NCBI GenBank assembly: GCA_034421575.1
Contig: DAOUKG010000032.1
Span: forward strand, 6,873-70,872
DNA: 64,000 bases
Source of the DNA: Dehalococcoidia bacterium
GTDB lineage: Bacteria > Chloroflexota > Dehalococcoidia > Lucifugimonadales > VXLM01
Reading direction: 5' to 3'
In this document: positions 1 to 64,000 of the stretch, piece by piece
Numbering within the stretch: the stretch's first letter is position 1
How the letters are laid out: every line of letters begins with the position of its first letter
Position numbers and translations under genes: made by a program
Notes under the pieces: model-generated
Databases searched by the model: none
What the model saw: the letters and a program-made list of their open reading frames with translations, nothing else
Told to the model about the DNA's origin: nothing

Positions 1-2166
1 CCGAAACTGGCCTTCACTTCCCGCTTCACCCCGAAGGAAGACGTGGACCTCGCAGTCCCGGAAATAACCCTCGAACAGCTTGAAGAGACCATCGCCGACA
101 TGCCTCCACCCGAAGACGTGGACATCACCCCAGACGACCTTGTCGAGATCATGTTCACCTCCGGCACCACCGGCGATCCAAAGGGCGTCATGCTCACCCA
201 TCGGAATCTGACAGCCAACATCGAGGGCATATCTCAATACATCTCCTGCGACCCTTCCAGCAGACTCCTCTCCATCCTTCCGCTGAGCCACATGTACGAG
301 CAGATGGGCGGTCTCTTCATCGCCCTCAACTCCGGCGCGAGTGTGACCTATCCCACGAGCCGCCAGCCCACCGTCCTCGCCCGGACGATGCGCGAGCGCA
401 GGATCACCATCCTGCTCCTCGTTCCCCAGGGACTCGAGCTCCTCATGAACGGCATCGAACGCGAGATTACCCGGCAGGGCAAGAAGGCCCTATGGGAACG
501 CCTCCTAAAGGTAGCCGAGCGGACCCCCTTCCGCCTCCGTCGTGTCCTCTTCCGTCGAGTCCACAAGCAGTTCGGCGGCAAGCTCGACTTCATCGTCTCC
601 GGCGGCGCTGCCCTCGACCCCGATCTCGGCAGAAAATGGGAGCTGCTCGGCGTCAAGATCGTGCAGGGTTACGGCGCTACTGAGGCCTCGCCCGTCATCA
701 GCAACCACGCAATCGAGGAGCGAGGCATCGACTCGACCGGCCGCCCGCTCCCAAATGTCGAGGTTACGATCAGCGACGCAGGCGAGATCCTCGTGCGCGG
801 CGACAACGTCACTCCAGGATACTGGCGCGCGCCCGAAGAGACCGCCGCGGCCTTCGACGGCGACTGGTACCGGACAGGAGACCTCGGCTACTTCGACGAC
901 GAGGGCTTCCTCCACATTCAGGGCCGCCTCAAGGACATGATCGTCCTTCCCAGCGGCCAAAACGTCTTCCCGGAGGACATCCAAGCCGTCCTCACCAAGC
1001 ACCCGAATGTCACCGACGCCGCCGTCATCGGCCTGACCAAGGGCTCGTCCGTGGAGGTACACGCCGCCCTCATCTTGGACGACCCCAGTACCGCCCAGGC
1101 CGCCGTTTCCTGGACCAACGACCAACTCGCCGAACAGCAGCGAATCCGTGGCTTCACCGTCTGGCCCGATGAGGACTTCCCCCGCACCCACACTCTCAAG
1201 GTCAAGAAGCGCATCGTCATCGACACCATCCTCGGCAAGATACAGCCCGATAGTCCCGTGGCCGCAACCTCCGGCAGCAGCCCTTCAGGGGGAGCAAGAG
1301 GCCTCAACCACATCATCGCCGAGGTAAGCAAACGAGACGTAACAGAAATTACTGACGATGCGGCACTCGGCGACGACCTCGACCTTGACTCCCTCGGACG
1401 AGTCGAGCTTCTCTCGGCTATCGAGGCTGAGTTGGGAGTCTACATGGACGAGAGCCAGTTGGATCAAGACACGACCGTCAAACACCTGACCGACCTCGTC
1501 GAGGAGGGTTCCAAGAACCCGCTCATGATGAGCTTTCCTGCTTGGGGTATGCGCTGGTGGTGCCGCATCCTTCGCGGCTTCCTCCAACGGGTAATCATCT
1601 TTCCCTTAGTCAGCCTACCCTACAGCCTCAAGATAACCGGTCGCGAGCGCCTCGAAGGCGTCGCCGGCCCCGTCCTCTTCGCATCCAACCACAGCCTCGG
1701 TCTCGATAACCCCCTAATCATAAGGGCCATTCCCAACAGACTCCGACGCCGCATGGCCATAGCCGGAGCCGCTCAGCTCTGGAAGAACCCCATCTTTTGG
1801 CTTATGAACCCACTCCTGGGCAACGGCTTCCCTCTCGCCAAGGAAGGCGCCGTCCGCCCCAGCCTCGAAAACATGGGCAAGATCATCGACGACGGCTGGT
1901 CCGTCCTCATCTACCCCGAAGGTGAACTCACCGTCGGAGGCCCCATCAAGCCCTTCATGAGCGGCGCCGGTCTCGTAGCCGTCGAAGGCCGCCTTCCCGT
2001 CGTCCCCCTCCGCCTCCACATCCACAAGCTGGGATTCCCTTCGCGCTTCCCCATCCTCCCACGGGGAAACGTCGAAATCCGCATAGGCAAGCCCGTCCTC
2101 CTGTCCCCCGACACCGACTACCAGGACGCCACCGCCGCCATCGAAAACGCCGTCAAGTCTCTCTGA
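1..2166 (+). CDS. Aas-like multidomain protein: AMP-dependent acyl-CoA/ACP synthetase + ACP + PlsC-type acyltransferase (5' partial)
   Basis: Frame is open from base 1. AMP-binding FTSGTTGDPKG, GYGATE and TGDLG; ACP motif DLDLDSLGRVELL; acyltransferase NHSLGLD and YPEG. Confidence 0.9.
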   Translation, partial: PKLAFTSRFTPKEDVDLAVPEITLEQLEETIADMPPPEDVDITPDDLVEIMFTSGTTGDPKGVMLTHRNLTANIEGISQYISCDPSSRLLSILPLSHMYEQMGGLFIALNSGASVTYPTSRQPTVLARTMRERRITILLLVPQGLELLMNGIEREITRQGKKALWERLLKVAERTPFRLRRVLFRRVHKQFGGKLDFIVSGGAALDPDLGRKWELLGVKIVQGYGATEASPVISNHAIEERGIDSTGRPLPNVEVTISDAGEILVRGDNVTPGYWRAPEETAAAFDGDWYRTGDLGYFDDEGFLHIQGRLKDMIVLPSGQNVFPEDIQAVLTKHPNVTDAAVIGLTKGSSVEVHAALILDDPSTAQAAVSWTNDQLAEQQRIRGFTVWPDEDFPRTHTLKVKKRIVIDTILGKIQPDSPVAATSGSSPSGGARGLNHIIAEVSKRDVTEITDDAALGDDLDLDSLGRVELLSAIEAELGVYMDESQLDQDTTVKHLTDLVEEGSKNPLMMSFPAWGMRWWCRILRGFLQRVIIFPLVSLPYSLKITGRERLEGVAGPVLFASNHSLGLDNPLIIRAIPNRLRRRMAIAGAAQLWKNPIFWLMNPLLGNGFPLAKEGAVRPSLENMGKIIDDGWSVLIYPEGELTVGGPIKPFMSGAGLVAVEGRLPVVPLRLHIHKLGFPSRFPILPRGNVEIRIGKPVLLSPDTDYQDATAAIENAVKSL

Positions 2167-2244
2167 CACCCGCCATACCCGATCAAGACCTATCACAAAA
2201 CTCGCATCCACAAGTTCCAAGTGGATAGGCGATAGGGAAAAACA

Positions 2245-2270
2245 CGTTCGCCCTGAACCTGTCGAAGGGC
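2245..2270. repeat. REP-like element (CCCTTCGACAGGCTCAGG family, reverse orientation)
   Basis: cgttcgccctgaacctgtcgaagggc is the reverse complement of the motif at 30727, 33880, 40829, 43323 and 45264. Confidence 0.6.
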
Positions 2271-2314
2271 AAGTCAACGCTAATACTGACAGTTTGAGGC
2301 AGTATCCAAAGCAA

Positions 2315-2743
2315 ATGAACCCCTCCTGCGTCTTCTGCAAAATCAACGACGGCAAACTCCCCGCAAGCTGGATATATCGGGATGACACCGTAATGGCGCT
2401 CCTGGACATCCAACCTGTCAACGACGGCCACACCCTGCTCATTCCCACAACCCACACACCGAGCATCGCCGACCTGGACGACGCGATCACCGCCCGGATC
2501 TTCACACTGGCCTGCCGAATCACGAGGGGACTCTACAAAACTCTGGGATGCGATGGCATCAACTGGATTGTCGCCGATGGAGAGGCCGCCGGGCAGGAGG
2601 TATTCCACTTCCACATCCACCTCATTCCTCGCTATCACGACGACGGCTTCGGCTTCCGATTCCCCGACGGTTATAGCGAGCTTCCCACGCGACAAGCCCT
2701 CGACTACACTGCCTGTGCGATCAGACATGCCATCGAATGCTGA
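2315..2743 (+). CDS. HIT family hydrolase
   Basis: N-terminal CVFCKI and the HxHxH triad (HFHIHLIP); ATG at 2315 preferred over the TTG at 2294. Confidence 0.9.
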   Translation: MNPSCVFCKINDGKLPASWIYRDDTVMALLDIQPVNDGHTLLIPTTHTPSIADLDDAITARIFTLACRITRGLYKTLGCDGINWIVADGEAAGQEVFHFHIHLIPRYHDDGFGFRFPDGYSELPTRQALDYTACAIRHAIEC

Positions 2744-2848
2744 CCCACAACCCGCGTAACGCCCCCAACAACCACGCCCTTCGACCGCACATTTTCCCTA
2801 GACCCCGCTCCGCTCCGTAAGCTATACTGAAGTCCTGACCCGCCTCGT

Positions 2849-2924
2849 GGGGATATAGCTCAACTGGGAGAGCGCGGCGTTCGCAATGCCGAGGTTGGGG
2901 GTTCGAGTCCCCCTATCTCCACCA
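2849..2924 (+). tRNA. tRNA-Ala (anticodon CGC)
   Basis: 76-nt cloverleaf: acceptor GGGGATA/TATCTCC with the G3:U70 Ala determinant, anticodon loop TT-CGC-AA, T-loop GTTCGAGTCC, encoded CCA. Confidence 0.97.
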
Positions 2925-3301
2925 TAGACTCCCATACTCATAACTCCGCCGTTGAGGACGATCTCTGCGACGTCTCCTCCTATGGGACTGTCCTACGGCG
3001 TGGGAAGTGTGTAACGTACCTTAGCCTCGCCGGGTCCAATCACTATCTCCTTGACGAACGACCGGATGAAAGCCCGCGACTCGGTGACTGCGGCCCGGTT
3101 GTCGGCCGATCGCTTCCTCGCCTGAGTGAAGGGTACAGCAGGATACCTGCCCAGACCGATATACCGCCGTCTCCCATCGATAGTAATGCGCTGAACCCAA
3201 CTCTTTCTCCCAGTCTTGCCAATGTACAAGTACAGACCCTCGCCGTCGGAATAGCGCCCAGGGTCGCAGAGTGACTTCATGCTCGCCACGGATAGCCTCA
3301 A
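2925..3301 (-). pseudogene. Chimeric integrase scar: tyrosine-integrase Arm-DNA-binding N-terminus fused to the C-terminus of a large serine recombinase
   Basis: 3086-3301 encodes GRYSDGEGLYL...KSWVQRITIDGRR...GLGRYP (P4-type Arm domain). 2925-3085 encodes SRAFIRSFVKEI..YTLPTP*DSPIGGDVAEIVLNGGVMSMGV, which aligns with the end of the recombinase at 26142-27770. There is an internal TAG at 2993-2995. Confidence 0.85.
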
Positions 3302-3651
3302 GTCGTGCCCTCCATCTCATCTGTTTCCACACTTTGCGTGGGAACGCAAGGGAATTATGGATGTCGGTCGAGATCCGTAAAGTCGGTCAAAAGTGGGGTT
3401 GTTGATAATATTCACAACTATGAATGCAGGTGTTATTGATACACAAAGAGACAGTTTGGGAACATCGGAGAAAGAGGTATTGTGGTGGGCCAAGGTTCAA
3501 CTGTAGACAGAACTATCTTCGAGATGACGATGGGACTGCGAGGATGGGCATGGGAGTTGGTTCAGAGAGTCTCTTCCATCACCCCGGCCACCCCGTCATG
3601 GTGGCAACGCCCACTCTCAGCGAGGGTACCTTCAGGCAGTTGGCGCGGCGG

Positions 3652-6600
3652 CTAGAGCCAGTGCCGCCTGCGCTGGAAGGGATAGCTCGGTATCGAGATT
3701 CGACGCCGGAATTCACCTGCAAACAGGCCGGTAAACGAGATGTCCAATCCGGCCTCGTAGGCCTGTGCCACGGCTCTCACGAACCCTTCATCGGACTCAG
3801 GTGATTCACCATCATTTGGCGGATTTTCCAAGGGGGAGAGTATGACCGGCACTTCCGATGAATCCGGCCAAGTGTCGCCGATTATCCGTTCCATCGTGGA
3901 GTCGGGACCGATTCCCACCACAACATCGACGCCGAGTTGGGCCAGAGTCTCCACGTGGCCGGAGAGAAGGGTGGGCACCTGATCCTCCCCAAGCCAGTAG
4001 TCGATACCGAGCGCGTCAAGAGACTCCACCATCTGGCCGGTTGGGGTGTTGACGAACGGGAGAGACGGCACAGCGAACGTGACGCCGTCGAGCGTCGTTT
4101 GCAGACTCTCACTCGCGGCTTGCGAATCAAACTCCGTCTGGGTCTCCTTCAACTCTCCCAGAGCCACGGCCAGACGCAAACCCTCGTCCAGGCTGAATAC
4201 TCCGGCCGCCTGCGCCGCTGCAATTCTTCCCGAACCTTGCGCCACCGCCGCGCTGGGGCGTATGCCGATGCTTGCCCATTGCGCGGTCAGGGCGCACTGA
4301 AGCGCGTAAATGGCCGGCTCAGCCCATGCCGGATCATTCAGGTCGTGCTCGATGCCGGGGCGACCGAACATCACATCCAGCAAGGAGGTTCCACGCTCTT
4401 GACGAACCAGGTCATCGCACCTGTCCAGCACTGTCCGTACGACCGGTTCGCTCCGATAGAGCGCCTCTCCCATGCCAGCCCACGTCCGTTCATACCCGGT
4501 GAACGCGAATGCTACTCTGCCCGCCTCACGAGGCGTTTCCCCATCCGACGCCTCATCTGTGTCAGCCAGCGCACGGAGTTTCTGTCGAAGTTGCTCGGCA
4601 TCGCTGAAGACCAGCCCGGTGCGATGTGCGAAGTGGCTCCGGCCCACGCTGGCAGTCCAGGCCATATCGGACAGCATCGCATCGGATTCGGAGCCTTCTT
4701 CGCCGTCGAGCCATGAGAGATAGCGCTTTACCGATTCACGGAGCGCGCCTTCCGACTTGCCGGAAAGCGGCAACAGGCGAACGGTTCGTTCCGTCGGAGC
4801 TTCGTCGGAGATCGAGACGGCGTCGGTCTGTTCGGGGAGCGACATAGGTATCGGTTGGGGAGCGCCCGTTGGCAGGCGTGTACCGTTGGGGTCCACTAGG
4901 TCACCCGGCGTGGCGCCGTAGCCTTCGAGCAAGACGTGGGCGTTGGTACCAGACAAGCCGAACGCGTTGACACCCGCCAGAGGAAGTCGGCCCGAATTGG
5001 TCGGCCAAGCCGTCTTGTCGGACATTATCCGAACCGGCATTCGGTCCCATTCGACGTTTGGGTTCGGGTCTTGGTAATGGAGATGTGGAGGGATCACTCC
5101 CTTATTCATCGAGAGGACGGCCTTGATGAAAGCCGCGATTCCGGCAGCCCACTCAAGGTGTCCGATGTTCGACTTGACGGTTCCGACGAGCAGGGGTCGA
5201 TCTTCGTCTCGGCCCTTGCCGTAGACCGAGCTCGCGGCATTCAACTCGATAGGGTCTCCGAGCTGAGAGCCGGTCGCGTGCGCTTCCAGGTAGTCCACGT
5301 CCGATGGGGAAACGCCGGCCTGGGCAAGCGCATCCGTCATAACTCGCTCTTGGGCGGGACCATTGGGCACCGTTAGACCCGCGCTCGCGCCGTTCTGGTT
5401 GACCGCAGACCCCCGTATCACGGCGTAAATGCGGTCACCGTCGGACTCGGCTTCGCTCAAACGCTTCAGCACGACCATTCCGCAACCCTCGCCACGGACG
5501 TAGCCGTTTGCAGAGGCGTCAAATGGGCGGCAGTATCCCGTAGGCGACAACATGCCGATTTCCAACATGAATGCGGAAGTTGAGGGGGAAAGTACCACGT
5601 TGACGCCACCGGCGAGAGCGAGATCAACTTCGCCTGTCTGGAGGCTTACAGCCGCTTGGTGTACCGAGGCCAGCGACGACGCGCAGGCCATGTCGACGGG
5701 CAATGCCGGTCCCTCCAGGCCCAGCGCGAAGGCGATCCGGCCGACGGCTACGCTTCCGGTTGTGCCGAGGAAACCATGTGCCAAGCTGTGGGATTGCAGC
5801 AGATCACGGTACTCGCTGGTGCCAACTCCCGCGTATACGCCGGTGCGGCTGCCTCTAAGACTGTCCGGGGCAACTCCCGCGTCCTCGAGGGCCTGCCAAC
5901 TCGTCTCGAGCAACATCCGCTGCTGGGGGTCCATCAACCGCGCCTCGATCGGCGAAATGCGGAAGAACCGCGAGTCGAACCAGTCAATCCCATCGACAAA
6001 CGCGCCTCGTCGATTTATCACTTCCTCAGCATCGGGGTCACCGACGGCGCCGCTCCAGGAACCGTCATCCCGGCGGCCTTCGGTAATTGCATCGGCACCC
6101 GCTTCCAGGAGCTTCCAGTATTCGGCCAAGTCATTGGCGCCGGGGAAGCGGCAGGCCATGCCCACGACCGCGATTGCGTCTTCATCGGTCCTCGTCGACA
6201 CGCCGGGTTCGGGGGTAAGCGGTTCAGGGGATGCGGGCGATGAAGGAGCATCGTCGACTTCGCCAAGCTGACCGAGCTCTTCGGCCAGGTGAGTCGCGAG
6301 GGCCGTGATGTCGGGATAGTCGAATACGGCAGTGTTGGAGACGACGTACTCGCCTGACAGGGCACGATTCAGCCGGTTCCGAAGCTCCACCGCCATCAGC
6401 GAGTCCATTCCCAAGTCGAAGAAACCAACCGAAGCGGCCGGAGCGGATTGCAGGCGCAGCACCGCTTGAATTTCGCCTTGCAGGAAGGAGGAAAGCAACG
6501 AGGCCCAGTCCGTGGCGGGTCTTTGCCGTAATTGGGAAAGGAGGTCGGCGTCATCCACGTCGGCAGATTCGTCAGTTTCCGAGTCCTCGGTAACCAACTC

Positions 6601-9600
6601 ATCAAGGAACGGGTTCTTCTCTTCGAAGTTCTCCGCGAATACCGGCCAATCCACCACCGCAACCATGCCGGCAGTCAAGTCCTGCCGTACCAGTTGATCG
6701 AAGGCCTGGAGACCTTGCTCCGGCGCGATCCATCCAGTGCCCGACGCGGCCAGTTGTCGTTCAATTCGTTCGCGCTGCTCTTCGGCTTCGCCCAGCCCTG
6801 ACCAGGCACCCCACGCGATAGATTGACCGGGGAGTCCCAGGGACCTCCGGTATGCGGCCAGCTGGTCCAAGTAGGTGTTTGCCGCGGCGTGATTGCCCTG
6901 GCCCGAGTTGCCCAGTACCCCAGTGATGCTGCTAAAGAGGACGAACAGGTCGAGGTCTTGATCGAGTGTCGCCTTGTGCAGCTGCCAAGCGCCCAATACC
7001 TTTGGCCACAGGACCTGTTCGAAGCGTTCCCAAGTCTGGTTTCCCAGGGAGCCGTCGGACAGCACTCCCACGCTATGGATGACGCCAGCCAGGGGAGGCA
7101 TTTCAGCGTCCATCCGGGCCAGCATGGCGTCAATCTCTGCAGGTTGGGTCGCGTCGGCCAACTCGACCCGCACGTCGACGCCGCGCTGTCTGAGAGCCTC
7201 AATCACTTCCACGGCCTCTGGGTCGGGAGACCTACGCCCGTTCAGAACAATCACACCGGCCCCGTGGTCCGCCAGCCATTCGGCCACTACGGTACCGATG
7301 CCTCCCAGGCCCCCGGTGACCAGGTACGTACGGTCAGGCCGCAATCGACCGCCGGCCATGGGCGGCAACGCAAGCACGTTCTTTCCGATGTGCCGGGCCG
7401 ACCTCATAAAGTCCATGGCGGCTCCGGCTTCGGCAATGGGCCATCGGGTATGCGCCAACGGCTTCAAAGAGCCGGCCGATATCTTCTTCATCACGTCACG
7501 GAGCACGGCGCCCGGAACGGTGGGTTCATTCAATTTCAGCCAGTCCAATTCCAGGATTGAGTAGGACACATCCGGACGCGATGCCGCCATCTCCTCTGCT
7601 GTCCAGATGTCCCGCCTGCCCATCTCCACGAAACTTCCACCGTCAGCCAGGCAGGAGAGACCGGCCTCGATGAACCCGGGGCCGGTGAGGCTGTTGAGCA
7701 CCATGTTTACGCCGGCGCCGTTCGTGGCCTCCAGGATGTCCTGCCCGAATTCGGCTGTTCGACTATCGAAGACGTGCTCGATCCCCAGCGAACGGAGATA
7801 GGCCTGCTTGGGGGAACTTGCCGTGGCGAACACCTCCAACCCTGCTGCCTGCGCCAGTTGTACCGCAGCCAGTCCCACACCGCCCGAAGCGGTGTGGATT
7901 AGCACTCGATCTCCCGCCTTCAAGTCAGCCATCTCGAAGCTCAGCCCGGCACTAACGAAGGCAGAGGGTATGGTTGCCAGCGCTGACGCCGAAATCCCCC
8001 CCGGCGCAGCAGCAACCAGATCCGCCCTCGTTACGACCTCGGGACCGAACGTGCCGAAGGCCAGTCCGACCACCCGGTCGCCCACGGCGAAGTCCGTGAC
8101 GTCCGGGGCTGCTTCCACTATTCGTCCGGAGAACTCCTCGCCCAACTTAGGGTCTGCCGAATTCACGACACCCATACTGAGTAGAACGTCAAGAAAGTTC
8201 AGGCCGACCGCGTCCACCGCCACTCGAACCTGGCCCGGCGCAAGGGGCTGATCCTGTACGGGTTCGGCGTGCAGTCCTTCCAGCGCTCCCTCCGCACCCG
8301 GCATAAGACGCCAAGCCGATTCTTCCGGCAACTCCAGTCGTACTCTTGAACTGCCGCTTCGGATCAGGCGAGCGGCCAGGCGGTTGCCGTCCCGGTAAGC
8401 GACCTGAGTTTCCTGATCGGGGTGCGTTAGCTCATCGGCCAGATGAGCAATCCGGGCCGGGTTGGCGGGGTCGAGATCCAGCAATTGTGGGCGAAGGTAT
8501 CCCGCTTCCCGCGCAACCGCCCTGCCGAAACCCCACAGGGTGGCCCCCGCCAGTTCTCCAACATTCTCGCCCATGTAGTCGCGCTCCAGGGCCTGCGCTC
8601 CCAACGTTATGAACCAGAGGCCTTTCTCCGGAGCAACATCGGCATCCAATATGCCCTGCACCAAGGCCAGGGCGGTGCTCCCGGCACTCTTGGCATCCTC
8701 GAGGAGTTGGGCCGTGGAAGCCTGCGGCCCGTGTCCATCGAGGGCATTCAGATGCAACACGCCTTGTAGCGGGATGTCCTTGGGGAGTTCCTTCAAGAGG
8801 TCCTGCCATGATTCCCGGCTGCCAGCCGATACGGCCCTCCGAACAATGTTGACCTCACTTACCGGCGTCTCGGATGGCCGGCTCGGCTCTGCCAGCACGA
8901 CGCTCTGGTTTCTGGACTCCAGTTCTCTGGCCAGCAGCAGGCCCGTACCGCCCGAATCCGAGGATATGACCCACGACCCGGGAGATTGAGCAATTTCCGC
9001 CGGGCCCTGCGCGAGAATAACGCTGGAGCCGAACGGCCCGCCTTCGTCGGCGCCCTCCGTCCCGAGGAAGCCCACCTCGTCATAGCCCGAATCCAACAGC
9101 GCCCGGCACCATATCGATGGATGGGCCATGGCGTGAGACGGCCGGTAATCGTCGGCGAACCGCCACCAGCCATCAAGCAGGCCAAAGGTGATGTCCTGCC
9201 AGCCGCGACCGCGCATGTTCTCAAGGGCCATCAGTTGGCCGGAGGGTGCGAGCAGTTCGCGGCAATGGGTCAGGGTTTCGCCCAAATCACGGGTAGCGTG
9301 AAGCACGTTCGCTGCAATAATCAGATCATAGGCATGGGATTCGAAACCCTGGTTTGACGGATCCCTTTCAATGTCCAATGGGCGGTATTCGATCGGTATT
9401 TCGGAACCGCTGAAGCGGTCTTCGGCTTCCGCGAAGAAGCCGGCCGAGATATCAGTGAACACGTAATCGCACTCCGCCGGGAGTTCCGGCAGTACCACCG
9501 ACGTCGCCGAACCAGTGCCTGCGCCGACCTCCAGCACACGCAAGCGTCGTTCGCCCGTCCAGTCCCTCACCACTCGGGCTACGGCGTCTGCCAGGAGCCG

Positions 9601-12600
9601 GTTGGACGCACGGGAAGCCGGGGCAACGAAATAGTACTCTGTTACGCCGGGCCCCTCACTTCGAAAGAGGATATCCAGGGGATCGACAGTCCCGCGAAGC
9701 CCGTCCGCAAGCGCGGCGCCACTTCGTCGCAGGATGTTCAACTCGTTGTGGCCGTGGGGATAGCGCTCAACCATCTTGTCCGCAAAGATCTCGGGGTCGG
9801 CCAGGGCATCGTCGGGCAAGGGGTCGCCAGTGCCAACTTCTACGATGTATCCACCCTGCTCTGTGGCCTCAGTGAGGAGTCCACCGTCCTTTAGCAGTCG
9901 GAGCATACGTCCAACCAGCTTGGTGTGTTGGGGTTCGATCTGCAGTAGGTCTCGAAGGGAATCGGGCTCGACCGGTTGGCCCTTGCGGCGCTGCCAACCC
10001 AGTTGTTCCAACGCCGCGAGAGAGTAGGAGCGGGATAGGCGCTCAAGGTCGCTCAGGAGCATGGCCCGGTCGTCGATCGTGACGCCCTCGCTCGATAGAT
10101 AGTCTTCAAACGTTCTCATACCTTCGCCGGCCGCTCGCGGCCCGACCAGCGCTTGGGCCGATTGCAGCGTGCCGACCAATGGGCGTTCTCGCCAGACAAC
10201 CTCGTAAAGCAGGTCGTCCAGTCCCTCCGATGCGGAGAGGAGTGCAGCTCGCGTGGCCCGCTTTACGGTGAATCCCGTTAGACCGCCGATGACATCCCCT
10301 TCAGGGGTGTAAAGCATCAAGTCACCGGTCAAGGTTTCGGGTGTTTGAGCGGTCGCTTCATTCTCGCCCTGCGCTTGAACGGTCTCCCTCAGCCGTGCGT
10401 GACAGACCAGTCGATCGGGCAGGGGGCCACTCAGCCATAGCCTCTCCCATCCGAATGGGAGATAGGTGGCGTCGCCTCCGATTCCTGAAAGGTTGCGGGT
10501 GGCCGAGAAGACCTGGAAGCAACCGTCGATCAGCAGCGGATGAATGTCCAAGTCGCCGGTATCTCCCGCGCCCTGAAGTGCAACTTCACCGACCGCCTCA
10601 CCTCCTTCACCCCAGAGAGCTTCCAGGGTACGGAATGACGGGCCGAATTCAATCCCGCTGGTAGTCTTAGCCCTGTAGTAGGCAGACAGGTCCTGAGGAG
10701 TGAGATCGGCCTTCAACGTGTCCAGGTCAATCCGCTTGCCGATTGCCGGCTGTGCGGCGTCCGGAGACAGACGTCCCTCGGCATGGAGCAGCCAGTCCTC
10801 ACCATCTTCTCCCTTGCTAAAGACCTCGAAGGTTCGCGCAGCTCCGTCCTTCGAGCCGCCGATGACCACCTGCAAACGGCGTCCCGGCGCCTCCCTGTCT
10901 CCGTCGGGAGAATATGCGGGGTAGACAAGAGGGTTATGCAGTTGCAATTCCTCTACTACAGAGGCATCCCCGCCCTCCATAAGTTGTACGGTGGCGGCCA
11001 TAGCTCCATAGACCGCGCCGGGCATGACGACTCTACCGTAGACCTGGTGGTCGTTAAGCCATGACGGGTCCGTGGGATACATCTCCGTTTCGTACATCAC
11101 GTCGCCATGGGGAGACTCGTGCCGGACGCCTAAGAGCGCGTGGGCGTCGCCGGACCTGCGCCTCTGAGAGGCGGTTACCCAATGCCGCTGTCGCTGGAAG
11201 GGATATCCCGGTACGGAGATGCGTCGCCGCTCCTCTCCTGCGAACAGGCCGGCAAAGTCGACCGGCAGGCCGGCCACGTAGGCGTCGGCGACTGCCTGGA
11301 CGAAGGCATCGGCACGTTCGGGCTCGGAACCGTCGAATGAGGGACGAAGCAGGCTCTGCAAGACGACGGGAGACACGACGTTTCCCACACCTTGCGGCCA
11401 GTTCAGGGACACCAGCGGGCCCAGGATTGCATGAGGACCGATCTCGATGACGGCGTCGACTCCGAGTTGCGCCAGGCTCTCGACGCAGCTGCGGAAGGCC
11501 ACGGGCTGCCTGGCATGTTGCCGCCAGTAGGCCCCGTCCATTCTTGTTTCCACCGGCTGGCCTGTCAGGTTGCTGACGAGAGGGATTGCGGGTTCGGAGA
11601 CAGACAATGTCGCAATGGCCGCCTCCATCTCATCAAGCCCGGGTTCGACGAGAGCGCTGTGATAGGCCGGGCTTGGCCTGAGCCGCCTTACGTTTAGCCC
11701 AGCCGACTCCAGTTGGTCAGAGAGGGCGTGTACTGCTTCCTGCGGTCCGCTGACCACCTGGTGAGTTCCATTGTCCACACCTATGCAAAGGTCTGCGCAG
11801 GGGTGCGCGTCGTTCCAATCGTTCACCGCTTGGGAAACCTCGTATTCGGGAGCGAATATCGCGGCCATGGCCCCGTCACTCGGAAGGTCTCCCATTATCC
11901 GGCCCCTGGCGGAGGCGAAGCGTAGGCCGTCCTCCAAGGTCAGAACGCCTGAAGAATAGGCGGCAGCAATCTCGCCCAAGCTGTGACCCAATACGACATC
12001 CGGCCGGATCCCAACACTGTCCCAGAGGGCCGTGAGCGCGCATTCCAGAGCGTAGATGGCGGGCTGAGTCCAACGGGGTTCATCCAGGTCCCCGGCAGCG
12101 CTGGCCCTGCCGAACATCACATCCAGTAGAGATGCGCCTCGCTCCTTTTGAATCAGCCGGTCGCAGCGGTCGAGAACGGCGCGAAATACCGGTTCGGTGC
12201 GATAGAGCAACTCGCCCATGCCCAGCCATTGATTGCCCTGTCCGGTGAAGGCAAAGGCTACTTTTGAGGCACGTTGGGCGCTGGGCTCGCCGGTAGAGTC
12301 CGCGATTTGCTTCAACCCGTCACGCAGAGAAGGGGCGTCTCGAAAGAGGACTGCATTACGGTTTTCAAAATGGCTGCGCGCAACACCGGCGGTCCAGGCC
12401 ATGTCGGAAAGATCGGCATCGTTGGCACTGCCGGAGGCGAATGCGGGGCCGCTCTGCTCGTCAAGCCAGGACAGGTAGGAGCTCGCCGCATCTCGCAAGG
12501 CGGCGTCGGACTTGCCCGAAAGCGGTAGAAGACGCGCGGGACGGGCATCAACATTCTCAGAGGGCGGTTCTTCCTCAGAACCGGTAAGTGTTGATGGAAC

Positions 12601-14040
12601 GGCGCGAAGCGGCCCGGCCGGTCGTGACATTCCACCATTGTCTACGAGAGGCTTGGCTGAATCGGGATAGCCTTCGACAATCACGTGGGCGTTCGTCCCC
12701 GACCAGCCGTAGGCACTTATGCCAGCGCGCGGAGGACGGTTCGGATGGAGCGGCCACTGGGTCAATTCCGAGGCTATCTTCACCGACAGCCGGTCCCAGT
12801 CCAGACGAGGGTTCGGATCCCGGAAGTGCAGATGCTTGGGGACCAACCCGTTCTGCAATGACAGCATGACCTTCATCAGACCGGCAACTCCAGCGGCAGG
12901 CTCCAGATGTCCGATGTTCGACTTTACCGAGCCGACCAACAGGGGGCGATCGGTTTCTCTCCCTCTGCCATATACTTCCGCGGCCGCGTTCAACTCGATG
13001 GGATCACCCACTTCCGTGCCCGTGCCGTGTGCCTCCAGGTAGTCCACTTCCGACGGAGCGACTCCAGCCCGCCGCAACGCTTCGGCGATCACGCCAGCCT
13101 GAGCCGGTTCGCTGGGCACCGTCAGCCCGGTGCTCGTCCCGTCCTGGTTGAGCGCAGAGCCTAGTATCACGCCCCAAATTCGGTCGCCGTCAGCCTCAGC
13201 GTCGCTGAGTCTTTTCAACACGACGATCCCGCAGCCCTCGCCTCGGACGAAGCCGTTGGCCGAGGCGTCGAAAGCCTTGCACTTGCCGTCTGGGGACAAC
13301 ATCCGGGCGTTAGCCCGCAGTTCCGTCAGCCGACCGGAGAGAATCGCCTGCACCCCGCCGGCCAAGATTGTATCCGCCTCGCCCCGTTGCAGGGCCGAGA
13401 CGGCCTGGTGCATTGCGACTAGGGAGGAGGAACAGGCGGTGTCCACCGCCATGGCGGGCCCTTCAAATCCCAGGGCGAACGCGACCCGGCCGGCAGCAGT
13501 GTTCAGGGAGGTGCCACTCACGGCGTAGAGGCTCGTGGTAGCCTCGGCGGTCTGGCTGGAATCCAGGTTGATGAGACGGTAGTCCATGTTGCTGATGCCG
13601 ATATAGACCCCGGTGCGGCTGCCCTTAAGCCGTTCCGGGTCTATGCCCGCGTCTTCGAGGGCCTGCCAACTCGTCTCCAACATCAGCCGCTGCTGCGGGT
13701 CCAACAGTTGCGCTTCGACGGGCGATATACGGAAGAACGAAGCGTCAAACAGGTCGATCCCGTCGATGAAGGCCCCGAACCGGCAGGCGTCGCTTTGGAC
13801 TTCGGCGTTGGGGTAAAGCTCGCCGACACGCCCGACACCTGAGCCGGGGACGCCCTCGGTCACTGCGTTCCTGCCCTCGACCAAAAGCTGCCAGAAGGAG
13901 TCCAGATCCGACGCACCCGGGAAGCGGCAGGCCATGCCTACTATCGCTATCGGCTCTCCGGTCTGGGAAACGCTCCGTTCCCCGTCCATGGATAGAGAGG
14001 CTGGTTGATTTGAGGAACTTGCATACGGTGTTTGTGTCAT
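3652..14040 (-). CDS. supA: Type I PKS, SupA-like (KS-AT-DH-cMT-ER-KR-ACP-KS-AT*)
   Basis: KS1 DTACSSS/HGTGT/NIGH; AT GHSLG; DH HQVYGRVVMP; MT LEVGAGTG; ER LIHTASGGVG; KR TGGLGGIG; ACP LGMDSL; KS2 DMACASS; degenerate AT2. Domain order matches the sponge-symbiont SupA PKS. Start taken at ATG 14040 (the ORF extends to 14124). Confidence 0.88.
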   Translation of the reverse strand: MTQTPYASSSNQPASLSMDGERSVSQTGEPIAIVGMACRFPGASDLDSFWQLLVEGRNAVTEGVPGSGVGRVGELYPNAEVQSDACRFGAFIDGIDLFDASFFRISPVEAQLLDPQQRLMLETSWQALEDAGIDPERLKGSRTGVYIGISNMDYRLINLDSSQTAEATTSLYAVSGTSLNTAAGRVAFALGFEGPAMAVDTACSSSLVAMHQAVSALQRGEADTILAGGVQAILSGRLTELRANARMLSPDGKCKAFDASANGFVRGEGCGIVVLKRLSDAEADGDRIWGVILGSALNQDGTSTGLTVPSEPAQAGVIAEALRRAGVAPSEVDYLEAHGTGTEVGDPIELNAAAEVYGRGRETDRPLLVGSVKSNIGHLEPAAGVAGLMKVMLSLQNGLVPKHLHFRDPNPRLDWDRLSVKIASELTQWPLHPNRPPRAGISAYGWSGTNAHVIVEGYPDSAKPLVDNGGMSRPAGPLRAVPSTLTGSEEEPPSENVDARPARLLPLSGKSDAALRDAASSYLSWLDEQSGPAFASGSANDADLSDMAWTAGVARSHFENRNAVLFRDAPSLRDGLKQIADSTGEPSAQRASKVAFAFTGQGNQWLGMGELLYRTEPVFRAVLDRCDRLIQKERGASLLDVMFGRASAAGDLDEPRWTQPAIYALECALTALWDSVGIRPDVVLGHSLGEIAAAYSSGVLTLEDGLRFASARGRIMGDLPSDGAMAAIFAPEYEVSQAVNDWNDAHPCADLCIGVDNGTHQVVSGPQEAVHALSDQLESAGLNVRRLRPSPAYHSALVEPGLDEMEAAIATLSVSEPAIPLVSNLTGQPVETRMDGAYWRQHARQPVAFRSCVESLAQLGVDAVIEIGPHAILGPLVSLNWPQGVGNVVSPVVLQSLLRPSFDGSEPERADAFVQAVADAYVAGLPVDFAGLFAGEERRRISVPGYPFQRQRHWVTASQRRRSGDAHALLGVRHESPHGDVMYETEMYPTDPSWLNDHQVYGRVVMPGAVYGAMAATVQLMEGGDASVVEELQLHNPLVYPAYSPDGDREAPGRRLQVVIGGSKDGAARTFEVFSKGEDGEDWLLHAEGRLSPDAAQPAIGKRIDLDTLKADLTPQDLSAYYRAKTTSGIEFGPSFRTLEALWGEGGEAVGEVALQGAGDTGDLDIHPLLIDGCFQVFSATRNLSGIGGDATYLPFGWERLWLSGPLPDRLVCHARLRETVQAQGENEATAQTPETLTGDLMLYTPEGDVIGGLTGFTVKRATRAALLSASEGLDDLLYEVVWRERPLVGTLQSAQALVGPRAAGEGMRTFEDYLSSEGVTIDDRAMLLSDLERLSRSYSLAALEQLGWQRRKGQPVEPDSLRDLLQIEPQHTKLVGRMLRLLKDGGLLTEATEQGGYIVEVGTGDPLPDDALADPEIFADKMVERYPHGHNELNILRRSGAALADGLRGTVDPLDILFRSEGPGVTEYYFVAPASRASNRLLADAVARVVRDWTGERRLRVLEVGAGTGSATSVVLPELPAECDYVFTDISAGFFAEAEDRFSGSEIPIEYRPLDIERDPSNQGFESHAYDLIIAANVLHATRDLGETLTHCRELLAPSGQLMALENMRGRGWQDITFGLLDGWWRFADDYRPSHAMAHPSIWCRALLDSGYDEVGFLGTEGADEGGPFGSSVILAQGPAEIAQSPGSWVISSDSGGTGLLLARELESRNQSVVLAEPSRPSETPVSEVNIVRRAVSAGSRESWQDLLKELPKDIPLQGVLHLNALDGHGPQASTAQLLEDAKSAGSTALALVQGILDADVAPEKGLWFITLGAQALERDYMGENVGELAGATLWGFGRAVAREAGYLRPQLLDLDPANPARIAHLADELTHPDQETQVAYRDGNRLAARLIRSGSSRVRLELPEESAWRLMPGAEGALEGLHAEPVQDQPLAPGQVRVAVDAVGLNFLDVLLSMGVVNSADPKLGEEFSGRIVEAAPDVTDFAVGDRVVGLAFGTFGPEVVTRADLVAAAPGGISASALATIPSAFVSAGLSFEMADLKAGDRVLIHTASGGVGLAAVQLAQAAGLEVFATASSPKQAYLRSLGIEHVFDSRTAEFGQDILEATNGAGVNMVLNSLTGPGFIEAGLSCLADGGSFVEMGRRDIWTAEEMAASRPDVSYSILELDWLKLNEPTVPGAVLRDVMKKISAGSLKPLAHTRWPIAEAGAAMDFMRSARHIGKNVLALPPMAGGRLRPDRTYLVTGGLGGIGTVVAEWLADHGAGVIVLNGRRSPDPEAVEVIEALRQRGVDVRVELADATQPAEIDAMLARMDAEMPPLAGVIHSVGVLSDGSLGNQTWERFEQVLWPKVLGAWQLHKATLDQDLDLFVLFSSITGVLGNSGQGNHAAANTYLDQLAAYRRSLGLPGQSIAWGAWSGLGEAEEQRERIERQLAASGTGWIAPEQGLQAFDQLVRQDLTAGMVAVVDWPVFAENFEEKNPFLDELVTEDSETDESADVDDADLLSQLRQRPATDWASLLSSFLQGEIQAVLRLQSAPAASVGFFDLGMDSLMAVELRNRLNRALSGEYVVSNTAVFDYPDITALATHLAEELGQLGEVDDAPSSPASPEPLTPEPGVSTRTDEDAIAVVGMACRFPGANDLAEYWKLLEAGADAITEGRRDDGSWSGAVGDPDAEEVINRRGAFVDGIDWFDSRFFRISPIEARLMDPQQRMLLETSWQALEDAGVAPDSLRGSRTGVYAGVGTSEYRDLLQSHSLAHGFLGTTGSVAVGRIAFALGLEGPALPVDMACASSLASVHQAAVSLQTGEVDLALAGGVNVVLSPSTSAFMLEIGMLSPTGYCRPFDASANGYVRGEGCGMVVLKRLSEAESDGDRIYAVIRGSAVNQNGASAGLTVPNGPAQERVMTDALAQAGVSPSDVDYLEAHATGSQLGDPIELNAASSVYGKGRDEDRPLLVGTVKSNIGHLEWAAGIAAFIKAVLSMNKGVIPPHLHYQDPNPNVEWDRMPVRIMSDKTAWPTNSGRLPLAGVNAFGLSGTNAHVLLEGYGATPGDLVDPNGTRLPTGAPQPIPMSLPEQTDAVSISDEAPTERTVRLLPLSGKSEGALRESVKRYLSWLDGEEGSESDAMLSDMAWTASVGRSHFAHRTGLVFSDAEQLRQKLRALADTDEASDGETPREAGRVAFAFTGYERTWAGMGEALYRSEPVVRTVLDRCDDLVRQERGTSLLDVMFGRPGIEHDLNDPAWAEPAIYALQCALTAQWASIGIRPSAAVAQGSGRIAAAQAAGVFSLDEGLRLAVALGELKETQTEFDSQAASESLQTTLDGVTFAVPSLPFVNTPTGQMVESLDALGIDYWLGEDQVPTLLSGHVETLAQLGVDVVVGIGPDSTMERIIGDTWPDSSEVPVILSPLENPPNDGESPESDEGFVRAVAQAYEAGLDISFTGLFAGEFRRRISIPSYPFQRRRHWL

Positions 14041-14587
14041 ATGGCATTTGTCCCTGAGGTTGGGTTTATCGAAGAGGAATCCGCTATCAGCATTATGACA
14101 AGCGGCAAGCGATTGGGAAAGCACTCCCGACCGGCGGGCCTGTGGTAATGGGGATATCGCAGATGGCCTTAGCGGTTCCCCGGCTCATGGGCGTATCTGT
14201 GGAGCACTACCTGCAAGTTGCGTGGACAGCGCCCTCAATGGAATGGGAGGTACTCATGGTTCGTCTTTGCAACTACAGGGTCCGCATAGGTGGACGTGCC
14301 GAGTCCATGGGTTCATCACGGTAAAGAGGTTTTATCCTGGCGCTGCGGAAAGTGGCTGCCTCCAGAGCATCTCATCTCGCAGCGCTGGACAGGAAGCACT
14401 TCCCTCAGACAATTCACGGAAGAGTTCGAGTCCCCGCAGGTCTTAGATACAAATGAGTGGGCCAAGGCGTACCGATTTACGAACTTTTCGGTGGGATGTT
14501 CGTATATAGCCCAAGTGGGGAAAACAGCAGGAACAAGACCGTCAAGAATCCCACGAAGATCAGGAACATTACGGAGTACCTGTTGGT

Positions 14588-14974
14588 TTACGAGATTTCG
14601 GTCAACTCCGGGAGGCTGGTGACCCTAGCGGGCAGGTACATGTCCACGTCGTCCGGTGTCGGGACCCGCGCCGGCGATATCGCTCCCTCGATGTCCGTCC
14701 AGGTCGTCCCGTCCTCGGACCTGGCCCACTCCCATCTCTGGTCCGTCACCCCCTCGTCCTCATCGGACAGGCTGGCCGAGAGCGGCCGGTCGACCTGTGG
14801 CTGCAACCTGCTGATGCTCACCGCACCGGCCTCGTCAACGTCCGTGACCGTCACGGACACGTCGTGGGCGCCGCCGGACGCCTCGACGGTCACCCTGTAG
14901 AGGTTCTCGCTCGTGGGACCGGCCGGGGCCGCGTTCGCAAGCACAAGAGCGGTGAGTGCGATGACCAACGCCAT
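14588..14974 (-). pseudogene. Internally deleted cadherin-domain surface protein remnant
   Basis: A signal-like MALVIALTALVLANAAPA is fused directly to NLYRVTVEAS..VSVTVTDVDEAG..PQV..LSASLSDED..WEWARS..WTDIEGA, then truncated. Confidence 0.65.
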
Positions 14975-15125
14975 GATCCGGGAGTCTCCGTATGGGGGAA
15001 TTCCCAGGCTCGGACGGAATCCCAAGCGGCGCCGCGCGCCAATGGTCGGCACTTCGGATGATCCGGCAGGAGCTTCCGGCACAGGTGATCAGCCCCCTAG
15101 AGTCCTCCCGCTACGACGGTGAGCG

Positions 15126-15430
15126 TCAGTGGGGGGCCGGTGATGCCGGGGTTGAGGCTGGCCGGGGTGAGGAGGATGGTCTCGCCCGCGACGGCGCCGG
15201 CAGAGGCGGAGATGGAGAATGTTCCGGGCTCGCCGGCGTTGCCGGGGTTCGTGGACGAAGAAGACCGCCAGCACAGCGAGCGTGGCGGTCAGCAGCAGGC
15301 GCGGGGAAAGACGGCGGGTCTACTCAGCCTGCGACATGTCGGCCTCCTCCATGAACCGCAACAGTCGTTGGGGGAGATCGTCGGGTACGACGTAGACTCT
15401 TCTGCTGTGGTCTACGCGCTGTCTTGGCAC
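15126..15430 (-). pseudogene. Degraded small HTH gene (same family as 23259-23829) fused to a hydrophobic fragment
   Basis: GTG at 15430 reads MPRQRVDHSRRVYVVPDDLPQRLLRFMEEADMSQAE*TRRL, with an in-frame TAG at 15320-15322, followed by a frameshifted tail. Confidence 0.55.
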
Positions 15431-15553
15431 GGCGCGGGCTCTTCCATGGGGCTCATGCGGTCTTCTTGCGTTTCAGCCCTTCCCCCACGGCTGCGGGTGC
15501 GGGCGCCATTTAGCTTGTTAGTCGGTATTGGCAGCGGGTCCCAAATCCTGTTG

Positions 15554-16630
15554 CTATGCGGGTGGGGACGAGAGCAGGGCAATCGTCTCTTCGGCGGCAG
15601 AGATGCCGCTGGACAGCGCCCCGTTGACCAGGGGAACTCGCGTGTAATCGCCCGCCAGGAAGAGATTGGGCAGGTCCTGTGCGAGGTCGCGACGGGCGTT
15701 TGCCACCGACCTGAACATCCCGGGCGGCCCCTTACACACCGCTATCTTCCATCGGTAGACGCGAGTGAACAGTCCCTCGTCGTCCCCCGGAAGGGCCGAA
15801 CCGGGCGGCGGGTTCCGGCGAATGTCCCGCAGCAACTCGCGCTTGACCTCCTCATCATCCAGTTCCAGCAATTGCTTTGCGCGCTCGCGCCCCGCGATCA
15901 GGTCCAACGTGCTCTTCCCCGGTGGCACGCAGTCCGGCAGGTTGATGGACCGGTCCAGAATGAGGGGAGTCTCGTCTTCCGGGTAGATCGCGCCGTGCCA
16001 GCCGGGAGGCAGCGGTGGATGGGCCAGTCCCATCACCAACCGGCACGCGGAGGAGTAGGTGACGTTGCTCAGGGTCTCACGGACCCTCTGTGGAAGTCCG
16101 GGAATGATCTCCAGCGCTACCGGAGCGGGGACCGCGCAGATGACCGCGTCGGCCTCGATGGTCTCGCCGTCGATCACCACGCCCGTCACGCCCCGCTCCC
16201 CGACCAGTACCTTCCTCACGGGCGTCGAAACGCGGGTGACGTCTGCGCACGCATCGCGCAGGGCGCGGGCAAGTGCGCCCGCCCCTTTCTCCGGCTGCAT
16301 GAGCTTGTGCGGTCGCAGAAACGTGTTGGCCAAGTACCCCCTGATGTACGCCTGGCTGGAGAAAGCGACATAGTCCAGCACGCCATTCTCAACGAACCCG
16401 CTGAGGGTGACACGGAGGGACTCGGACGCGCCCGTCCTCTCCAGGTACTCGCCGAAGGTCTCGTCTCCGTCGATCTCGGCCATGCGGCTGTTGCTGGCGA
16501 ACGTCAGGTAGTCGGCTTGGCGAAAAACCTTATAGATCAGCTTCATCGCCCCCCAGGACAGCAGTCCCAGGTTCGCAAACGCGCTCAGGTTGCTGACCAT
16601 GCCGGGAATGGACGGAGCAGCCGTGGTGAC
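15554..16630 (-). pseudogene. FAD-dependent oxidoreductase (amine oxidase/protoporphyrinogen oxidase-like), N-terminally truncated
   Basis: ADAVICAVPAP, LFLAGDY and NGALSSG are present. The N-terminal GxGxxG dinucleotide motif is absent; upstream sequence is occupied by the divergent 16656 gene. Confidence 0.75.
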
Positions 16631-16655
16631 ACGTGCGCTCAACCATCGGAGCCAA

Positions 16656-19600
16656 ATGTCAGATGACGCCTGCTCCGAGCTTGACTTGATTCTCAACAAC
16701 GAAGTCGCCATCCCGCAGTTCCCTAGGTACCCTGCAAGGGCGCCGCTGCCAATCCTAAGGCAGGCCATCCTTCGAGATATCCATCACTCCGAGTCTCTCC
16801 TAATCGCGGTCCTCAAGACTTGGTTCGTCTCACAGCTTGAGCTACGTGGCTTGATAGTAGAACATCTTCGCAAAACAGATACGTCCATCAATTATCCAAA
16901 TTTTGAGGCGTATCAACTTGACGGCTACTGGCCATTTGATGATTGGTCTTCTTTGTGCGAAGAGATCGTGGAAGCGAACGGAAGTTTAGATCGGAACGAA
17001 GTGGCTCTGATGCTCTGCTGCGTGACAGGTAAACTGCCTATGTCGCTCGCTGCTGGGGCAGTTGCTGAGAGTAGAACGATGAAATCCGACCGTCTTCAAC
17101 AGACCTTAACCTACCTTAAGGCACTGCCTGCTAATGACCCACAATGGGAAGGGGATGTCCCTACGTTCCTATCGTCCATTGTCGAGCTGTCTGAAGAAAA
17201 AGCGGCCGAGCGTGCGAACGCTGTGTCGCTGGAAGAGTTGATCACGACAATCTCTGAATTCAGAGAACAGCATTGCCAACAACTAGAGTACTTTGAGTTT
17301 GATATCTCTGACTGGACAGAGCCAACACATTTCAACGCATCGGTCTTGGCAGAGGTTCATGGTCTTCTAGGAAGGTTGTCAAGTTGCTTCGATGAACACA
17401 GCTCGATCCCTCAACAAGGATCGTCCGTCCGTGAGACTAGACGCCTTAATCGAGAGAGGGAGGGAGTCGAAGATCGCATCATCGGCGTCAAGTCAGAATT
17501 GGATCAACTGCTGACAGTTGACGGTGGGCCAGATGAACCACCTCAGAAGCCAACTCCAGATGGGGCCAGTCCTCCACCAGATATTCAATCGGAAGTTTCG
17601 GACGCGAATGCTGACGCAACCTTGTCCGATTTGCAGTTGTCAGAAAGGAGCTTCGAATTCGATCCAATAGAAGCCAACCACACTGTTGTCCTACCGAACC
17701 ACGCCGACAGCCTAGTCATAGCACCGGTCCCAAGTGTCCCCACGGCGACCGTTGACGTTTCTGTGGAATCGCGGGAGCATGGTGAAATCAGTTGCGTTCA
17801 GGATGACAGTGGAAAACATAGGGTTGAGAATATCGGCGTAGGTCAAACCACTGTGTCGATAACTGTAATGGCCGAGGATGGTGCAACTACTCAAACCTAC
17901 ATCTTGTCAGTTGAGCGTGTTCCAAGTGATGACGCCACTCTCAGGAGGTTGGAGTCGACGGCGGGAGAGTTGGAGTTCGACTGGGCACTTCGGGAATACA
18001 ACATCGACGTTGCCAACGGAGACAAGGAACTGTCAGTGGCATTCGAGACTAACCATAGCTCAGCCACGGTTGAGGCAACTCTCGAACGGCCTGATGATAC
18101 GACTACAGACCTGATCGCGTCCGAGAACGGAGTATGCGAGGTTCCAGGACTGGGAGGCGGACAATCTACTCTGTCTCTTGAGGTAACTGCTGAAGATGGT
18201 GTTACCACTCACACGTACAGGCTAACTCTGAACACTCGCCTCCGCCCGACTTCAGATCACGCTGCGTTAATGTGGTCTCTGGTAGCTGACGATGATCTTG
18301 CCGGAGCTTACTGGATATCGAAGAGCCTCGCTAATCAGGGGCTGATAGCGGCTCACCTGCCCACGCTACTCAAAGCGGTCCAGGTCGCTAGGTGGCTTTC
18401 GCCTGAATCGAGGGATTTCGTCGAAGACCTATTCGCAACCGTATCGCAAACCGACGACTCCTTCGGCGACGATGCTTACGTCATGCTTGGCCTAGCCGCT
18501 TCTATTCAACCATCTATCATCGCGCCTGAAACTAATCTTCTGGCCTGGCTAGTTTCTCCCAGCCGCTTCCCCTCACTTGGAATGCTCGTGTCGTCAGTCA
18601 GAGACTTTGCAAATCGGGGCTACGCACTCGGGCCCGAGCACATTCGAGGCGACGAATGGCATCGTCATCTTCAGAACCTGATCGGCGAAGCCAGTTCTGA
18701 CGCCCACACATGGTTGGGGGATTCCAATAAGCGTTTTCACAACCTCGTGAGGGCAAACAATGTCTGGAGACGCCTTTGCACCGATGGGGGGATGCTTAAC
18801 AATTTGCTAAGCAGAGTAGCAGAGGACCATCGTTCAGAGGTCGCACGAGTGCAGAGCGATGTGGAGGCTCTGGGTGAAGAAGCCTTTCGGCTCGAACTCA
18901 TAAACGAAACCGACAGGTCGCTCCATTCCAATGCTAAGAGCGACATCACAGGTGCTGCCAGAGACTGGCTTCATCGGGGAATCATTCAGGCCACCGAGCT
19001 AGCCTCGCGCTGGTGTGACTTAGTGGACCGAGAGAACGAGTCTCGTACACAGTCGCAGAACCAGTGGTTGTCGGATCATGTTGCTAAGTTGCGCACAGAC
19101 ATTACATCCGTATTTCAGGATGTATTCAATGAACTCTCCAGAGCCACCTCTGATTCATCACAGAGCGATCTTGCCGCTTCATCCCTTTGCGTAGCACGCT
19201 CAATACACTTGTTGCTAGACTACCTGAGTATCAACCACAACGCCGATCACCTATCACCGGTTTCACCTGTTGTCGCCAACCTACACAAGGTAGTTCAGAA
19301 TTCGGACTTCGCAGGACTTGGCATTGCCCCCGGTTCTCATATTGAAACGGCTCTTTCTAGGCGCTTGTTGTGGATACCTACCGTGGATCTCGGAGACGAT
19401 GGTCTGCCGGTGAATGCCAAAGAACCTATCGACCTCCAGAGAGCGGAGGTTGACTGGTTCTCAATTGACACTCCGCTTGAACTAGTTGTGAGGACTCGAA
19501 TCAGCAATGGCGATTTTCGATTTCTCGGCTTATTGTCGTTCGATCCAGAAACAGGCCAACCCGTCAAACCGGAAGCGACGTACGTCACTGATCTCGCGGC

Positions 19601-20162
19601 GGCCAGAGAGACCTTGGAAGAGCATCTAAACCGCGCACGCGAGACCGTCGATCAGGCTGTGAGTGATGGCGTCATAGAATTTGAGGGAGACCGTTGGAGC
19701 AAGTCGACATATTCGCTTGAAGATATTGATGAGAACATTGCGGTTGACAAGATACGCAATTTCAGGGAGGCCCACGATATCCTCGAGGAGATTGAGGTGT
19801 CCATCAAGGATGATCGCGTCAATCGGCGTGAAGAACTTTCTAGAGACTGGGGAACGCTGGTTGGGGCCGTGGGAGAAAATCCCAACGTAGCCGTGGAAGT
19901 TCTTGAAGATCTATCTACCACGTTCAAGTTAGCCAGTCGCGATGACTCTCTAGACATCCGCGTTATGGAGGACTGTGTCAGCAGGATCAGGAATTTCCAG
20001 TCTGGCGATCCTCAAGACCTTGTTCCGACTCCCTCGGAGGGTCCCTCCAGAACCCTAGAAGATTTTTTGCGCTTCTCTTCTGGCATTGGAGAACTTTCAC
20101 CACATGAAAGACGCAGTAACGAACTGAGACACATGCTGTTGCGATCCAAGGGGGAGGAATAG
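16656..20162 (+). CDS. Large mostly alpha-helical protein (~1168 aa) with two internal cadherin-like beta-sandwich domains
   Basis: GGAG RBS before ATG 16656. A Pro-rich linker precedes two repeats, ADATLSDLQLS...VTVMAEDGATTQTYILSVER and DDATLRRLES...EVTAEDGVTTHTYRLTL. No signal peptide. Lower GC than the flanks. Confidence 0.8.
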   Translation: MSDDACSELDLILNNEVAIPQFPRYPARAPLPILRQAILRDIHHSESLLIAVLKTWFVSQLELRGLIVEHLRKTDTSINYPNFEAYQLDGYWPFDDWSSLCEEIVEANGSLDRNEVALMLCCVTGKLPMSLAAGAVAESRTMKSDRLQQTLTYLKALPANDPQWEGDVPTFLSSIVELSEEKAAERANAVSLEELITTISEFREQHCQQLEYFEFDISDWTEPTHFNASVLAEVHGLLGRLSSCFDEHSSIPQQGSSVRETRRLNREREGVEDRIIGVKSELDQLLTVDGGPDEPPQKPTPDGASPPPDIQSEVSDANADATLSDLQLSERSFEFDPIEANHTVVLPNHADSLVIAPVPSVPTATVDVSVESREHGEISCVQDDSGKHRVENIGVGQTTVSITVMAEDGATTQTYILSVERVPSDDATLRRLESTAGELEFDWALREYNIDVANGDKELSVAFETNHSSATVEATLERPDDTTTDLIASENGVCEVPGLGGGQSTLSLEVTAEDGVTTHTYRLTLNTRLRPTSDHAALMWSLVADDDLAGAYWISKSLANQGLIAAHLPTLLKAVQVARWLSPESRDFVEDLFATVSQTDDSFGDDAYVMLGLAASIQPSIIAPETNLLAWLVSPSRFPSLGMLVSSVRDFANRGYALGPEHIRGDEWHRHLQNLIGEASSDAHTWLGDSNKRFHNLVRANNVWRRLCTDGGMLNNLLSRVAEDHRSEVARVQSDVEALGEEAFRLELINETDRSLHSNAKSDITGAARDWLHRGIIQATELASRWCDLVDRENESRTQSQNQWLSDHVAKLRTDITSVFQDVFNELSRATSDSSQSDLAASSLCVARSIHLLLDYLSINHNADHLSPVSPVVANLHKVVQNSDFAGLGIAPGSHIETALSRRLLWIPTVDLGDDGLPVNAKEPIDLQRAEVDWFSIDTPLELVVRTRISNGDFRFLGLLSFDPETGQPVKPEATYVTDLAAARETLEEHLNRARETVDQAVSDGVIEFEGDRWSKSTYSLEDIDENIAVDKIRNFREAHDILEEIEVSIKDDRVNRREELSRDWGTLVGAVGENPNVAVEVLEDLSTTFKLASRDDSLDIRVMEDCVSRIRNFQSGDPQDLVPTPSEGPSRTLEDFLRFSSGIGELSPHERRSNELRHMLLRSKGEE

Positions 20163-20169
20163 GTTCGTC

Positions 20170-21930
20170 ATGTCGAGTTCACCATCAACCCGTGATTTAG
20201 AAACGGAAAAGTTGGTAGACGATTGGGAGCTTCTAAAGCAGGAACGGCCTCGTGACCGGACCGGCCCAACATCCAAGGGTCGAATCGGCACAGTGCTTAG
20301 CTTCCTTGGCCTACGCTATCAGAACGAAAGTGAACTCACGCTCCGGAAAGAAGACCGGTCAGGAAGACGATGGGTCTACTTTACGTTTGAGACCGACCCA
20401 CAAGGCAGCAACGCCGTTCGTGGGGCTCCTCAGTTTGGCTCTCAGGCCAATGGCACCTATCACATCTTCTGTCTTTGGGAGGATGCCAGGCCAGATCGGA
20501 TCTTTCGCAACACAAGCATCGACAAGGCGGCAAGGGGCAATCAGGGCGCGGTCGTTGTTCTCTATCTCAGTGCTCTGACCGAACCCGAACGTCATGACGT
20601 ACGCCGGGAGTCTTGGGCGAACGACCTTACTGTCCTGATAGTTGACGAAGTGCTGTTGACATACCTTGCCCGTTGTGAGGGTGATAGATTCAGGCCCTTT
20701 CTCGAAGTCTCCCTTCCGTTTACAGCAGCCAACCCTTACAACCCGGAAACGGCTGGTTGGGGCTCGAGGGTGGCTCCGGAAATGTTCTATGGTCGTGAGC
20801 AGCTGGAACGTGAGATTGTCTCGCGAGGTGGCACCTCACTGATTTTTGGAGGTAGACAGCTCGGTAAGACGGCCTTGCTCAGACATGTGGAGGAAGGGTT
20901 CTCCGACCCCGACCTACGACGATTCGCATGGTTCATTGATCTGAAGGCAGCAGGCTATGTGCCCGATGCTGAGTCCGCAAAAGACCCTAGTGATATTCTT
21001 GAGGTGCTTCACGACAGCTTTAGACAAGATGACATCCTGGGAGCCGATACGAGCGGTCATAGTCAGGAACAGATGCGTCAGGACATTCTTGACGCCTTCG
21101 AGAACGACAGAGACCTTCAGGTTCTGGCCATGTTCGACGAGTCGGATGCATTTCTTCAACGTGACTGGTCTTCTGGCTCTCCGGTGGTGGAGTCGCTCCG
21201 AGCACTCATGGACGACACTGGCAACAGGTTCAAGGTTGTCTTCGCCGGGCTCCACAACGTACAGCGTTTCGCCAACCGGCCCAACAGTCCGTTCCCCAAT
21301 TTGGGCTTCAACTCCAACACTCCTCGGAGAGGGGGGATCGGGCCCTTAAGGGACCACGAGGCAAGAAACCTCGTAGAGCAACCATTCAGTCTGTTGGGCT
21401 TTAGATTCGAACCCCTCGCAGTTGACAAAATTCTTAGCTATACCAACAGGCATCCTTCATTGATCCAGTTTTTCTGTCATGAGCTTATACAGTCATACAG
21501 GCAGAGCAATCCGGACGGGAGCCCACCATTCACAATTGGAATAGATGAGGTCGACAGGGTGTATCGAACTCAGAGCATACAGGGAGGTATCAAACGGCGA
21601 TTCAAGGCGACCTTCGAACTGGACCCCCGCTACCATGTGATCGCCTTAGCAATGATCCTGGATCAAGAACATCCAACGCAGAGCTGGGGTTTGGACAAGT
21701 TGAGGTCGCACTGCCAGTCCTACTGTCCACTCACGTTCGAGCCGGATAGCCTCAGCAACCTCGAGTTAGCGTCGCTCTTGAACGAATTGATTGGACTGGG
21801 CGTTCTCGCTCAGGATGGAGATTCCTACCGAATGAGAAGTTCACTCATCGCACAAATGTTTGGAAGCGAGGATGAAGTAATTGAAATGCTTGGCGAACTT
21901 GAGGCTGAGGAGCCGTATTCGGTAAGTTGA
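20170..21930 (+). CDS. STAND-class P-loop ATPase with C-terminal winged helix
   Basis: NPY..PEMFYGRE, Walker A GGRQLGKT, Walker B VLAMFDESD, VVFAG sensor, YTNRHPSLIQ (GxP-equivalent), and a wH-like end (LNELIGLGVL). Confidence 0.85.
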   Translation: MSSSPSTRDLETEKLVDDWELLKQERPRDRTGPTSKGRIGTVLSFLGLRYQNESELTLRKEDRSGRRWVYFTFETDPQGSNAVRGAPQFGSQANGTYHIFCLWEDARPDRIFRNTSIDKAARGNQGAVVVLYLSALTEPERHDVRRESWANDLTVLIVDEVLLTYLARCEGDRFRPFLEVSLPFTAANPYNPETAGWGSRVAPEMFYGREQLEREIVSRGGTSLIFGGRQLGKTALLRHVEEGFSDPDLRRFAWFIDLKAAGYVPDAESAKDPSDILEVLHDSFRQDDILGADTSGHSQEQMRQDILDAFENDRDLQVLAMFDESDAFLQRDWSSGSPVVESLRALMDDTGNRFKVVFAGLHNVQRFANRPNSPFPNLGFNSNTPRRGGIGPLRDHEARNLVEQPFSLLGFRFEPLAVDKILSYTNRHPSLIQFFCHELIQSYRQSNPDGSPPFTIGIDEVDRVYRTQSIQGGIKRRFKATFELDPRYHVIALAMILDQEHPTQSWGLDKLRSHCQSYCPLTFEPDSLSNLELASLLNELIGLGVLAQDGDSYRMRSSLIAQMFGSEDEVIEMLGELEAEEPYSVS

Positions 21931-23199
21931 ATGAATCTCGAGCCACTCGCCTACTCCCTCCCTTCCACACAGTCCTTTGTTCACTCCATTACTGACAACG
22001 ACGACAACGGTGTAAAGGTCGTCTTGCTTCCAGACAATCTAAGCCGCGAAATGGTGGGACGGCTAGTCAGAAATCGATTAGCCGCCCTCAAACTCACTGT
22101 TAGTAGACTCTTCGATCCCGGAGGGGCCAGCCCGGTTTCGGCTAGCGCCAAGGCCATGAATGCCATCTGGCCATCGCCCCGTACGCTCAGAACCGTCCAC
22201 AACCTGCTGTGCTGCACGGATCTCCCCGATATCTTGTACGTTCACCGAATCGGAGCAAGACAAGAGTGGACCGGATTCATCGAGAGTTGGGCGCGGGAAT
22301 ATCGCATACTGAGGAACTCAGGGAACACTGACATTCCGTCCTTGTGCGTGATTGCCAAGTTGAAAGATTTCGAGTTCATCCTGCCAGAGTCCAAATCAGA
22401 CCTCACATTCCATTGGTGGTGGGGCTTTCCATCAATGCTGGAGGTAAGACTCTCATGTAGGATAGCGAGCGAGCAGTTCGATAGAGATGATCCAGCCACC
22501 TCCAGTTGGAGGGAATACGTGCTTCCTGGCCTTGTCGGCAGTGACATACAGCTCGCCGAGCATATGTGGAGCAGGGTCATGGATAGCACCGATCAAACCA
22601 TGAGGGGTCTGTCGGAATACTGGGACCGCCTTGAAAATACAGCGCTCAGCGACTCGATTGATGACGTAATAGAAATCGTCAGGGCCAACCGGGGAACGTA
22701 CGGTGCAGGGCAGGAGCCACCTCTGCATCTGCGCAGACTCTGGGCCAGTGGTGGGCTAATCTACACGCGGGAGTACGGACTTGAGGTTCATCCCGCTTTG
22801 CTGGCTCATCGTGAACTCTGGACTAGTGTTGAACACATGCTATGGCGCGGCCAGTCCGAACTGCTTCTTCCGATAGTTAACGAGATTCGCCTTAGGGTAT
22901 GTCAGGACTTGACTGAAACGTACGGTAGTGACTGGCCAGTCAAATGGGTACCTCCTCACTTTGAGCATGATATCGAGGAGGTCAGCCGCTCTCCTCTAGG
23001 CACTGAACTAAGTCACGTCAGCTACCTCATTCAGAATCTGGGCATGTACAACCATCGCCACGACTTGTATCAGAAGCGATTTCTCGGAGAACTGGTTCTA
23101 ATGGCGAAGACCTTGAGGAATGAAATCGCCCATTACAAGCCTGTCTCATATCAGGACTTTGCAGGACTGTGTGATGAGCGGAACAGGGTGGGGATATAG
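21931..23199 (+). CDS. Hypothetical protein with a C-terminal HEPN-like RxxxxH motif
   Basis: Starts immediately after the ATPase stop; C-terminal LRNEIAHYKPV. HEPN assignment is inferred from the motif and its helical context only. Confidence 0.6.
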   Translation: MNLEPLAYSLPSTQSFVHSITDNDDNGVKVVLLPDNLSREMVGRLVRNRLAALKLTVSRLFDPGGASPVSASAKAMNAIWPSPRTLRTVHNLLCCTDLPDILYVHRIGARQEWTGFIESWAREYRILRNSGNTDIPSLCVIAKLKDFEFILPESKSDLTFHWWWGFPSMLEVRLSCRIASEQFDRDDPATSSWREYVLPGLVGSDIQLAEHMWSRVMDSTDQTMRGLSEYWDRLENTALSDSIDDVIEIVRANRGTYGAGQEPPLHLRRLWASGGLIYTREYGLEVHPALLAHRELWTSVEHMLWRGQSELLLPIVNEIRLRVCQDLTETYGSDWPVKWVPPHFEHDIEEVSRSPLGTELSHVSYLIQNLGMYNHRHDLYQKRFLGELVLMAKTLRNEIAHYKPVSYQDFAGLCDERNRVGI

Positions 23200-23258
23200 T
23201 GAACCGCCGGCATTGTGTTTCCACTTGACGAGGGGTAGGCGCAAGAATAGAGCGACGA

Positions 23259-23531
23259 CTATCGTTTGACGGCCTCCGCGTCTCCCACCACAGGTAGCAG
23301 GATATGTAGCAGGCCCAACTCGGCGGCGAGGTTAAACAGGGAAATGAGATGGCCCGGGTCCGGCTTAGTTCCCTTCTTCCACCGCCATACGCATCGAACG
23401 TTCACGCGCAGGCGGCGGGCAAGCCCCCGCCACGACAGCCCGGCGGCTTCACGGAGTCGCTCCAGCCGCTCAGGGAAGTCTGGAGGGAATCGGGAAGGTT
23501 CCACGTGATAGACGTTCTGTTGACGGCGCAC
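23259..23531 (-). CDS. Small XRE-type HTH protein
   Basis: FPPDFPERLERLREAAGLSWRGLARRLRVNVRCVWRW; GTG start with an upstream GGGAG. Confidence 0.7.
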   Translation of the reverse strand: MRRQQNVYHVEPSRFPPDFPERLERLREAAGLSWRGLARRLRVNVRCVWRWKKGTKPDPGHLISLFNLAAELGLLHILLPVVGDAEAVKR

Positions 23532-23538
23532 CAAGTCG

Positions 23539-23829
23539 CTACTCCCCCCTCCGGGATACAACTATCAGGTCGTCGTCCAACAGGACGCCCAGACCTCCCG
23601 GCACCCTTGTCGCCAGCGCCACTATCGCCAGCATAGCACCGCCGTTGGGCCATCCGCCATCGCGCCAGTACTTCAACTGACGGGGGTCTACTCCCAGACA
23701 GACTGACATCCCCTCCCAGGTCATTCCGGTGATTTCCTTGAGCGCGGTGAGCCTGTCGGAGAAGTCCTCAGGCAGCAGAGACCCGTCGGGCACAAACAGA
23801 TGGGGCAGCAGATGGCGTTCTCTACTCAT
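23539..23829 (-). CDS. Small XRE-type HTH protein (paralog of 23259-23531)
   Basis: LPEDFSDRLTALKEITGMTWEGMSVCLGVDPRQLKYWRDG. Confidence 0.7.
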   Translation of the reverse strand: MSRERHLLPHLFVPDGSLLPEDFSDRLTALKEITGMTWEGMSVCLGVDPRQLKYWRDGGWPNGGAMLAIVALATRVPGGLGVLLDDDLIVVSRRGE

Positions 23830-24064
23830 CGCAGACCATCACGACGAAAAGGTCGTCGAACTCGGAGCACTCCAGAGATTCCATGAGCCGCCGCCTAATC
23901 GACGGCGAAGGGCATCTCCTGCCGTTGATGAGGCGGGAGAGGTGTCCCGAAGAGACTTCGAGCAGATGAGCGAGGTCGTTCTGGGTCATGTTGAGCCGGT
24001 TGAGGCGGTCCCAAACCGCCTCGGCCTTCAGTTGCACCTTCCTAGCGGGGCGCTTACCTGCCAC
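23822..24064 (-). CDS. Cro/XRE-like HTH protein
   Basis: MTQNDLAHLLEVSSGHLSRLINGRRCPS; GTG at 24064 with a GGAGG RBS; overlaps its neighbours. Confidence 0.8.
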   Translation of the reverse strand: MAGKRPARKVQLKAEAVWDRLNRLNMTQNDLAHLLEVSSGHLSRLINGRRCPSPSIRRRLMESLECSEFDDLFVVMVCDE

Positions 24065-24263
24065 GCCTGCCCTCCTTTGCCGGGATTTCGCCACCATCGG
24101 CGGCCAAAGCGGATGCGGAGTCATCCCCCGCAGCGTCCTGCTCGATGAGGGACCGGAAATGAGCGCGAACGATCATGCGGGCCAGGATTTTCAAGCCCTG
24201 CAGACGCATCGCGTTCTGCTCTTTGGTGAGACGAGTGTCTCTGCTCAGGTCTCTTGAATTCAT
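24054..24263 (-). CDS. Small hypothetical protein (first gene of the leftward operon)
   Basis: ATG at 24263; amphipathic helix RLQGLKILARMIVRAHF; its stop overlaps the next start. Confidence 0.45.
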   Translation of the reverse strand: MNSRDLSRDTRLTKEQNAMRLQGLKILARMIVRAHFRSLIEQDAAGDDSASALAADGGEIPAKEGRRGR

Positions 24264-24497
24264 GCGTTGCACCCCGGTGGCGCAGTAGTGATCTTTGGTG
24301 TATGATAAGCGGAACAGTACGTGTGTTCTGTAATATGGCAGTCTAACAGTAGCGCACACCAATGGGCAATAGCAATCGGTGAGTAATATGGGATCATTGA
24401 TAAATTGCTTCCTGTAATGTAACAAGTGTTGACCAACTATTGACCTTTTGAAGGTAGGAGCGTCAATGTGACACCGGAGTCTAACGGGGAGGCAGCT
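24264..24497. promoter_or_regulatory. Divergent promoter/operator region of a phage-like genetic switch
   Basis: AT-rich intergenic region between the leftward cro-like operon and the rightward repressor; TTGACC hexamers are present. Exact sites were not defined. Confidence 0.45.
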
Positions 24498-24902
24498 ATG
24501 AACGAGGAGACAGACCGCCGAGACGAGACCATCGGCCAGATGCTCAGACGGCTGCGGGGCGACATGAGCCTGCGGGGAGTCCAGCGCATCAGCGGCATCT
24601 CGAACGCCTACCTCTCACAGATCGAGAAAGACCTTCGTCATCCGGGACCCAAGGTTCTCAAGAGACTGGCTGCGCTCTACGGTGTCGGTGTCCAGGACCT
24701 GTTCAAGAAGGCCGGATACCTGGAGGAGGGAGAGGAGCCGGAGGTAGACGAGACCGCTGAGGTGGAGAGGGCCTACCAGTACGTCCTGGCCGATCCCGTG
24801 TTTCGCGTTGGAACCAGACCCAGAGGTCCCCTTTCCATCGAGTCGAAGCGTTTCATCGTCGAGCTGTACGAGCGCTACAGCGGGAAGAGGCTGCTCTCGT
24901 GA
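24498..24902 (+). CDS. XRE-family repressor (ImmR/DdrO-like)
   Basis: IGQMLRRLRGDMSLRGVQRISGISNAYLSQIEK...AGYL; GGAGG RBS before ATG 24498. Confidence 0.85.
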   Translation: MNEETDRRDETIGQMLRRLRGDMSLRGVQRISGISNAYLSQIEKDLRHPGPKVLKRLAALYGVGVQDLFKKAGYLEEGEEPEVDETAEVERAYQYVLADPVFRVGTRPRGPLSIESKRFIVELYERYSGKRLLS

Positions 24903-25846
24903 GCGCCGTCACGCTGGACGATTTCTGCCGCCACCTCGTGGACGGTGAACCTCCCAACGAGAGACTCCATCCAACGGGCGTGGCTCGGGAGTTCGTGGGA
25001 TTCTTCGGCCTATCGCCCTTTCCACACATGGACGAGACCGAGTCGCTGCTCAACAGAGCCGTCATCGCTACCGTAGTTCGATCTCATGACATGGCAGGGT
25101 TAAGGGGATATCACACGGGAACGAACATCGGCAGCTATCAGATCGTAATCGACGCGACTGATGGCATCGTGGCCCAGGAGCACACGGTGCTCCACGAGAC
25201 TTACGAGATCATCAAAGAAAGGCTCGGAGACCTCTATACGGATATCGGAGTCCCGCAGGGCAAGAGCATGTGCCGTCAGGCCGACCGGTTCGCCGCTGCG
25301 GTGCTGATGCAGCCCTACTGGTTCTCCCTGTTCGCCACGTCGTCAGGGTTGGACATTATCGCCCTGCAAAAGGCATACGGCCGCGCCTATTCGTCGGTGA
25401 TCTTGAGGCTGGCCGAGGTGATGCGGGATCAGCCGCTCATTGCGGTCCTGTACGAGCGCGGAGAGGCAAGGGAGCCCTACTTTCGGACGACGGCTCCCGT
25501 TGCGCACTTCAGGGCTACGGTCGTAGCCCGCACTCCCGGATTCGGGGCGCGCCACAGCCGCGCGTTGTGCGGAACGAAGGGAGGAATGCCGCGATGGGGA
25601 AGGCCCCTTCCTCCCGGCTCGCTTGCCGAGGGCGTGGCGCTGACGGGCAAGCCGAGCTACGTCGAGAAAGAGCCGGGGTTTGGCGATGTGGCCGTCGCCG
25701 CAAGACCGGTATTCCGGCGGGGACGTTTGAAAAGGATCGTCGTAGTTGCCGTGCCCTATAACGACTGTGCCGTTTTGCTGCGCCAGACCGCAGACCCATC
25801 TTTCGAGTCCGCGCGTCGCCTAGCTGTGGCGGCCGGTCCCTGGTAG
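24899..25846 (+). CDS. ImmA/IrrE-like metallopeptidase (variant zinc motif)
   Basis: HTVLHETYE and QADRFAAAVLM motifs, an HTH-like middle region and a GAF-like C-terminus; GTGA overlap with the repressor. Confidence 0.75.
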   Translation: MSAVTLDDFCRHLVDGEPPNERLHPTGVAREFVGFFGLSPFPHMDETESLLNRAVIATVVRSHDMAGLRGYHTGTNIGSYQIVIDATDGIVAQEHTVLHETYEIIKERLGDLYTDIGVPQGKSMCRQADRFAAAVLMQPYWFSLFATSSGLDIIALQKAYGRAYSSVILRLAEVMRDQPLIAVLYERGEAREPYFRTTAPVAHFRATVVARTPGFGARHSRALCGTKGGMPRWGRPLPPGSLAEGVALTGKPSYVEKEPGFGDVAVAARPVFRRGRLKRIVVVAVPYNDCAVLLRQTADPSFESARRLAVAAGPW

Positions 25847-25914
25847 TTGCAGGTAGATTGCTAGGTGAGTTATAGTAAGACAATGTCATACTACGGAAGG
25901 CAAAAAGAGAGACG

Positions 25915-26145
25915 ATGCCAGCAATCCCGAGGAACACCAAGACCATCACCTTCTCCCTGCCGCCTGAGATGGCGGAGCAGGTGCATGAAGTGATGCGGGA
26001 AGAGGGCCGGACGATGAGCGAACTGATCCGAGAGGCTCTACGCAACTACATGGAGGAGCGGGAATGGCTCAGGGATATCCGGTCCCAGAGGCTCAGAGAA
26101 CGTGAGAAAGAACGGGAAGACGTCAGAAGGAGGACTGAAAAGTGA
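25915..26145 (+). CDS. Ribbon-helix-helix (CopG-like) protein
   Basis: KTITFSLPPEMAEQVHEVMREEGRTMSELIREALRNY. Confidence 0.85.
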   Translation: MPAIPRNTKTITFSLPPEMAEQVHEVMREEGRTMSELIREALRNYMEEREWLRDIRSQRLREREKEREDVRRRTEK

Positions 26146-27770
26146 TCGATAAGCAACCTAAAGACTACACACCGGCAGCCCTCTACGCCAGAGTTTCCAG
26201 CGACCGTCAGGATGTTGACCTGTCCGTCGCCGCACAGTTGAGGGCGCTCCGGGAGCACGCCGAAAAGAACGGTTACATGGTTGTGCGCGAGTATGTCGAC
26301 GAGGCCGAAAGCGGACGCATCGCCGACAGGCCCCAGTTCCGCAAGATGCTGGACGAAGCCTCAAAAGCCAGTGCCCCCTTCCAGGAGATTCTCGTCTGGA
26401 AATTCTCCCGCTTCACGCGGAAGCGGGAGCACGCCGTCGCTTTCAAGTCCATGCTTCGAAGACGCGGTATTCGAGTGACATCGATCACTGAGCACGCCGA
26501 CGACTCGCCCACAGGCAAGCTCATGGAAGCCATCATCGAGAGCGTGGACGAGTTCTATAGCGAGAACTTGGCCCAAGAGGTCACGCGGGGGTTGCGTGAG
26601 GCCGCCTCTCGTGGCTTCTGGATGGGCACCAACGCCCCATTTGGCTACAAGAAAGTCTACGTCCAAGACGGAGCCAAGAAGCGCCCGAAGCTGGAGCCGA
26701 ACCCGCCAGAAGATGCAGTGGTCAAGCGCATGTTCGACATGGCCCTGCAGGGCATGAGTTCACTCGACATCGCCAGGAACCTCAACGCCGAAGGCATCGC
26801 CAGTCCCAAAGGGAAGCAGTGGCTCAAGAGTACCGTCCACACAACTATCAACAACGAAGCATACACAGGCACCGTAGTCTGGGGAGTCAATGCCAAGGAC
26901 GGCGCTCCGCCGGTACGCGTCGAGAAGGCGTTCCCCGCCATCGTCTCCAAGCGCAAGTTCCAGCAGGTCGCCAACCTGCTGAAATCTCGCGCACCTAAGA
27001 GCGTACATCCCCGCCGGGCGTCCAGCCCTTACCTGCTCAGCGGACTGGCAAAGTGCGAGACATGCGGCAAGGCCCTCACTGCAGCCGAGGCCAAAAGCGG
27101 CAAGTACACCTACTACGTCTGCCACTCCCTGCTCAAGAAGGGTAAGGGAACGTGCAGGACTCCCAGGCTCAACTCGAAGAACTTTGAGGGCCTGATCGTC
27201 TCCAACATCCGCGACAATATCCTCACTGAGAGCAACATCCGCGACCTTGTGAAGATAGTGGACGGGGAGATGGACGGGGTTGCCCGCGAGCAGCGCAAGA
27301 GACTGAAGGTAATCGAAGAGGAGCTTGAGGACGTGAAGAAACGGCTGGACAAAATCTGGCACGCCATCGAGACGACCGATATCGAGATGTCCCAAGCCTC
27401 GGACCGCATCAAAGAGAACTGGGAGCGCAAGGAGAAGCTGGAAACCTCGGCTGAGGAGGCGCGGGCGGCTCTGTCGAAGCGGAGAGTTACGCTGGACAGG
27501 ATGGCGAAGATCACGGACTTCGCACAGGAAATGAGGGAGTATCTAAAGAAAAGCGACCTAACCCAGTCGAGGGCGTTCATACGGTCGTTCGTCAAGGAGG
27601 TTTCGGTCAGGCCCGGCAAGGCCACGATCCACTACACAATGCTCACTCCGGAGGATAGTCCCACATTAGGCGGCGACACCGCAGAGGTCATCCTGAACGG
27701 AGGAGTTATGAATATGGGAGTCTCAAGTGGGGAAGGAGGGACTCGAACCCTCACGCCTTGCGGCACATGA
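26142..27770 (+). CDS. Large serine recombinase (integrase)
   Basis: Catalytic ALYARVSS, RPQF..ML, recombinase domain PFGY, zinc ribbon CETCG..YYVC..C, coiled coil. The last ~14 codons lie antisense within tRNA-Leu. Confidence 0.95.
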   Translation: MIDKQPKDYTPAALYARVSSDRQDVDLSVAAQLRALREHAEKNGYMVVREYVDEAESGRIADRPQFRKMLDEASKASAPFQEILVWKFSRFTRKREHAVAFKSMLRRRGIRVTSITEHADDSPTGKLMEAIIESVDEFYSENLAQEVTRGLREAASRGFWMGTNAPFGYKKVYVQDGAKKRPKLEPNPPEDAVVKRMFDMALQGMSSLDIARNLNAEGIASPKGKQWLKSTVHTTINNEAYTGTVVWGVNAKDGAPPVRVEKAFPAIVSKRKFQQVANLLKSRAPKSVHPRRASSPYLLSGLAKCETCGKALTAAEAKSGKYTYYVCHSLLKKGKGTCRTPRLNSKNFEGLIVSNIRDNILTESNIRDLVKIVDGEMDGVAREQRKRLKVIEEELEDVKKRLDKIWHAIETTDIEMSQASDRIKENWERKEKLETSAEEARAALSKRRVTLDRMAKITDFAQEMREYLKKSDLTQSRAFIRSFVKEVSVRPGKATIHYTMLTPEDSPTLGGDTAEVILNGGVMNMGVSSGEGGTRTLTPCGT

Positions 27771-37008: not shown

Positions 37009-38391
37009 GTGCCGCTGAAAGATAGCCCCTCGACACAGGAACTGCGTAGCGCCGCCAACCGTCATGTTTGGCTGGACGATCACGACTGGAGCAAGGCGGA
37101 GGCGGACGGCGGGCCGATGGTCGCCGTCGAGGGCGACGGCGTCAGGGTGACGGACTCGGAGGGGCGGTCGTGGATCGACGTGACGGGCGGACAGGGGGCC
37201 GTCAACATAGGGTACGGTCGTGCCGAGATAGGCGACATCGTCTACGAGCAGACTGCCGCCATCAACTACATGCCGCAGCGGTCTGCCATTCCCTCCACCA
37301 TCGACCTCGTCCGCAAGCTGGCGGAGATCACGCCGGGCACGCTGAGCCGCACGTTTCCCGTCAGCAGCGGGTCGGAGGCGAACGAGACGGCGATCAAGGT
37401 CGCGAGGGCGTACCACAAGCGGAACGGCGAATCAGGGCGCTACAAGATTATCAGCAGGTTCGGGTCGTATCACGGCGACCTGGGCCTCGTGCAGTGGCTC
37501 GGCTCGTCTCCAGACCACCGCAATGCCGATTACGAACCGGCCTATCCGGGGATGGTGTACGCGCCTCAGCCGAACGTGTACCGGTGCGGCAAGGACGACA
37601 TCACGCCGTCGGAGTGCGCGGTGCGCTCCGCGAAGGCGGTCGAGGAGCTCATCAAGTTCCATCAGCCGAGCACGGTGGCGGCGGTGATCGCCGAGCCGGT
37701 GACGAACGACGGGGTCGTTCCCGGGTCGGAATACTGGCCGATGCTCCGCGAGATATGCAACGAGTACGGCGTGGTGCTCATAGCCGACGAGGTGACGACC
37801 GGGCTGGGACGTACGGGCAAGATGTTCGGGGTAGACCACTGGGGGGTAGAGCCGGACATCATGACGATGGCGGGCGGGCTGAGCGGCGGATACATGCCCA
37901 TCGGCGCGACCACGGCAACGACGGCGATTGCGGACCGCTTCGCTGGGACGGACTCTTACTTCAGGCACGTCTTCACGTTCGCGGGACACCCGGTGGCGGC
38001 GGCGGTGGCGCTCAAGAGCATAGAGATTGTCGAGTCGGAGGGGTTGGTGGAGAATGCCGCGCAGACGGGAGAGTACCTCTTGGAGGCGCTCACGACGCTG
38101 ATCGGCGACCATCCCATCGTCGGAGACGTTCGGGGGCTGGGGCTGCTCTGCGCCGTCGAGCTGGTGAGCGACCGCGCCACGAAGGCCGGGTTCGATCCTG
38201 AAATGCGGATGTCCGAGCGGATGACGGCCAAGTTCAGCGAACACGGTCTCATTCTTCCCGTTCGCGGGAACGTCATAGCGATAACGCCGCCACTTACGAT
38301 CACGCGCGCCGAGATCGATGAGATCATGCACGGGATCGACCTCGCCCTGTGGGAGATCGAGGGCGAGTTGGGCATTGCGTCGATGGCCTGA
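37009..38391 (+). CDS. Class-III aminotransferase homolog lacking the PLP-binding lysine
   Basis: SGSEANE, SYHG and DEVTTGLGRTG are present, but PDIMTMAGGL replaces the canonical AKG; GTG start with a GAGG RBS. Confidence 0.85.
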   Translation: MPLKDSPSTQELRSAANRHVWLDDHDWSKAEADGGPMVAVEGDGVRVTDSEGRSWIDVTGGQGAVNIGYGRAEIGDIVYEQTAAINYMPQRSAIPSTIDLVRKLAEITPGTLSRTFPVSSGSEANETAIKVARAYHKRNGESGRYKIISRFGSYHGDLGLVQWLGSSPDHRNADYEPAYPGMVYAPQPNVYRCGKDDITPSECAVRSAKAVEELIKFHQPSTVAAVIAEPVTNDGVVPGSEYWPMLREICNEYGVVLIADEVTTGLGRTGKMFGVDHWGVEPDIMTMAGGLSGGYMPIGATTATTAIADRFAGTDSYFRHVFTFAGHPVAAAVALKSIEIVESEGLVENAAQTGEYLLEALTTLIGDHPIVGDVRGLGLLCAVELVSDRATKAGFDPEMRMSERMTAKFSEHGLILPVRGNVIAITPPLTITRAEIDEIMHGIDLALWEIEGELGIASMA

Positions 38392-38418
38392 AGGGTCTGG
38401 GAGGAACACGACAAGCCA

Positions 38419-39798
38419 ATGAACACTCTGTCGAAGACCGAAGAGCTACGCCGCGCCGCGCTCGACCACCTGTGGATGCACAACAGGGGCTGGATCGACA
38501 TGGCCGAGCAGGGCGAGCCGGCCATCATGGTCGAGGGCGACGGCATCCGGGTGAAGGACTCGGAGGGCCGCACGTGGATCGACCCGAACGGCGGGTACGT
38601 CTCGGTGAACGTCGGGTACGGGCGGAAGGAGATAGCCGAGGCCGCGCGCGAGCAGATGCGGAAGCTCTCGTTCCAGCCGCCGGGCGCGGCGACGGAGCCG
38701 CTCATCCGCGTCTCGGAGAAGATCGCGGAGATCGCGCCGGGGTCGATGGAGCGCGTCTACCCCGTCAACGGCGGTTCGGAGTCGACGGAGACGGCGATCA
38801 AGATCGCGAGGGCCTACCACAGGCGCAACGGGGAGCCCGGCAGGTACAAGGTCATCAGCCGTCGCAACTCGTACCACGGCGCGACGGGCGGCGTGCTGGG
38901 TATGGCGGGGAGCGCGGCGGCGGACCGCTCCGACTACGAGCCGTTCTATCCCGGCATGATCTACGCCCCGCAGCCGAACCCGTACCGGTGCGAGTCGGGA
39001 GCGACGAATGCGTCGGACTCCGCGGTGTACTGCGCTCAGCAGGTCGAGGAACTCATCATCGCTCACAATCCCGACACGATCGCGGCGTTCATCGGGGAGC
39101 CGATCGCGAGCAACGCGGGCAACGCCGTTCCGGGAGACGAGTACTGGCCGATGATCCGCGACATCTGCGACCGGTACGGCGTCCTGCTGGTGTCGGACGA
39201 GGTGATATGCGGGTACGGACGCTCGGGAGAGTGGTTCGGGATACAGAACTGGGACGTCGTCCCGGACGTGATGGGATCGGCCAAGGGCATCGTGAGCAGC
39301 TATCTCCCGTTTGCCGCCGCGGTCGCCAAGAAGGAGATCGCGGACGCCTTCGAGGGTGAGGACAACTACTTCCGCATGGCAAACAGCTTCGGAGGCCACC
39401 CGGTCGCCGCCGCCGCCGCGCTGAAGAACCTTGAAATCATCGAGGAGGAGGGCCTCGTAGAGAACTCCAAGCGCATGGGCGAGTATTTCCGGTCGCAGCT
39501 CCGGGAGCTGCAGGACGACTACTCGTTCATCGGCGACGTGCGCGGCATCGGACTGATGAACACCGTCGATATGGTCTCCGACCACGACACCAAGGCCGAT
39601 TTCGACCCGGCGCTCCGGGTGCAGGACCGGCTCGGCGACAAGTTCTATGATCGGGGGATGATCCTGAGACCGACAGGACAGTTCCTGAACATCGCGCCGC
39701 CGCTCTGCGTGACAAGCGAGGACATAGACGCGATAGTGAACATTTTGGATGACTCATTCCGTGAGCTAGTTGATGAGGTGCCGCAGCTAAAGGGGTAA
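38419..39798 (+). CDS. Class-III (PLP) aminotransferase
   Basis: GGSESTE, SYHG, DEVICGYGR and PDVMGSAKG (Lys intact). Confidence 0.93.
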   Translation: MNTLSKTEELRRAALDHLWMHNRGWIDMAEQGEPAIMVEGDGIRVKDSEGRTWIDPNGGYVSVNVGYGRKEIAEAAREQMRKLSFQPPGAATEPLIRVSEKIAEIAPGSMERVYPVNGGSESTETAIKIARAYHRRNGEPGRYKVISRRNSYHGATGGVLGMAGSAAADRSDYEPFYPGMIYAPQPNPYRCESGATNASDSAVYCAQQVEELIIAHNPDTIAAFIGEPIASNAGNAVPGDEYWPMIRDICDRYGVLLVSDEVICGYGRSGEWFGIQNWDVVPDVMGSAKGIVSSYLPFAAAVAKKEIADAFEGEDNYFRMANSFGGHPVAAAAALKNLEIIEEEGLVENSKRMGEYFRSQLRELQDDYSFIGDVRGIGLMNTVDMVSDHDTKADFDPALRVQDRLGDKFYDRGMILRPTGQFLNIAPPLCVTSEDIDAIVNILDDSFRELVDEVPQLKG

Positions 39799-39844
39799 TG
39801 ACGTATCGATAGATCTATAAGCCATAAGCTATGAGGGAGGAATT

Positions 39845-40537
39845 ATGACGAACCGTCGCAACAATCGAGGCGGGGGACGCAGGGAACGGGTGGCTATCTT
39901 CATTGACGGGAGCAATCTCTATCACAGCCTCCAGGAGAACTGCGGGCGATTCGACGTGGACTTCGCGGCGCTTGGGCAGAGGCTGACCGATGGCCGGGAC
40001 CTGCTCCGCATCTACTACTACAATGTGCTCCGCGACGCGGATCGCGACCCGCAGGCGTACCAGGACCAGCAGAAGTTCCTGACGGCCCTCAACAACACTC
40101 CATACGTCGAGACGCGGCTGGGCACCTCGAAGATGCGGGGCCAGGTGGCGGTGGAGAAGGGTGTCGACATCATGGTCGCGACGGACCTGCTCAGGTTCGC
40201 GTGGGACGACCTCTATGACGTTGCGGTCCTCGTGAGCGGGGACGGCGACTTCGCGTATGCCGTGGAGACCGTCAAGAACATGGGCAAGCACGTTGAGGTC
40301 GCGGCGTTCACCGCCAACTTGTCACAGGAGCTTGCCGCCGTCGCGGACGAGCGTCACTTCTTCACGCCCGACTATTTTGCGGATATCTGGAGCAGGAGCC
40401 GTCGTGGTCCGCGTTTCTCACAGGGCCAACATGGCAGGCGGGAACAGGATGGGGACCAGGCGTCGGAGGGTCAGCAGCGCTCGCACGGGGCGCGACGATT
40501 CCTCGACAGGTTTCGCGGCGGCAGGGGCGGTTCGTAG
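39845..40537 (+). CDS. NYN domain (LabA/DUF88) protein
   Basis: IFIDGSNLY, EKGVD and LVSGDGDF. Confidence 0.92.
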   Translation: MTNRRNNRGGGRRERVAIFIDGSNLYHSLQENCGRFDVDFAALGQRLTDGRDLLRIYYYNVLRDADRDPQAYQDQQKFLTALNNTPYVETRLGTSKMRGQVAVEKGVDIMVATDLLRFAWDDLYDVAVLVSGDGDFAYAVETVKNMGKHVEVAAFTANLSQELAAVADERHFFTPDYFADIWSRSRRGPRFSQGQHGRREQDGDQASEGQQRSHGARRFLDRFRGGRGGS

Positions 40538-40588
40538 GGGGCGCCCGCCTGAGTCAACGTGGACGTGGGGAGGCCTTCGACAGCCTTC

Positions 40589-40856
40589 TAATACCAATTC
40601 GTTTTGAATACACCGTGAATTGGGCGTGGGACAACCAACTCACCCGTCATTCCGGCGAAGGCCGGAATCCAGATCGTGGGTAGTGCAGAGAACCGTCAAA
40701 ACCGTCTGGAAACGGTACTAATACCAGTTCCACATGGTTTTGACTGATCTATCGAAGCTCACCCTCACCCCCGTTCTGCAACGGGGCAGGCTCTAGCCCT
40801 CTCCCGCGACGGGAGAGGGGATAAGAGGGCCTTCGACAGGCTCAGGCCGAACGGGC
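40589..40856. repeat. REP/MITE mosaic
   Basis: taataccaattc..ttgaatacaccgtgaat..cgtcattccggcgaaggccggaatccag; caccctcacc..tagccctctcccg..gggagaggg; gggccttcgacaggctcagg. Confidence 0.75.
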
Positions 40857-40943
40857 TTTCTCGTGGCCACACGCCCCCTGCACGGCCCAAAGCCCGGGGC
40901 GTGGCGCTGCTCAGGGTGAACGGACTCTTGTTGGAGTATCGTC

Positions 40944-42653
40944 CTAGAACGCGTCCTCGGCGGCGGCGATTTCCTCGAGGTCGGCGCGGCTGTATGAACC
41001 CATGCTCCTGAAGTCGAAGTCGGTGTAGTTCTTGACCCATCGCATGCCGATCCTGCCGGCCTTGCGGTACCGAACGTCGGCGGCGTCGTAGAGGCGCTGG
41101 TGGGACTCGTTGCCTTCCTCGACCTCCTCCTTCAGGAGGCGGAGGATGTCGTCGACCTCGTCGATGAAGAGTTGCTTGACGAGGGCAAAGTCATGGATCG
41201 TGCCGGTCTCGGTGTCTGCGGCGGCGTGGATGATGCGCTGGGCGATCTGGGCGGCGGACATGCGTCCGGTGGCAAGGTCTTCCATGAGCGGCCCATGAAC
41301 TCCGGGCTTGCCGGCGAGGCTGTCGATGCCCTTGGCTCCCCGCCCGTTCAGCCATCCCTCGATGTACTCGATGACCATGCGGACGTTGCGACGGGTGCCC
41401 TCCACGGTGATCGGGCCTTCCGGCACGTCGATACGGACCGGGTAGTTGTCGGGGTTATGCGCCTCTGCGGGCGGCTCCCATCCTGTTGCGCGGAGCTTCT
41501 TGAACGGGTCTGCCGCCGTCTTCATGTGGAAAATGTGCGCCACCCAGCCGCGCAGGAACCCCTGGTTGGCCTCCCACTCCTTATCGGCCGTAATGGAGAC
41601 GGCGGCGGCGGCGTTCACCTCGTCATCGCGTGAGGGCAGAGCGGTTGCCATGCCGCCGATGGGGACTGCGCCGTGCTTGAGGCAGATTGCTACGAGGCGT
41701 CGGAAGATCGTCGCGAGGAAGGGGGTCGTCTTGATGTCCACGCCGAAGCGGTCGGGCCACACCTGGTCCGGGTCGGCCATGATGTACTCGAAGATGCTGG
41801 CCTTGAAGTCCCACCGGGCGGCGTTCAGTCCCGCGGCGTAGGGGCCGAGCGCGTGGAGCATCTCCTCCATCTGGTAGGCGGCGGGCAGCGACTCGACGAG
41901 CGGTATCCCACGGATAACGTCCTCGTCACCGAGACCCAGATGCTCCTTGCTGAAGTCGAAGAATTCCCGCCAGAAGCCCGCCTCCTCGGCGGACTCCATC
42001 TTGGGCAGGTAGAAGTAGAGGCCCTGCCCTCGCGCCATCTGCGCCCGGCCGGCATGGAACACGGTCAGGGAAGTGCCGAGGATGGCGGCGGAGACGGGCT
42101 GCCCGTCGATGGTCATCTCCGGCTCGTCGAGGTGGAGTCCCCGCTCGCGGTGCATGAAGAACGGGAGCTCGCCGTCCTGGATGGTGTAGTGGCGGTTCCT
42201 CGCCTCGTCGCGGTGCTCCAAGGTGCGCTCGACGGCGCCGAGACGGTTGCGGGCTGCGGTCACGGTGTCGACCAGCCGGTGTCCGGCGGCGTCCTCGTCG
42301 TCGTCGAGGTCGCCGACCGCGCGCTCGCCCTCCGGGCCGGGGTTCAGCGCGTTGATGAACATGTTGGTCACCGATGCCGGGCCGGTGATCTCGATGCCGG
42401 GTCGTCGAAGGTCCTCCGGCACGGGGGGCACGTTCCAGTCGGTGGTGTTGATCTCCGAGACGGGCGGGTGCGATGGCAGGACGCCGTCTTCAAGGGCGCG
42501 GCGGAGCACCTCTGCCCGCCTGGCGCGCAATTCGTGTACGCGACCTGCGAACTTGTCGTGCGCCGCGACAAAGTACTCCAGGAACTCGGAGGTGAATACC
42601 TCATCGGCCCCTTCGACGTTCGCGTATTGAACTCGCTCGCTCGTTTCGGACAC
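40944..42653 (-). CDS. aceB: Malate synthase
   Basis: YFYLPKME, LNAARWDF, PIGGMA and LMEDLAT motifs. Confidence 0.85.
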   Translation of the reverse strand: MSETSERVQYANVEGADEVFTSEFLEYFVAAHDKFAGRVHELRARRAEVLRRALEDGVLPSHPPVSEINTTDWNVPPVPEDLRRPGIEITGPASVTNMFINALNPGPEGERAVGDLDDDEDAAGHRLVDTVTAARNRLGAVERTLEHRDEARNRHYTIQDGELPFFMHRERGLHLDEPEMTIDGQPVSAAILGTSLTVFHAGRAQMARGQGLYFYLPKMESAEEAGFWREFFDFSKEHLGLGDEDVIRGIPLVESLPAAYQMEEMLHALGPYAAGLNAARWDFKASIFEYIMADPDQVWPDRFGVDIKTTPFLATIFRRLVAICLKHGAVPIGGMATALPSRDDEVNAAAAVSITADKEWEANQGFLRGWVAHIFHMKTAADPFKKLRATGWEPPAEAHNPDNYPVRIDVPEGPITVEGTRRNVRMVIEYIEGWLNGRGAKGIDSLAGKPGVHGPLMEDLATGRMSAAQIAQRIIHAAADTETGTIHDFALVKQLFIDEVDDILRLLKEEVEEGNESHQRLYDAADVRYRKAGRIGMRWVKNYTDFDFRSMGSYSRADLEEIAAAEDAF

Positions 42654-42851
42654 GTTCTCCTCCGGCTGCCGGGTCTTGAGTCAAGGCAACATGGTATCAC
42701 AAGGCTCCAGCGCGGCTGTTTGGGGCGCGCCCCAACGGACGCGGGTGGGGATGAGAATCCCAGAATCGTGTGATGTGGCCTTCGGGGAATGGGTATACCA
42801 TGTACCCATACCGCTAGTAAGCGTTACAAGCCGGAGCAGTCCCAATTGGGT

Positions 42852-43345
42852 GTGACGAAGCCGTATTCTCGCCAGATTGTGTTGGCATTTCCCGTCATTC
42901 CCGCGAAAGCGGGAACCAGAGATATACCCTCACCCTAGCCCTCTCCCGCGAACGGGAGAGGGGATTAGATTCCCGCTTTCGGAGGCCTTTGAATAACCGT
43001 CATACCGGCGAAGGCCGGTATCCAGAGGGGTGGGGTTGAGGTTCGGTAGCATTGGTGTTTCATGCCAAGGTCTTCCCGCACGGTGGGTTACGCAAAGGTC
43101 TTCTTTCGCGGGGATGATAGGTGGTGGGGCGGTATCGGGGAAGGGCAACCACAAGGGTTGCCCCTACGGGGGGTGACCGGGGATGGATTCCGGCCCCGTA
43201 TCGTGGTACGGTCTGGCGTTCGTTCGCGGGGGTGACGGATTCACGGTGTATTCAAAACGAATTGGTATAAGTCTGCCGAGAGCGTTCGTGGTGAGCTCGT
43301 CGAACCATGAACGGGGTTGCCACCCTTCGACAGGCTCAGAGCTTG
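42852..43345. repeat. REP/MITE mosaic upstream of lipoprotein 1
   Basis: GTCATTCCCGCG family, CCCTCACCCTAGCCC family, ggcaaccacaagggttgcccctac, TACCAATTC element and CCCTTCGACAGGCTCAG family. Confidence 0.75.
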
Positions 43346-43401
43346 CCCCGTACTTGATACGGGGGCGAACGGGGTCCTTTTTCTAAGGGGAGGTTGGCAC
43401 G

Positions 43402-44868
43402 ATGGATAGACGATTGATGCTTCCGTTGATGTCCGTCTTGACAGTCGTCGTGCTGGCCGCGTGCTCGGAGTCTCCGCCGCCGAGTCCCACTCCGACGGTC
43501 GCGCCCACTGTTGCCCCGACCTCGACGCCCGTGCCCACGCCCAGTCCGACGCCGGTTGTCCCATTCGAGGACAGCCTTTCGAGCGCGGACCTCGCCCGGT
43601 TCCAAGCGCTGCCTGAGGAGATTCAGGAGGCCCTGGTCGACGAGTCGCTGGAGAGTGGGAATGACGGCGCTCTCGTGTACCTGCGCGACATGCCGGACGA
43701 TCCGGCGTCACTTTCTGACATACTCGAACCGGAGACTCTGGCGTTATTAGACACTATCGACGAGCCGTACCGCCGTCAACTGCTGCTGGAGGGGTACCCC
43801 AATTCGACCGTCCAGCATTGGAGAAAGTCCTGGCTTTCGGGAAACATCACCGACCTCGAATACCGGTACGGCAACTTCGACCTGCTGGTCCGTGGGGTGC
43901 ATCAGACGCTGACAGAGGACGGCCACCTGTTGCCGCCGTTGGAAGAGACCCTTTCGGCCTCCGCGCTCAGCAGATTCGAGTCCCTCGACCCGCCGATTCA
44001 GGCGTCGTTCCGGCTGTGGTGGGAGACCGAGCGTACGCTGTCGCTGGAGGAAGAAGTCGGCCGGTTTGAGGAAAGACTGCTCAATACCCCTACCGAGTTG
44101 CCGGATATCCGATCGCTGGGGCTAACCGAGGATTCAGAGGACCTTCTGGAGAAGGATGACGAACTGTGGAGCTATGTGCAGAGGACTGTGGCAACCGAGC
44201 TTGTCATTGAGCATGAGTGGGCATCCGAGGATGCCGACCGATTGCAGAAGACCATAGACGCCTACCGTGCGCCGGGAGGCAGGGAGGCCTTTGAACGAGG
44301 CCTGCGTCCGGGCGAATTACAGCCGTTCCTTGCGCTCATGGCGTGTCTGCCGTTTCAGGGGTGGTTCGTGCCGACCGAGTCGGTAATTCCGCAACCGTAC
44401 CGCGGCGTGCATCCCGCCAGGCTCGTCTACTACTGGCCCGAGCCGGAGGACGCCTTTTCAGACGCGGCGTTGGCGAACTTCAGACTTCTCGACGAGACGA
44501 TGCGTGAGGCTTTCGAGGTGCGATGGTACGGTCACGGGCTTCCCCATGCTACGCACTTCATGGCGTGCCTCGTGGCCGAGTGGGACCGGGGCTTGGCCGA
44601 CACGCCGTTCACGTCGATGCCGGGGCCGGAGGTATTTCTCCCAGAGGACAAGCGCAAGTTCTACGACGAGCTGACAGACCATGAGAAGTGGGCAACCGAG
44701 CTAAACCTGGCGGCAGCCATCCTCAAGGGTGATGTCTGGTTCCACAGAAGCCGGTTCGGAGAGACCGAAACGGTCTCGACACTGGACTCGCCAGAGAATT
44801 TCCTTGAAGGACTGCGCTTCCAAGCCGTCGAGTGGCTTTGCGGCTTCCATGGTCCCGCCTGTCAGTAG
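43402..44868 (+). CDS. Putative lipoprotein, copy 1
   Basis: Lipobox VVLAAC followed by a Pro/Thr linker; paralog of 45344-46816. Confidence 0.8.
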   Translation: MDRRLMLPLMSVLTVVVLAACSESPPPSPTPTVAPTVAPTSTPVPTPSPTPVVPFEDSLSSADLARFQALPEEIQEALVDESLESGNDGALVYLRDMPDDPASLSDILEPETLALLDTIDEPYRRQLLLEGYPNSTVQHWRKSWLSGNITDLEYRYGNFDLLVRGVHQTLTEDGHLLPPLEETLSASALSRFESLDPPIQASFRLWWETERTLSLEEEVGRFEERLLNTPTELPDIRSLGLTEDSEDLLEKDDELWSYVQRTVATELVIEHEWASEDADRLQKTIDAYRAPGGREAFERGLRPGELQPFLALMACLPFQGWFVPTESVIPQPYRGVHPARLVYYWPEPEDAFSDAALANFRLLDETMREAFEVRWYGHGLPHATHFMACLVAEWDRGLADTPFTSMPGPEVFLPEDKRKFYDELTDHEKWATELNLAAAILKGDVWFHRSRFGETETVSTLDSPENFLEGLRFQAVEWLCGFHGPACQ

Positions 44869-44921
44869 GTCAAGTAGTATGCCGCCGCTGTGGTGGTAAG
44901 AGGGTGTCTAATGCCTAGTGA

Positions 44922-45290
44922 GTGTGATGAGACCGTATTCTCGCCAGGTTGTGTTGACATTTCCCGTCATTCCCGCGAAAGCGGGAATCTAATCCCCTCT
45001 CCCGTTCGCGGGAGAGGGCTAGGGTGAGGGTATATCTCTGGATTCCCGCTTTCGCGGGAATGACAACTTGATCGGGGATAACTCAGTGAATTCCAAGAAT
45101 GACAACACAACCTAATCGGGATTTCTGGATTCCGGCCTTCGCCGGAATGACGGGTGGCTTGGTTGTGTCACGGACGATTCACGGTGTATTCAAAGTGAAT
45201 TGGTATAATAAGTCTGCCGAGAGCGTTCGTGGTGAGCTTGTCGAACCATGAACGGGGTTGCCACCCTTCGACAGGCTCAGAGCTTGCCCC
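44922..45290. repeat. REP/MITE mosaic upstream of lipoprotein 2
   Basis: Homologous to 42852-42981 and 43238-43345; contains an inverted 54-bp core. Confidence 0.75.
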
Positions 45291-45343
45291 GTACTTGATA
45301 CGGGGGTGAACGGGGTCCTTTTTACTAAGAGGAGGTTGGCACG

Positions 45344-46816
45344 ATGGATAGACGATTGATGCTTCCGTTGATGTCCGTCTTGGCAGTAGTCGTGCTGGCC
45401 GCGTGCTCGGAGTCTCCGCCGCCGACTCCTGTGCCGACGGTCGTGCCCACCGTTGCCCCGACCTCGACGCCCGTGCCCACTCCCAGTCCGACGCCTGTCG
45501 TCCCGTTCGAGGAAAGCCTTTCGAGCGCGGACCTCGCCAGGTTCCAAGCGCTGCCTGTGGAGATTCAGGAAGCGCTGGTCGACGAGTCGCTGGAGAGTGG
45601 GAATGACGGCGCTCTCGTGTACCTGCGCGACATGCCGGACGATCCGGCTCCCCTGTCGGCGATTCTCGGACTGGATACCCAGACGCTATTGGACACCATC
45701 GGGGAGCCGTACCGCCGTCAACTGTTGCTGGAAGGGTACCCCAACTCGACCCTCCGGTATTTCAAAAAGCAGTGGCTGGCGGGAGAATTTTCCGACCTCG
45801 AGTACCAATATGGCGACTTCGCGTCGATGATCGATGAGGTCCACAAGACGCTGTCGGTGGATGGCCACCTCTTGCCGCCGCTTGAGGAGACTCTATCGCC
45901 TGCCGCGCTGACGAGGTTTGAGTCCCTCGATCCGCTACTGCAGGACTCGTTCCGAATCGTCTGGGAAACTCGGCGGACGAAATCTCCGAGTGTTGACACG
46001 GACAGGCTGGAGCAAGACCTCCTCAATGTGCCGGCCAAATTGCCAGGTATTCAGGAGCTTGGCCTTTCAGATGCGGCGGTCAGGGTGCTTGAGCAGGAGC
46101 CGGCGATGAGGGACTATGCCCTTGGTTCGGTTGCCGCCGCCCTCGTGTTTGACCAAGAATGGGACAGCGAAGATACTGCTCGGTTGCAAGAGCGGATAGA
46201 AGCCTACGATGCGCCCGGAGGCAGGGAAGCACTTGCGCGCGGACTGCGACCGGGTGTAACCGACACATGGCATGCCGTAATATCATGCCAGCCTGCGGGG
46301 TGGGGGCCCATACCGCCGGACAACGTCGTTCCCAAGCCGTTTCGTGGAGTCCATCCCGCTCGGTTCATCTACTCCTGGCCTGCCCCTGAAGAGTCGCTGT
46401 CCGACGCGGCGTTGGCGAACTACAATCTCCTCGACGATACGATGCGCGAGGCTCTCGAACACTGGTGGTATGGCACCGGGCCGCTCCCTTTCAAGGCGCT
46501 AATCATGAGGTGCCTGATCGCCCAGTGGGACCGGGGCATAGCCAACACGCCATTCACCTCGATGCCGGGGCCCGATGTCTTTCTGCCCGAAGACAAGAGG
46601 GGCTTTTACGACGAACTTTCGGACTACGAGAAGGAAGTCACGGTACGAAGCTTGGCGCATGACATCCTGTTGGGAGAGGTCACTTTCCAGAGGAGCCAAT
46701 TCAGAGAATACGAAACGGTTACGACATTCGACTCCACGCCTGAGGAGTTTCTTGAAGGGCTGCGCTTCTCAGCCGTCGAGTGGCTGTGCGGTTACCATCC
46801 ACCCGCTTGCAGGTAG
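45344..46816 (+). CDS. Putative lipoprotein, copy 2
   Basis: Same N-terminus MDRRLMLPLMSVL..VVLAACSESPPP; tandem paralog. Confidence 0.8.
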   Translation: MDRRLMLPLMSVLAVVVLAACSESPPPTPVPTVVPTVAPTSTPVPTPSPTPVVPFEESLSSADLARFQALPVEIQEALVDESLESGNDGALVYLRDMPDDPAPLSAILGLDTQTLLDTIGEPYRRQLLLEGYPNSTLRYFKKQWLAGEFSDLEYQYGDFASMIDEVHKTLSVDGHLLPPLEETLSPAALTRFESLDPLLQDSFRIVWETRRTKSPSVDTDRLEQDLLNVPAKLPGIQELGLSDAAVRVLEQEPAMRDYALGSVAAALVFDQEWDSEDTARLQERIEAYDAPGGREALARGLRPGVTDTWHAVISCQPAGWGPIPPDNVVPKPFRGVHPARFIYSWPAPEESLSDAALANYNLLDDTMREALEHWWYGTGPLPFKALIMRCLIAQWDRGIANTPFTSMPGPDVFLPEDKRGFYDELSDYEKEVTVRSLAHDILLGEVTFQRSQFREYETVTTFDSTPEEFLEGLRFSAVEWLCGYHPPACR

Positions 46817-46989
46817 TCCTGGTCGTCTCTCGCTTTGATCGGGCGATTGAAGCGAGGATGCCGGCATAGGGCGTAAACGGCGCCCTGAAAGCGTCTGCCA
46901 CGAATTGACCTTGTACTACGCTTGTGCCACAATCCTGCATATCGTCAGCGTAGTGTCACGAATTGCGATGAGATTGTAGGAGGAGAGCA

Positions 46990-48450
46990 ATGTCGACCAC
47001 CGATATCTCCCTGATGGCACACTTGATGCGGCGGGCCGGAATGGGCGCGACGCGGGACGAATTGGAAGCGCTGGTGGCCCAGGGCTATGAGGCCGTCGTG
47101 GACGACCTGGTCCACCCGGAGCGTTTTTCGCGGGGCGACCCGGACATCATCCACCCGTACCTGCACGGTCCCCTGCCGGAGGAGCCGTCACCCGACGACA
47201 ACGAGGACATCCTGCTGCGATACTATCGCGGCATCGGCGCGCCGGGGGCATCGTCGCCGGGGAAGTGGATCTTCCTGATGGTCAATTCCAAGCGCCCGCT
47301 GAAGGAGAAGATGGGCCTCTTCTGGCACCAGGTATTCGCCTGCGCGCCGTCGAAGTCGGCGCATCCGAGGACGAACCGCCGCCAGCTTGAGATGTTCCGG
47401 CGGGTCGGTATGGCCGACTTCCGCACGATCCTGCTCGAACTGTCGATGGACCCGTCGATGCTGTTCTGGCTGGACAACAACGAGAACCACAAGGACGAGC
47501 CGAACGAGAACTACGGACGGGAGCTGCTCGAACTGTTCTCGATGGGAGTCGGTAACTACACGGAGGAGGACGTCAAGAGCTCGGCGTACGCCTTCACGGG
47601 GTGGAGCTTCGTTCAGCCCGCGCACGGCGCGGTGCCGTACGGCAAGTGGGCGACGCGGTTCGAGTTCCGCGAGGCCGATCATGATTATGGGGATAAGACG
47701 TTCCTCGGGGTGACCGGCCCGCTGGACGGCACCGACGTGATCGACATGGTCATCGACCAGCCCGCGACGGCGCGATTCATCTCAAGGCACCTGTACAACT
47801 TCTTCGTCGCGGACGAGCCTCCGGTGGCCGCGTGGAACGAGATACCGCCCCTGGACCCGGAGGCCATCGACACGCTCATGGCGGCCTACTTCGAGTCGGG
47901 CGGAAGCATCGCCCACATGCTGCAGGTGCTGTTCAACTCCGACTTCTTCAAGAACGCGCGATTCGCCAAGGTCAAGAGTCCGACCGAGCTCGTGGGCGGC
48001 GTGCTCAAGCTCATCGGCACCTACCGCGAGGCGAACCCGGGGATAGACCACTACGCCGGGGCGACCTCCCTCATGGGACAGCAGTTGATGGGGCCCCTGA
48101 CGGTAGAGGGCTGGCAGACCGGTTCAGGCTGGATCAATGGCGGCACACTGAACGAGCGCGTGAACTTTGCCGTCGATGAGGTGTCCGATCCCGACAAGCC
48201 GGGCATCCGGGACATCATCGAGCGCCTGCGCGCCCGGAACGGCAGCGCGCTGACGCCGGAAGAGCTTGTGGACGGGTGCCTCGATCTCGTCGGCCCCATC
48301 GAGGTCGAGGAGGACACGCGACAGGAGCTCATCGCCGAGGCGGCAGCAGATGGCAACATCGTCTTCAACGGCAACAGGGAAGCTACCGACGAGCGGATCG
48401 TCAACATGCTTCAGCTTATCGTATCGACGCGGGAGTTCCAGTTCGGATAG
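46990..48450 (+). CDS. DUF1800 family protein
   Basis: HLMRRAG, EKMGLFWH, MLFWLDN and PNENYGRELLELFSMG. Confidence 0.9.
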   Translation: MSTTDISLMAHLMRRAGMGATRDELEALVAQGYEAVVDDLVHPERFSRGDPDIIHPYLHGPLPEEPSPDDNEDILLRYYRGIGAPGASSPGKWIFLMVNSKRPLKEKMGLFWHQVFACAPSKSAHPRTNRRQLEMFRRVGMADFRTILLELSMDPSMLFWLDNNENHKDEPNENYGRELLELFSMGVGNYTEEDVKSSAYAFTGWSFVQPAHGAVPYGKWATRFEFREADHDYGDKTFLGVTGPLDGTDVIDMVIDQPATARFISRHLYNFFVADEPPVAAWNEIPPLDPEAIDTLMAAYFESGGSIAHMLQVLFNSDFFKNARFAKVKSPTELVGGVLKLIGTYREANPGIDHYAGATSLMGQQLMGPLTVEGWQTGSGWINGGTLNERVNFAVDEVSDPDKPGIRDIIERLRARNGSALTPEELVDGCLDLVGPIEVEEDTRQELIAEAAADGNIVFNGNREATDERIVNMLQLIVSTREFQFG

Positions 48451-48502
48451 GTTGGCAGCCCAAATGCAGCTTCGCAGGGGTTCCTGCGAAAGGAGAACCA
48501 CA

Positions 48503-49636
48503 ATGACAACCGCAGAGCGTGATCCCGTACTGGTAATCGTGCAGCTGGTCGGCGGGAACGACTTCATGAACACGGTAATTCCCTACACGAACCCCCTGTA
48601 CCACGACGTGCGTCCGGGCCTCGCATTTTCCGAGGACGAGGTGCTGCCCATCGACGACACGCTGGCGTTCAACCCCCACGCCGCGCCGCTCAAGGAGATG
48701 TACGACGAGGGCAAGATGGCGGTCGTGCAGGGAGTGGGGTACCCGAACTCCAGCCGGTCGCACTTCCGCAGCACGTACATCTGGCAGACGTGCGAGCCGG
48801 ACACCATCGCCACCGAGGGCTGGCTGGGGCAGGCCATCGGCGAGATGGACCCCGACAAGGAGAACTCCCTTACGGGCGTCAACTTCGGACGCGGACTGCC
48901 GCAGTCCTTCGTGTCGAAGGGAGTGCCCGTAACGTCGGTGGCCGATCTCGACAACTACGGCATCATGACGAGCATCTCCGATCCCGACCGCCGGAGCCTG
49001 TCCTTGGAGCGGTTCAAGAACATGTACGCGCCGGTGGCGGGCACGGGGCCGGTCATGGACTACCTCTCCGAGACCGGCCAGGGCGTGCTCAGCGGCGCGG
49101 ACGACCTCAAGAGGGCCCCGGCGATGTACAAGTCGGACGTGGAGTATGCGTCGAACCCGCTGGCCAAGAGTCTGCGCGACATCGCCCGTGTGCACCTGGC
49201 GGACCTCGGCACGAGGGTCTTCCACACGAGTCACGGCGACTACGACACGCACTCACGGCAGGAGATGACGCATGAGCAGGACATGGTCGAGCTCTCACGG
49301 GGCATCGCCGACTTCTTCCAGGACCTCGAGGAGCACGACGCGGCGGACAACGTGCTCATGCTCGTCTGGACGGAATTCGGACGAAGGCTGGCGGACAACG
49401 GATCGGGGACCGACCACGGTTCCGGCGGCGGCGCGTTCCTGATCGGCAACATGGTGTCGGGCGGGATGTACGCCGAGTACCCGTCGCTGGAGCAGCCCAA
49501 GCTCGCCAACGGCGAGGACCTGGCTCACACCTATGACTTCCGGGGACTCTACGCGACCATACTGGAGCAGTACCTCGGGATGGACTCGAAGCCGATTGTC
49601 GGCGGCACGTTCGAGCAGCTTTCGGTATTCAACTAG
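48503..49636 (+). CDS. DUF1501 family protein
   Basis: LVIVQLVGGND, RSHFRS, YDTH, WTEFGRR and GTDHG; ATG 48503 with an AGGAG RBS. Confidence 0.9.
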   Translation: MTTAERDPVLVIVQLVGGNDFMNTVIPYTNPLYHDVRPGLAFSEDEVLPIDDTLAFNPHAAPLKEMYDEGKMAVVQGVGYPNSSRSHFRSTYIWQTCEPDTIATEGWLGQAIGEMDPDKENSLTGVNFGRGLPQSFVSKGVPVTSVADLDNYGIMTSISDPDRRSLSLERFKNMYAPVAGTGPVMDYLSETGQGVLSGADDLKRAPAMYKSDVEYASNPLAKSLRDIARVHLADLGTRVFHTSHGDYDTHSRQEMTHEQDMVELSRGIADFFQDLEEHDAADNVLMLVWTEFGRRLADNGSGTDHGSGGGAFLIGNMVSGGMYAEYPSLEQPKLANGEDLAHTYDFRGLYATILEQYLGMDSKPIVGGTFEQLSVFN

Positions 49637-49653
49637 GCAACTCGCGCTATCGC

Positions 49654-51684
49654 ATGATTCTCCAAGACCGCCAAATGACTTTGAATGAACTGGACGAGTC
49701 TGCTGAACTCGGGCACAGTCTCATGATAGATCATTCGTTTCCAGAGACATTCGCCGACGAACTTGCTCGTCGCGAAGTGTTCAACAAACACCTCTTCCGT
49801 CCTAATACGTATCTGCACAAGTGGTGGGCGCGGCGTTGCGGCACAATGTTCCGGACAATACTCAAACAGTTCGTGCCCGGAACCGAACGGCGTGATTACT
49901 ATGCGCCGGGGGGGCTCGAAGGCAAAACCGTACTGGACCCGATGATGGGGGGTGGCACAACTCTTCATGAAGCGATTCGATTGGGCGCCAATGTGATAGG
50001 AGCGGACATTGATCCTATCCCGGTCGTGCAGGCGCGGACCTCCCTCAGCTATGCCACGACGGAAGGCCTACGGGCCGCGTTCAATCACTTTCATGCCAAC
50101 CTCTACAGTAGTTTGGGACACTACTTCATAACTGAATGCCCAACCTGTCAGAAAACAGTCGATATTCAGTACACCCTGCAAGGGTCGCGTAAAGTATGTG
50201 GTTGTAGGGAAGTCATACAAATCGACCAATATGACTTGCGTCATGAGGCTGATAGGACGATAAGCATTTCTCCCAGCGATATGGGCATTCGTGACAACCA
50301 TGATCAAGAGGCGTCAGATTCTAACACATTACGTTTGATTACGAAATCTGAAACAAAATGTCCAAACTGCGGACAGAAATATCGAGATCTGCTTGACTTG
50401 CCCTTTTATGAACGTTATTCGCCAATAGCGATTGTTGCCGCTTGTGTTGAGCACGGCATCTTTTTCCGTGCCCCTGATGACGCAGACCGACAGCGCATCA
50501 AGCAGGCCGATGAGAGGCGACATGAGTTGAATATGGGTCCGATTGAGGACTTTCGCGTGATAGATGGGCCGAAAGCTGGCGACCTGCTAAAGCGTAATGT
50601 TCACTCGTATCTTGATCTCTTCTCGTCCCGACAGCTCTTATACCTTCATCAGTCTATTCGACAATTGCGAGAATACGAAGAGGTTGAGAGGCTCAATCTA
50701 GCGATGCTCGTCTCGGCGTCTCTCGAATTCAATGCGATGCTCTGTGGCTACAAAGGCTGGTACAAACGTCGTCCAGGCGCGATTCGACACGTCTTCGCCT
50801 TGCACGCATACTCTTTCCCATACACCGCGTTGGAGAATAATCCGATCAATCCTCGTAAATCATCGGGTAACTTGCAATTGCTGTTTCGTGATCGCATTGA
50901 GCGCGGTCGCAAATGGGCAGCCCTGCCGATTGAACGAAGAATCGGAGAAGACGGCAAAAGCCAATTGGTCAAGATGCCAGGAGAATTGGATGCCGGCCTT
51001 GAAGTTTTCGATCAGGCCGATCTGACATACGGACTGCGGAAGTTTTGGCTCATTTATGGCGACTCTCAAGACTTGCCCGTCGACAGCCGCTCCGTAGACC
51101 TCATAGTGACTGACCCGCCCTACTATGACAGTGTACAGTACAGTGATCTTGCGGCCTTCTTCCGAGTTTGGTTGACACGCTTGCTTCCAGACGAACTTGA
51201 ATGGAGCTATGACCAGTCCAATAGCGCGGTCGCGACGAATGGCACGAGTGACGGTAGCAGTTTTACAAGAGTGTTGTCGAGAATCTTTGCCGAATGCGCA
51301 CGCGTGTTGAAGAGTCAGACGGGTCGCATGGTGTTTACCTTTCATCACTGGGATCCCGCTGCGTGGGCAGAACTGACGATAGCACTTAAGACCGCTGGCT
51401 TTAGGCTGGTGAACTCATATGCGGTATACTCTGAGCATCCTATCTCGGTTCATATCAGAGATTTGAACGCAATCACCCATGACAGTATTCTTGTCCTTGC
51501 TCTTGACAGCGATAATCAAGATACCCAGTGGTCAGTCCCAACCCGCATTAATACCGATGATAGTGAAACGTTTTGCAGACAATGCGGCGCGACTCTTGGT
51601 TGGTTGTTAGATACTCAATTGTCTCCGTCCGAGATACGTACGATTTGGAAAGAGTTGATTGAGGAAGACTACATTGTCAACTAA
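49654..51684 (+). CDS. Amino-DNA methyltransferase (DUF1156-like, with Cys clusters)
   Basis: LHKWWARR, motif I LDPMMGGGT, CxxC clusters, motif IV TDPPYY; lower GC. Confidence 0.88.
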   Translation: MILQDRQMTLNELDESAELGHSLMIDHSFPETFADELARREVFNKHLFRPNTYLHKWWARRCGTMFRTILKQFVPGTERRDYYAPGGLEGKTVLDPMMGGGTTLHEAIRLGANVIGADIDPIPVVQARTSLSYATTEGLRAAFNHFHANLYSSLGHYFITECPTCQKTVDIQYTLQGSRKVCGCREVIQIDQYDLRHEADRTISISPSDMGIRDNHDQEASDSNTLRLITKSETKCPNCGQKYRDLLDLPFYERYSPIAIVAACVEHGIFFRAPDDADRQRIKQADERRHELNMGPIEDFRVIDGPKAGDLLKRNVHSYLDLFSSRQLLYLHQSIRQLREYEEVERLNLAMLVSASLEFNAMLCGYKGWYKRRPGAIRHVFALHAYSFPYTALENNPINPRKSSGNLQLLFRDRIERGRKWAALPIERRIGEDGKSQLVKMPGELDAGLEVFDQADLTYGLRKFWLIYGDSQDLPVDSRSVDLIVTDPPYYDSVQYSDLAAFFRVWLTRLLPDELEWSYDQSNSAVATNGTSDGSSFTRVLSRIFAECARVLKSQTGRMVFTFHHWDPAAWAELTIALKTAGFRLVNSYAVYSEHPISVHIRDLNAITHDSILVLALDSDNQDTQWSVPTRINTDDSETFCRQCGATLGWLLDTQLSPSEIRTIWKELIEEDYIVN

Positions 51685-52528
51685 ACCAGGCAATCGACCG
51701 ATTGAAATTTTTGGTTACCCCATATGGAACCGGACTAAGGAGGCGCAAGACGCTCGTAGACGTTACTGGTGTCCATTCCAAGAAGTCCAATGCACGAAGA
51801 AGAGTCGACTCATTGATTTTCCTTTTGGAGTTTGTTCTGCGGAACATGGTGGTGGATTTCGCGCGATTTGCCCGAATCGCTTTGAGGAACAAGGCTCAAT
51901 TCATGGCGTTTCAAAAGTTATTGAAGACGTCACGTTACATTACTTTGGAGATTCCAACAACATTATTGTCTTTCCTGAAGTCAACCTTCCCAATATCGGC
52001 AACATTGACTACGTTCTTGTGAGACACAAGCCCATGAAGCCCGAAGTTGATGACTTTATATCTGTCGAATTCCAGTCCAATTCTACGACAAGCACAAGAG
52101 GGCTGGTTGATGGAATGACCGAATTCCTTCAAGGGGATGATATCCAGAGCGAATCATACAAATTCGGTATGAACACATATGATTCTATAAAACGTGCAGT
52201 AACTCAGCTCATAAATAAAGGCATTGTATACGAACTATGGGATACGAAATGTTATTGGGTTATCCAAGAATATATATACACTAACTTAGTAAATAGGTAC
52301 GGTTTCAAGACAGAGGGATATTCAGCAAATCATGCCTCTCGCTTCGCACTGTACAATCTTGTTCCAAAAGGTAATAGACTGTCCTTGAAAGGTACGCGAT
52401 TCGTCTCCACCACTGTGGACGAGGTGTACCGGGCGATGCGAAATAACCCTAGTATTCCAAAGAAGGATGAGTTTGTGAACAAACTGAATGCTAAACTGCG
52501 GCTTGAGCTGAGTATACATACCGGCTGA
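51674..52528 (+). CDS. NotI-like type II restriction endonuclease
   Basis: CPF..C.K..GVCS..CPNRF (four Cys), GNIDYVLV and VEFQS; TTG start with a GAGGA RBS overlapping the MTase end. Confidence 0.8.
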   Translation: MSTKPGNRPIEIFGYPIWNRTKEAQDARRRYWCPFQEVQCTKKSRLIDFPFGVCSAEHGGGFRAICPNRFEEQGSIHGVSKVIEDVTLHYFGDSNNIIVFPEVNLPNIGNIDYVLVRHKPMKPEVDDFISVEFQSNSTTSTRGLVDGMTEFLQGDDIQSESYKFGMNTYDSIKRAVTQLINKGIVYELWDTKCYWVIQEYIYTNLVNRYGFKTEGYSANHASRFALYNLVPKGNRLSLKGTRFVSTTVDEVYRAMRNNPSIPKKDEFVNKLNAKLRLELSIHTG

Positions 52529-52552
52529 ATATATGAGGGCAGAGCAATCGCT

Positions 52553-53929
52553 ATGAATAAGACCACGCTCAGGAACATCGCCATCGTCGTGGGCGTAATC
52601 TTGTTCGTCCCGGCCTTTGTGATCTCCCCTCCGTTTGCGGTTATCCTGGTCGTCATTGTCGTTGGCGCGTGGTACGTGGCCACGCAGATTGTCGGCAATT
52701 CCGAAGTAAGTGTGAAGAAGGAAGGGAAGACCGACCGGCTGTACAAGATGTGGATACCCGTACGAGACGAGATGTCTGAAGTGGTGAGAATGGGCGGCAA
52801 GGTGACGTCGTCTTTTTCGGTGTGGACCGCCGTACCGAATCTCTACAAGCAGGAGACGCCCGCGACGTTCCACCAGGGAATGGAGCGGTACGTCAACAAG
52901 CGAGCAGAGGTCGCGGCGCTCGTGGTCGGCAAGACCAGCACGGAAGAAATGTGGCAACAGCAGGAAATGGACCAGCAGGAACTGCTGTTCATGAGCCGGG
53001 AGCTGCTTGAAGAGGCAAGGAAGGGCGTCAAAGCCCTGTCGGGTTCCGAGCAGACGGTCGGAAGCGAAAGAGCCTCACGGGTGGCAGCGAAGGCCCAACC
53101 GACGAGAGCCGCTGCAACCCGACCGAGCGCGACATCTGGTGTTGGGAGGCCACGGCCGAGCGCGGCATCCCGTGCCACGCAAGCACGGCCCCCAACCCGT
53201 ACACGCACGACGCCAACCCGTCCTGCTCCGTCTACGATGAGAAGCGCCGTTGAGAGTCCCGCGCCCGCACCGCCACGAATAACAGCCGCGCCCGAGCCGC
53301 CGGGGCCTGTCGTGGCTGCTCCCACTCCTCGCGAACGGGAACACACACCGGAGCCGGCTGCGGCGTCCGTTTCCACTCCGGGAGTTGCGTCGGAGCCGGA
53401 GGTGGTGGAGGAAACAAGACCACCCGAACCCGCCGTTGTCGCCTCAACTCCCAGTGTGCCGGAGCCTGCCGCTACTCCACCCGAACCTGCCGTTGTCGCC
53501 TCAACTCCCAGTGTGCCGGAGGCTGATGCGACTCCAGGTGAGCCGACGGGCGACCTGAGCCTCGACGTGGCGTCGGTGTGCGAAGAACTCTTCAATCCCA
53601 AGATCATGAGCTACGAGGCCAATCGTCTATTCGACGACAGGTACAAGGACGCGACCGTCCGATGGACGGGCACGATGAGGCGAGCGAGCACGTATTCTTA
53701 CGACTTCAACTTCGGGGACGGTGGTGGAACGAAGGCCGAGTTGGACGTCTATGAAGTGAAGCAGCAGTACGGGAGCCGTACGGTACGCGCGTTTGTGCAG
53801 CTTCCGATGGAGGCCGCGGACGCTATTGGCGGGCGTATCGGTGAGGAGATGCAGTTCGAGGGCCGTCTGATGACCTGCGAAGGCTCCGCGAGACGCCTGT
53901 ACGTTGCCGACGCCCACCTGGTGGACTGA
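52553..53929 (+). CDS. Membrane-anchored protein, Pro-rich linker, C-terminal OB-fold-like domain (copy 1)
   Basis: N-terminal TM hairpin; low-complexity linker; RYKDATVRWTG C-terminal domain. Confidence 0.75.
   Translation: MNKTTLRNIAIVVGVILFVPAFVISPPFAVILVVIVVGAWYVATQIVGNSEVSVKKEGKTDRLYKMWIPVRDEMSEVVRMGGKVTSSFSVWTAVPNLYKQETPATFHQGMERYVNKRAEVAALVVGKTSTEEMWQQQEMDQQELLFMSRELLEEARKGVKALSGSEQTVGSERASRVAAKAQPTRAAATRPSATSGVGRPRPSAASRATQARPPTRTRTTPTRPAPSTMRSAVESPAPAPPRITAAPEPPGPVVAAPTPREREHTPEPAAASVSTPGVASEPEVVEETRPPEPAVVASTPSVPEPAATPPEPAVVASTPSVPEADATPGEPTGDLSLDVASVCEELFNPKIMSYEANRLFDDRYKDATVRWTGTMRRASTYSYDFNFGDGGGTKAELDVYEVKQQYGSRTVRAFVQLPMEAADAIGGRIGEEMQFEGRLMTCEGSARRLYVADAHLVD
53421..53534 (+). 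repeat. 57-bp in-frame tandem repeat (x2)
   Basis: cacccgaacc..gctactc twice, encoding PPEPAVVASTPSVPE(P/A)xATP. Confidence 0.85.
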
Positions 53930-53969
53930 CCGGGAGGACCCAAAGGGTCATTCAAAAGGGAGAATTCGA

Positions 53970-53996
53970 TGCCGCAGCCATACGCACTGTTGTGAG
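53970..53996 (+). pseudogene. Duplicated 5' stub of the NHL gene (MPQPYALL*)
   Basis: atgccgcagccatacgcactgttgTGA versus atgccacagccatacgcactgttgAGA at 55440. Confidence 0.75.
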
Positions 53997-54092
53997 CGGG
54001 ATTCCCGTGGATGCCGTCGGCGTAAAGGGCGCATTGACGATCCGCTGTGCATCGAGAGTTCGGCGACGAGAAAGACCTCTATGTGACAGACC

Positions 54093-55400
54093 ATGACCTA
54101 CAGGTATAGGACCATCATAATCATCGCTGCCGTTTCCGGCGCCATCTTTCTGACGATGGTGTACAACTTCCTTTCCGAAGCAGTGGCAATCTTTATAGCG
54201 ATATTCTCCATTTTTTTCACCATCGGGACATTCCTGCTATTGAGGAACGTCAACACCCCCGATGAATACGTGGAGCACTTTGGGGAGGCCGACGTTCTGA
54301 ACAGGATGTGGTACCCCATTCAGGAAGAGTTGATGGACGTGGTAAATGGCGGGGGCAAAGTGACGGAACCTGCGTCGGCCTGGAACACCGCTCCGAGTCT
54401 CTCCAAGAGGGAGACCAACAGGAATTTCTTTACAGGAATGCAGCGATATGTCCGGCAGCGAGAGCACGTCGCCGCGCTTGCCGCCGGTGACCTGGCGACT
54501 GAGGAGAGCCAGCAGGAATTGGCATCGGAACAGCAGGAATTGCTGTCCATGGCACAATGGTTGGTCGTGCAGGTCAACAGGGCCATTGATAAGAACCCTG
54601 CCTCTGCGACGATCGCAAGAGGGACCAGGCGTACGCGGCCAAGACCCCAGACCCAACGAAAAAGGTCTGCGACGGCGAGACCGGCGCCTCCACTCCCCAG
54701 GCCAACTTCCTTGAGGAGTGTCGAGACTGCCAGGAAGCCGAGTACGCCTCAGCCGGCTTCTCGTCCTGCGCCACTGAGGATATCGGACGTGCCGGAAACG
54801 CCTGAGCCGCCGGTTGCGCCGCCCGCTCCAAGCGCACCGGAACCTGTACGGATGCCTAGCGCGCCTCCCGACCCTGTACCATCGGTCGCGTCCGTCCCGG
54901 AAGTGGTGGAGGAGTCCAAGCGCCCTGAACCTGCGGCACCTGCACCTCCGCCTGAACCTGCCGTTGTCGCCTTAACTCCCAGTGTGCCGGAGCCTGCCGC
55001 TACTCCAACCGAGCCGACGGGCGCCCTGCGACTCGACGTGGCGTCGGTGTGCGAGGAACTGTTCAATCCCAAGATTATGAGCTACGAGGCCAATCGTCTG
55101 TTCGACGAACGGTACAAGGACGCTACGGTCCGATGGACCGGTACAGCGCGTCGAGCGAGCACCTATTCGTACGACTTCAACTTCGGGGACGGCGGCGGAA
55201 CGAAGGCCGAGTTGGACGTTTACGAGGTCAAGCAGCAGTACGGAAGCCGCACGGTCAAGGCGTTCGTGCAACTGCCGGTCGAGGCCGCCGGCGACATCGG
55301 CGGTCGTATAGGAGAAGACGTGCAGTTCGAGGGTCGTCTGATGACCTGCGAGGGCTCCGCGAGACGCCTGTATATTGCCGACGCCCGAATAGTGGACTGA
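54093..55400 (+). CDS. Membrane-anchored protein, OB-fold-like C-terminus (copy 2)
   Basis: C-terminal ~120 aa nearly identical to copy 1; N-terminus diverged. Confidence 0.75.
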   Translation: MTYRYRTIIIIAAVSGAIFLTMVYNFLSEAVAIFIAIFSIFFTIGTFLLLRNVNTPDEYVEHFGEADVLNRMWYPIQEELMDVVNGGGKVTEPASAWNTAPSLSKRETNRNFFTGMQRYVRQREHVAALAAGDLATEESQQELASEQQELLSMAQWLVVQVNRAIDKNPASATIARGTRRTRPRPQTQRKRSATARPAPPLPRPTSLRSVETARKPSTPQPASRPAPLRISDVPETPEPPVAPPAPSAPEPVRMPSAPPDPVPSVASVPEVVEESKRPEPAAPAPPPEPAVVALTPSVPEPAATPTEPTGALRLDVASVCEELFNPKIMSYEANRLFDERYKDATVRWTGTARRASTYSYDFNFGDGGGTKAELDVYEVKQQYGSRTVKAFVQLPVEAAGDIGGRIGEDVQFEGRLMTCEGSARRLYIADARIVD

Positions 55401-55439
55401 TCCGCAGGACCCAAAGGGTCATTCAAGAAGGAGAGTTCG

Positions 55440-56480
55440 ATGCCACAGCCATACGCACTGTTGAGAGCGGGATTCCCGTATTTGAAGACGGTCGGGGTCA
55501 AGAACGTCATCGACGACCCACTGGATGTTGCGTTCGGAGGGGATGGGCGAGTCTACGTGCTCGGCACCGCGCCGATTCGCATCACCAACATCGACCATGA
55601 GGACCTCGGAACGATCGGCAATCGCTCGTTCGGCGTCGAGTACGGCAGCAACGGGGATGTCATCTCCGTGCCGGAAGGGGAACTCTTCATGCCGGTGCAG
55701 GTCGTCCTTGACGGCGAGGACAATCTGTACGTGACCGACGAGGCGTGTCACACGGTCTCGATATTCTCCAAGGGCGACGAATTTCTCGCCCGCTGGGGTG
55801 AATACGGGACGGAGGAAGGACAGTTGAACCGTCCCTCCGGCATGGCGTTCGACGCCGACGAAAACCTCTACGTCGTCGATACCATGAACCACCGCGTGCA
55901 GCAGTTCACGAAGGACGGGCGGTATCTCAAGGGATGGGGCGGCTTTGGCGACGGCGCGGGGGAGTTCAACATGCCGTGGGGCGTGGCCCTGGACGACGAC
56001 GGCGACGTGTATGTCTCGGACTGGCGCAACGACAGGGTGCAGAAGTTCACGCCCGATGGCGAGTTCATCTTCGAGTTCGGCAAGACCGGCGACGGCAGGG
56101 GAGAGTTCGTGCGTCCGGCTGGCATCGCCGTCGACCATGACTTCGACATCTACGTCTGCGACTGGGGCAACAACCGCATCCAGCTATTCACCCCGGAGGG
56201 CAGGTACGTCCAGCAGTTCACCGGCGACGCGACGCTCTCCGAGCCCGCCATCGCCGCCATGCGGACGCGCCTCCGCACCGTTCGCCTTCGCACGATGGCA
56301 GATCTTGAGACGGAGAAGATGTTCCGTGGGCCGCGCTCAGTTCGCGTCGATGAGCAAGGCCTCATGTGGGTGCCCGACTTCGAGTCGTACCGCCTGCAGG
56401 TCTACCGCAAGGAGGCCTTCCAACTCGAACCGCACCAACTCGCCCCGCCGTTGAAAGCGCCGTCTCTCCAGCCGAACTAG
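55440..56480 (+). CDS. NHL-repeat beta-propeller protein
   Basis: Repeated FNMPWGVALD / DWRNDRVQKF units. Confidence 0.92.
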   Translation: MPQPYALLRAGFPYLKTVGVKNVIDDPLDVAFGGDGRVYVLGTAPIRITNIDHEDLGTIGNRSFGVEYGSNGDVISVPEGELFMPVQVVLDGEDNLYVTDEACHTVSIFSKGDEFLARWGEYGTEEGQLNRPSGMAFDADENLYVVDTMNHRVQQFTKDGRYLKGWGGFGDGAGEFNMPWGVALDDDGDVYVSDWRNDRVQKFTPDGEFIFEFGKTGDGRGEFVRPAGIAVDHDFDIYVCDWGNNRIQLFTPEGRYVQQFTGDATLSEPAIAAMRTRLRTVRLRTMADLETEKMFRGPRSVRVDEQGLMWVPDFESYRLQVYRKEAFQLEPHQLAPPLKAPSLQPN

Positions 56481-56491
56481 GGACACTAGCC

Positions 56492-56950
56492 CTACGGTCT
56501 AGCCTTAGCAAGATCGCGGGTTAGCTGGGCCTGGCCGTAGTGCTCGGCTGCATGGCGCGCCACGATTACGAGCAACTCGCGTCCGGCTATGCACCCGTAG
56601 TTGGCATGGTCCCGCTCTCGGTCGAGTTCGGATGAAGGTAGCTTTTCGATGGCGTCCGATATCTGTCCCTTTAGCTCGTTCCAGCGCGATACGATTTCTC
56701 CGGATGAGGCACCCACAGCTACGAATTCAGCATCTCGGTCGCGAGTGATGGGCAATTCGCAAAGGACGTTCAGAAGGTTGAACCGTACGTTGCCCATCGT
56801 GTGAGTGGCCAGGACGTAGAGGCTGTTGGCGTCTTCGAGTGGCTTCCAGTTCAGGGCGTCGCTGTCGAGACCTTCGAGGCAGGCGACGAGCTCGTCAACG
56901 GTGTTGCAGATCTTCTGCCAGTAGAGATCAATCTCCTGGGAAATTGGCAT
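56492..56950 (-). CDS. DinB/DUF664 family protein
   Basis: NSLYVLATH...HAAEHYGQ metal-binding His pattern; ATG 56950. Confidence 0.8.
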   Translation of the reverse strand: MPISQEIDLYWQKICNTVDELVACLEGLDSDALNWKPLEDANSLYVLATHTMGNVRFNLLNVLCELPITRDRDAEFVAVGASSGEIVSRWNELKGQISDAIEKLPSSELDRERDHANYGCIAGRELLVIVARHAAEHYGQAQLTRDLAKARP

Positions 56951-57253
56951 AGTGTTTTCCTTTCGAGAATGGGAGCTGCGCTGCGGAGGCTCCAACAACC
57001 GAAGGCTGTGCTATTCGCAAACGCGGAGCCCCAAGTATCCACCGCGGTCCAGTTGGTGACAACCCTAGAGAGGTTCCCCAAGCCCGTCAAGCGCCGGGAG
57101 GCAATGGAGCGAAACGGGGTCTACGGGTCCGAGCCGGTCTTCGGTGTGCTTCGTCCGTCCGTCGCGGTTTCAATTCGCCTTGCCTGATCGCACGAAGGAT
57201 GCCAGCATACTGGTAGAAGTGGATTGATCGCGTGCTGGAATCACAAAGCCTCG

Positions 57254-58888
57254 TCATTTCCTAGGGTCGAGGATTGTCACGGTCGGGAGCACACCAAACT
57301 GGCCGCTGATGAGGAGCGTCTCTCCATCCACTGACGTGACGGTTATCTCGCGCTTGTACTCACCCGACGGCACGATCTCCCGGGTGGTCCTGGACGGCGT
57401 CCCTTCCGGCAGCGGGAACATGACCTCCGTGCCGGGCTCGATGAGGGTGAACACCTCCGTGTGAGAGGCGGGGCCCGTGATTACTACAGTCACAGTCTCA
57501 ACCGGCTTCGTGAAGGTGCATCCTGCCGTGTTTATGCCGTCGAACCCCGTTGGAATCGTGCCCCTGTACTCGAACTCGATGGGAAGTTGCGCTGCTCTCG
57601 TCATCCGGCAAGGACCTGTTTCGAAGGTGGTGGACTCGGCAGTGAATGTTGTTGTCTCTTCATTGACGATGACCGAATAGCGCTCTCCGGGAACGAAGTC
57701 GGATCCCAGCGGTATCTCGGTCATCACCGACGGGAGGTCGGCAGTGCAGGGGACTGGCTGCCCCGGCGCGACCCTCAGGTGCGTGACCTTCACCTCGATG
57801 GTGCCGTGTCCCCGGCGTGAAATGTCGTATCCGTTGAAGACCGAGCAGGTACTGCCCCGTGGCAGGACCGAGTGTACGTTGAGGGAGTAGCCGGGCGGGT
57901 TCGAGTCCGAGGCGACTACTTCGATGTTCTCAATTGGAGACTGCTCCAAGACCCAAGAACCAATGCGATCATTGCGGACCAGGAAGGAGTTCGTCACCTC
58001 GCCGTTGACTATGACCTTGTAGGCCTCGTCGGGCGTCAGGTCGCTGCCCAGATTGATCACGAACTCATGTGTGTCATACGTCGCTATACATGCGATCGGC
58101 CCTTCCGGCATGAGGTTGACTACGTTGACGACAATGTCGGTTCCTTCAAGGTCCACTTCGTAGCCCCCGAATGAGACACAACCGCTGGTAAGGCCTGAGA
58201 CGATTCGCAGCGAGTATTCCTTCGGGTCGGAGTCCGAAACGACGACCGCGACACTCTCGATAGGGGCAGGCTTCTCAACCATCGCCTCGCTTGTGGGTTC
58301 GGGTTCGCTGGGGCTCCCGCCCACTCGCACGAGGACCATGTCCACGTGATGGGGGTTGTCGCGCGTAATGACGTCGTATGCCGTGTCGTTTATGAACGCA
58401 AGATCGTCGCCCTCCATGATCCTGACCTGGATCGCGTACGTGAACCTCTCGTCGATTTCATCGGCGTCGTACTCGATCTCGAAGCTGATGGGGACCTGCC
58501 CGGGGTTTCGGATTGTCAGCTCCTCTATGGTGACTGACGGAGCGTCCTGCAGCGAAACATCGCTGAGCGTCACCTCCACGACCGCGTTAGGTGACAGGGC
58601 GATCCGCTCGCGATACGTGATGGTGCCCGTAACCTTGGAGGTCCCGGACTCCTCGGTAGTAGGTTCGGCAGTAGGAGACGGTTGAATTGGGGTTGCCGTC
58701 GGCGCTGGTACAGAGGTTGGCGGAGTAGAAGTCGCGGTCGGTGCCGGTTGAATAGGAGTTGCACTCGGCATCGGAACGGGAGTCGGCGCCGTCTGCGTTG
58801 GCATTGAAGACGGTGCGTCTTCTCCGCAGGCGGTGATGAATGCGAGAAGGAGGCAGAGTGTGATGGCTCCGGCTATCGCGGCTCTCAT
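57254..58888 (-). CDS. Lipoprotein with a YbaY-like domain plus two repeated beta domains
   Basis: Lipobox FITAC; VTGTITYRERIALSPNAVVEVTLSDVSLQDAP (YbaY/YscW); repeats APIESV..SGC / SPIENI..STC. Confidence 0.8.
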   Translation of the reverse strand: MRAAIAGAITLCLLLAFITACGEDAPSSMPTQTAPTPVPMPSATPIQPAPTATSTPPTSVPAPTATPIQPSPTAEPTTEESGTSKVTGTITYRERIALSPNAVVEVTLSDVSLQDAPSVTIEELTIRNPGQVPISFEIEYDADEIDERFTYAIQVRIMEGDDLAFINDTAYDVITRDNPHHVDMVLVRVGGSPSEPEPTSEAMVEKPAPIESVAVVVSDSDPKEYSLRIVSGLTSGCVSFGGYEVDLEGTDIVVNVVNLMPEGPIACIATYDTHEFVINLGSDLTPDEAYKVIVNGEVTNSFLVRNDRIGSWVLEQSPIENIEVVASDSNPPGYSLNVHSVLPRGSTCSVFNGYDISRRGHGTIEVKVTHLRVAPGQPVPCTADLPSVMTEIPLGSDFVPGERYSVIVNEETTTFTAESTTFETGPCRMTRAAQLPIEFEYRGTIPTGFDGINTAGCTFTKPVETVTVVITGPASHTEVFTLIEPGTEVMFPLPEGTPSRTTREIVPSGEYKREITVTSVDGETLLISGQFGVLPTVTILDPRK

Positions 58889-59167
58889 GTAGTGGTCACC
58901 TCATCAAGATTTACTGTGCGTCTATTGAATATGACGAACAGGATGGGAGTTTTGTTCCCTGCCAAGTTCCGGCGAAGCTGCGTTCGCATCAAGCGTCCCC
59001 TCCGCGTCCTGCCTGCTCCAGCCCGCCACTTTCCGGCCACTGGATGTTATCCGAGGAGAACGCTGGAGATGGCCGGCTCAGCCTCGCCGCTCCACGGGAT
59101 GTCCTATTGATCTCACCGGTACCCGTATCCCTAATGACCGCATCAGAGGGGAAGGAGGTACTCCGTC

Positions 59168-59260
59168 ATGATTGAATGGCTCGGCATCAGCCACCTTGAG
59201 GAAAAGTAGGCTGAGTACAAGGCGCGGGTGAAGTACAGGATATTCCCCGGCGTCTATTGA
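59168..59260 (+). pseudogene. Remnant resembling the C-terminus of an isoprenylcysteine carboxyl methyltransferase-family protein
   Basis: Strong GAAGGAGG RBS; MIEWLGISHLEEK*AEYKARVKYRIFPGVY* resembles EE..EY..RVRYRLIPG(V/I)W. Confidence 0.4.
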
Positions 59261-59317
59261 GAAGGCCGCCTATCGAGGGCACGCAGCGCATCGCGACGGC
59301 CTAACGGCATTGACTTA

Positions 59318-59950
59318 TCAGGCCGGTTCGCCCGTGTAGAACCCTGTCGTGCGCCTTGCCGCCGCGAGCGCGTTGTCGGGGTCCATTCCGGCCGCAATTG
59401 AAGCCTGCCCCCAGCTTTCGCTGCTTCCGGTGATGAACGCCTTGCCGTTGGGCGAGGTGACAAAGGCCATCTCGTCAGGCTTTGGATCGTTCGGCTGCTC
59501 GAAATGAAAGGCGAGACCCAAGAGTGCCAACTCCCAGCCGACGCCGGTCGCGCCCGCTCCGTAGGTGTCCCAGTGTTCGGAATGGCGGGAGGTGTGCGTG
59601 ATCGCAAGCCTCGCCCGACCGGCTCCTTCGTCCGAGACGTGTACGTCCACCCAGCTGAGGTCACCGCCGAATTCCCACGTGAGAGAGATATGTGACAGCC
59701 GTTCGCACGACGTGATCACACCTCCCGCGTTGCCTTCCAACTGATAGCGGCCTCCGAGTTCAAGATCGCCGCTGATCGGCATGGCCCAGTGTGGGATACG
59801 TTCGCCGTTCGTCACGGCGTCCCACAGGTCCTCGACCGTCGTTTCGTAGCTGCGAGAAAGGGTGATCGCCCGCGCGGGGCTTCCATCGCGTTCCGGCGAC
59901 GACACGGTGCGATCTGCTGCGCTGAGGTGACAGTCGACATCGAAGTTCAT
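59318..59950 (-). CDS. SRPBCC/AHSA1-like domain protein
   Basis: TVEDLWDAVTNGERIPHW and GVGWEL motifs. Confidence 0.85.
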   Translation of the reverse strand: MNFDVDCHLSAADRTVSSPERDGSPARAITLSRSYETTVEDLWDAVTNGERIPHWAMPISGDLELGGRYQLEGNAGGVITSCERLSHISLTWEFGGDLSWVDVHVSDEGAGRARLAITHTSRHSEHWDTYGAGATGVGWELALLGLAFHFEQPNDPKPDEMAFVTSPNGKAFITGSSESWGQASIAAGMDPDNALAAARRTTGFYTGEPA

Positions 59951-59994
59951 TGTTTGGCCTTACTCGCGTGATAGGGGAATTGTCGAGGTAGACC

Positions 59995-60423
59995 CTACCC
60001 TAGCTGCAACAGTTCCAGCCAGTTGCCGTCGGGGTCTTGGATGTAGCAGGCGACGCGGCCGGGGGCAAGCTCTGCGGGCGGGTTCATGGGCTTTGCGCCG
60101 CCGTCGATGAGCCTCTGTTGGACAGCCTCGATGTCGTCCACCAAGATGGCTACGTGGGGAGCGCCGATGGTGTTGCGCTCCGTGGTTGGCCGCTCGTTGG
60201 GAGGCGGATTGAGGTACTGGATGAGTTCCAGGATGTGGCCGCCGCCGAGGTCGAGGTTGGCAATGATGAGGTGCGTGTTCTCATAGCCGATGACGGCGTC
60301 GATGCCGGGTCCGATGCGCTCGTACTCGGCGATGAGCTTCAGGCCGACCACGTCGCGGTAGAAGGCGACGGACTTGTCGCGGTCGGTGACAACGAACCCG
60401 GTGTGGTGAAGTCGGTTAATCAT
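59995..60423 (-). CDS. VOC/glyoxalase family protein
   Basis: HHTGFVV..FYRDVVG, LELIQY, HVAILVDD and QDPDGNWLEL. Confidence 0.9.
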   Translation of the reverse strand: MINRLHHTGFVVTDRDKSVAFYRDVVGLKLIAEYERIGPGIDAVIGYENTHLIIANLDLGGGHILELIQYLNPPPNERPTTERNTIGAPHVAILVDDIEAVQQRLIDGGAKPMNPPAELAPGRVACYIQDPDGNWLELLQLG

Positions 60424-60495
60424 GGTTGTGCCTCCCAGTGTCCCGTTTCTGAAGTTCAGTGCATGAATTGGATGAGTGAGTTCCGGGGAGCCACT

Positions 60496-60534
60496 CTCAC
60501 CCTCACCCTAGCCCTCTCCCACGACGGGAGAGGG
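60496..60534. repeat. REP-like element (CCCTCACCCTAGCCCTCTCCC family)
   Basis: Matches 42926-42963, 40759-40820 and 44995-45030 (reverse). Confidence 0.75.
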
Positions 60535-60583
60535 GACTTTCGCGCGCCGGCTTATTCGATGAATCTCTGAGGCAGGACACAAG

Positions 60584-61513
60584 TCAAAAGCGGTCGATGG
60601 CGGATAGGGCGTGGGTGATCCGCTGCCTCAGGTCCGCCACCGCCTCGTCGTTCCATTCGTAGAATCCCCGTCCCGACTTGACGCCGAGATCGCCCCGTTC
60701 GAGCATCGCGGTTATCGTGGGCGAGTTTTCGCTGCTGGTGTCGAGGTCGGGATATAGCTCGTCGATGATGTGCGAGATGGTGTCCCAGCCCGCTATGTCG
60801 AACACTTCCAGCGGCCCCGCGACCGCGAGCCGCCTTCCGAAGCTGGTCTTGACGACGGTATCCACGTCCTCAGCCGACGCGATGCCCTTGTCCACGACGG
60901 AGAGGGCCTCGCGGAGGAGCGCAAACTGCATCCGGTTGCCGATGAAGCCGAGCGACTCCTTTTGCAGGACGACCGGCCGCTTGCCGATTCCCTCAAGTAC
61001 ATCCTTGGTGATTTCGATGGTCTCGTCGCTGGTCTCCGGGCCGCGAACTACCTCGACCAGCGGAAGCAGGTGGGCAGGGTTCCACCAGTTGGCGACGACG
61101 ACCTTGTCAGGGCGATTGGTGGATGGCGCAAGCTGGCTCGTCATGTAGGACGACGTGTTGCTGGTCAGGACGGTGTGAGGAGGGCAGTGCGTGTCGAGGT
61201 CGGCGAAGATGCGGCGCTTGAGGTCGAGGTCCTCGAAAACGGCCTCGATTACGAATCCCACGCCGTCCATCGATCCGGCCATCGAGGTGCTCGCGCGAAT
61301 GCGTCCGGGGACGGCCTGCGCGGTCGGCTCGTCCACCAGTCCCTGCTCCTGGAGCACGCCGAGCGTTGCGGAGACGTTCTCCATGGCCCTGCTGAGGTTC
61401 TCCTCCGTCGTGTCGATGAGGACGACCTCATGCCCTCCCACGGCGAAATTCATGGCTATGCTGTGGCCCATGAGGCCCGCGCCGATCACGCCGATGCTTC
61501 CGATGTTGTCCAT
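60584..61513 (-). CDS. 3-hydroxyacyl-CoA dehydrogenase family protein
   Basis: VIGAGLMG, EAVFED..K, SNTSS and GFIGNRMQ. Confidence 0.92.
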   Translation of the reverse strand: MDNIGSIGVIGAGLMGHSIAMNFAVGGHEVVLIDTTEENLSRAMENVSATLGVLQEQGLVDEPTAQAVPGRIRASTSMAGSMDGVGFVIEAVFEDLDLKRRIFADLDTHCPPHTVLTSNTSSYMTSQLAPSTNRPDKVVVANWWNPAHLLPLVEVVRGPETSDETIEITKDVLEGIGKRPVVLQKESLGFIGNRMQFALLREALSVVDKGIASAEDVDTVVKTSFGRRLAVAGPLEVFDIAGWDTISHIIDELYPDLDTSSENSPTITAMLERGDLGVKSGRGFYEWNDEAVADLRQRITHALSAIDRF

Positions 61514-61605
61514 GATTGGGTTGCTCCGAAGGTGTGCACGAGTGTAGTCGCGGTATGGTCATGCGTCAACACACGGCAGAGCGCGTGACACGCTACAATA
61601 AGCGC

Positions 61606-62268
61606 ATGGACTTGGAACCGGACATTGTGCTCGCCTCGGAATCGCAGCGAAGGCGTGAGATCATCGGAGCGCTCGATTCCGCTGTCGAGTTCGTCTCGCC
61701 CGGAATTTACGAGCGTCCGCCATACCCTGGCGAGGACGCCGAAGAGTACGTAAGAGAGTTATCGCAGGAGAAGGCCCTCGCCGTAGAGTCCAACGGACAT
61801 TCGGAGACACTCGTGATAGGGGCGGATACTTCCGTCGTCCTGGGCGAAGAGATCCTCGGAAAGCCGGTCGATGAGGCCGATGCGAGGGACATGCTGATGG
61901 AGCTTCGAGGGCGCTCACACCGTGTCGTTACGGGAGTGACCGTCTTGCGCAAGGGCTTTCTGGCATCGACGGTCGCGAGCGGCGACGTGGCGATGCGGGA
62001 GTACACGGACGCGGAGATGGAGGCGTATATCGAGTCGGGTGAGCCGTTCGACAAGGCGGGAGGCTATGCCATACAGGACGAACGGTTCGCGCCCGTTTCG
62101 GGTCTGACGGGATGCTACCTGAATGTCGTGGGGTTCCCCCTCTGCGAGGTCATGCGAATAATGTCGAAGGTAGGAGTGGTCGCCAAACTGAAACCGGAAT
62201 GGCGAGCGCCGGAACGGTGCCCAAGCAACTGCCCGGTCCGCGTTGTTGGTAAGGTGGCGGTGACATGA
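61606..62268 (+). CDS. maf: Maf-family nucleotide pyrophosphatase
   Basis: LASESQRRREI, IGADT, ILGKP and DKAGGYAIQ. Confidence 0.92.
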   Translation: MDLEPDIVLASESQRRREIIGALDSAVEFVSPGIYERPPYPGEDAEEYVRELSQEKALAVESNGHSETLVIGADTSVVLGEEILGKPVDEADARDMLMELRGRSHRVVTGVTVLRKGFLASTVASGDVAMREYTDAEMEAYIESGEPFDKAGGYAIQDERFAPVSGLTGCYLNVVGFPLCEVMRIMSKVGVVAKLKPEWRAPERCPSNCPVRVVGKVAVT

Positions 62269-62603
62269 ACATCTTCGGAATGGGTCCGCTCGAAATTCTT
62301 GTCATCGCGTTGGTGGCCTTCATATTCCTGGGGCCGAAGAAGATGGTTGACGCCGCGCGGCTTCTGGGGAAGGCTACCAAAGAGGTCCGCCGGATGACGG
62401 ACGAGCTGCCCAAGATCGTGCTCGATGAAGAACAGGCCGGGCCGTCGCGTGCGCCTGCACCTCGGAGCGATCAGGAGACGGGGGATGAGGCCGGAGAGAC
62501 GCAGGAGGAGGAAGCGGTTGTCGATGGCCCTGTCGCCTTCCGCTCCGGTCGCAGTCGCGGAGATGCCGCCAAAGTAGAGCAGAACCAAGGGCGAGACACG
62601 TGA
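62265..62603 (+). CDS. tatB: Twin-arginine translocase TatA/TatB-family subunit
   Basis: FGMGPLEILVIALVAFIFLGPKK followed by an amphipathic helix; adjacent to tatC. Confidence 0.8.
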   Translation: MNIFGMGPLEILVIALVAFIFLGPKKMVDAARLLGKATKEVRRMTDELPKIVLDEEQAGPSRAPAPRSDQETGDEAGETQEEEAVVDGPVAFRSGRSRGDAAKVEQNQGRDT

Positions 62604-63373
62604 GTAGCGATCAAGACGGCAACAGGCTGACCATGGGGTCGCACCTCGACGAGCTGCGGAGCCGCGTCACGAAGTCCGTGCTGGCGGTCGTGGTGACGAC
62701 GGCCATAGCGTTCGTGTTTCACCGTCAGATCCTGCTCGTACTCATGCAGCCCGCCAAGGGGTTCGACCAGACTCCCTTCGATGGGCCGATCTACACGCAC
62801 CTGACGGAATTCATCAGCATCGCGTTCAAGGTCTCGCTCCTTGCCGGCTTCATCCTTGCCCTGCCATTCGTGCTCTTCCAGATCGTCATGTTCGTCGCGC
62901 CGGGCCTGACTCCTAAGGAGCGTCGCTATCTGTACACGTTGGTGCCCGCGTCATTCCTTGCCTTTATCGCCGGAGCGGTGTTCGGCCACCAGGTGCTCTT
63001 TCCACCGGCGGTGAGATTCCTGCTGAATTTCGGCAGCGGCATCGCTACTCCGCTTCCCGGCATCGGCCCCTTCATAAACCTCATGCTGACGCTCCTTCTG
63101 TGGATGGGCCTTGTGTTTCAGACGCCGATAGTGGCGTTCTTCCTCTCCAAGATCGGCGTGGTGACGGGCGACTGGCTTGCCAAGCAGCGCAAGTACGCCG
63201 TGATCGTGGCCTTCATCCTGGGAGCGATCATCACACCGACGTTCGACCCCATCAATCAGACGATCGTCTCCGTACCCATCATCGTGATGTACGAGCTTGG
63301 CATCTGGCTCGCCAAGCTGGGCAGTCGCGGTCGCAAGAAGGCCGCGCAGGAGCTGTCGGGGGCCGACTCGTAG
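62600..63373 (+). CDS. tatC: Twin-arginine translocase subunit TatC
   Basis: HLDELRSR, FQTP, AIITPTFDP and MYELGI. Confidence 0.96.
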   Translation: MSSDQDGNRLTMGSHLDELRSRVTKSVLAVVVTTAIAFVFHRQILLVLMQPAKGFDQTPFDGPIYTHLTEFISIAFKVSLLAGFILALPFVLFQIVMFVAPGLTPKERRYLYTLVPASFLAFIAGAVFGHQVLFPPAVRFLLNFGSGIATPLPGIGPFINLMLTLLLWMGLVFQTPIVAFFLSKIGVVTGDWLAKQRKYAVIVAFILGAIITPTFDPINQTIVSVPIIVMYELGIWLAKLGSRGRKKAAQELSGADS

Positions 63374-63404
63374 GGGGCAGAGAGTATTGCGTGGAAAATA
63401 ACCT

Positions 63405-63438
63405 CCCGTAGGGGCGATTCGCGAATCGCCCCTACGGG
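63405..63438. repeat. Perfect 34-bp palindrome (GTAGGGGCG-type REP; possible terminator)
   Basis: cccgtaggggcgattcgcgaatcgcccctacggg. Confidence 0.8.
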
Positions 63439-63533
63439 TTTCGTAACCTCCCCAACGCGATGTGCTACAATTACTGTCCAGGCCCCGATGTTTCGGGGTC
63501 AACTTGTGAAAGATACTGGGGACGGTTCTCAAG

Positions 63534-64000
63534 ATGGTAACGAACGAACGGCCAAGCATTACCCTGTCGGACAGGCAGATTGTCGGCAAGAAGGTCAGGG
63601 CCCTGCGCCGCGAGGGCTTCGTGCCGGTGCACTACTACGGCAGGGGCATGGAATCGCTTACGCTTCAGGCCTCCACCGGCATGTTGCGGAAGGTTGTCGA
63701 TGAGGCAGGCGCGAATATCCCGGTCGAGGTGGACGTCGAAGGCACCGACGGGAGCGACATCTGCTTCGTCCGAGAAGTGCAGTGGCACCCCGTCAACGGC
63801 TCGCTGCTTCACGTCGATTTCATGCGCGTGGACATCACTGAGAGAGTCACCGCCGAGGTCCCGATAACACTCATCGGACAGTCCGAGGCGGTACGGGAGC
63901 TTGGCGGAGTGATTATCCAGCCGTTCCAGACTTTGCCGGTTGAGGCCCTCCCCCTCGATATGCCGAAGGAGGTCATCGTAGACGTCACTCCTCTTGTGAT
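63534..64000 (+). CDS. rplY: 50S ribosomal protein L25/Ctc (3' partial)
   Basis: GKKVRALRREGFVP..YYG, VQWHPV..LHVDF and EVPITLIG. Confidence 0.93.
   Translation, partial: MVTNERPSITLSDRQIVGKKVRALRREGFVPVHYYGRGMESLTLQASTGMLRKVVDEAGANIPVEVDVEGTDGSDICFVREVQWHPVNGSLLHVDFMRVDITERVTAEVPITLIGQSEAVRELGGVIIQPFQTLPVEALPLDMPKEVIVDVTPLV

Follow-up and report, generated by a model that had tools for sequence, protein, structure and literature searches.

The window analysed here, a stretch of 64,000 nt (contig DAOUKG010000032.1 of assembly GCA_034421575.1, Dehalococcoidia bacterium, positions 6,873-70,872 of the forward strand), raises the question of how large serine recombinases (LSRs) of one family could come to lie at the 3' ends of two different tRNA genes. 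An earlier reading made from the letters of the DNA (the sequence-only reading) had proposed that paralogous LSRs were retargeted from one tRNA to another and had left a scar at tRNA-Ala. ARAGORN called two tRNA genes in the window, Ala(CGC) and Leu(TAG), and the parts around and between them are as follows.

2849-2924 (+): intact tRNA-Ala(CGC), a B half-site; ARAGORN call, 3' end identical to that of 11 close relatives
2919-2924 (+): common core CCACCA (tRNA nt 71-76); common to all junction types, and the flank homology of relatives begins exactly there (alignment A3)
2925-3088 (-): severed 3' end of an LSR gene, codons ~474-536; 77% nucleotide identity to 27561-27723 and 80% to the tails at loci L002 and L003
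2925-2951 (-): P' half-site of the remnant, the last ~27 bp of the LSR tail
3089-3301 (-): fragment of a P4-type tyrosine integrase, its N-terminal 71 codons (Arm domain); PF13356, E=5e-15
3302-3482 (-): inverted spacer, which in relatives lies between the CCA end of tRNA-Ala and the start of the tyrosine integrase; alignment A3, mean column identity 83%
3483-3534 (+): far-end junction, core TGGTGG plus a conserved ~46-bp P arm; nhmmer, alignments A2 and A3
3535-25358 (+): body of element X, with a polyketide synthase (PKS) gene, amine oxidase, low-GC cargo and an HTH/HTH/315-aa module; matches ENA scaffold_1693
3652-14124 (-): PKS gene of element X
16.6-23.2 kb: low-GC cargo of element X
25359-26566: suspected assembly or recombination seam, a 1.2-kb repeat of elements X and Y; three-way comparison, identity profiles
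25915-26145 (+): ribbon-helix-helix (RHH) gene whose stop overlaps the LSR start; PF01402
26142-27770 (+): intact LSR, 542 aa (element Y), with Resolvase, Recombinase and Zn_ribbon_recom domains
about 27705-27731: P' half-site of the intact LSR
27727-27809 (-): tRNA-Leu(TAG), B half-site of element Y; ARAGORN call

Two junctions between integrase and tRNA genes

The intact gene at 26142-27770 has the domain order of a large serine recombinase, resolvase (PF00239, E=2e-32), then Recombinase (PF07508, E=6e-21), then zinc ribbon (PF13408, E=9e-11). The nearest solved structure is that of SPbeta SprA, with an alignment covering 54-414; for a coiled coil there was only a weak DUF7201 match (residues 382-444, E=0.022). 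The final 44 nt of the gene are antisense to the 3' end of tRNA-Leu(TAG), which after integration has no encoded CCA and reads ...CCCCACTTG at its end; the tRNA-Leu genes of relatives encode ...CCCCACCA.

At tRNA-Ala, positions 3088-2925 (minus strand) correspond to about the last 60 codons of this LSR gene, and only to the region past the putative coiled coil. The remnant is 77.3% identical to the intact tail over 163 nt (blastn, E=9e-30), with a local alignment score of 84 compared with 8.7 +/- 1.3 in 500 shuffles, and tblastn gave E values from 3e-17 to 4e-21. An in-frame stop (TAG, 2993-2995) and a gap of one codon mark some decay. Re-reading the sequence bore out the minus-strand translation quoted earlier, the in-frame TAG included, and the two DNA strings aligned there are both correct. 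The adjoining tRNA-Ala gene has both the G3:U70 pair and an encoded CCA. The claim of an identical register likewise held: in both tRNA genes, element DNA stops at the discriminator/CCA, and beyond this point the sequence is specific to each tRNA until the shared antisense T-loop GGACTCGAACC. The peptide GTRT is indeed this antisense T-loop read in frame, by read-through of the LSR open reading frame (ORF).

Homology to the LSR sets in abruptly at T(E/Q)SRAFIR, near window position 3088, and extends from there to the tRNA (alignment A1). Upstream, the ORF at 2993-3301 (minus strand) encodes the Arm domain of a tyrosine integrase, which passes in frame into the LSR tail; the C-terminal catalytic domain of the tyrosine integrase is absent from this ORF, which turns into LSR after codon ~71. 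Because the LSR homology starts so abruptly and the Arm domain lies directly upstream, what had been taken for a scar is two truncated integrase genes, from unrelated families, fused together. The Arm domain, at 3301-3089 on the minus strand, had been overlooked in the sequence-only reading. Taken together, the homology and the register support the view that an element of the same LSR family was once integrated at tRNA-Ala in the same register as at tRNA-Leu. We consider it likely that the remnant and tRNA-Ala form an attL-type junction (tRNA-Ala body plus P' arm) of a Dehalococcoidia integrative element that would have recombined by the mechanism proposed below.

An independent public assembly (sample SAMN17524325, ENA analysis ERZ23495174) contains both junctions, each on a scaffold of its own and 100% identical to the window; they are not artefacts of the window. 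Scaffold_1693 follows the window from position 1 to ~25.4 kb at or near 100%, with six mismatches at ~15.0-15.2 kb; beyond ~25.4 kb, its LSR gives way to foreign DNA from codon ~163 onwards, where the scaffold ends. Scaffold_775, which encodes the exact protein of 26142-27770, equals the window at 100% from ~26.0 kb to at least 30.8 kb, and upstream of ~26.0 kb its identity falls to 68-78% and its cargo is quite different. Site by site, the window tracks scaffold_1693 to 25358 and scaffold_775 from 26567, and between 25471 and 26489 it has 12 private variants where the two scaffolds agree with each other. The 1.2-kb repeat in this interval combines the 3' portion of the 315-aa gene with the RHH gene and the 5' portion of the LSR gene. 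The distance between the tRNA-Ala and tRNA-Leu loci of six complete relatives is 1.36-2.9 Mb when counted linearly, or about 1.2-1.7 Mb if the chromosome is circular. The window probably joins the two loci artificially, through a switch of the assembler's path within the repeat (~25.4-26.6 kb); a true recombinant across the repeat is conceivable instead. Each junction lies on its own scaffold, so the seam leaves the LSR-tRNA finding untouched. A single 24-kb element reaching from 3483 to tRNA-Leu was dropped, as its halves lie on different scaffolds and the loci are megabases apart in relatives. Three further candidates for the organization of these elements were discarded: an 11-nt repeat, CAAGTGGGGAA (position 14511), taken to mark where the Leu element has its far end (no P arm there supports it); long direct repeats of tRNA 3' ends as far-end markers (none was found); and a tyrosine integrase island originally at tRNA-Leu (absent from the tRNA-Leu loci of all relatives).

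An LSR family at tRNA 3' ends

We searched one genome per species for relatives of the LSR, found 93 and kept 80 loci. All 80 come from metagenome-assembled genomes of Dehalococcoidia/Chloroflexota, except three short contigs binned elsewhere, and many of the genomes come from sponges. As the sequence-only reading had anticipated, tRNA adjacency is a property of the family: in 39 of the 80 loci, an antisense tRNA gene directly adjoins the LSR tail with its 3' end, and 14 isoacceptors are represented (Leu-TAG, Ala-TGC/CGC/GGC, Lys-TTT, Val-TAC/GAC/CAC, Met-CAT, Arg-CCG/CCT/TCG, Ile-GAT and Asn-GTT). About 4e-4 would be expected by chance per locus, as estimated from tRNA gene density. Fragments of tRNA 3' ends adjoin the tail in 4 further loci. 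About half of the homologues adjoin attP-like arms instead of tRNAs.

When the loci are aligned on their tails, they read ...GAGTT(ATGAAT/CGCAGT)...N...TGGTGG, followed either by a tRNA body or by a conserved P-type arm. TGGTGG, the complement of CCACCA (tRNA nt 71-76), is the sole sequence common to the junctions; the cores at tRNA-Arg (TGGTAC) and tRNA-Asn (TGGCTC) differ. P'-core-P junctions indicate that tandem accretion is common in the family. Intact LSRs lie at tRNA-Ala(CGC) in L170, L008 and L055, and a complete small element of 6.2 kb (L041) has a P arm at one end and the LSR at tRNA-Ala at the other. That only about half of the loci are tRNA-adjacent is an observation that counts against the explanation we favour.

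Upstream of the LSR, a module of the order HTH(-)/HTH/315-aa protein/RHH/LSR recurs in 38-49 of the 80 loci, and the cargo varies. The RHH gene precedes the LSR in 49 of 80 loci of this clade (A) and in 34 of 80 loci of a second clade (LSR-B); it encodes a protein of 76 aa, a candidate regulator or directionality factor. The elements look like integrative islands of 6 to >20 kb and not like recognizable phages; a search of IMG/VR gave no real match for them, and a viral origin was dropped on that ground. Also rejected were a two-integrase element with an LSR-B at its far end (in 80 LSR-B loci, a search up to 10 kb away turned up no matching partner) and a tRNA-like RNA in the ~105-bp unit between two cores in L015 and L041 (no Rfam match, and folding no better than that of shuffles).

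Among pairs of intact, tRNA-linked LSRs that are at least 95% identical, 7 of 10 lie at different isoacceptors and have identical P' arms. For example, the LSRs at Leu-TAG (L001) and Ala-TGC (L002) are 98.3% identical and occur in one genome, those at Val-TAC (L007) and Ala-CGC (L008) share 97% identity, and those at Val-GAC (L046) and Lys (L054) share 96.6%. L046 is 100% identical to L047, yet one lies at a tRNA and the other at a P arm. Near-identical enzymes with identical P' arms at different tRNAs suggest that one attP and one enzyme serve several tRNAs; by this comparison, a single enzyme appears to occupy several natural sites. Taken literally, the retargeting proposed earlier would mean that each paralogue evolved protein specificity for its own tRNA. 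The Arg (TGGTAC) groups and Asn (TGGCTC), which no pair above 90% identity links to other tRNAs, would agree with this; tRNA-Arg LSRs form groups of their own, and no LSR more than 90% identical to the Arg- or Asn-linked enzymes was found at a tRNA with the TGGTGG core. Distinct Arg and Asn cores are, however, what would be expected if nt 71-72 were the crossover dinucleotide, which must match between partners, and this requirement accounts for the split more simply. Set against the 7 of 10 pairs and the L046/L047 identity, specificity evolved tRNA by tRNA seems improbable. Use of tRNA 3' ends by one LSR family stands, whereas the retargeting of paralogues does not, given enzymes of 95-98% identity at unrelated tRNAs.

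History of the tRNA-Ala locus

The order 707-aa protein/HIT/tRNA-Ala(CGC) is kept in 11 close relatives, and in five of them (L161, L162, L164, L169 and L171) a tyrosine integrase lies on the + strand downstream of the tRNA. The Arm fragment of the window is 85-90% identical to the integrases of L161, L162 and L169 and 61-66% identical to those of L164 and L171, and it is inverted relative to its usual position and orientation. L168 and L172 have a similar spacer but gave no match to the Arm domain. At tRNA-Ala, L165 has a P'-like arm that is non-coding, and in L170 an intact antisense LSR lies exactly at the CCA end. The reverse complement of window positions 3500-3080 aligns with the CCACCA-spacer-Arm segment of the relatives at 83% mean column identity (A3). 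The flank homology begins exactly at CCACCA, and the P arm of the LSR family lies on the other side. This P arm, at 3483, is the sole match in the window (nhmmer, E=3.5e-9); an ungapped position-weight-matrix scan had missed it on account of a 1-nt indel. The far-end core at 3483, TGGTGG, is the reverse complement of tRNA-Ala nt 71-76. With the tRNA/P' junction at 2924/2925 and the inverted P/flank junction at 3483, both ends of the LSR integration at tRNA-Ala are present in the window.

A single inversion would predict both the order and the orientation of every part between 2849 and ~26.6 kb: the tail remnant is followed by the inverted Arm and spacer, then by the core, the P arm, the PKS gene, the cargo and the regulatory module, and last by the 5' part of an LSR gene on the + strand. 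The breakpoints of this inversion would lie at LSR codon ~474 and tyrosine integrase codon ~71, and everything else in the element, the far-end junction included, would have been flipped. We give somewhat less than even weight to the resulting view that the remnant is the severed end of the integrase of element X itself. An inversion would need a mosaic gene, since LSR X shares ~98% identity with Y in its 5' part, against 77% between the remnant and the tail of Y. The reciprocal joint that the inversion predicts (LSR codon ~473 next to integrase codon 72) was not seen, and the break of LSR X by foreign DNA, already at codon ~163 in the independent scaffold, counts against it. The same contrast between a tail only 77-80% identical to any other and a 5' end ~98% identical to Y would suit a remnant of an older, separate LSR element at tRNA-Ala, decayed or displaced in a tandem array and followed by several later rearrangements. 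Frequent tandem accretion in the family also speaks for such an element, and the in-frame stop and one-codon gap amount to some decay. This history nevertheless requires at least two to three events where one inversion explains all parts, and the junction 400 bp away bears exactly the tRNA-Ala flank; we regard it as rather unlikely, if deserving of weight.

Two readings that would sever the remnant from LSR integration at tRNA-Ala fare much worse. The antisense T-loop GGACTCGAACC is common to both junctions merely because both are tRNAs, and one might extend this to the whole similarity as tRNA conservation or chance, or take the remnant for a translocated fragment unrelated to integration there, as the sequence-only reading had cautioned. 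The homology, however, covers about 160 nt beyond the tRNA, the identical register recurs in 39 other loci, L170 has an intact LSR at this very tRNA-Ala site, and the far-end junction matches; the translocated copy is refuted by these points, and we hold the whole reading to be very improbable. Nor do we find it credible that a neighbouring tyrosine integrase accounts for the tRNA linkage and that the LSR is mere cargo. A fragment of such an integrase does lie beside the remnant, and five relatives have such islands at tRNA-Ala. Yet an Arm-domain homologue is found nearby in just 1 of 80 LSR loci, the LSR tail meets the CCA end at single-base register, and the tyrosine integrase gene begins ~160-180 nt past the tRNA in the same orientation as the tRNA.

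Site anatomy and comparison with known systems

We set the site centre between bases five and six of TGGTGG (tRNA nt 72 and 71), a placement derived from the half-site spacing. Measured from this centre, the two kinds of arm differ in the placement of one motif. In P-type arms, G(A/G)GTT has its GTT at positions 25-23 (LSR tails, n=74; non-coding P arms, n=7; LSR-B tails, n=78). In tRNA arms (n=40) and in non-tRNA 'short arms' (n=17), the T-loop sequence GGTTCGA has its GTT at positions 19-17. The shift amounts to 6 bp whatever centre is chosen. A 5-bp inward shift of the motif of the zinc-ribbon domain, from attP to attB, has been described for LI integrase (PMC3783163); our value lies near this half-turn shift without equalling it, and the inequality counts against the reading given here. 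Short dyad att sites with a half-turn motif shift, as in serine integrases, were thus found, and by analogy the zinc-ribbon domain may be the part that reads the motif. The antisense T-loop noted earlier as shared lies at a fixed distance from the junction, and the non-tRNA pseudo-sites also keep it. Since these pseudo-sites keep the exact spacing of the tRNA, the motif is apparently read by the enzyme, and this is the best indirect evidence for such reading. On the downstream (B') side of empty tRNA sites (CCA plus flank), no conserved motif was found, which counts against our preferred explanation; an excised circle or intact attP of the tRNA-Ala element was likewise not found.

We propose that the LSR recombines attP with tRNA genes at their very 3' terminus. 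The LSR coding sequence would hold the P' half-site of attP in its last ~27 bp, and attP and attB would share CCACCA (tRNA nt 71-76), with a 2-nt crossover at a position that we place at nt 71-72. The T-loop, T-stem and acceptor would serve as the B-type half-site, in which GGTTCGA is 6 bp nearer the centre than G(A/G)GTT in the P arm. After recombination, the P' arm would resupply nt 72/73-76, so that the tRNA is kept intact, and the LSR ORF would continue into the antisense tRNA to produce the meaningless GTRT tail. A tRNA half-site of this kind is generic, and the same enzyme and attP could therefore fit many tRNA genes ending in CC-A-CCA, making protein retargeting unnecessary. From the alignments, the enzyme appears to recognize the generic T-loop/acceptor-CCA end.

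The closest precedent is DsiB, an LSR of ~540 aa in the ssrA islands of Dehalococcoides (McMurdie et al. 2011), which lies at the island edge and reads towards the target (PMC3146451). In every case its ORF runs over the 3' end of the tmRNA gene and has its stop codon beyond the island; the islands occur in tandem arrays, regenerate the target gene and have a 20-bp direct repeat, with a proposed crossover in the T-loop (PMC3146451). The family described here resembles DsiB in belonging to the same bacterial class and in an ORF that extends over the target RNA gene (542 aa, 44-nt overlap with tRNA-Leu; 39 loci). It differs in using at least 14 tRNA isoacceptors and a 6-9-bp core at CCACCA, whereas DsiB has a single tmRNA target and a 20-bp repeat. 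None of 160 loci scanned adjoins a tmRNA gene; a single tmRNA, at L119, is 7.7 kb away. DsiB is partnered by a small serine recombinase, DsiA (PMC3146451), in place of the upstream RHH gene found here, and our likening of the two rests on geometry and published description. The sequence-only reading had called tRNA targeting a trait of tyrosine integrases. It is unusual for LSRs, but DsiB at ssrA is a precedent (PMC3146451).

Phage-type integrases (A118/LI, Bxb1, phiC31 and SPbeta SprA) share with this family the combination of Resolvase, Recombinase and zinc ribbon and sites built of dyad half-sites; the distal motif of the host site is likewise set inward of that of the element site, by about half a helical turn. 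Unlike it, they use one specific site, usually in a protein gene, and an attP within the integrase coding sequence is not normal among them. P4-type tyrosine integrases likewise target the 3' part of tRNA genes, regenerate the tRNA with element DNA and include related enzymes at different tRNAs; they differ in belonging to an unrelated family with other chemistry, in their long identity segments and in a gene oriented as the tRNA. In surveys of streptococcal elements, serine integrases lie in protein genes and tyrosine integrases in tRNA genes. The multi-targeting LSRs of Durrant et al. (2022) include cases in which one LSR has several natural sites sharing a motif (PMC10083194); the main text of that study mentions tRNA 0 times (PMC10083194), and the motif shared here differs in being part of a universal RNA-gene architecture. 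The serine recombinases CcrAB of SCCmec, named by the DsiB authors as the nearest characterized relative (PMC3146451), also insert at the very 3' end of a housekeeping gene that is conserved, but they form a two-recombinase system with a protein-gene target (rlmH). In the papers searched, we found no described LSR family that uses many tRNAs.

These observations would extend the mechanism of the Dehalococcoides ssrA islands to a large, previously undescribed mobilome of sponge-associated Dehalococcoidia, whose cargo includes a 10-kb polyketide synthase gene. Serine integrases are preferred for the insertion of large DNA, and each known enzyme needs its own rare site. If the host site is a generic tRNA 3' end, the family would be a natural case of relaxed yet precise targeting, with a testable rule: a matching dinucleotide and a T-loop at a set distance. 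Genomes in which tRNA genes do not encode CCA, those of eukaryotes among them, would have no CCACCA core, a caveat for transfer to other organisms. More tentatively still, the T-loop/acceptor-CCA end may suffice as a single host half-site, with the other side hardly needed and any CCA-encoding tRNA with matching nt 71-72 a landing pad, although we are doubtful enough to put this no higher than a working idea. If it were true, the integrase genes of sister elements could likewise offer docking sites at their 3' ends, and the frequent pairing of integrase genes tail to tail would be accounted for.

Convergent recombinase genes and the second clade

Two full-length large serine recombinase (LSR) genes from different clades converge tail to tail at 21 of the 80 LSR-A loci, which carry homologues of the intact LSR at window positions 26142-27770, and at 39 of 80 loci of LSR-B, a second clade (L081-L160). 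The convergent genes end 10-40 bp apart, or overlap, across a single TGGTGG/CCACCA junction core, and a ~50-bp dyad that resembles an attP site is formed at their ends.

Convergent LSR pairs by position (L-numbers denote loci from relatives or other assemblies, in their own coordinates)
~7560-7630: L004, L006, L010, L013, L014, L020, L021, L024, L039, L052, L057, L059, L063, L064, L069, L076, L079
~11540: L083 and others

Such pairs could have arisen by tandem accretion, or by use of the 3′ end of one integrase gene as the landing site of another element. Distant LSRs (48% identical) also occur as tandem same-orientation pairs, in contrast to the convergent pairs found elsewhere, at L073 6001-9133 and L078 2498-4619.

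The LSR-B clade (~53% identical) exceeds even LSR-A in abundance, accounting for at least 540 stretches in a one-genome-per-species collection, and among L081-L160 it never adjoins a tRNA. Its ORF terminates in ...SGPP*; the DNA encoding this end, CCGGCCCACCA, matches a tRNA-Lys acceptor end exactly. At 17 LSR-B loci a non-tRNA site with GGACTCGAAC retained at tRNA spacing comes after the ORF.

tRNA junctions and their surroundings

At the tRNA-Val(GAC) junction of L017 (~7545-7580), an additional GGCCGGAAGTGG lies between the LSR tail and the core, as if an earlier junction had been duplicated. Units of ~100 bp with an element-side P arm at one end and a B-type 'short arm' half-site at the other (L015 7563-7680; L041 1384-1490) may represent miniature or decayed elements.

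In the window, the integrated tRNA-Leu end (27722-27731) reads ...CCCCACTTG, so that CCA is not encoded any more; the empty tRNA-Leu sites of relatives encode CCACCA, and the tRNA-Lys in L005 has likewise lost its encoded CCA. An exact 11-nt repeat, CAAGTGGGGAA, occurs at 14511-14521 and 27722-27732, the second copy spanning the tRNA-Leu junction core. Because no P arm accompanies the copy at 14511-14521, the repeat is probably due to chance. Ankyrin-repeat genes adjoin tRNA-Leu (27993-30646, minus strand); the order ank367, ank498, tRNA-Leu is kept in relatives, some of which have duplicated ank genes.

In relatives, a ~75-nt motif with the end ...TAGACTGCTT..CGG.AG.TCGAGTC.C lies after the CCA end of several unlike tRNAs:
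L163, after 2997
L244, after 12386
L248, after 11648
This motif, of which a partial copy lies at window ~14390-14445 upstream of the polyketide synthase gene, may represent a small RNA or the remains of an att site belonging to some other type of integrase.

Apparent cargo and integrase of the tRNA-Ala element

Element X, the integrative element at tRNA-Ala(CGC), includes one large gene:
3652-14124, minus strand, polyketide synthase of 3490 aa (KS, AT, DH, methyltransferase and further domains)
The gene appears to be element X cargo, given its location just inside the P-arm end. L167 carries a homologue (58-67% identical) 1.5 kb downstream of tRNA-Ala(CGC).

Comparison with independent ENA scaffolds revealed that scaffold_1693 matches the window left of 25359-26566 and a different one, scaffold_775, matches right of it; this shared 1.2-kb repeat holds 12 variants private to the window and is probably an assembly seam. 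LSR X, the integrase of element X, is broken at codon ~163 by other DNA (L256 16458-16518, the end of scaffold_1693). A 41-nt stretch of the interrupting DNA recurs exactly in a relative's chromosome (L248 ~21029-21069), and the interruption is possibly an insertion-sequence end.

Follow-up and report, generated by a model that had tools for sequence, protein, structure and literature searches.

A three-gene cassette encoding an ORC/Cdc6-STAND-type ATPase and a predicted HEPN RNase is a candidate NLR-like conflict system

The three-gene cassette we investigated is a member of a widespread family without a name, which has the appearance of a system for conflict with phages or other opponents. 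It is located in a window of 64,000 nucleotides from a Dehalococcoidia bacterium (assembly GCA_034421575.1, contig DAOUKG010000032.1, positions 6,873 to 70,872) and encodes a large accessory protein, a P-loop ATPase, and a protein that ends in a HEPN-like domain (Table 1). We consider it probable that the cassette, present here as three genes, encodes an NLR-like conflict system of two components, which most likely acts in anti-phage abortive infection.

Table 1. Coordinates of the cassette, its features and its neighbors in the window (aa, amino acid positions in the respective protein).
Feature	Position	Strand	Remarks
Flavin amine-oxidase gene, 5'-truncated	15554..16620	-	Pfam PF01593 match from profile position 182 only; abuts cassette
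Whole cassette	16621..23206	+	Stretch common to relatives with unrelated flanks; GC 0.527
Gene 1, large accessory, putative sensor-scaffold	16656..20162	+	1168 aa from ATG 16656
Two cadherin-like beta-sandwich domains, gene 1 aa ~323-530	17622..18245	+	Pfam PF12733, E=4e-16, two stretches
Gene 1 core kept across phyla, aa ~540-840	18273..19175	+	HMM coverage and occupancy, 68 homologous ORFs
Gene 2	20170..21930	+	586 aa; N-terminal alpha/beta domain, predicted ORC/Cdc6-STAND-like AAA+ ATPase, helical lid, winged helix
Gene 2 N-terminal alpha/beta domain, aa 1-195	20170..20754	+	Invariant G47, G85, W103, R141, D159
Walker A GGRQLGKT, gene 2 aa 227-234	20848..20871	+	G227, G228, R229, Q230, G232, K233 invariant
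Walker B VLAMFDESD, gene 2 aa 318-326	21121..21147	+	D323, E324, D326 invariant
YTNRHPSLIQ, gene 2 aa 424-433	21439..21468	+	Presumed position of STAND/Arch-ATPase 'TGGxPxLh' (GxP) motif
Gene 3	21931..23199	+	422 aa; degenerate AAA+-like module, lid, small winged helix, C-terminal HEPN domain (AF2 pLDDT 91.2)
Gene 3 pseudo-ATPase module, aa ~1-260	21931..22710	+	PDNLSR at P-loop position
Gene 3 predicted HEPN domain, aa ~295-422	22813..23196	+	All-helical up-down bundle
RNEIAH, Rx4H putative catalytic motif, gene 3 aa 396-401	23116..23133	+	End of third core helix (378-400)
tRNA-Leu(TAG)	27727..27809		4.5 kb downstream of cassette

The original prediction of three close-packed, co-oriented, low-GC genes agrees with our analysis. 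Genes 1 and 2 are separated by 7 nt, the ATG of gene 3 abuts the TGA of gene 2 with a spacing of 0 nt, and the GC content of the cassette compares with 0.619 in the left flank and 0.609 in the right flank (0.53 versus ~0.61). A GGAGG is found upstream of the gene 2 ATG, and the frame of gene 1 is open from a TTG at 16590, with GTG codons at 16623 and 16626 as alternative starts. The motifs quoted earlier for genes 2 and 3 are likewise all present and conserved. In blastn searches the matches to two close relatives (locus L081 with 91.5% identity, locus L082 with 84.4%) span window positions 16621/16626 to 23206/23207 exactly. The dN/dS ratios across the cassette genes, 0.07-0.24, reveal purifying selection; gene 1 (0.22-0.24) evolves about three times faster than gene 2 (0.07-0.08).

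Judging by its conserved motifs and predicted structure, gene 2 encodes a genuine P-loop ATPase of the ORC/Cdc6-STAND type. Neither GGRQLGKT nor MFDESD varies in the two alignments of its homologs (17 and 70 sequences), and in the AF2 model (pLDDT 86) a lid and the expected C-terminal winged helix follow the NTPase core. L422 and Q433 are also invariant in both alignments, whereas T425 and H428, invariant among the 17 sequences, are nearly so among the 70; P429 is nearly invariant. We take YTNRHPSLIQ to be the GxP motif, with its Gly replaced, and presume, from familiar STAND motifs and not from a model match, that 'IGPL..EA..L' and 'T..HPSLIQ' stand at the positions expected in STAND proteins. 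Among Pfam families the protein matches AAA_22 (8e-6) and, below the gathering score, nSTAND1 (0.018); a homolog from Calothrix matches nSTAND1 with 5e-5, also below the gathering score. In the Foldseek comparison of the model, the archaeal Walker ATPases and Orc1/Cdc6 rank first (2qby, 1w5t, 2qen, 2fna; E=4e-7 to 1e-5), followed by Avs3 (PDB 8dgc; E=1.8e-5), NRC2, and CED-4. The conserved Walker motifs are in line with the earlier classification as a STAND ATPase; the protein is, however, no more similar to canonical STANDs than to Orc1/Cdc6 and the archaeal Walker ATPases. A D..(D/E)xK motif is absent from the N-terminal alpha/beta domain.

The C-terminus of the gene 3 product has the hallmarks of a HEPN domain, and we predict that it is an RNase. 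R396 and H401 of the Rx4H motif are found without exception in 110 close homologs and in 114 diverse ones; in the latter, which are representatives clustered at <=50% identity, W305 and R320 are the only other invariant residues, and the alignable locus ORFs retain R[NTD]xx[AS]H. The AF2 model places the helices of this domain at 297-331, 345-371, 378-400, and 407-420, and the helix topology and motif position in this predicted structure fit the HEPN definition in PMC3710099. Both the predicted fold and the conservation of the R and H residues, on which the original prediction had made its HEPN assignment depend, are in its favor. The predicted arrangement also resembles that of the Swt1/Abi2-type HEPN RNases (PF18731), which have a four-helix bundle with RNxxAH where core helix 3 ends. 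HEPN_Swt1 is the sole recurrent Pfam match in the gene 3 family (21/62 and 32/114 members, best E=2e-5); however, all these scores are below the gathering threshold, including that of the window's protein (E=0.038; 14.7 bits versus a cut-off of 27.5). Sequence searches retrieved no solved HEPN structure, and the top Foldseek matches listed cover the N-terminal half only.

This N-terminal half had escaped the earlier description of gene 3 as a HEPN-motif effector, which agrees with the other end of the protein. It matches ORC3/4, RFC, RuvB, and the NB-ARC domain of plant NLRs in Foldseek, but contains neither a Walker A nor a Walker B motif. The PDNLSR at the P-loop position, the absence of an acidic Walker B, and the absence of any profile similarity to gene 2 mark it as a pseudo-ATPase. 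The AAA+-like half probably docks the gene 3 protein to the ATPase.

Gene 1 is not simply the helical giant that had been proposed, since it contains two cadherin-like beta-sandwich domains. The PF12733 match comprises aa 323-421 and a second stretch and scores 59.6 bits against a gathering cut-off of 24.2. This region represents a lineage-specific insert that is absent or replaced in distant fused homologs. In the 68 homologous ORFs the conserved residues of the core are W540, L542, A551, Y552, P624, and W786, and none of the conserved residues is of a catalytic type. The homologs of gene 1 are 1199-1240 aa long, and some are fused to gene 2.

The family is represented by 444 loci with a relative of gene 2 on one-genome-per-species contigs and, for gene 3, by 753 clusters at 50% identity; our homolog set comprised ~200 gene 2 and ~160 gene 3 sequences. 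With such numbers the cassette is no product of chance. It occurs in Chloroflexota, Latescibacterota, Binatia, cyanobacteria, myxobacteria, Acidobacteriota, and on actinomycete plasmids; no homologs were found in IMG/VR. The neighborhood survey shows that the trio is conserved. A homolog of gene 3 lies directly downstream in ~65 of 80 loci, 57 of them recognized by HMM and often overlapping, the other 8 being divergent copies (four of which have a C-terminal R[NH]xLAH). In most of the 80 loci genes 1 and 2 form one ORF, and in most phyla they encode a single fused protein of 1,700-2,400 aa; fusions are also found among close homologs (P0247 and P0251). The fused proteins have a C-terminal extension of ~315 aa. 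As a single protein corresponds to genes 1 and 2, either ancestrally or in the majority of lineages, the system is basically two-component and does not have the three parts of the sensor-switch-RNase system that had been proposed.

The cassette appears to travel. Close relatives share identical cassette ends in unrelated flanks, the GC content is 3-13 points under that of the flanks in 15/15 loci measured, its neighborhood often contains IS elements, integrases, and recombinases, and further copies reside on plasmids; toxin-antitoxin (TA) genes are also among the neighbors. In a cyanobacterial subclade, a PLD-SNF2 helicase stands where gene 3 would be, which looks like effector swapping. Some cyanobacterial homologs contain a complete sigma-70 domain.

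Restriction or other defense genes are found near the cassette in about four of nine annotated loci. In loci L082, L087, L091, and L093 and, as raw counts, in a small census of 100 neighbors, we encountered restriction-modification, GmrSD, Druantia DruE, BrxL, PLD-SNF2, and HEPN genes; in loci L081 and L084 the cassette sits among housekeeping or metabolic genes. The original prediction did not recognize the cassette as a named system, and we found no name for it either: PADLOC-DB v2.0 and NCBIfam contain zero families that match any of the three proteins at E<=1, and no named system emerged from PADLOC, NCBIfam, Pfam, and PDB sequence searches or from the literature within reach of our search. 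Its occurrence mostly in uncultured or hard-to-grow lineages may be the reason that the family went unnamed in screens centered on E. coli and Bacillus. We rejected an assignment to the HEPN-MNT toxin-antitoxin systems, as the cassette contains no NTP_transf_2 or MNT domain and the conserved partners of gene 3 are genes 1 and 2. Membership in Avs was also rejected; PADLOC gave no match, the order of the parts is inverted, and the putative effector would act in trans.

The active site of HEPN RNases requires two HEPN domains (RNase L, Ire1, Csm6, Cas13), and STAND/NLR proteins signal by nucleotide-dependent oligomerization. We infer a defense function in which the products of genes 1 and 2 would form a sensor-switch, composed of a large, lineage-variable N-terminal region, the conserved and presumably helical core, the alpha/beta domain, the active ORC/Cdc6-STAND ATPase, and the winged helix. 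The gene 3 protein would be the effector, with its hydrolysis-dead AAA+-like module as adaptor and one C-terminal HEPN RNase domain. At rest, this protein would be monomeric or kept apart, and its single HEPN domain inactive. A trigger, e.g., a phage protein or nucleic acid, would be recognized by the variable region of gene 1, which would license ATP-dependent oligomerization of the gene 2 protein. The gene 3 protein may then join through AAA+-type interfaces, in the manner of the inactive subunits of ORC and RFC, so that two HEPN domains are brought together; this dimerization would complete a composite Rx4H active site, cellular or phage RNA would be cleaved, and growth would stop. A more elaborate version, which we consider unlikely, is a modular heteromeric "resistosome" that combines the active ORC/STAND-type ATPase with one or two dead AAA+-like modules. 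These would be the C-terminal extension seen in fused proteins and the N-terminal half of gene 3, the latter as plug-in adaptor for the HEPN RNase. In this version, baits would be integrated into the variable N-terminal region, namely the cadherin-like beta-sandwiches of Dehalococcoidia and the sigma-70 of cyanobacteria, and phage factors that attack such host targets (e.g., anti-sigma factors) would trip the system, similar to the integrated decoys of plant NLRs.

The proposed two-component system resembles Avs and other NLR-like STANDs in its P-loop NTPase with a predicted helical lid and winged helix behind it, in the very large non-catalytic region on the other side, and in the coupling to a putative nuclease-type effector, and like Avs systems it is mobile and patchily distributed. 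However, the large region is C-terminal to the NTPase in Avs/NLR proteins but N-terminal in the cassette, the reverse of the typical order; the effector of Avs is an N-terminal fusion, whereas here a separate protein, which brings its own pseudo-AAA+ module, would take this role; and the best structural matches of gene 2 are not Avs proteins. With Orc1/Cdc6, the archaeal Walker ATPases, and ORC/RFC the cassette shares the succession of AAA+ domain, lid, and winged helix, and ORC and RFC combine active with inactive AAA+ subunits, the arrangement that we propose for genes 2 and 3. There is no sequence-level similarity and no replication context, gene 3 carries a HEPN domain, and the ATPase is located inside or after a protein of >1,100 aa unrelated to ORC. 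RNase L and Ire1 (pseudokinase or kinase with KEN/HEPN) and PrrC (NTPase with a HEPN-like anticodon nuclease) become active through dimerization or oligomerization. As in gene 3, a regulatory domain with a nucleotide-binding fold lies N-terminal to a single HEPN-type RNase domain, an analogy of working only, as their regulatory fold is a kinase or ABC fold instead of an AAA+-like one and there is no sequence relationship. According to PMC3710099, HEPN domains occur fused to STAND ATPases as well as AAA+ ATPases; its tables, as far as they could be read, do not contain the layout of gene 3, a degenerate AAA+-like module N-terminal to HEPN with a giant ATPase gene upstream.

If confirmed, the system would extend the range of NLR-like immunity in bacteria by a widespread family. 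Its layout is unusual in the giant non-catalytic region N-terminal to the NTPase, in a separate effector protein that would be recruited via a dead AAA+ module, and in an apparently exchangeable effector, HEPN RNase versus PLD-SNF2. It would also provide a tractable case of pseudo-ATPase subunits through which an ATPase switch activates an RNase by proximity, and with the sigma-70 fusions there would be a possible case of an integrated decoy in bacteria.

An alternative explanation is a non-immune regulatory or stress system of bacteria with complex lifestyles, in which a signal-sensing STAND-type ATPase, in parallel to regulators such as MalT or the AfsR type, controls an RNase for dormancy, RNA turnover, or developmental control. 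The enrichment in Chloroflexota, Latescibacterota, cyanobacteria, and myxobacteria, the loci amid housekeeping genes, and the complete sigma-70 domain of some homologs, which hints at a link to transcription, are compatible with this explanation, and 391 of 589 STAND clades are not classed as defense-associated (PMC13581612). However, we consider it distinctly unlikely given the patchy distribution, the consistent GC anomaly, and the near-identical cassettes with different flanks, the frequent IS and restriction-modification neighbors, the replacement of gene 3 by a PLD-SNF2 nuclease-helicase in one subclade, and the absence of a DNA-binding output domain from the window's proteins. The tight traveling cassette, with its adjoining recombinase, IS, and TA genes and its plasmid copies, could also be read as a selfish addiction or inter-element competition module, in which a toxin RNase (gene 3) is restrained by genes 1 and 2 and serves the carrier mobile DNA, not the host; HEPN proteins are common toxins according to PMC3710099. 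This is very unlikely in our judgment: with 6.5 kb and an ATPase partner of 1,750 aa the cassette is far above the size of a typical TA pair, it contains no MNT or small antitoxin gene, and the intact, conserved ATPase motifs favor a regulated switch over a stoichiometric antitoxin. Its mechanism also overlaps with that of the two-component system we prefer.

Whatever the family does elsewhere, the window's copy may be a decaying, non-functional remnant. Alignments to close relatives reveal a homology break at a rearrangement junction at ~16620, with homology beginning at 16621; gene 1 has lost ~32 conserved N-terminal codons together with the native upstream region. The junction, which also cuts the divergent amine-oxidase gene, is identical in a second assembly (99.94% identity). 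A scan found no promoter-like site upstream of the cassette, though its consensus is E. coli-type and may not apply to this organism. Lacking the gene 1 N-terminus and its native promoter, the copy may therefore be silent. Nevertheless, all three ORFs remain intact over 6.5 kb, in-frame ATG, GTG, and TTG starts are available within 16590-16656, and the dN/dS of 0.08-0.24 against L081 indicates purifying selection, though most of this divergence may predate the deletion. A remnant is thus possible but rather doubtful.

The cassette had also been placed in a tRNA-linked island, which is correct in part only. The tRNA-Leu(TAG) is indeed present downstream, and the cassette may at most be a member of a tRNA-linked element. 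The sequence in common with the closest relative stops at 23206, so that the cassette itself is the transferable unit. The neighbors of the tRNA gene are a large serine recombinase, an XRE regulator, and an IrrE-like gene.

The three genes of the cassette are co-oriented and tightly packed, as the original prediction had it, with gaps of 7 nt between genes 1 and 2 and 0 nt between genes 2 and 3; the quoted motifs are all found in place, and the claimed drop in GC content is borne out, with 0.527 over the stretch common to the window and its closest relatives against 0.62 and 0.61 in the two flanks. A cassette GC content 3-13 points under that of the flanks recurs in 15 of 15 loci. In blastn comparisons the shared stretch has exact limits (see the table): the cassettes of the closest relatives, loci L081 and L082, are 91.5% and 84.4% identical to that of the window, and on both sides of the cassette their sequence is unrelated to the window's. 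The three genes therefore constitute a transferable unit.

Coordinates of the cassette, of other features in the window and of variant loci
Feature	Sequence	Position	Strand	Remark
Gene 1	window	16656-20162	+	1168 aa; frame open from TTG 16590
Gene 2	window	20170-21930	+	586 aa; GGAGG upstream of ATG
Gene 3	window	21931-23199	+	422 aa; ATG abuts gene 2 TGA
Stretch shared with closest relatives	window	16621-23206		
Head-to-head rearrangement junction	window	~16620 (region 15554-16660)		
Giant ORF	window	3652-14124	-	~3,490 aa; modular polyketide synthase
Mobile-element module	window	23207-27809		downstream of cassette
Small HTH genes	window	within 23207-27809	-	mobile-element module
AT-rich divergent regulatory region	window	~24290-24470		mobile-element module
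XRE regulator	window	24468-24902		mobile-element module
IrrE/M78-like gene	window	24899-25846		mobile-element module
Large serine recombinase	window	26142-27770		3' end overlaps tRNA-Leu(TAG)
tRNA-Leu(TAG)	window	27727-27809		
Two ankyrin-repeat proteins	window	27993-30646	-	498 and 367 aa
Second low-GC patch	window	49654-52528		GC 0.48-0.50; type II restriction-modification pair
Sigma-70 fusion	L042	5471-12682		cyanobacterial subclade
Protein just downstream of gene 3	L024	14459-17494		~1,010 aa; uncultured Chloroflexi
IS element	L087 (= L012)	8789-9924		Latescibacterota
Distant gene 2 relative and next gene	L089	1504-13304		Microvirga sp. VF16 plasmid pMVF16-3

With one genome scanned per species, 444 loci were recovered that encode a gene 2 relative. 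The closest of these belong to Dehalococcoidia/SAR202 (63-69% identity), and the closest relatives of the cassette include, besides Dehalococcoidia/SAR202, the MAG 'Chloroflexi bacterium SB0664'. The best 80 of the 444 loci, on which the architecture was mapped by HMM, come from Dehalococcoidia/SAR202, Latescibacterota, Binatia, Entotheonella, cyanobacteria, myxobacteria (Sorangium cellulosum So ce56 and Chondromyces), Acidobacteriota and others. In most of them genes 1 and 2 are a single ORF of 1,700-2,400 aa, and fused and split forms coexist even in close relatives (the homologous proteins P0247 and P0251, and locus L001). This neighbourhood survey showed the linkage of the trio to be conserved: a gene 3 homologue directly follows genes 1 and 2 in 57 of the 80 loci, and divergent copies do so in 8 more, 4 of which end in a C-terminal R[NH]xLAH. 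RefSeq annotates the family proteins as 'hypothetical protein', 'AAA family ATPase' or 'ATP-binding protein'. Among the intact homologues are the trios of L081 and L084, in which gene 1 is full-length, the Salinibacter ruber pSR118 proteins WP_162892365.1 and WP_162892366.1, and Sorangium sce8193 with the ATPase encoded upstream of it.

The AF2 model of the gene 3 protein (pLDDT 91.2) comprises an alpha/beta domain with lid (aa 1-260), a small winged helix and an all-helical C-terminal domain. Foldseek aligned aa 1-260 with ORC3/4, RFC, RuvB and plant NB-ARC, and with the whole model as query the top matches listed cover the N-terminal half, not the HEPN domain. The P-loop position reads PDNLSR, and there is no Walker B. 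The suggestion that the C-terminus is HEPN-like holds up well. The motif RNEIAH (396-401) ends a helix (378-400) ahead of the last helix (407-420) of the AF2 model, exactly the position given for the HEPN Rx4-6H motif by Anantharaman et al. 2013 (PMC3710099). All 110 close homologues carry R396 and H401, and both residues are retained in alignable gene 3-like ORFs of many phyla; among 114 cluster representatives (50% identity), no residues other than W305, R320, R396 and H401 are invariant. HEPN_Swt1 is the sole recurring Pfam family (21 of 62 and 32 of 114 members), with a best E-value of 2e-5 and scores always below gathering. Because of the fold, the dead P-loop, the Rx4H conservation and the HEPN_Swt1 matches, we predict that gene 3 encodes a pseudo-AAA+ adaptor joined to a HEPN domain. 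At 50% identity the family falls into 753 clusters; of the members listed, nearly all stand alone, at about 400-440 aa. We also considered the pseudo-ATPase as a recognisable paralogue of gene 2, and rejected this, hhalign finding no similarity between the two.

Conservation in gene 2 was read from two alignments, of 17 and 70 homologues. Both have invariant (E)MFYGRE, Walker A (FGGRQxGK[TS]) and Walker B (FDE[SA]D) motifs, and further invariants are GLHxVQ, PRRGG, IGPL..EA and T..HP...QFFCH. In the AF2 model (pLDDT 86), aa 1-195 form an alpha/beta domain at the N-terminus; an AAA+ core and a lid come next, and a winged helix closes the chain. Foldseek ranked the archaeal Walker ATPases 2qen and 2fna and Orc1/Cdc6 at the top (E 4e-7 to 1e-5), followed by Avs3 (E 1.8e-5) and by NRC2 and CED-4 (E about 1e-4). 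In Pfam, AAA_22 falls just under threshold and nSTAND1 below it, and a Calothrix homologue matches nSTAND1 at 5e-5. The earlier designation as a STAND ATPase is thus only partly retained: the invariant Walker motifs and the modelled winged helix agree with it, but nSTAND1 is sub-threshold and structures of the Orc1/Cdc6 type rank first. Given this ranking and the sub-threshold AAA_22 and nSTAND1 matches, we call gene 2 a predicted ORC/Cdc6-STAND-type ATPase. The N-terminal domain recalls PD-(D/E)xK nucleases in its alpha-beta-beta-beta-alpha-beta order, but it is without the catalytic residues, and we do not class it as a nuclease.

Gene 1 evolves about three times faster than gene 2 (dN/dS 0.22-0.24 for gene 1, 0.07-0.08 for gene 2 and 0.10-0.14 for gene 3), and a sliding-window variability scan of gene 1 found no localised hypervariable segment. 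Two cadherin-like beta-sandwich domains lie at aa ~323-530 (Pfam, E=4e-16). Conservation across phyla is limited to aa ~540-840, where the conserved positions hold W, L, A, Y and P, none of a catalytic type. No convincing transmembrane segment was found in the protein. We do not claim it to be helical, because crude helix/strand propensities gave no informative signal.

The family varies around this plan. A C-terminal extension of ~315 aa follows the winged helix in 67 of 79 scored homologues (L007 and 66 others), nearly all of them non-Dehalococcoidia; its HMM has no match within the window. The consensus runs GVSLVFGSEAAGL, TLVVVP, LRPW..A..WL and TGGWPVLL, then a winged-helix-like end, and hhalign aligns the extension with gene 2 weakly but colinearly (E=0.009). 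Its sequence suggests a second NTPase module, degenerate and with a winged helix. In one cyanobacterial subclade (loci L042, L046, L051, L052, L060, L068, which is a Phormidium plasmid, and L072), the fused protein of about 2,150-2,400 aa begins with a complete sigma-70 (regions 1.2, 2, 3 and 4). The gene that follows is readable at L042, L046, L051, L060 and L068, and there encodes a protein of ~1,100 aa without a gene 3 match; Pfam identifies the L042 protein as a PLD-nuclease plus SNF2 helicase. The sigma-70 part may be an integrated decoy, and the PLD-SNF2 gene a swapped effector. At L024, one region of the protein encoded next to gene 3 shares 30% identity with the sigma-70 portion of the fused cyanobacterial proteins. 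At L087, an IS element (DDE_3 transposase and HTH gene) is inserted between the gene 1 and gene 2 parts, and directly 3' of gene 3 come type I RM genes, Vsr and Dcm. A very distant gene 2 relative (24.5% identity) sits inside a 3,394-aa protein at L089, annotated 'RNaseH domain-containing protein', and the protein that comes next is a 538-aa 'AAA family ATPase'. The wider family may have a further architecture at this locus.

No named system matches the trio in PADLOC v2.0, NCBIfam, PDB sequences or the searched literature. PADLOC and NCBIfam scans of the three proteins returned no model match, alignment profiles of each against all PDB sequences gave chance-level matches only, and the architecture is not described in the literature searched on Swt1/HEPN/STAND, nSTAND1 and integrated-decoy/sigma topics. 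The general kind of system is known already, with STAND/AAA+ NTPases joined to HEPN nucleases in Anantharaman 2013 (PMC3710099) and in the Avs literature. In Kaur et al. 2020, HEPN occurs in the reference list only. The cassette family could be among the 589 STAND clades of a 2026 census (PMC13581612). What look new are the trans-acting pseudo-AAA+-HEPN effector, the N-terminal placement of the giant region and the exchangeable partner.

We propose that the cassette would act as an NLR-like, two-component abortive-infection system. Genes 1 and 2 would be sensor and switch, with the variable N-terminal region as specificity element and the gene 2 ATPase powering oligomerisation; gene 3 would dock via its dead AAA+ module, like inactive ORC/RFC subunits, and two HEPN domains brought close could form a composite RNase site. 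This last step is proposed because RNase L, Ire1, Csm6 and Cas13 each require two HEPN domains; the preceding steps we infer from anatomy and genomic context. Pfam annotation of the surroundings at nine independent loci placed defence genes at L082 (HEPN_RiboL-PSP, Mrr-helicase-methylase, Vsr, N6_Mtase), L087 (HsdM/HsdS, Vsr, Dcm), L093 (GmrSD, Eco57I-type RM, PLD-SNF2) and L091 (DEAD-MZB helicase), IS, TA or recombinase genes at L086, L092 and in this window, and metabolic or housekeeping genes at L081 and L084. In 50 non-syntenic loci, the closest ORF on either side was also recorded; these neighbours include ResIII, DEAD, Helicase_C, N6_Mtase, GmrSD_N, PLDc_2, SNF2, BrxL and a phage integrase, and PADLOC identified two full-length DruE proteins among them. 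As raw counts, not scaled to a background rate, the defence-type neighbours are suggestive.

A non-immune regulatory RNase system and an addiction module for mobile DNA were considered as alternatives to abortive infection. Relatives of gene 2 are present on 25 plasmids; tblastn of gene 3 against plasmids gave no match, and IMG/VR viral contigs scanned with gene 2 and gene 3 profiles contained no relatives. We also considered decay of the window's particular copy. Judged by alignment with its homologues, this copy is 5'-truncated, with loss of the gene 1 N-terminus and the native promoter region. Close gene 1 homologues are all 1199-1240 aa long, start ~32 codons earlier and share the N-terminus M.SIPPEESLPDP...FTES; homology of the window to them begins at ...VVTRAL, at the left edge of the shared stretch. 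The rearrangement junction there removes those codons and the promoter region, and also the 5' part of a flavin amine-oxidase gene on the opposite strand, left of the cassette, whose Pfam match begins only at profile position 182, its N-terminal part being lost. A second assembly, L083, comes from another sample; it is 99.94% identical and carries the identical junction, which is therefore not an assembly artefact. A scan for promoters and terminators yielded fewer sites than shuffled sequence did and was uninformative.

The proposed tRNA-linked island stands as far as the recombinase module at tRNA-Leu(TAG), 3' of the cassette, is concerned, but nothing ties the cassette to this module. The polyketide synthase gene is called in the sister assembly with ketoacyl-synt, Acyl_transf_1, PKS_DH and methyltransferase domains. 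Ankyrin-repeat genes, of which the window has two, are typical of bacteria living with eukaryotic hosts, such as sponge-associated Chloroflexota. The pair in the second low-GC patch consists of a 676-aa N6_N4 DNA methylase and a NotI-like restriction endonuclease of 289 aa.

Follow-up and report, generated by a model that had tools for sequence, protein, structure and literature searches.

A lysine-less class III aminotransferase encoded beside a lysine-bearing paralog: a candidate heteromeric enzyme with one working site

Aminotransferases are treated as homo-oligomers. Among other fold-type I enzymes there are cases where a lysine-less paralogous subunit completes a single active site, including serine palmitoyltransferase (LCB1/LCB2) of the alpha-oxoamine synthase family and glycine decarboxylase (GcvPA/GcvPB), the P-protein of glycine cleavage. 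In the dead subunits of these enzymes, the residues that bind pyridoxal phosphate (PLP) have largely been lost.

Recent work with SerTA of Serratia sp. ATCC 39006 described a tandem-encoded pair, lysine-less Ser4 and live Ser5, whose heterodimer has a single active site (PMC11726168). The assembled enzyme is heterotetrameric, and its activity depends on residues from the dead chain (PMC11726168). Writing in December 2024, its authors stated that SerTA was the first heterooligomeric aminotransferase to be studied (PMC11726168), and our own full-text literature searches found no class III heterooligomeric example. The dimer is indispensable for catalysis in the omega-transaminase of Thermomicrobium roseum (PDB 6IO1), where Thr323/Tyr324 and F89 are supplied by the other subunit (PMC6502798). 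A dead paralog can also be selected for in an entirely different setting, as with the deoxyhypusine synthase "prozyme" of trypanosomatids, where the heteromer is the active enzyme (PMC3663545).

The tandem pair and its surroundings

The window discussed here is the whole 64,000-nucleotide stretch of DNA that was analyzed; the host genome is that of a marine or sponge-associated Chloroflexota of the SAR202 type. Two class III aminotransferase homologs are encoded in it on the same strand and are 49% identical over 449 aa. The relevant features are given below, with residues numbered after the T. roseum omega-transaminase (PMC6502798).

35436 to 36860, minus strand: amidase-signature amidase, 474 aa from an ATG at 36860, divergently transcribed, intact
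36861 to 37008, no strand: divergent intergenic region between the amidase gene and gene 1, 148 bp
37009 to 38391, plus strand: gene 1 (A-type), class III aminotransferase homolog without the Schiff-base lysine, 460 aa, putative dead subunit
37270 to 37287, plus strand: MPQRSA loop of gene 1, residues 88-93, counterpart of the F89* loop bordering the active site of the partner
37786 to 37788, plus strand: Asp260 of gene 1, partner of the PLP pyridine nitrogen, retained (D in 34/34 members of the lysine-less clade)
37873 to 37875, plus strand: GGC codon for Gly289 of gene 1, where the T. roseum enzyme has its catalytic Lys289
37972 to 37992, plus strand: FTFAGHP loop of gene 1, residues 322-328, whose Thr323/Phe324 would reach the PLP site of the partner subunit
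38257 to 38259, plus strand: Pro417 of gene 1, where the substrate-carboxylate (flipping) arginine would be expected
38392 to 38418, plus strand: 27-nt spacer between genes 1 and 2, with a GGGAGGA Shine-Dalgarno-like motif
38419 to 39798, plus strand: gene 2 (B-type), class III aminotransferase, 459 aa, with Lys289, Asp260 and Arg417; predicted catalytic subunit
39283 to 39285, plus strand: Lys289 codon of gene 2, position taken from alignments
39385 to 39387, plus strand: Ser323 of gene 2; its trans loop (MANSFGGHP) is relaxed and would lie against the dead site
39845 to 40537, plus strand: NYN-domain gene, 46 nt downstream of gene 2

Both products match Pfam PF00202 (Aminotran_3) over their full length and far above the gathering cut-off of 30.5 bits: gene 1 with E 7e-94 and 315 bits, gene 2 with E 2e-98 and 330 bits. 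Their best solved homologs are the omega-transaminases 6io1, 6s54, 5kr6 and 3n5m (E 1e-84 to 1e-96), and no NCBIfam equivalog reached its cut-off for either gene. Both are annotated "aspartate aminotransferase family protein". The open reading frame of gene 1 runs from 36949 or 37009 to 38391, and the GTG at 37009 yields a protein of 460 aa. Since the orthologs are all 460 aa at 100% coverage, 37009 is the correct start, as the first-pass annotation had it. With its short spacer, the arrangement of the two genes looks like an operon.

At the aligned Schiff-base site, the first copy reads PDIMTMA-G-GLSGGY and the second PDVMGSA-K-GIVSSY. The earlier claim of a full-length class III aminotransferase without its catalytic lysine is thus borne out, with Gly289 in copy 1 and Lys289 in copy 2, and so is the retention in copy 1 of the PLP aspartate (in a DEV motif) and of the FTFAGHP threonine loop. 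The absence of the lysine in gene 1 is far from chance: position 289 is a lysine in 151/151 lysine-bearing family members, and of the 150 best cluster representatives at 50% identity, 143 have it, the exceptions being mostly fragments. Among the 120 closest 90%-identity protein clusters, 35 lack it (31 with G, 1 with S and 3 with N), and single clusters hold up to 284 member sequences. Because Gly289 stands where the Schiff-base lysine should be, gene 1 is a structural and not a catalytic member of PF00202.

The surroundings of the pair were less constant than had been supposed. The neighboring amidase is indeed divergently transcribed, but it is intact and not divergent in sequence, and it adjoins the pair only in the window and in L129, the one 89%-identical relative examined. 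It is absent from relatives at 72-77% identity and beyond, so the amide/amine catabolic unit proposed earlier is not conserved with the pair, and the candidate of a general amidase-aminotransferase unit was dropped. The NYN-domain gene is kept after the aminotransferase pair in several lineages. Neighborhoods vary among the lysine-less loci examined, and no third gene is therefore common to all of them; the sole constant neighbor is the paralog.

Conservation and remodeling of the lysine-less proteins

One explanation of the missing catalytic residue would be that a functional homodimeric aminotransferase has a decaying pseudogene next to it, or an artefact of sequencing or assembly. The catalytic lysine is gone, the non-synonymous evolution of gene 1 is about 1.5-2.5x faster than that of gene 2, and true relics do occur in the same family, as in L132, where the SGGSE, YHG and Thr-loop motifs have been lost. 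No such decay is seen in gene 1. Dozens of clusters, with hundreds of member sequences and identities as low as ~60%, have its full-length reading frame, and 160 of 207 family-conserved columns are retained. The dN/dS of gene 1 is 0.14 against L129 (dS 0.44) and 0.19 in an independent pair, with corresponding values of 0.094 and 0.077 for gene 2. Gene 1 is under purifying selection, a point that the first-pass annotation had put forward for checking. As for an artefact, the GGC codon matches neither AAA nor AAG at any of its three bases, where the earlier account had spoken of several changes, and the 35 lysine-less clusters exclude an error. On this comparative evidence, a pseudogene or artefact is effectively refuted.

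The pocket of the dead proteins has in fact kept everything that anchors the cofactor except the lysine. G121, H155, G156, E229 and D260 are retained in 34/34 dead-clade proteins, and the positions of D260 (facing the pyridine nitrogen), G121-S122 (the Gly-Ser/Ala phosphate loop), Y154 (the stacking tyrosine) and T323 (the threonine that acts in trans) are conserved in both genes and invariant, or nearly so, across the lysine-less clade. Many dead subunits carry S122A, which was considered as a sign of decay and rejected, given that the active T. roseum enzyme has Ala122 (PMC6502798). Other pocket changes are themselves conserved in the dead clade (T263 in 34/34, L158 in 33/34 and D157 in 28/34), which argues that the pocket of gene 1 has been remodeled and has not decayed. 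At position 417, P is found in 27/34 members of the lysine-less clade versus R in 121/151 reference sequences, and the 88-93 loop has a clade-specific Arg91 (R in 27/34 versus G in 125/151). Of the 207 family-conserved columns, 47 and 48 have diverged in the two proteins, respectively, and with divergence so similar in both, gene 2 may itself have an altered function.

A remodeled pocket of this kind would also suit a protein that works alone. Gene 1 could conceivably form an independent non-catalytic homodimer that binds PLP, PMP or an amine as a sensor, cofactor store or regulator and is merely co-transcribed with gene 2. The invariant G121, Y154, H155, G156, E229 and D260, together with the conserved pocket changes, speak in favor of such a role. 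Yet gene 1 consists of a single PF00202 domain with no DNA-binding or signaling domain attached, and the proposal leaves unexplained the constant presence of a live paralog next door, the loss of lysine from either A or B, and a threonine loop that is invariant in dead proteins and relaxed in their partners, all described below. We consider it unlikely.

It is also conceivable that gene 1 encodes a lysine-independent enzyme, either PMP-dependent or with altered chemistry, in which another residue acts as the general base. The lysine-less sugar dehydratases ColD and E1 provide an analogy, and the conserved, remodeled pocket with its new acidic D157 and polar Thr263/Thr264 would be amenable to such a function. 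However, there is no conserved His or Lys substitute, the replacement being Gly, Ser or Asn by lineage, and a search of the dead clade for a migrated pocket lysine found no clade-specific conserved Lys elsewhere. Different replacement residues in independent losses argue for loss and against a new catalytic device, and the substrate-binding Arg417 and the pocket Tyr62 have been lost from the gene 1 clade as well. This explanation is accordingly rated very improbable.

Locus comparison and a predicted heterodimer with one live site

Nine intact lysine-less loci were compared (the window, L129, L001, L005, L002/3, L004, L130, L131 and L133), with 61-89% identity to gene 1. At 9/9 of these, a lysine-bearing class III paralog directly adjoins the lysine-less gene. 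The background was taken from a GTDB scan and comprised generic class III genes among the matches listed, at most 55% identical and all with the lysine; only 4/80 of these had a second class III aminotransferase adjacent (Fisher p = 1e-9 versus 9/9). The earlier suggestion that lysine-less orthologs might be conserved beside an active paralog therefore holds at every locus compared.

A bootstrapped NJ tree separated an A clade, with all first genes, from a B clade, with all second genes. Within it, the lysine-less G clade and the clade of its partners branch alike: L002, then L133, then L001/L005, and then the window with L129. Copy 1 is 61-64% identical to lysine-bearing A-type proteins from other contigs versus 48-49% to its own neighbor, and the pair is not a local tandem duplication. 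Judged by tree and identities, genes 1 and 2 are not recent duplicates and represent two old paralog lineages, A and B, whose tandem arrangement is older than the loss of the lysine. The dead member is A in the window clade and L004 but B in L130 and L131, and its partner always has K; among the examined pairs, the lysine was never lost from both. The flipping arginine (the R416 equivalent), present as Arg417 in gene 2 and replaced by Pro417 in gene 1, does not consistently track the live subunit across pairs. The live subunit of L130 is without this carboxylate-binding arginine, and in L004 neither subunit has it.

The loop predicted to reach across to the partner subunit shows a pattern of its own. 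T323 is kept in 39/39 lysine-less proteins, and F324 in 34/34 of the G/S clade, with F or Y at position 324 in the N-type proteins. In the partners, T323 has become S in 5/9 cases versus 2/151 family sequences (p = 3e-6). An invariant trans loop in the dead subunit and a relaxed one in the live partner fit an A:B heterodimer with one live site, although T323S in gene 2 is a conservative replacement and may be neutral.

Taken together, these observations make it reasonably probable that the two genes specify a single enzyme: a heteromeric aminotransferase of the omega type (class III, fold type I) in which each A:B dimer has one working site. Gene 2 would provide that site with its own Lys289, Asp260 and PLP pocket, and gene 1 would complete it in trans through its Thr323/Phe324 loop and its remodeled 88-93 loop, including Arg91. 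The second, pseudo-symmetric site would be that of gene 1 and, with Gly289 and with Pro417 in place of the carboxylate-binding arginine, would carry out no transamination. It might still hold cofactor non-covalently, since all PLP-anchoring residues except the lysine are kept. An otherwise complete PLP pocket is not required of a dead subunit by the heterodimer model, and its preservation suggests that it may have some further function. Amines or omega-amino acids are the probable substrates, with pyruvate as the acceptor. Of the partnership originally proposed between a pseudo-enzyme and its active paralog, the conserved adjacency and the selection were found, and physical heterodimerization, dependence of activity on the dead subunit and cofactor binding at the dead site are what we infer. 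An AlphaFold2 model of gene 1, built from a 15-sequence alignment, had a mean pLDDT of 50, too low for use.

Adjacency and co-phylogeny would also result from the co-inheritance of two operon genes that act independently. In a rival reading, A and B could be separate homodimeric enzymes that act on successive or alternative substrates within one pathway, and a copy that has lost its lysine would persist by scaffolding or chaperoning a protein other than its paralog. Tandem pairs with both lysines are common: A and B frequently occur in tandem in SAR202, often both with the lysine (L088 and 10 co-contig pairs). An A-type protein with the lysine has also been found alone (L086), so A is not intrinsically dependent on B. 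A scaffold for some other protein would nevertheless have to contend with the fact that the one constant neighbor across lysine-less loci is the paralog, and we regard this arrangement as decidedly unlikely. Two further searches came back empty: no fusion of two class III domains of the Rosetta-stone kind was found in the long hits P0264, P0266 and P0176, whose extra domains are unrelated, and a degenerate DNA pattern for the lysine-less motif matched 40 loci in metagenome contigs, none of them an aminotransferase and all chance matches.

A broader version of the heterodimer reading can be offered as a tentative possibility, one that we rather doubt. Under it, the whole SAR202 A/B family, including pairs with both lysines, would be obligate heterodimeric omega-transaminases, and since a single site would suffice for each dimer, the lysine would have been lost up to four times, on either side. 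Far from being inert, the dead pocket could retain PLP, or a PLP-amine adduct trapped in it, as a stabilizing or allosteric ligand, and Arg91 of the dead subunit could set the substrate specificity of the live site in trans. If true, these would be the first heteromeric class III aminotransferases.

Comparison with known systems

The gene pair suggests an enzyme made of two proteins with one working site between them, something that has so far not been described in class III. Should this be correct, one active site per dimer would be enough in these industrially important enzymes, annotation would overcount the catalytic capacity of SAR202 genomes, and the family would provide a natural system for following how pseudo-enzymes evolve from symmetric dimers. 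For biocatalysis, it could serve as a model for designing asymmetric transaminase dimers, with one subunit engineered purely for substrate binding or stability.

Among structurally characterized proteins, the T. roseum enzyme has the same fold and nearly the same numbering, with K289, D260 and G121 and with T323*, Y324* and F89* acting in trans (E 1e-95). It and the related amine:pyruvate transaminases 6S54, 5KR6 and 3N5M form homodimers or homotetramers, and both sites of each dimer are identical and live, whereas gene 1 has neither K289 nor the flipping arginine. LCB1/LCB2 and GcvPA/GcvPB are ancient and fixed, while the lysine losses of A and B appear repeated and recent. The deoxyhypusine synthase prozyme is more distant still, having an unrelated fold and cofactor and being encoded in eukaryotes by unlinked genes, unlike the adjacent A and B genes.

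By analogy, SerTA is the closest precedent, though from a different aminotransferase class: it too is encoded by tandem fold-type I aminotransferase genes, one of whose products has no catalytic lysine. SerTA belongs to the sugar-aminotransferase (DegT-like) class and genes 1 and 2 to class III; Ser4 lacks sequence at its two termini, but gene 1 encodes a full-length protein whose PLP pocket is complete apart from the lysine. Finally, SerTA resides in a secondary-metabolite cluster with a carrier protein, whereas the A/B pair forms a widespread family with recurrent, reciprocal loss of the lysine.

A lysine-less class-III homolog and its neighbor

Two consecutive genes on the same strand encode proteins spanned over their full lengths by PF00202 of Pfam (E 7e-94 for gene 1, 2e-98 for gene 2), and both products are structural members of this class-III aminotransferase family, with 49% identity across 449 residues.

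Features of the pair and its immediate surroundings, in window coordinates
34318-35289, + strand: HSDR_N-only protein (N-terminal domain of type I restriction R subunits), 323 aa, between ankyrin genes and the amidase
35436-36860, - strand: amidase-signature enzyme, intact, its ATG preceded by GGAGG
36949 (ORF opening) or 37009 (GTG, likeliest real start) to 38391, + strand: gene 1, 460 aa
38419-39798, + strand: gene 2, 459 aa
39845-40537, + strand: NYN-domain gene (PF01936), 46 nt downstream of the pair

The start of gene 1 was fixed at 37009 because all of its close orthologs are 460 aa long, at 100% coverage. The first-pass annotation had described gene 1 as lacking the Schiff-base lysine by several codon changes, with the PLP-binding aspartate and threonine loop retained, and the alignment bears this out. 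Gene 1 reads PDIMTMA-G-GLSGGY at the Schiff-base position versus PDVMGSA-K-GIVSSY in gene 2, its GGC codon (37873-37875) is three substitutions from either lysine codon, and both D260 (the Asp of DEV) and the FTFAGHP loop are present. The same column holds lysine in all 151 Lys-bearing family members and in 143 of the best 150 representatives of 50%-identity clusters. The absence of lysine from gene 1 is confirmed as real and no chance feature; since the catalytic lysine is missing, the gene should not carry an aminotransferase annotation on its own.

Lysine is also missing in 35 of the 120 closest 90%-identity clusters, including every one of the 27 at ≥72% identity to gene 1 (26 Gly, 1 Ser) and eight more at 58-64% (5 Gly, 3 Asn), and single clusters of this kind represent up to 284 member sequences. 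By the Nei-Gojobori method, dN/dS is 0.14 between gene 1 and its ortholog at the related locus L129 (89% identical; dS 0.44) and 0.19 for the dead (lysine-less) gene in an independent pair of loci, L001/L005, while gene 2 and its counterparts give 0.094 and 0.077, respectively. The dead copy is somewhat relaxed yet clearly under purifying selection, and its clade keeps 160 of 207 family-conserved columns.

What decay looks like in this family can be seen in P0124 (locus L132, 5001-6293), a solitary relic related to the first genes of the pairs, where lysine is replaced by isoleucine, DDE transposases lie on both flanks, and the SGGSE phosphate loop, YHG motif, Thr loop and N-terminus are gone. 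It offers a natural example of a family member after loss of partner and selection. The missing lysine might be taken to mark gene 1 as a pseudogene or artefact, but with none of this decay, a low dN/dS and a lysine-less state conserved across clusters, that reading is highly improbable. Among more distant class-III homologs (~40% identity), P0166 and P0219 have Asn and Asp, respectively, in place of the lysine, and class III may have lost the lysine more widely than has been noticed.

Linkage, descent and genomic surroundings

Genomic context was taken for lysine-less proteins across the whole divergence range. A lysine-less gene is followed directly by a Lys-bearing class-III gene in the window and at L129, L001, L005, L002/L003, L004 and L133. 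Called gaps range between -62 and +103 nt, and the negative value comes from L001, where the start of the second gene was called too far upstream. The states are reversed at L130 and L131, with Lys in the first gene and Asn in the second. A Lys-bearing paralog thus adjoins 9/9 intact lysine-less loci, versus 4 of 80 generic class-III loci listed from GTDB genomes, all with Lys, that adjoin a second class-III aminotransferase (Fisher p = 1e-9). Annotations assign the homologs to MAGs of Dehalococcoidia, Chloroflexota or SAR202.

Gene 1 shares more identity with Lys-bearing 460-aa proteins encoded on other contigs (61-64%) than with gene 2 beside it (48-49%). When 66 sequences were placed in an NJ tree with bootstrapping, all first genes fell in one clade, A, and all second genes in another, B. 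Tandem A/B pairs with Lys in both genes also exist: L088 was verified, and 10 more cluster pairs, matched by identical size of their longest contig, have members falling in clades A and B, respectively. A solitary Lys-bearing A-type protein occurs at L086. The Gly/Ser lysine-less proteins form one clade (67% bootstrap), as do their partners, with identical branching order: L002, then L133, then L001/L005, then window/L129. The mirrored orders indicate that both genes have been passed down together ever since the lysine was lost.

Losses in A and in B were necessarily independent events, and the B-type Asn proteins L130_g2 and L131_g2 each adjoin different Lys-bearing B proteins in the tree. 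The A-type Asn group (L004_g1, P0046) joins the Gly clade in just 7% of replicates. The two have several derived residues in common (M88, basic 91, A122, G293, S337 and T430), so the A lineage may have undergone one loss, K>N>S>G through single-base steps. The total number of losses lies between two and four.

Other neighbors vary by locus and include luciferase-like monooxygenases, an Eco57I-like gene, an Opp-type ABC transporter, amidohydrolases and the amidase. The latter, whose translation shows the PIKD Lys and the GGSSGG and GGGS motifs, is transcribed divergently from gene 1 across a 148-bp region. The order amidase/aminotransferase/aminotransferase/NYN recurs in L129, but the amidase is gone at 72-77% identity (L001, L005), so the amide/amine catabolic unit first suggested for it is at best a local association. 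The HSDR_N protein is absent from syntenic L129; past the amidase, that locus carries MatE, amine oxidase and P450 genes. The NYN gene persists more widely than the amidase, coming after the pair in the window, L129 (10837-11529), L001 (8840-9535) and L005 (3962-4657), the B-dead pair of L130 (2725-3405) and the relic of L132 (6681-7412). Several sublineages have it, irrespective of which subunit is dead, and its dN/dS of 0.08-0.14 indicates purifying selection.

Several further features lie elsewhere in the window.

43-2166, + strand: AMP-binding/PP-binding/acyltransferase protein, beside the polyketide synthase
3652-14124, - strand: type I polyketide synthase, 3490 aa, KS-AT-DH-MT-ER-KR-ACP, then a second KS
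~16000-27800: low-GC stretch (0.53-0.56 vs about 0.62 elsewhere in the window) coding for a cadherin-like protein (1190 aa), an AAA_22 protein and ORFs without annotation; a large serine recombinase (26142-27770) marks its boundary
27993-33643, - strand: three consecutive ankyrin-repeat proteins (498, 367 and 927 aa)
49654-52528, + strand: lowest GC of the window (0.49), with a 676-aa N6/N4 DNA methylase and an overlapping NotI-like restriction endonuclease

The synthase domain order appears to resemble that of the 'Sup'-type PKS for methyl-branched fatty acids in sponge symbionts. Free-living bacteria rarely carry ankyrin-rich gene sets, which are typical of sponge symbionts, and the ankyrin genes suggest a window from host-associated Chloroflexota. 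The low-GC stretch is probably an integrated mobile element, and the GC minimum and gene content of 49654-52528 point to a probably horizontally acquired restriction-modification module.

Dead and live sites in a predicted heteromer

The best solved homolog, the T. roseum omega-transaminase (PDB 6IO1), shares the residue numbering used here. In that enzyme Lys289 is catalytic, Asp260 contacts the ring nitrogen and Gly121/Ala122 the phosphate, while Thr323/Tyr324 and Phe89 are supplied by the other subunit, the dimer being judged indispensable (PMC6502798). In the lysine-less clade G121, H155, G156, E229 and D260 are invariant (34/34) and Y154 nearly so. The pocket changes K289G, S293G and S294G are accompanied by I263T (34/34), T158L (33/34), A/T157D (28/34), R417P (27/34) and Y62 to Q, L or H. 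As the replacement residues are themselves conserved, the dead pocket has been remodelled, not decayed. An independent ligand-binding role for gene 1 would suit such a pocket but is unlikely, and Lys-independent catalysis there is more doubtful still.

The residues that would reach the partner's site are kept: T323 in 39/39 lysine-less sequences and F324 in 34/34 of the Gly/Ser clade, where Q90 of the 88-93 loop is also invariant and a new Arg91 (27/34) replaces the family's Gly. In the live partners the corresponding loop, predicted to face the dead site, is relaxed: position 323 is Ser in 5/9, versus 2/151 in the family (p = 3e-6), and the loop deviates otherwise in L002 (S-S, H to N), L004 (T-N) and L130 (T-T). 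An A:B dimer that pairs a live site with a dead one specifically predicts this asymmetry, which gene 2 acting as a homodimer would not; the evidence is modest, since Thr to Ser is a conservative change. That A and B are separate enzymes, the dead one a scaffold for something else, is improbable.

Gene 1 encodes a genuine pseudo-enzyme, conserved and kept under selection, next to a predicted active paralog, and the pair is most likely a heteromeric omega-transaminase with one live site; its genomic and evolutionary features would place it among dead-subunit heteromers. The sequences show the lysine loss, selection, linkage, co-phylogeny, reciprocity of loss between A and B, and asymmetric conservation; that the two chains form a complex, that activity depends on the dead one, how the cofactor sites are occupied and what the substrate is are the parts of the model that we infer. 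The enzyme would be an A:B heterodimer, or a dimer of such heterodimers, in which gene 2 gives Lys289, the PLP pocket and, in the window clade, Arg417. Gene 1 would give Thr323/Phe324 to the phosphate of gene 2's PLP, its 88-93 loop, possibly with Arg91, entering the partner's substrate pocket. The second site would be catalytically dead and may still bind cofactor.

The carboxylate-binding flipping Arg does not track with the live subunit: it is missing from both subunits of L004 (g1 6001-7365, g2 7400-8779), and in L130 (g1 1-1290, g2 1336-2700) the live subunit has Pro at this position and the dead one Arg. Pairs possibly differ in substrate recognition, or the Arg may be supplied elsewhere, possibly as basic residue 91 of the trans loop.

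Comparison with known heteromers

Among other fold-type I families, older analogues are found in LCB1/LCB2 of serine palmitoyltransferase and in GcvPA/GcvPB. In a different fold, trypanosomatid deoxyhypusine synthase is functionally analogous (PMC3663545). A full-text literature search found no class-III or omega-transaminase heteromers, and in the SAR202 literature no mention of the pair. A 2022 study of the 3N5M subfamily described all known amine transaminases as at least dimers in which both monomers build the active sites; heterodimers go unmentioned there.

The closest precedent is SerTA of Serratia, where tandem genes encode the lysine-less Ser4 and the live Ser5, each heterodimer has one active site, and residues of the dead chain are required for activity; its authors state that heterooligomeric aminotransferases had never been studied before (PMC11726168). 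SerTA, however, is a DegT-type sugar aminotransferase with Ser4 truncated at both ends, whereas the dead gene 1 encodes a class-III protein of full length whose PLP pocket is otherwise complete, in an arrangement that evolved repeatedly inside one family.
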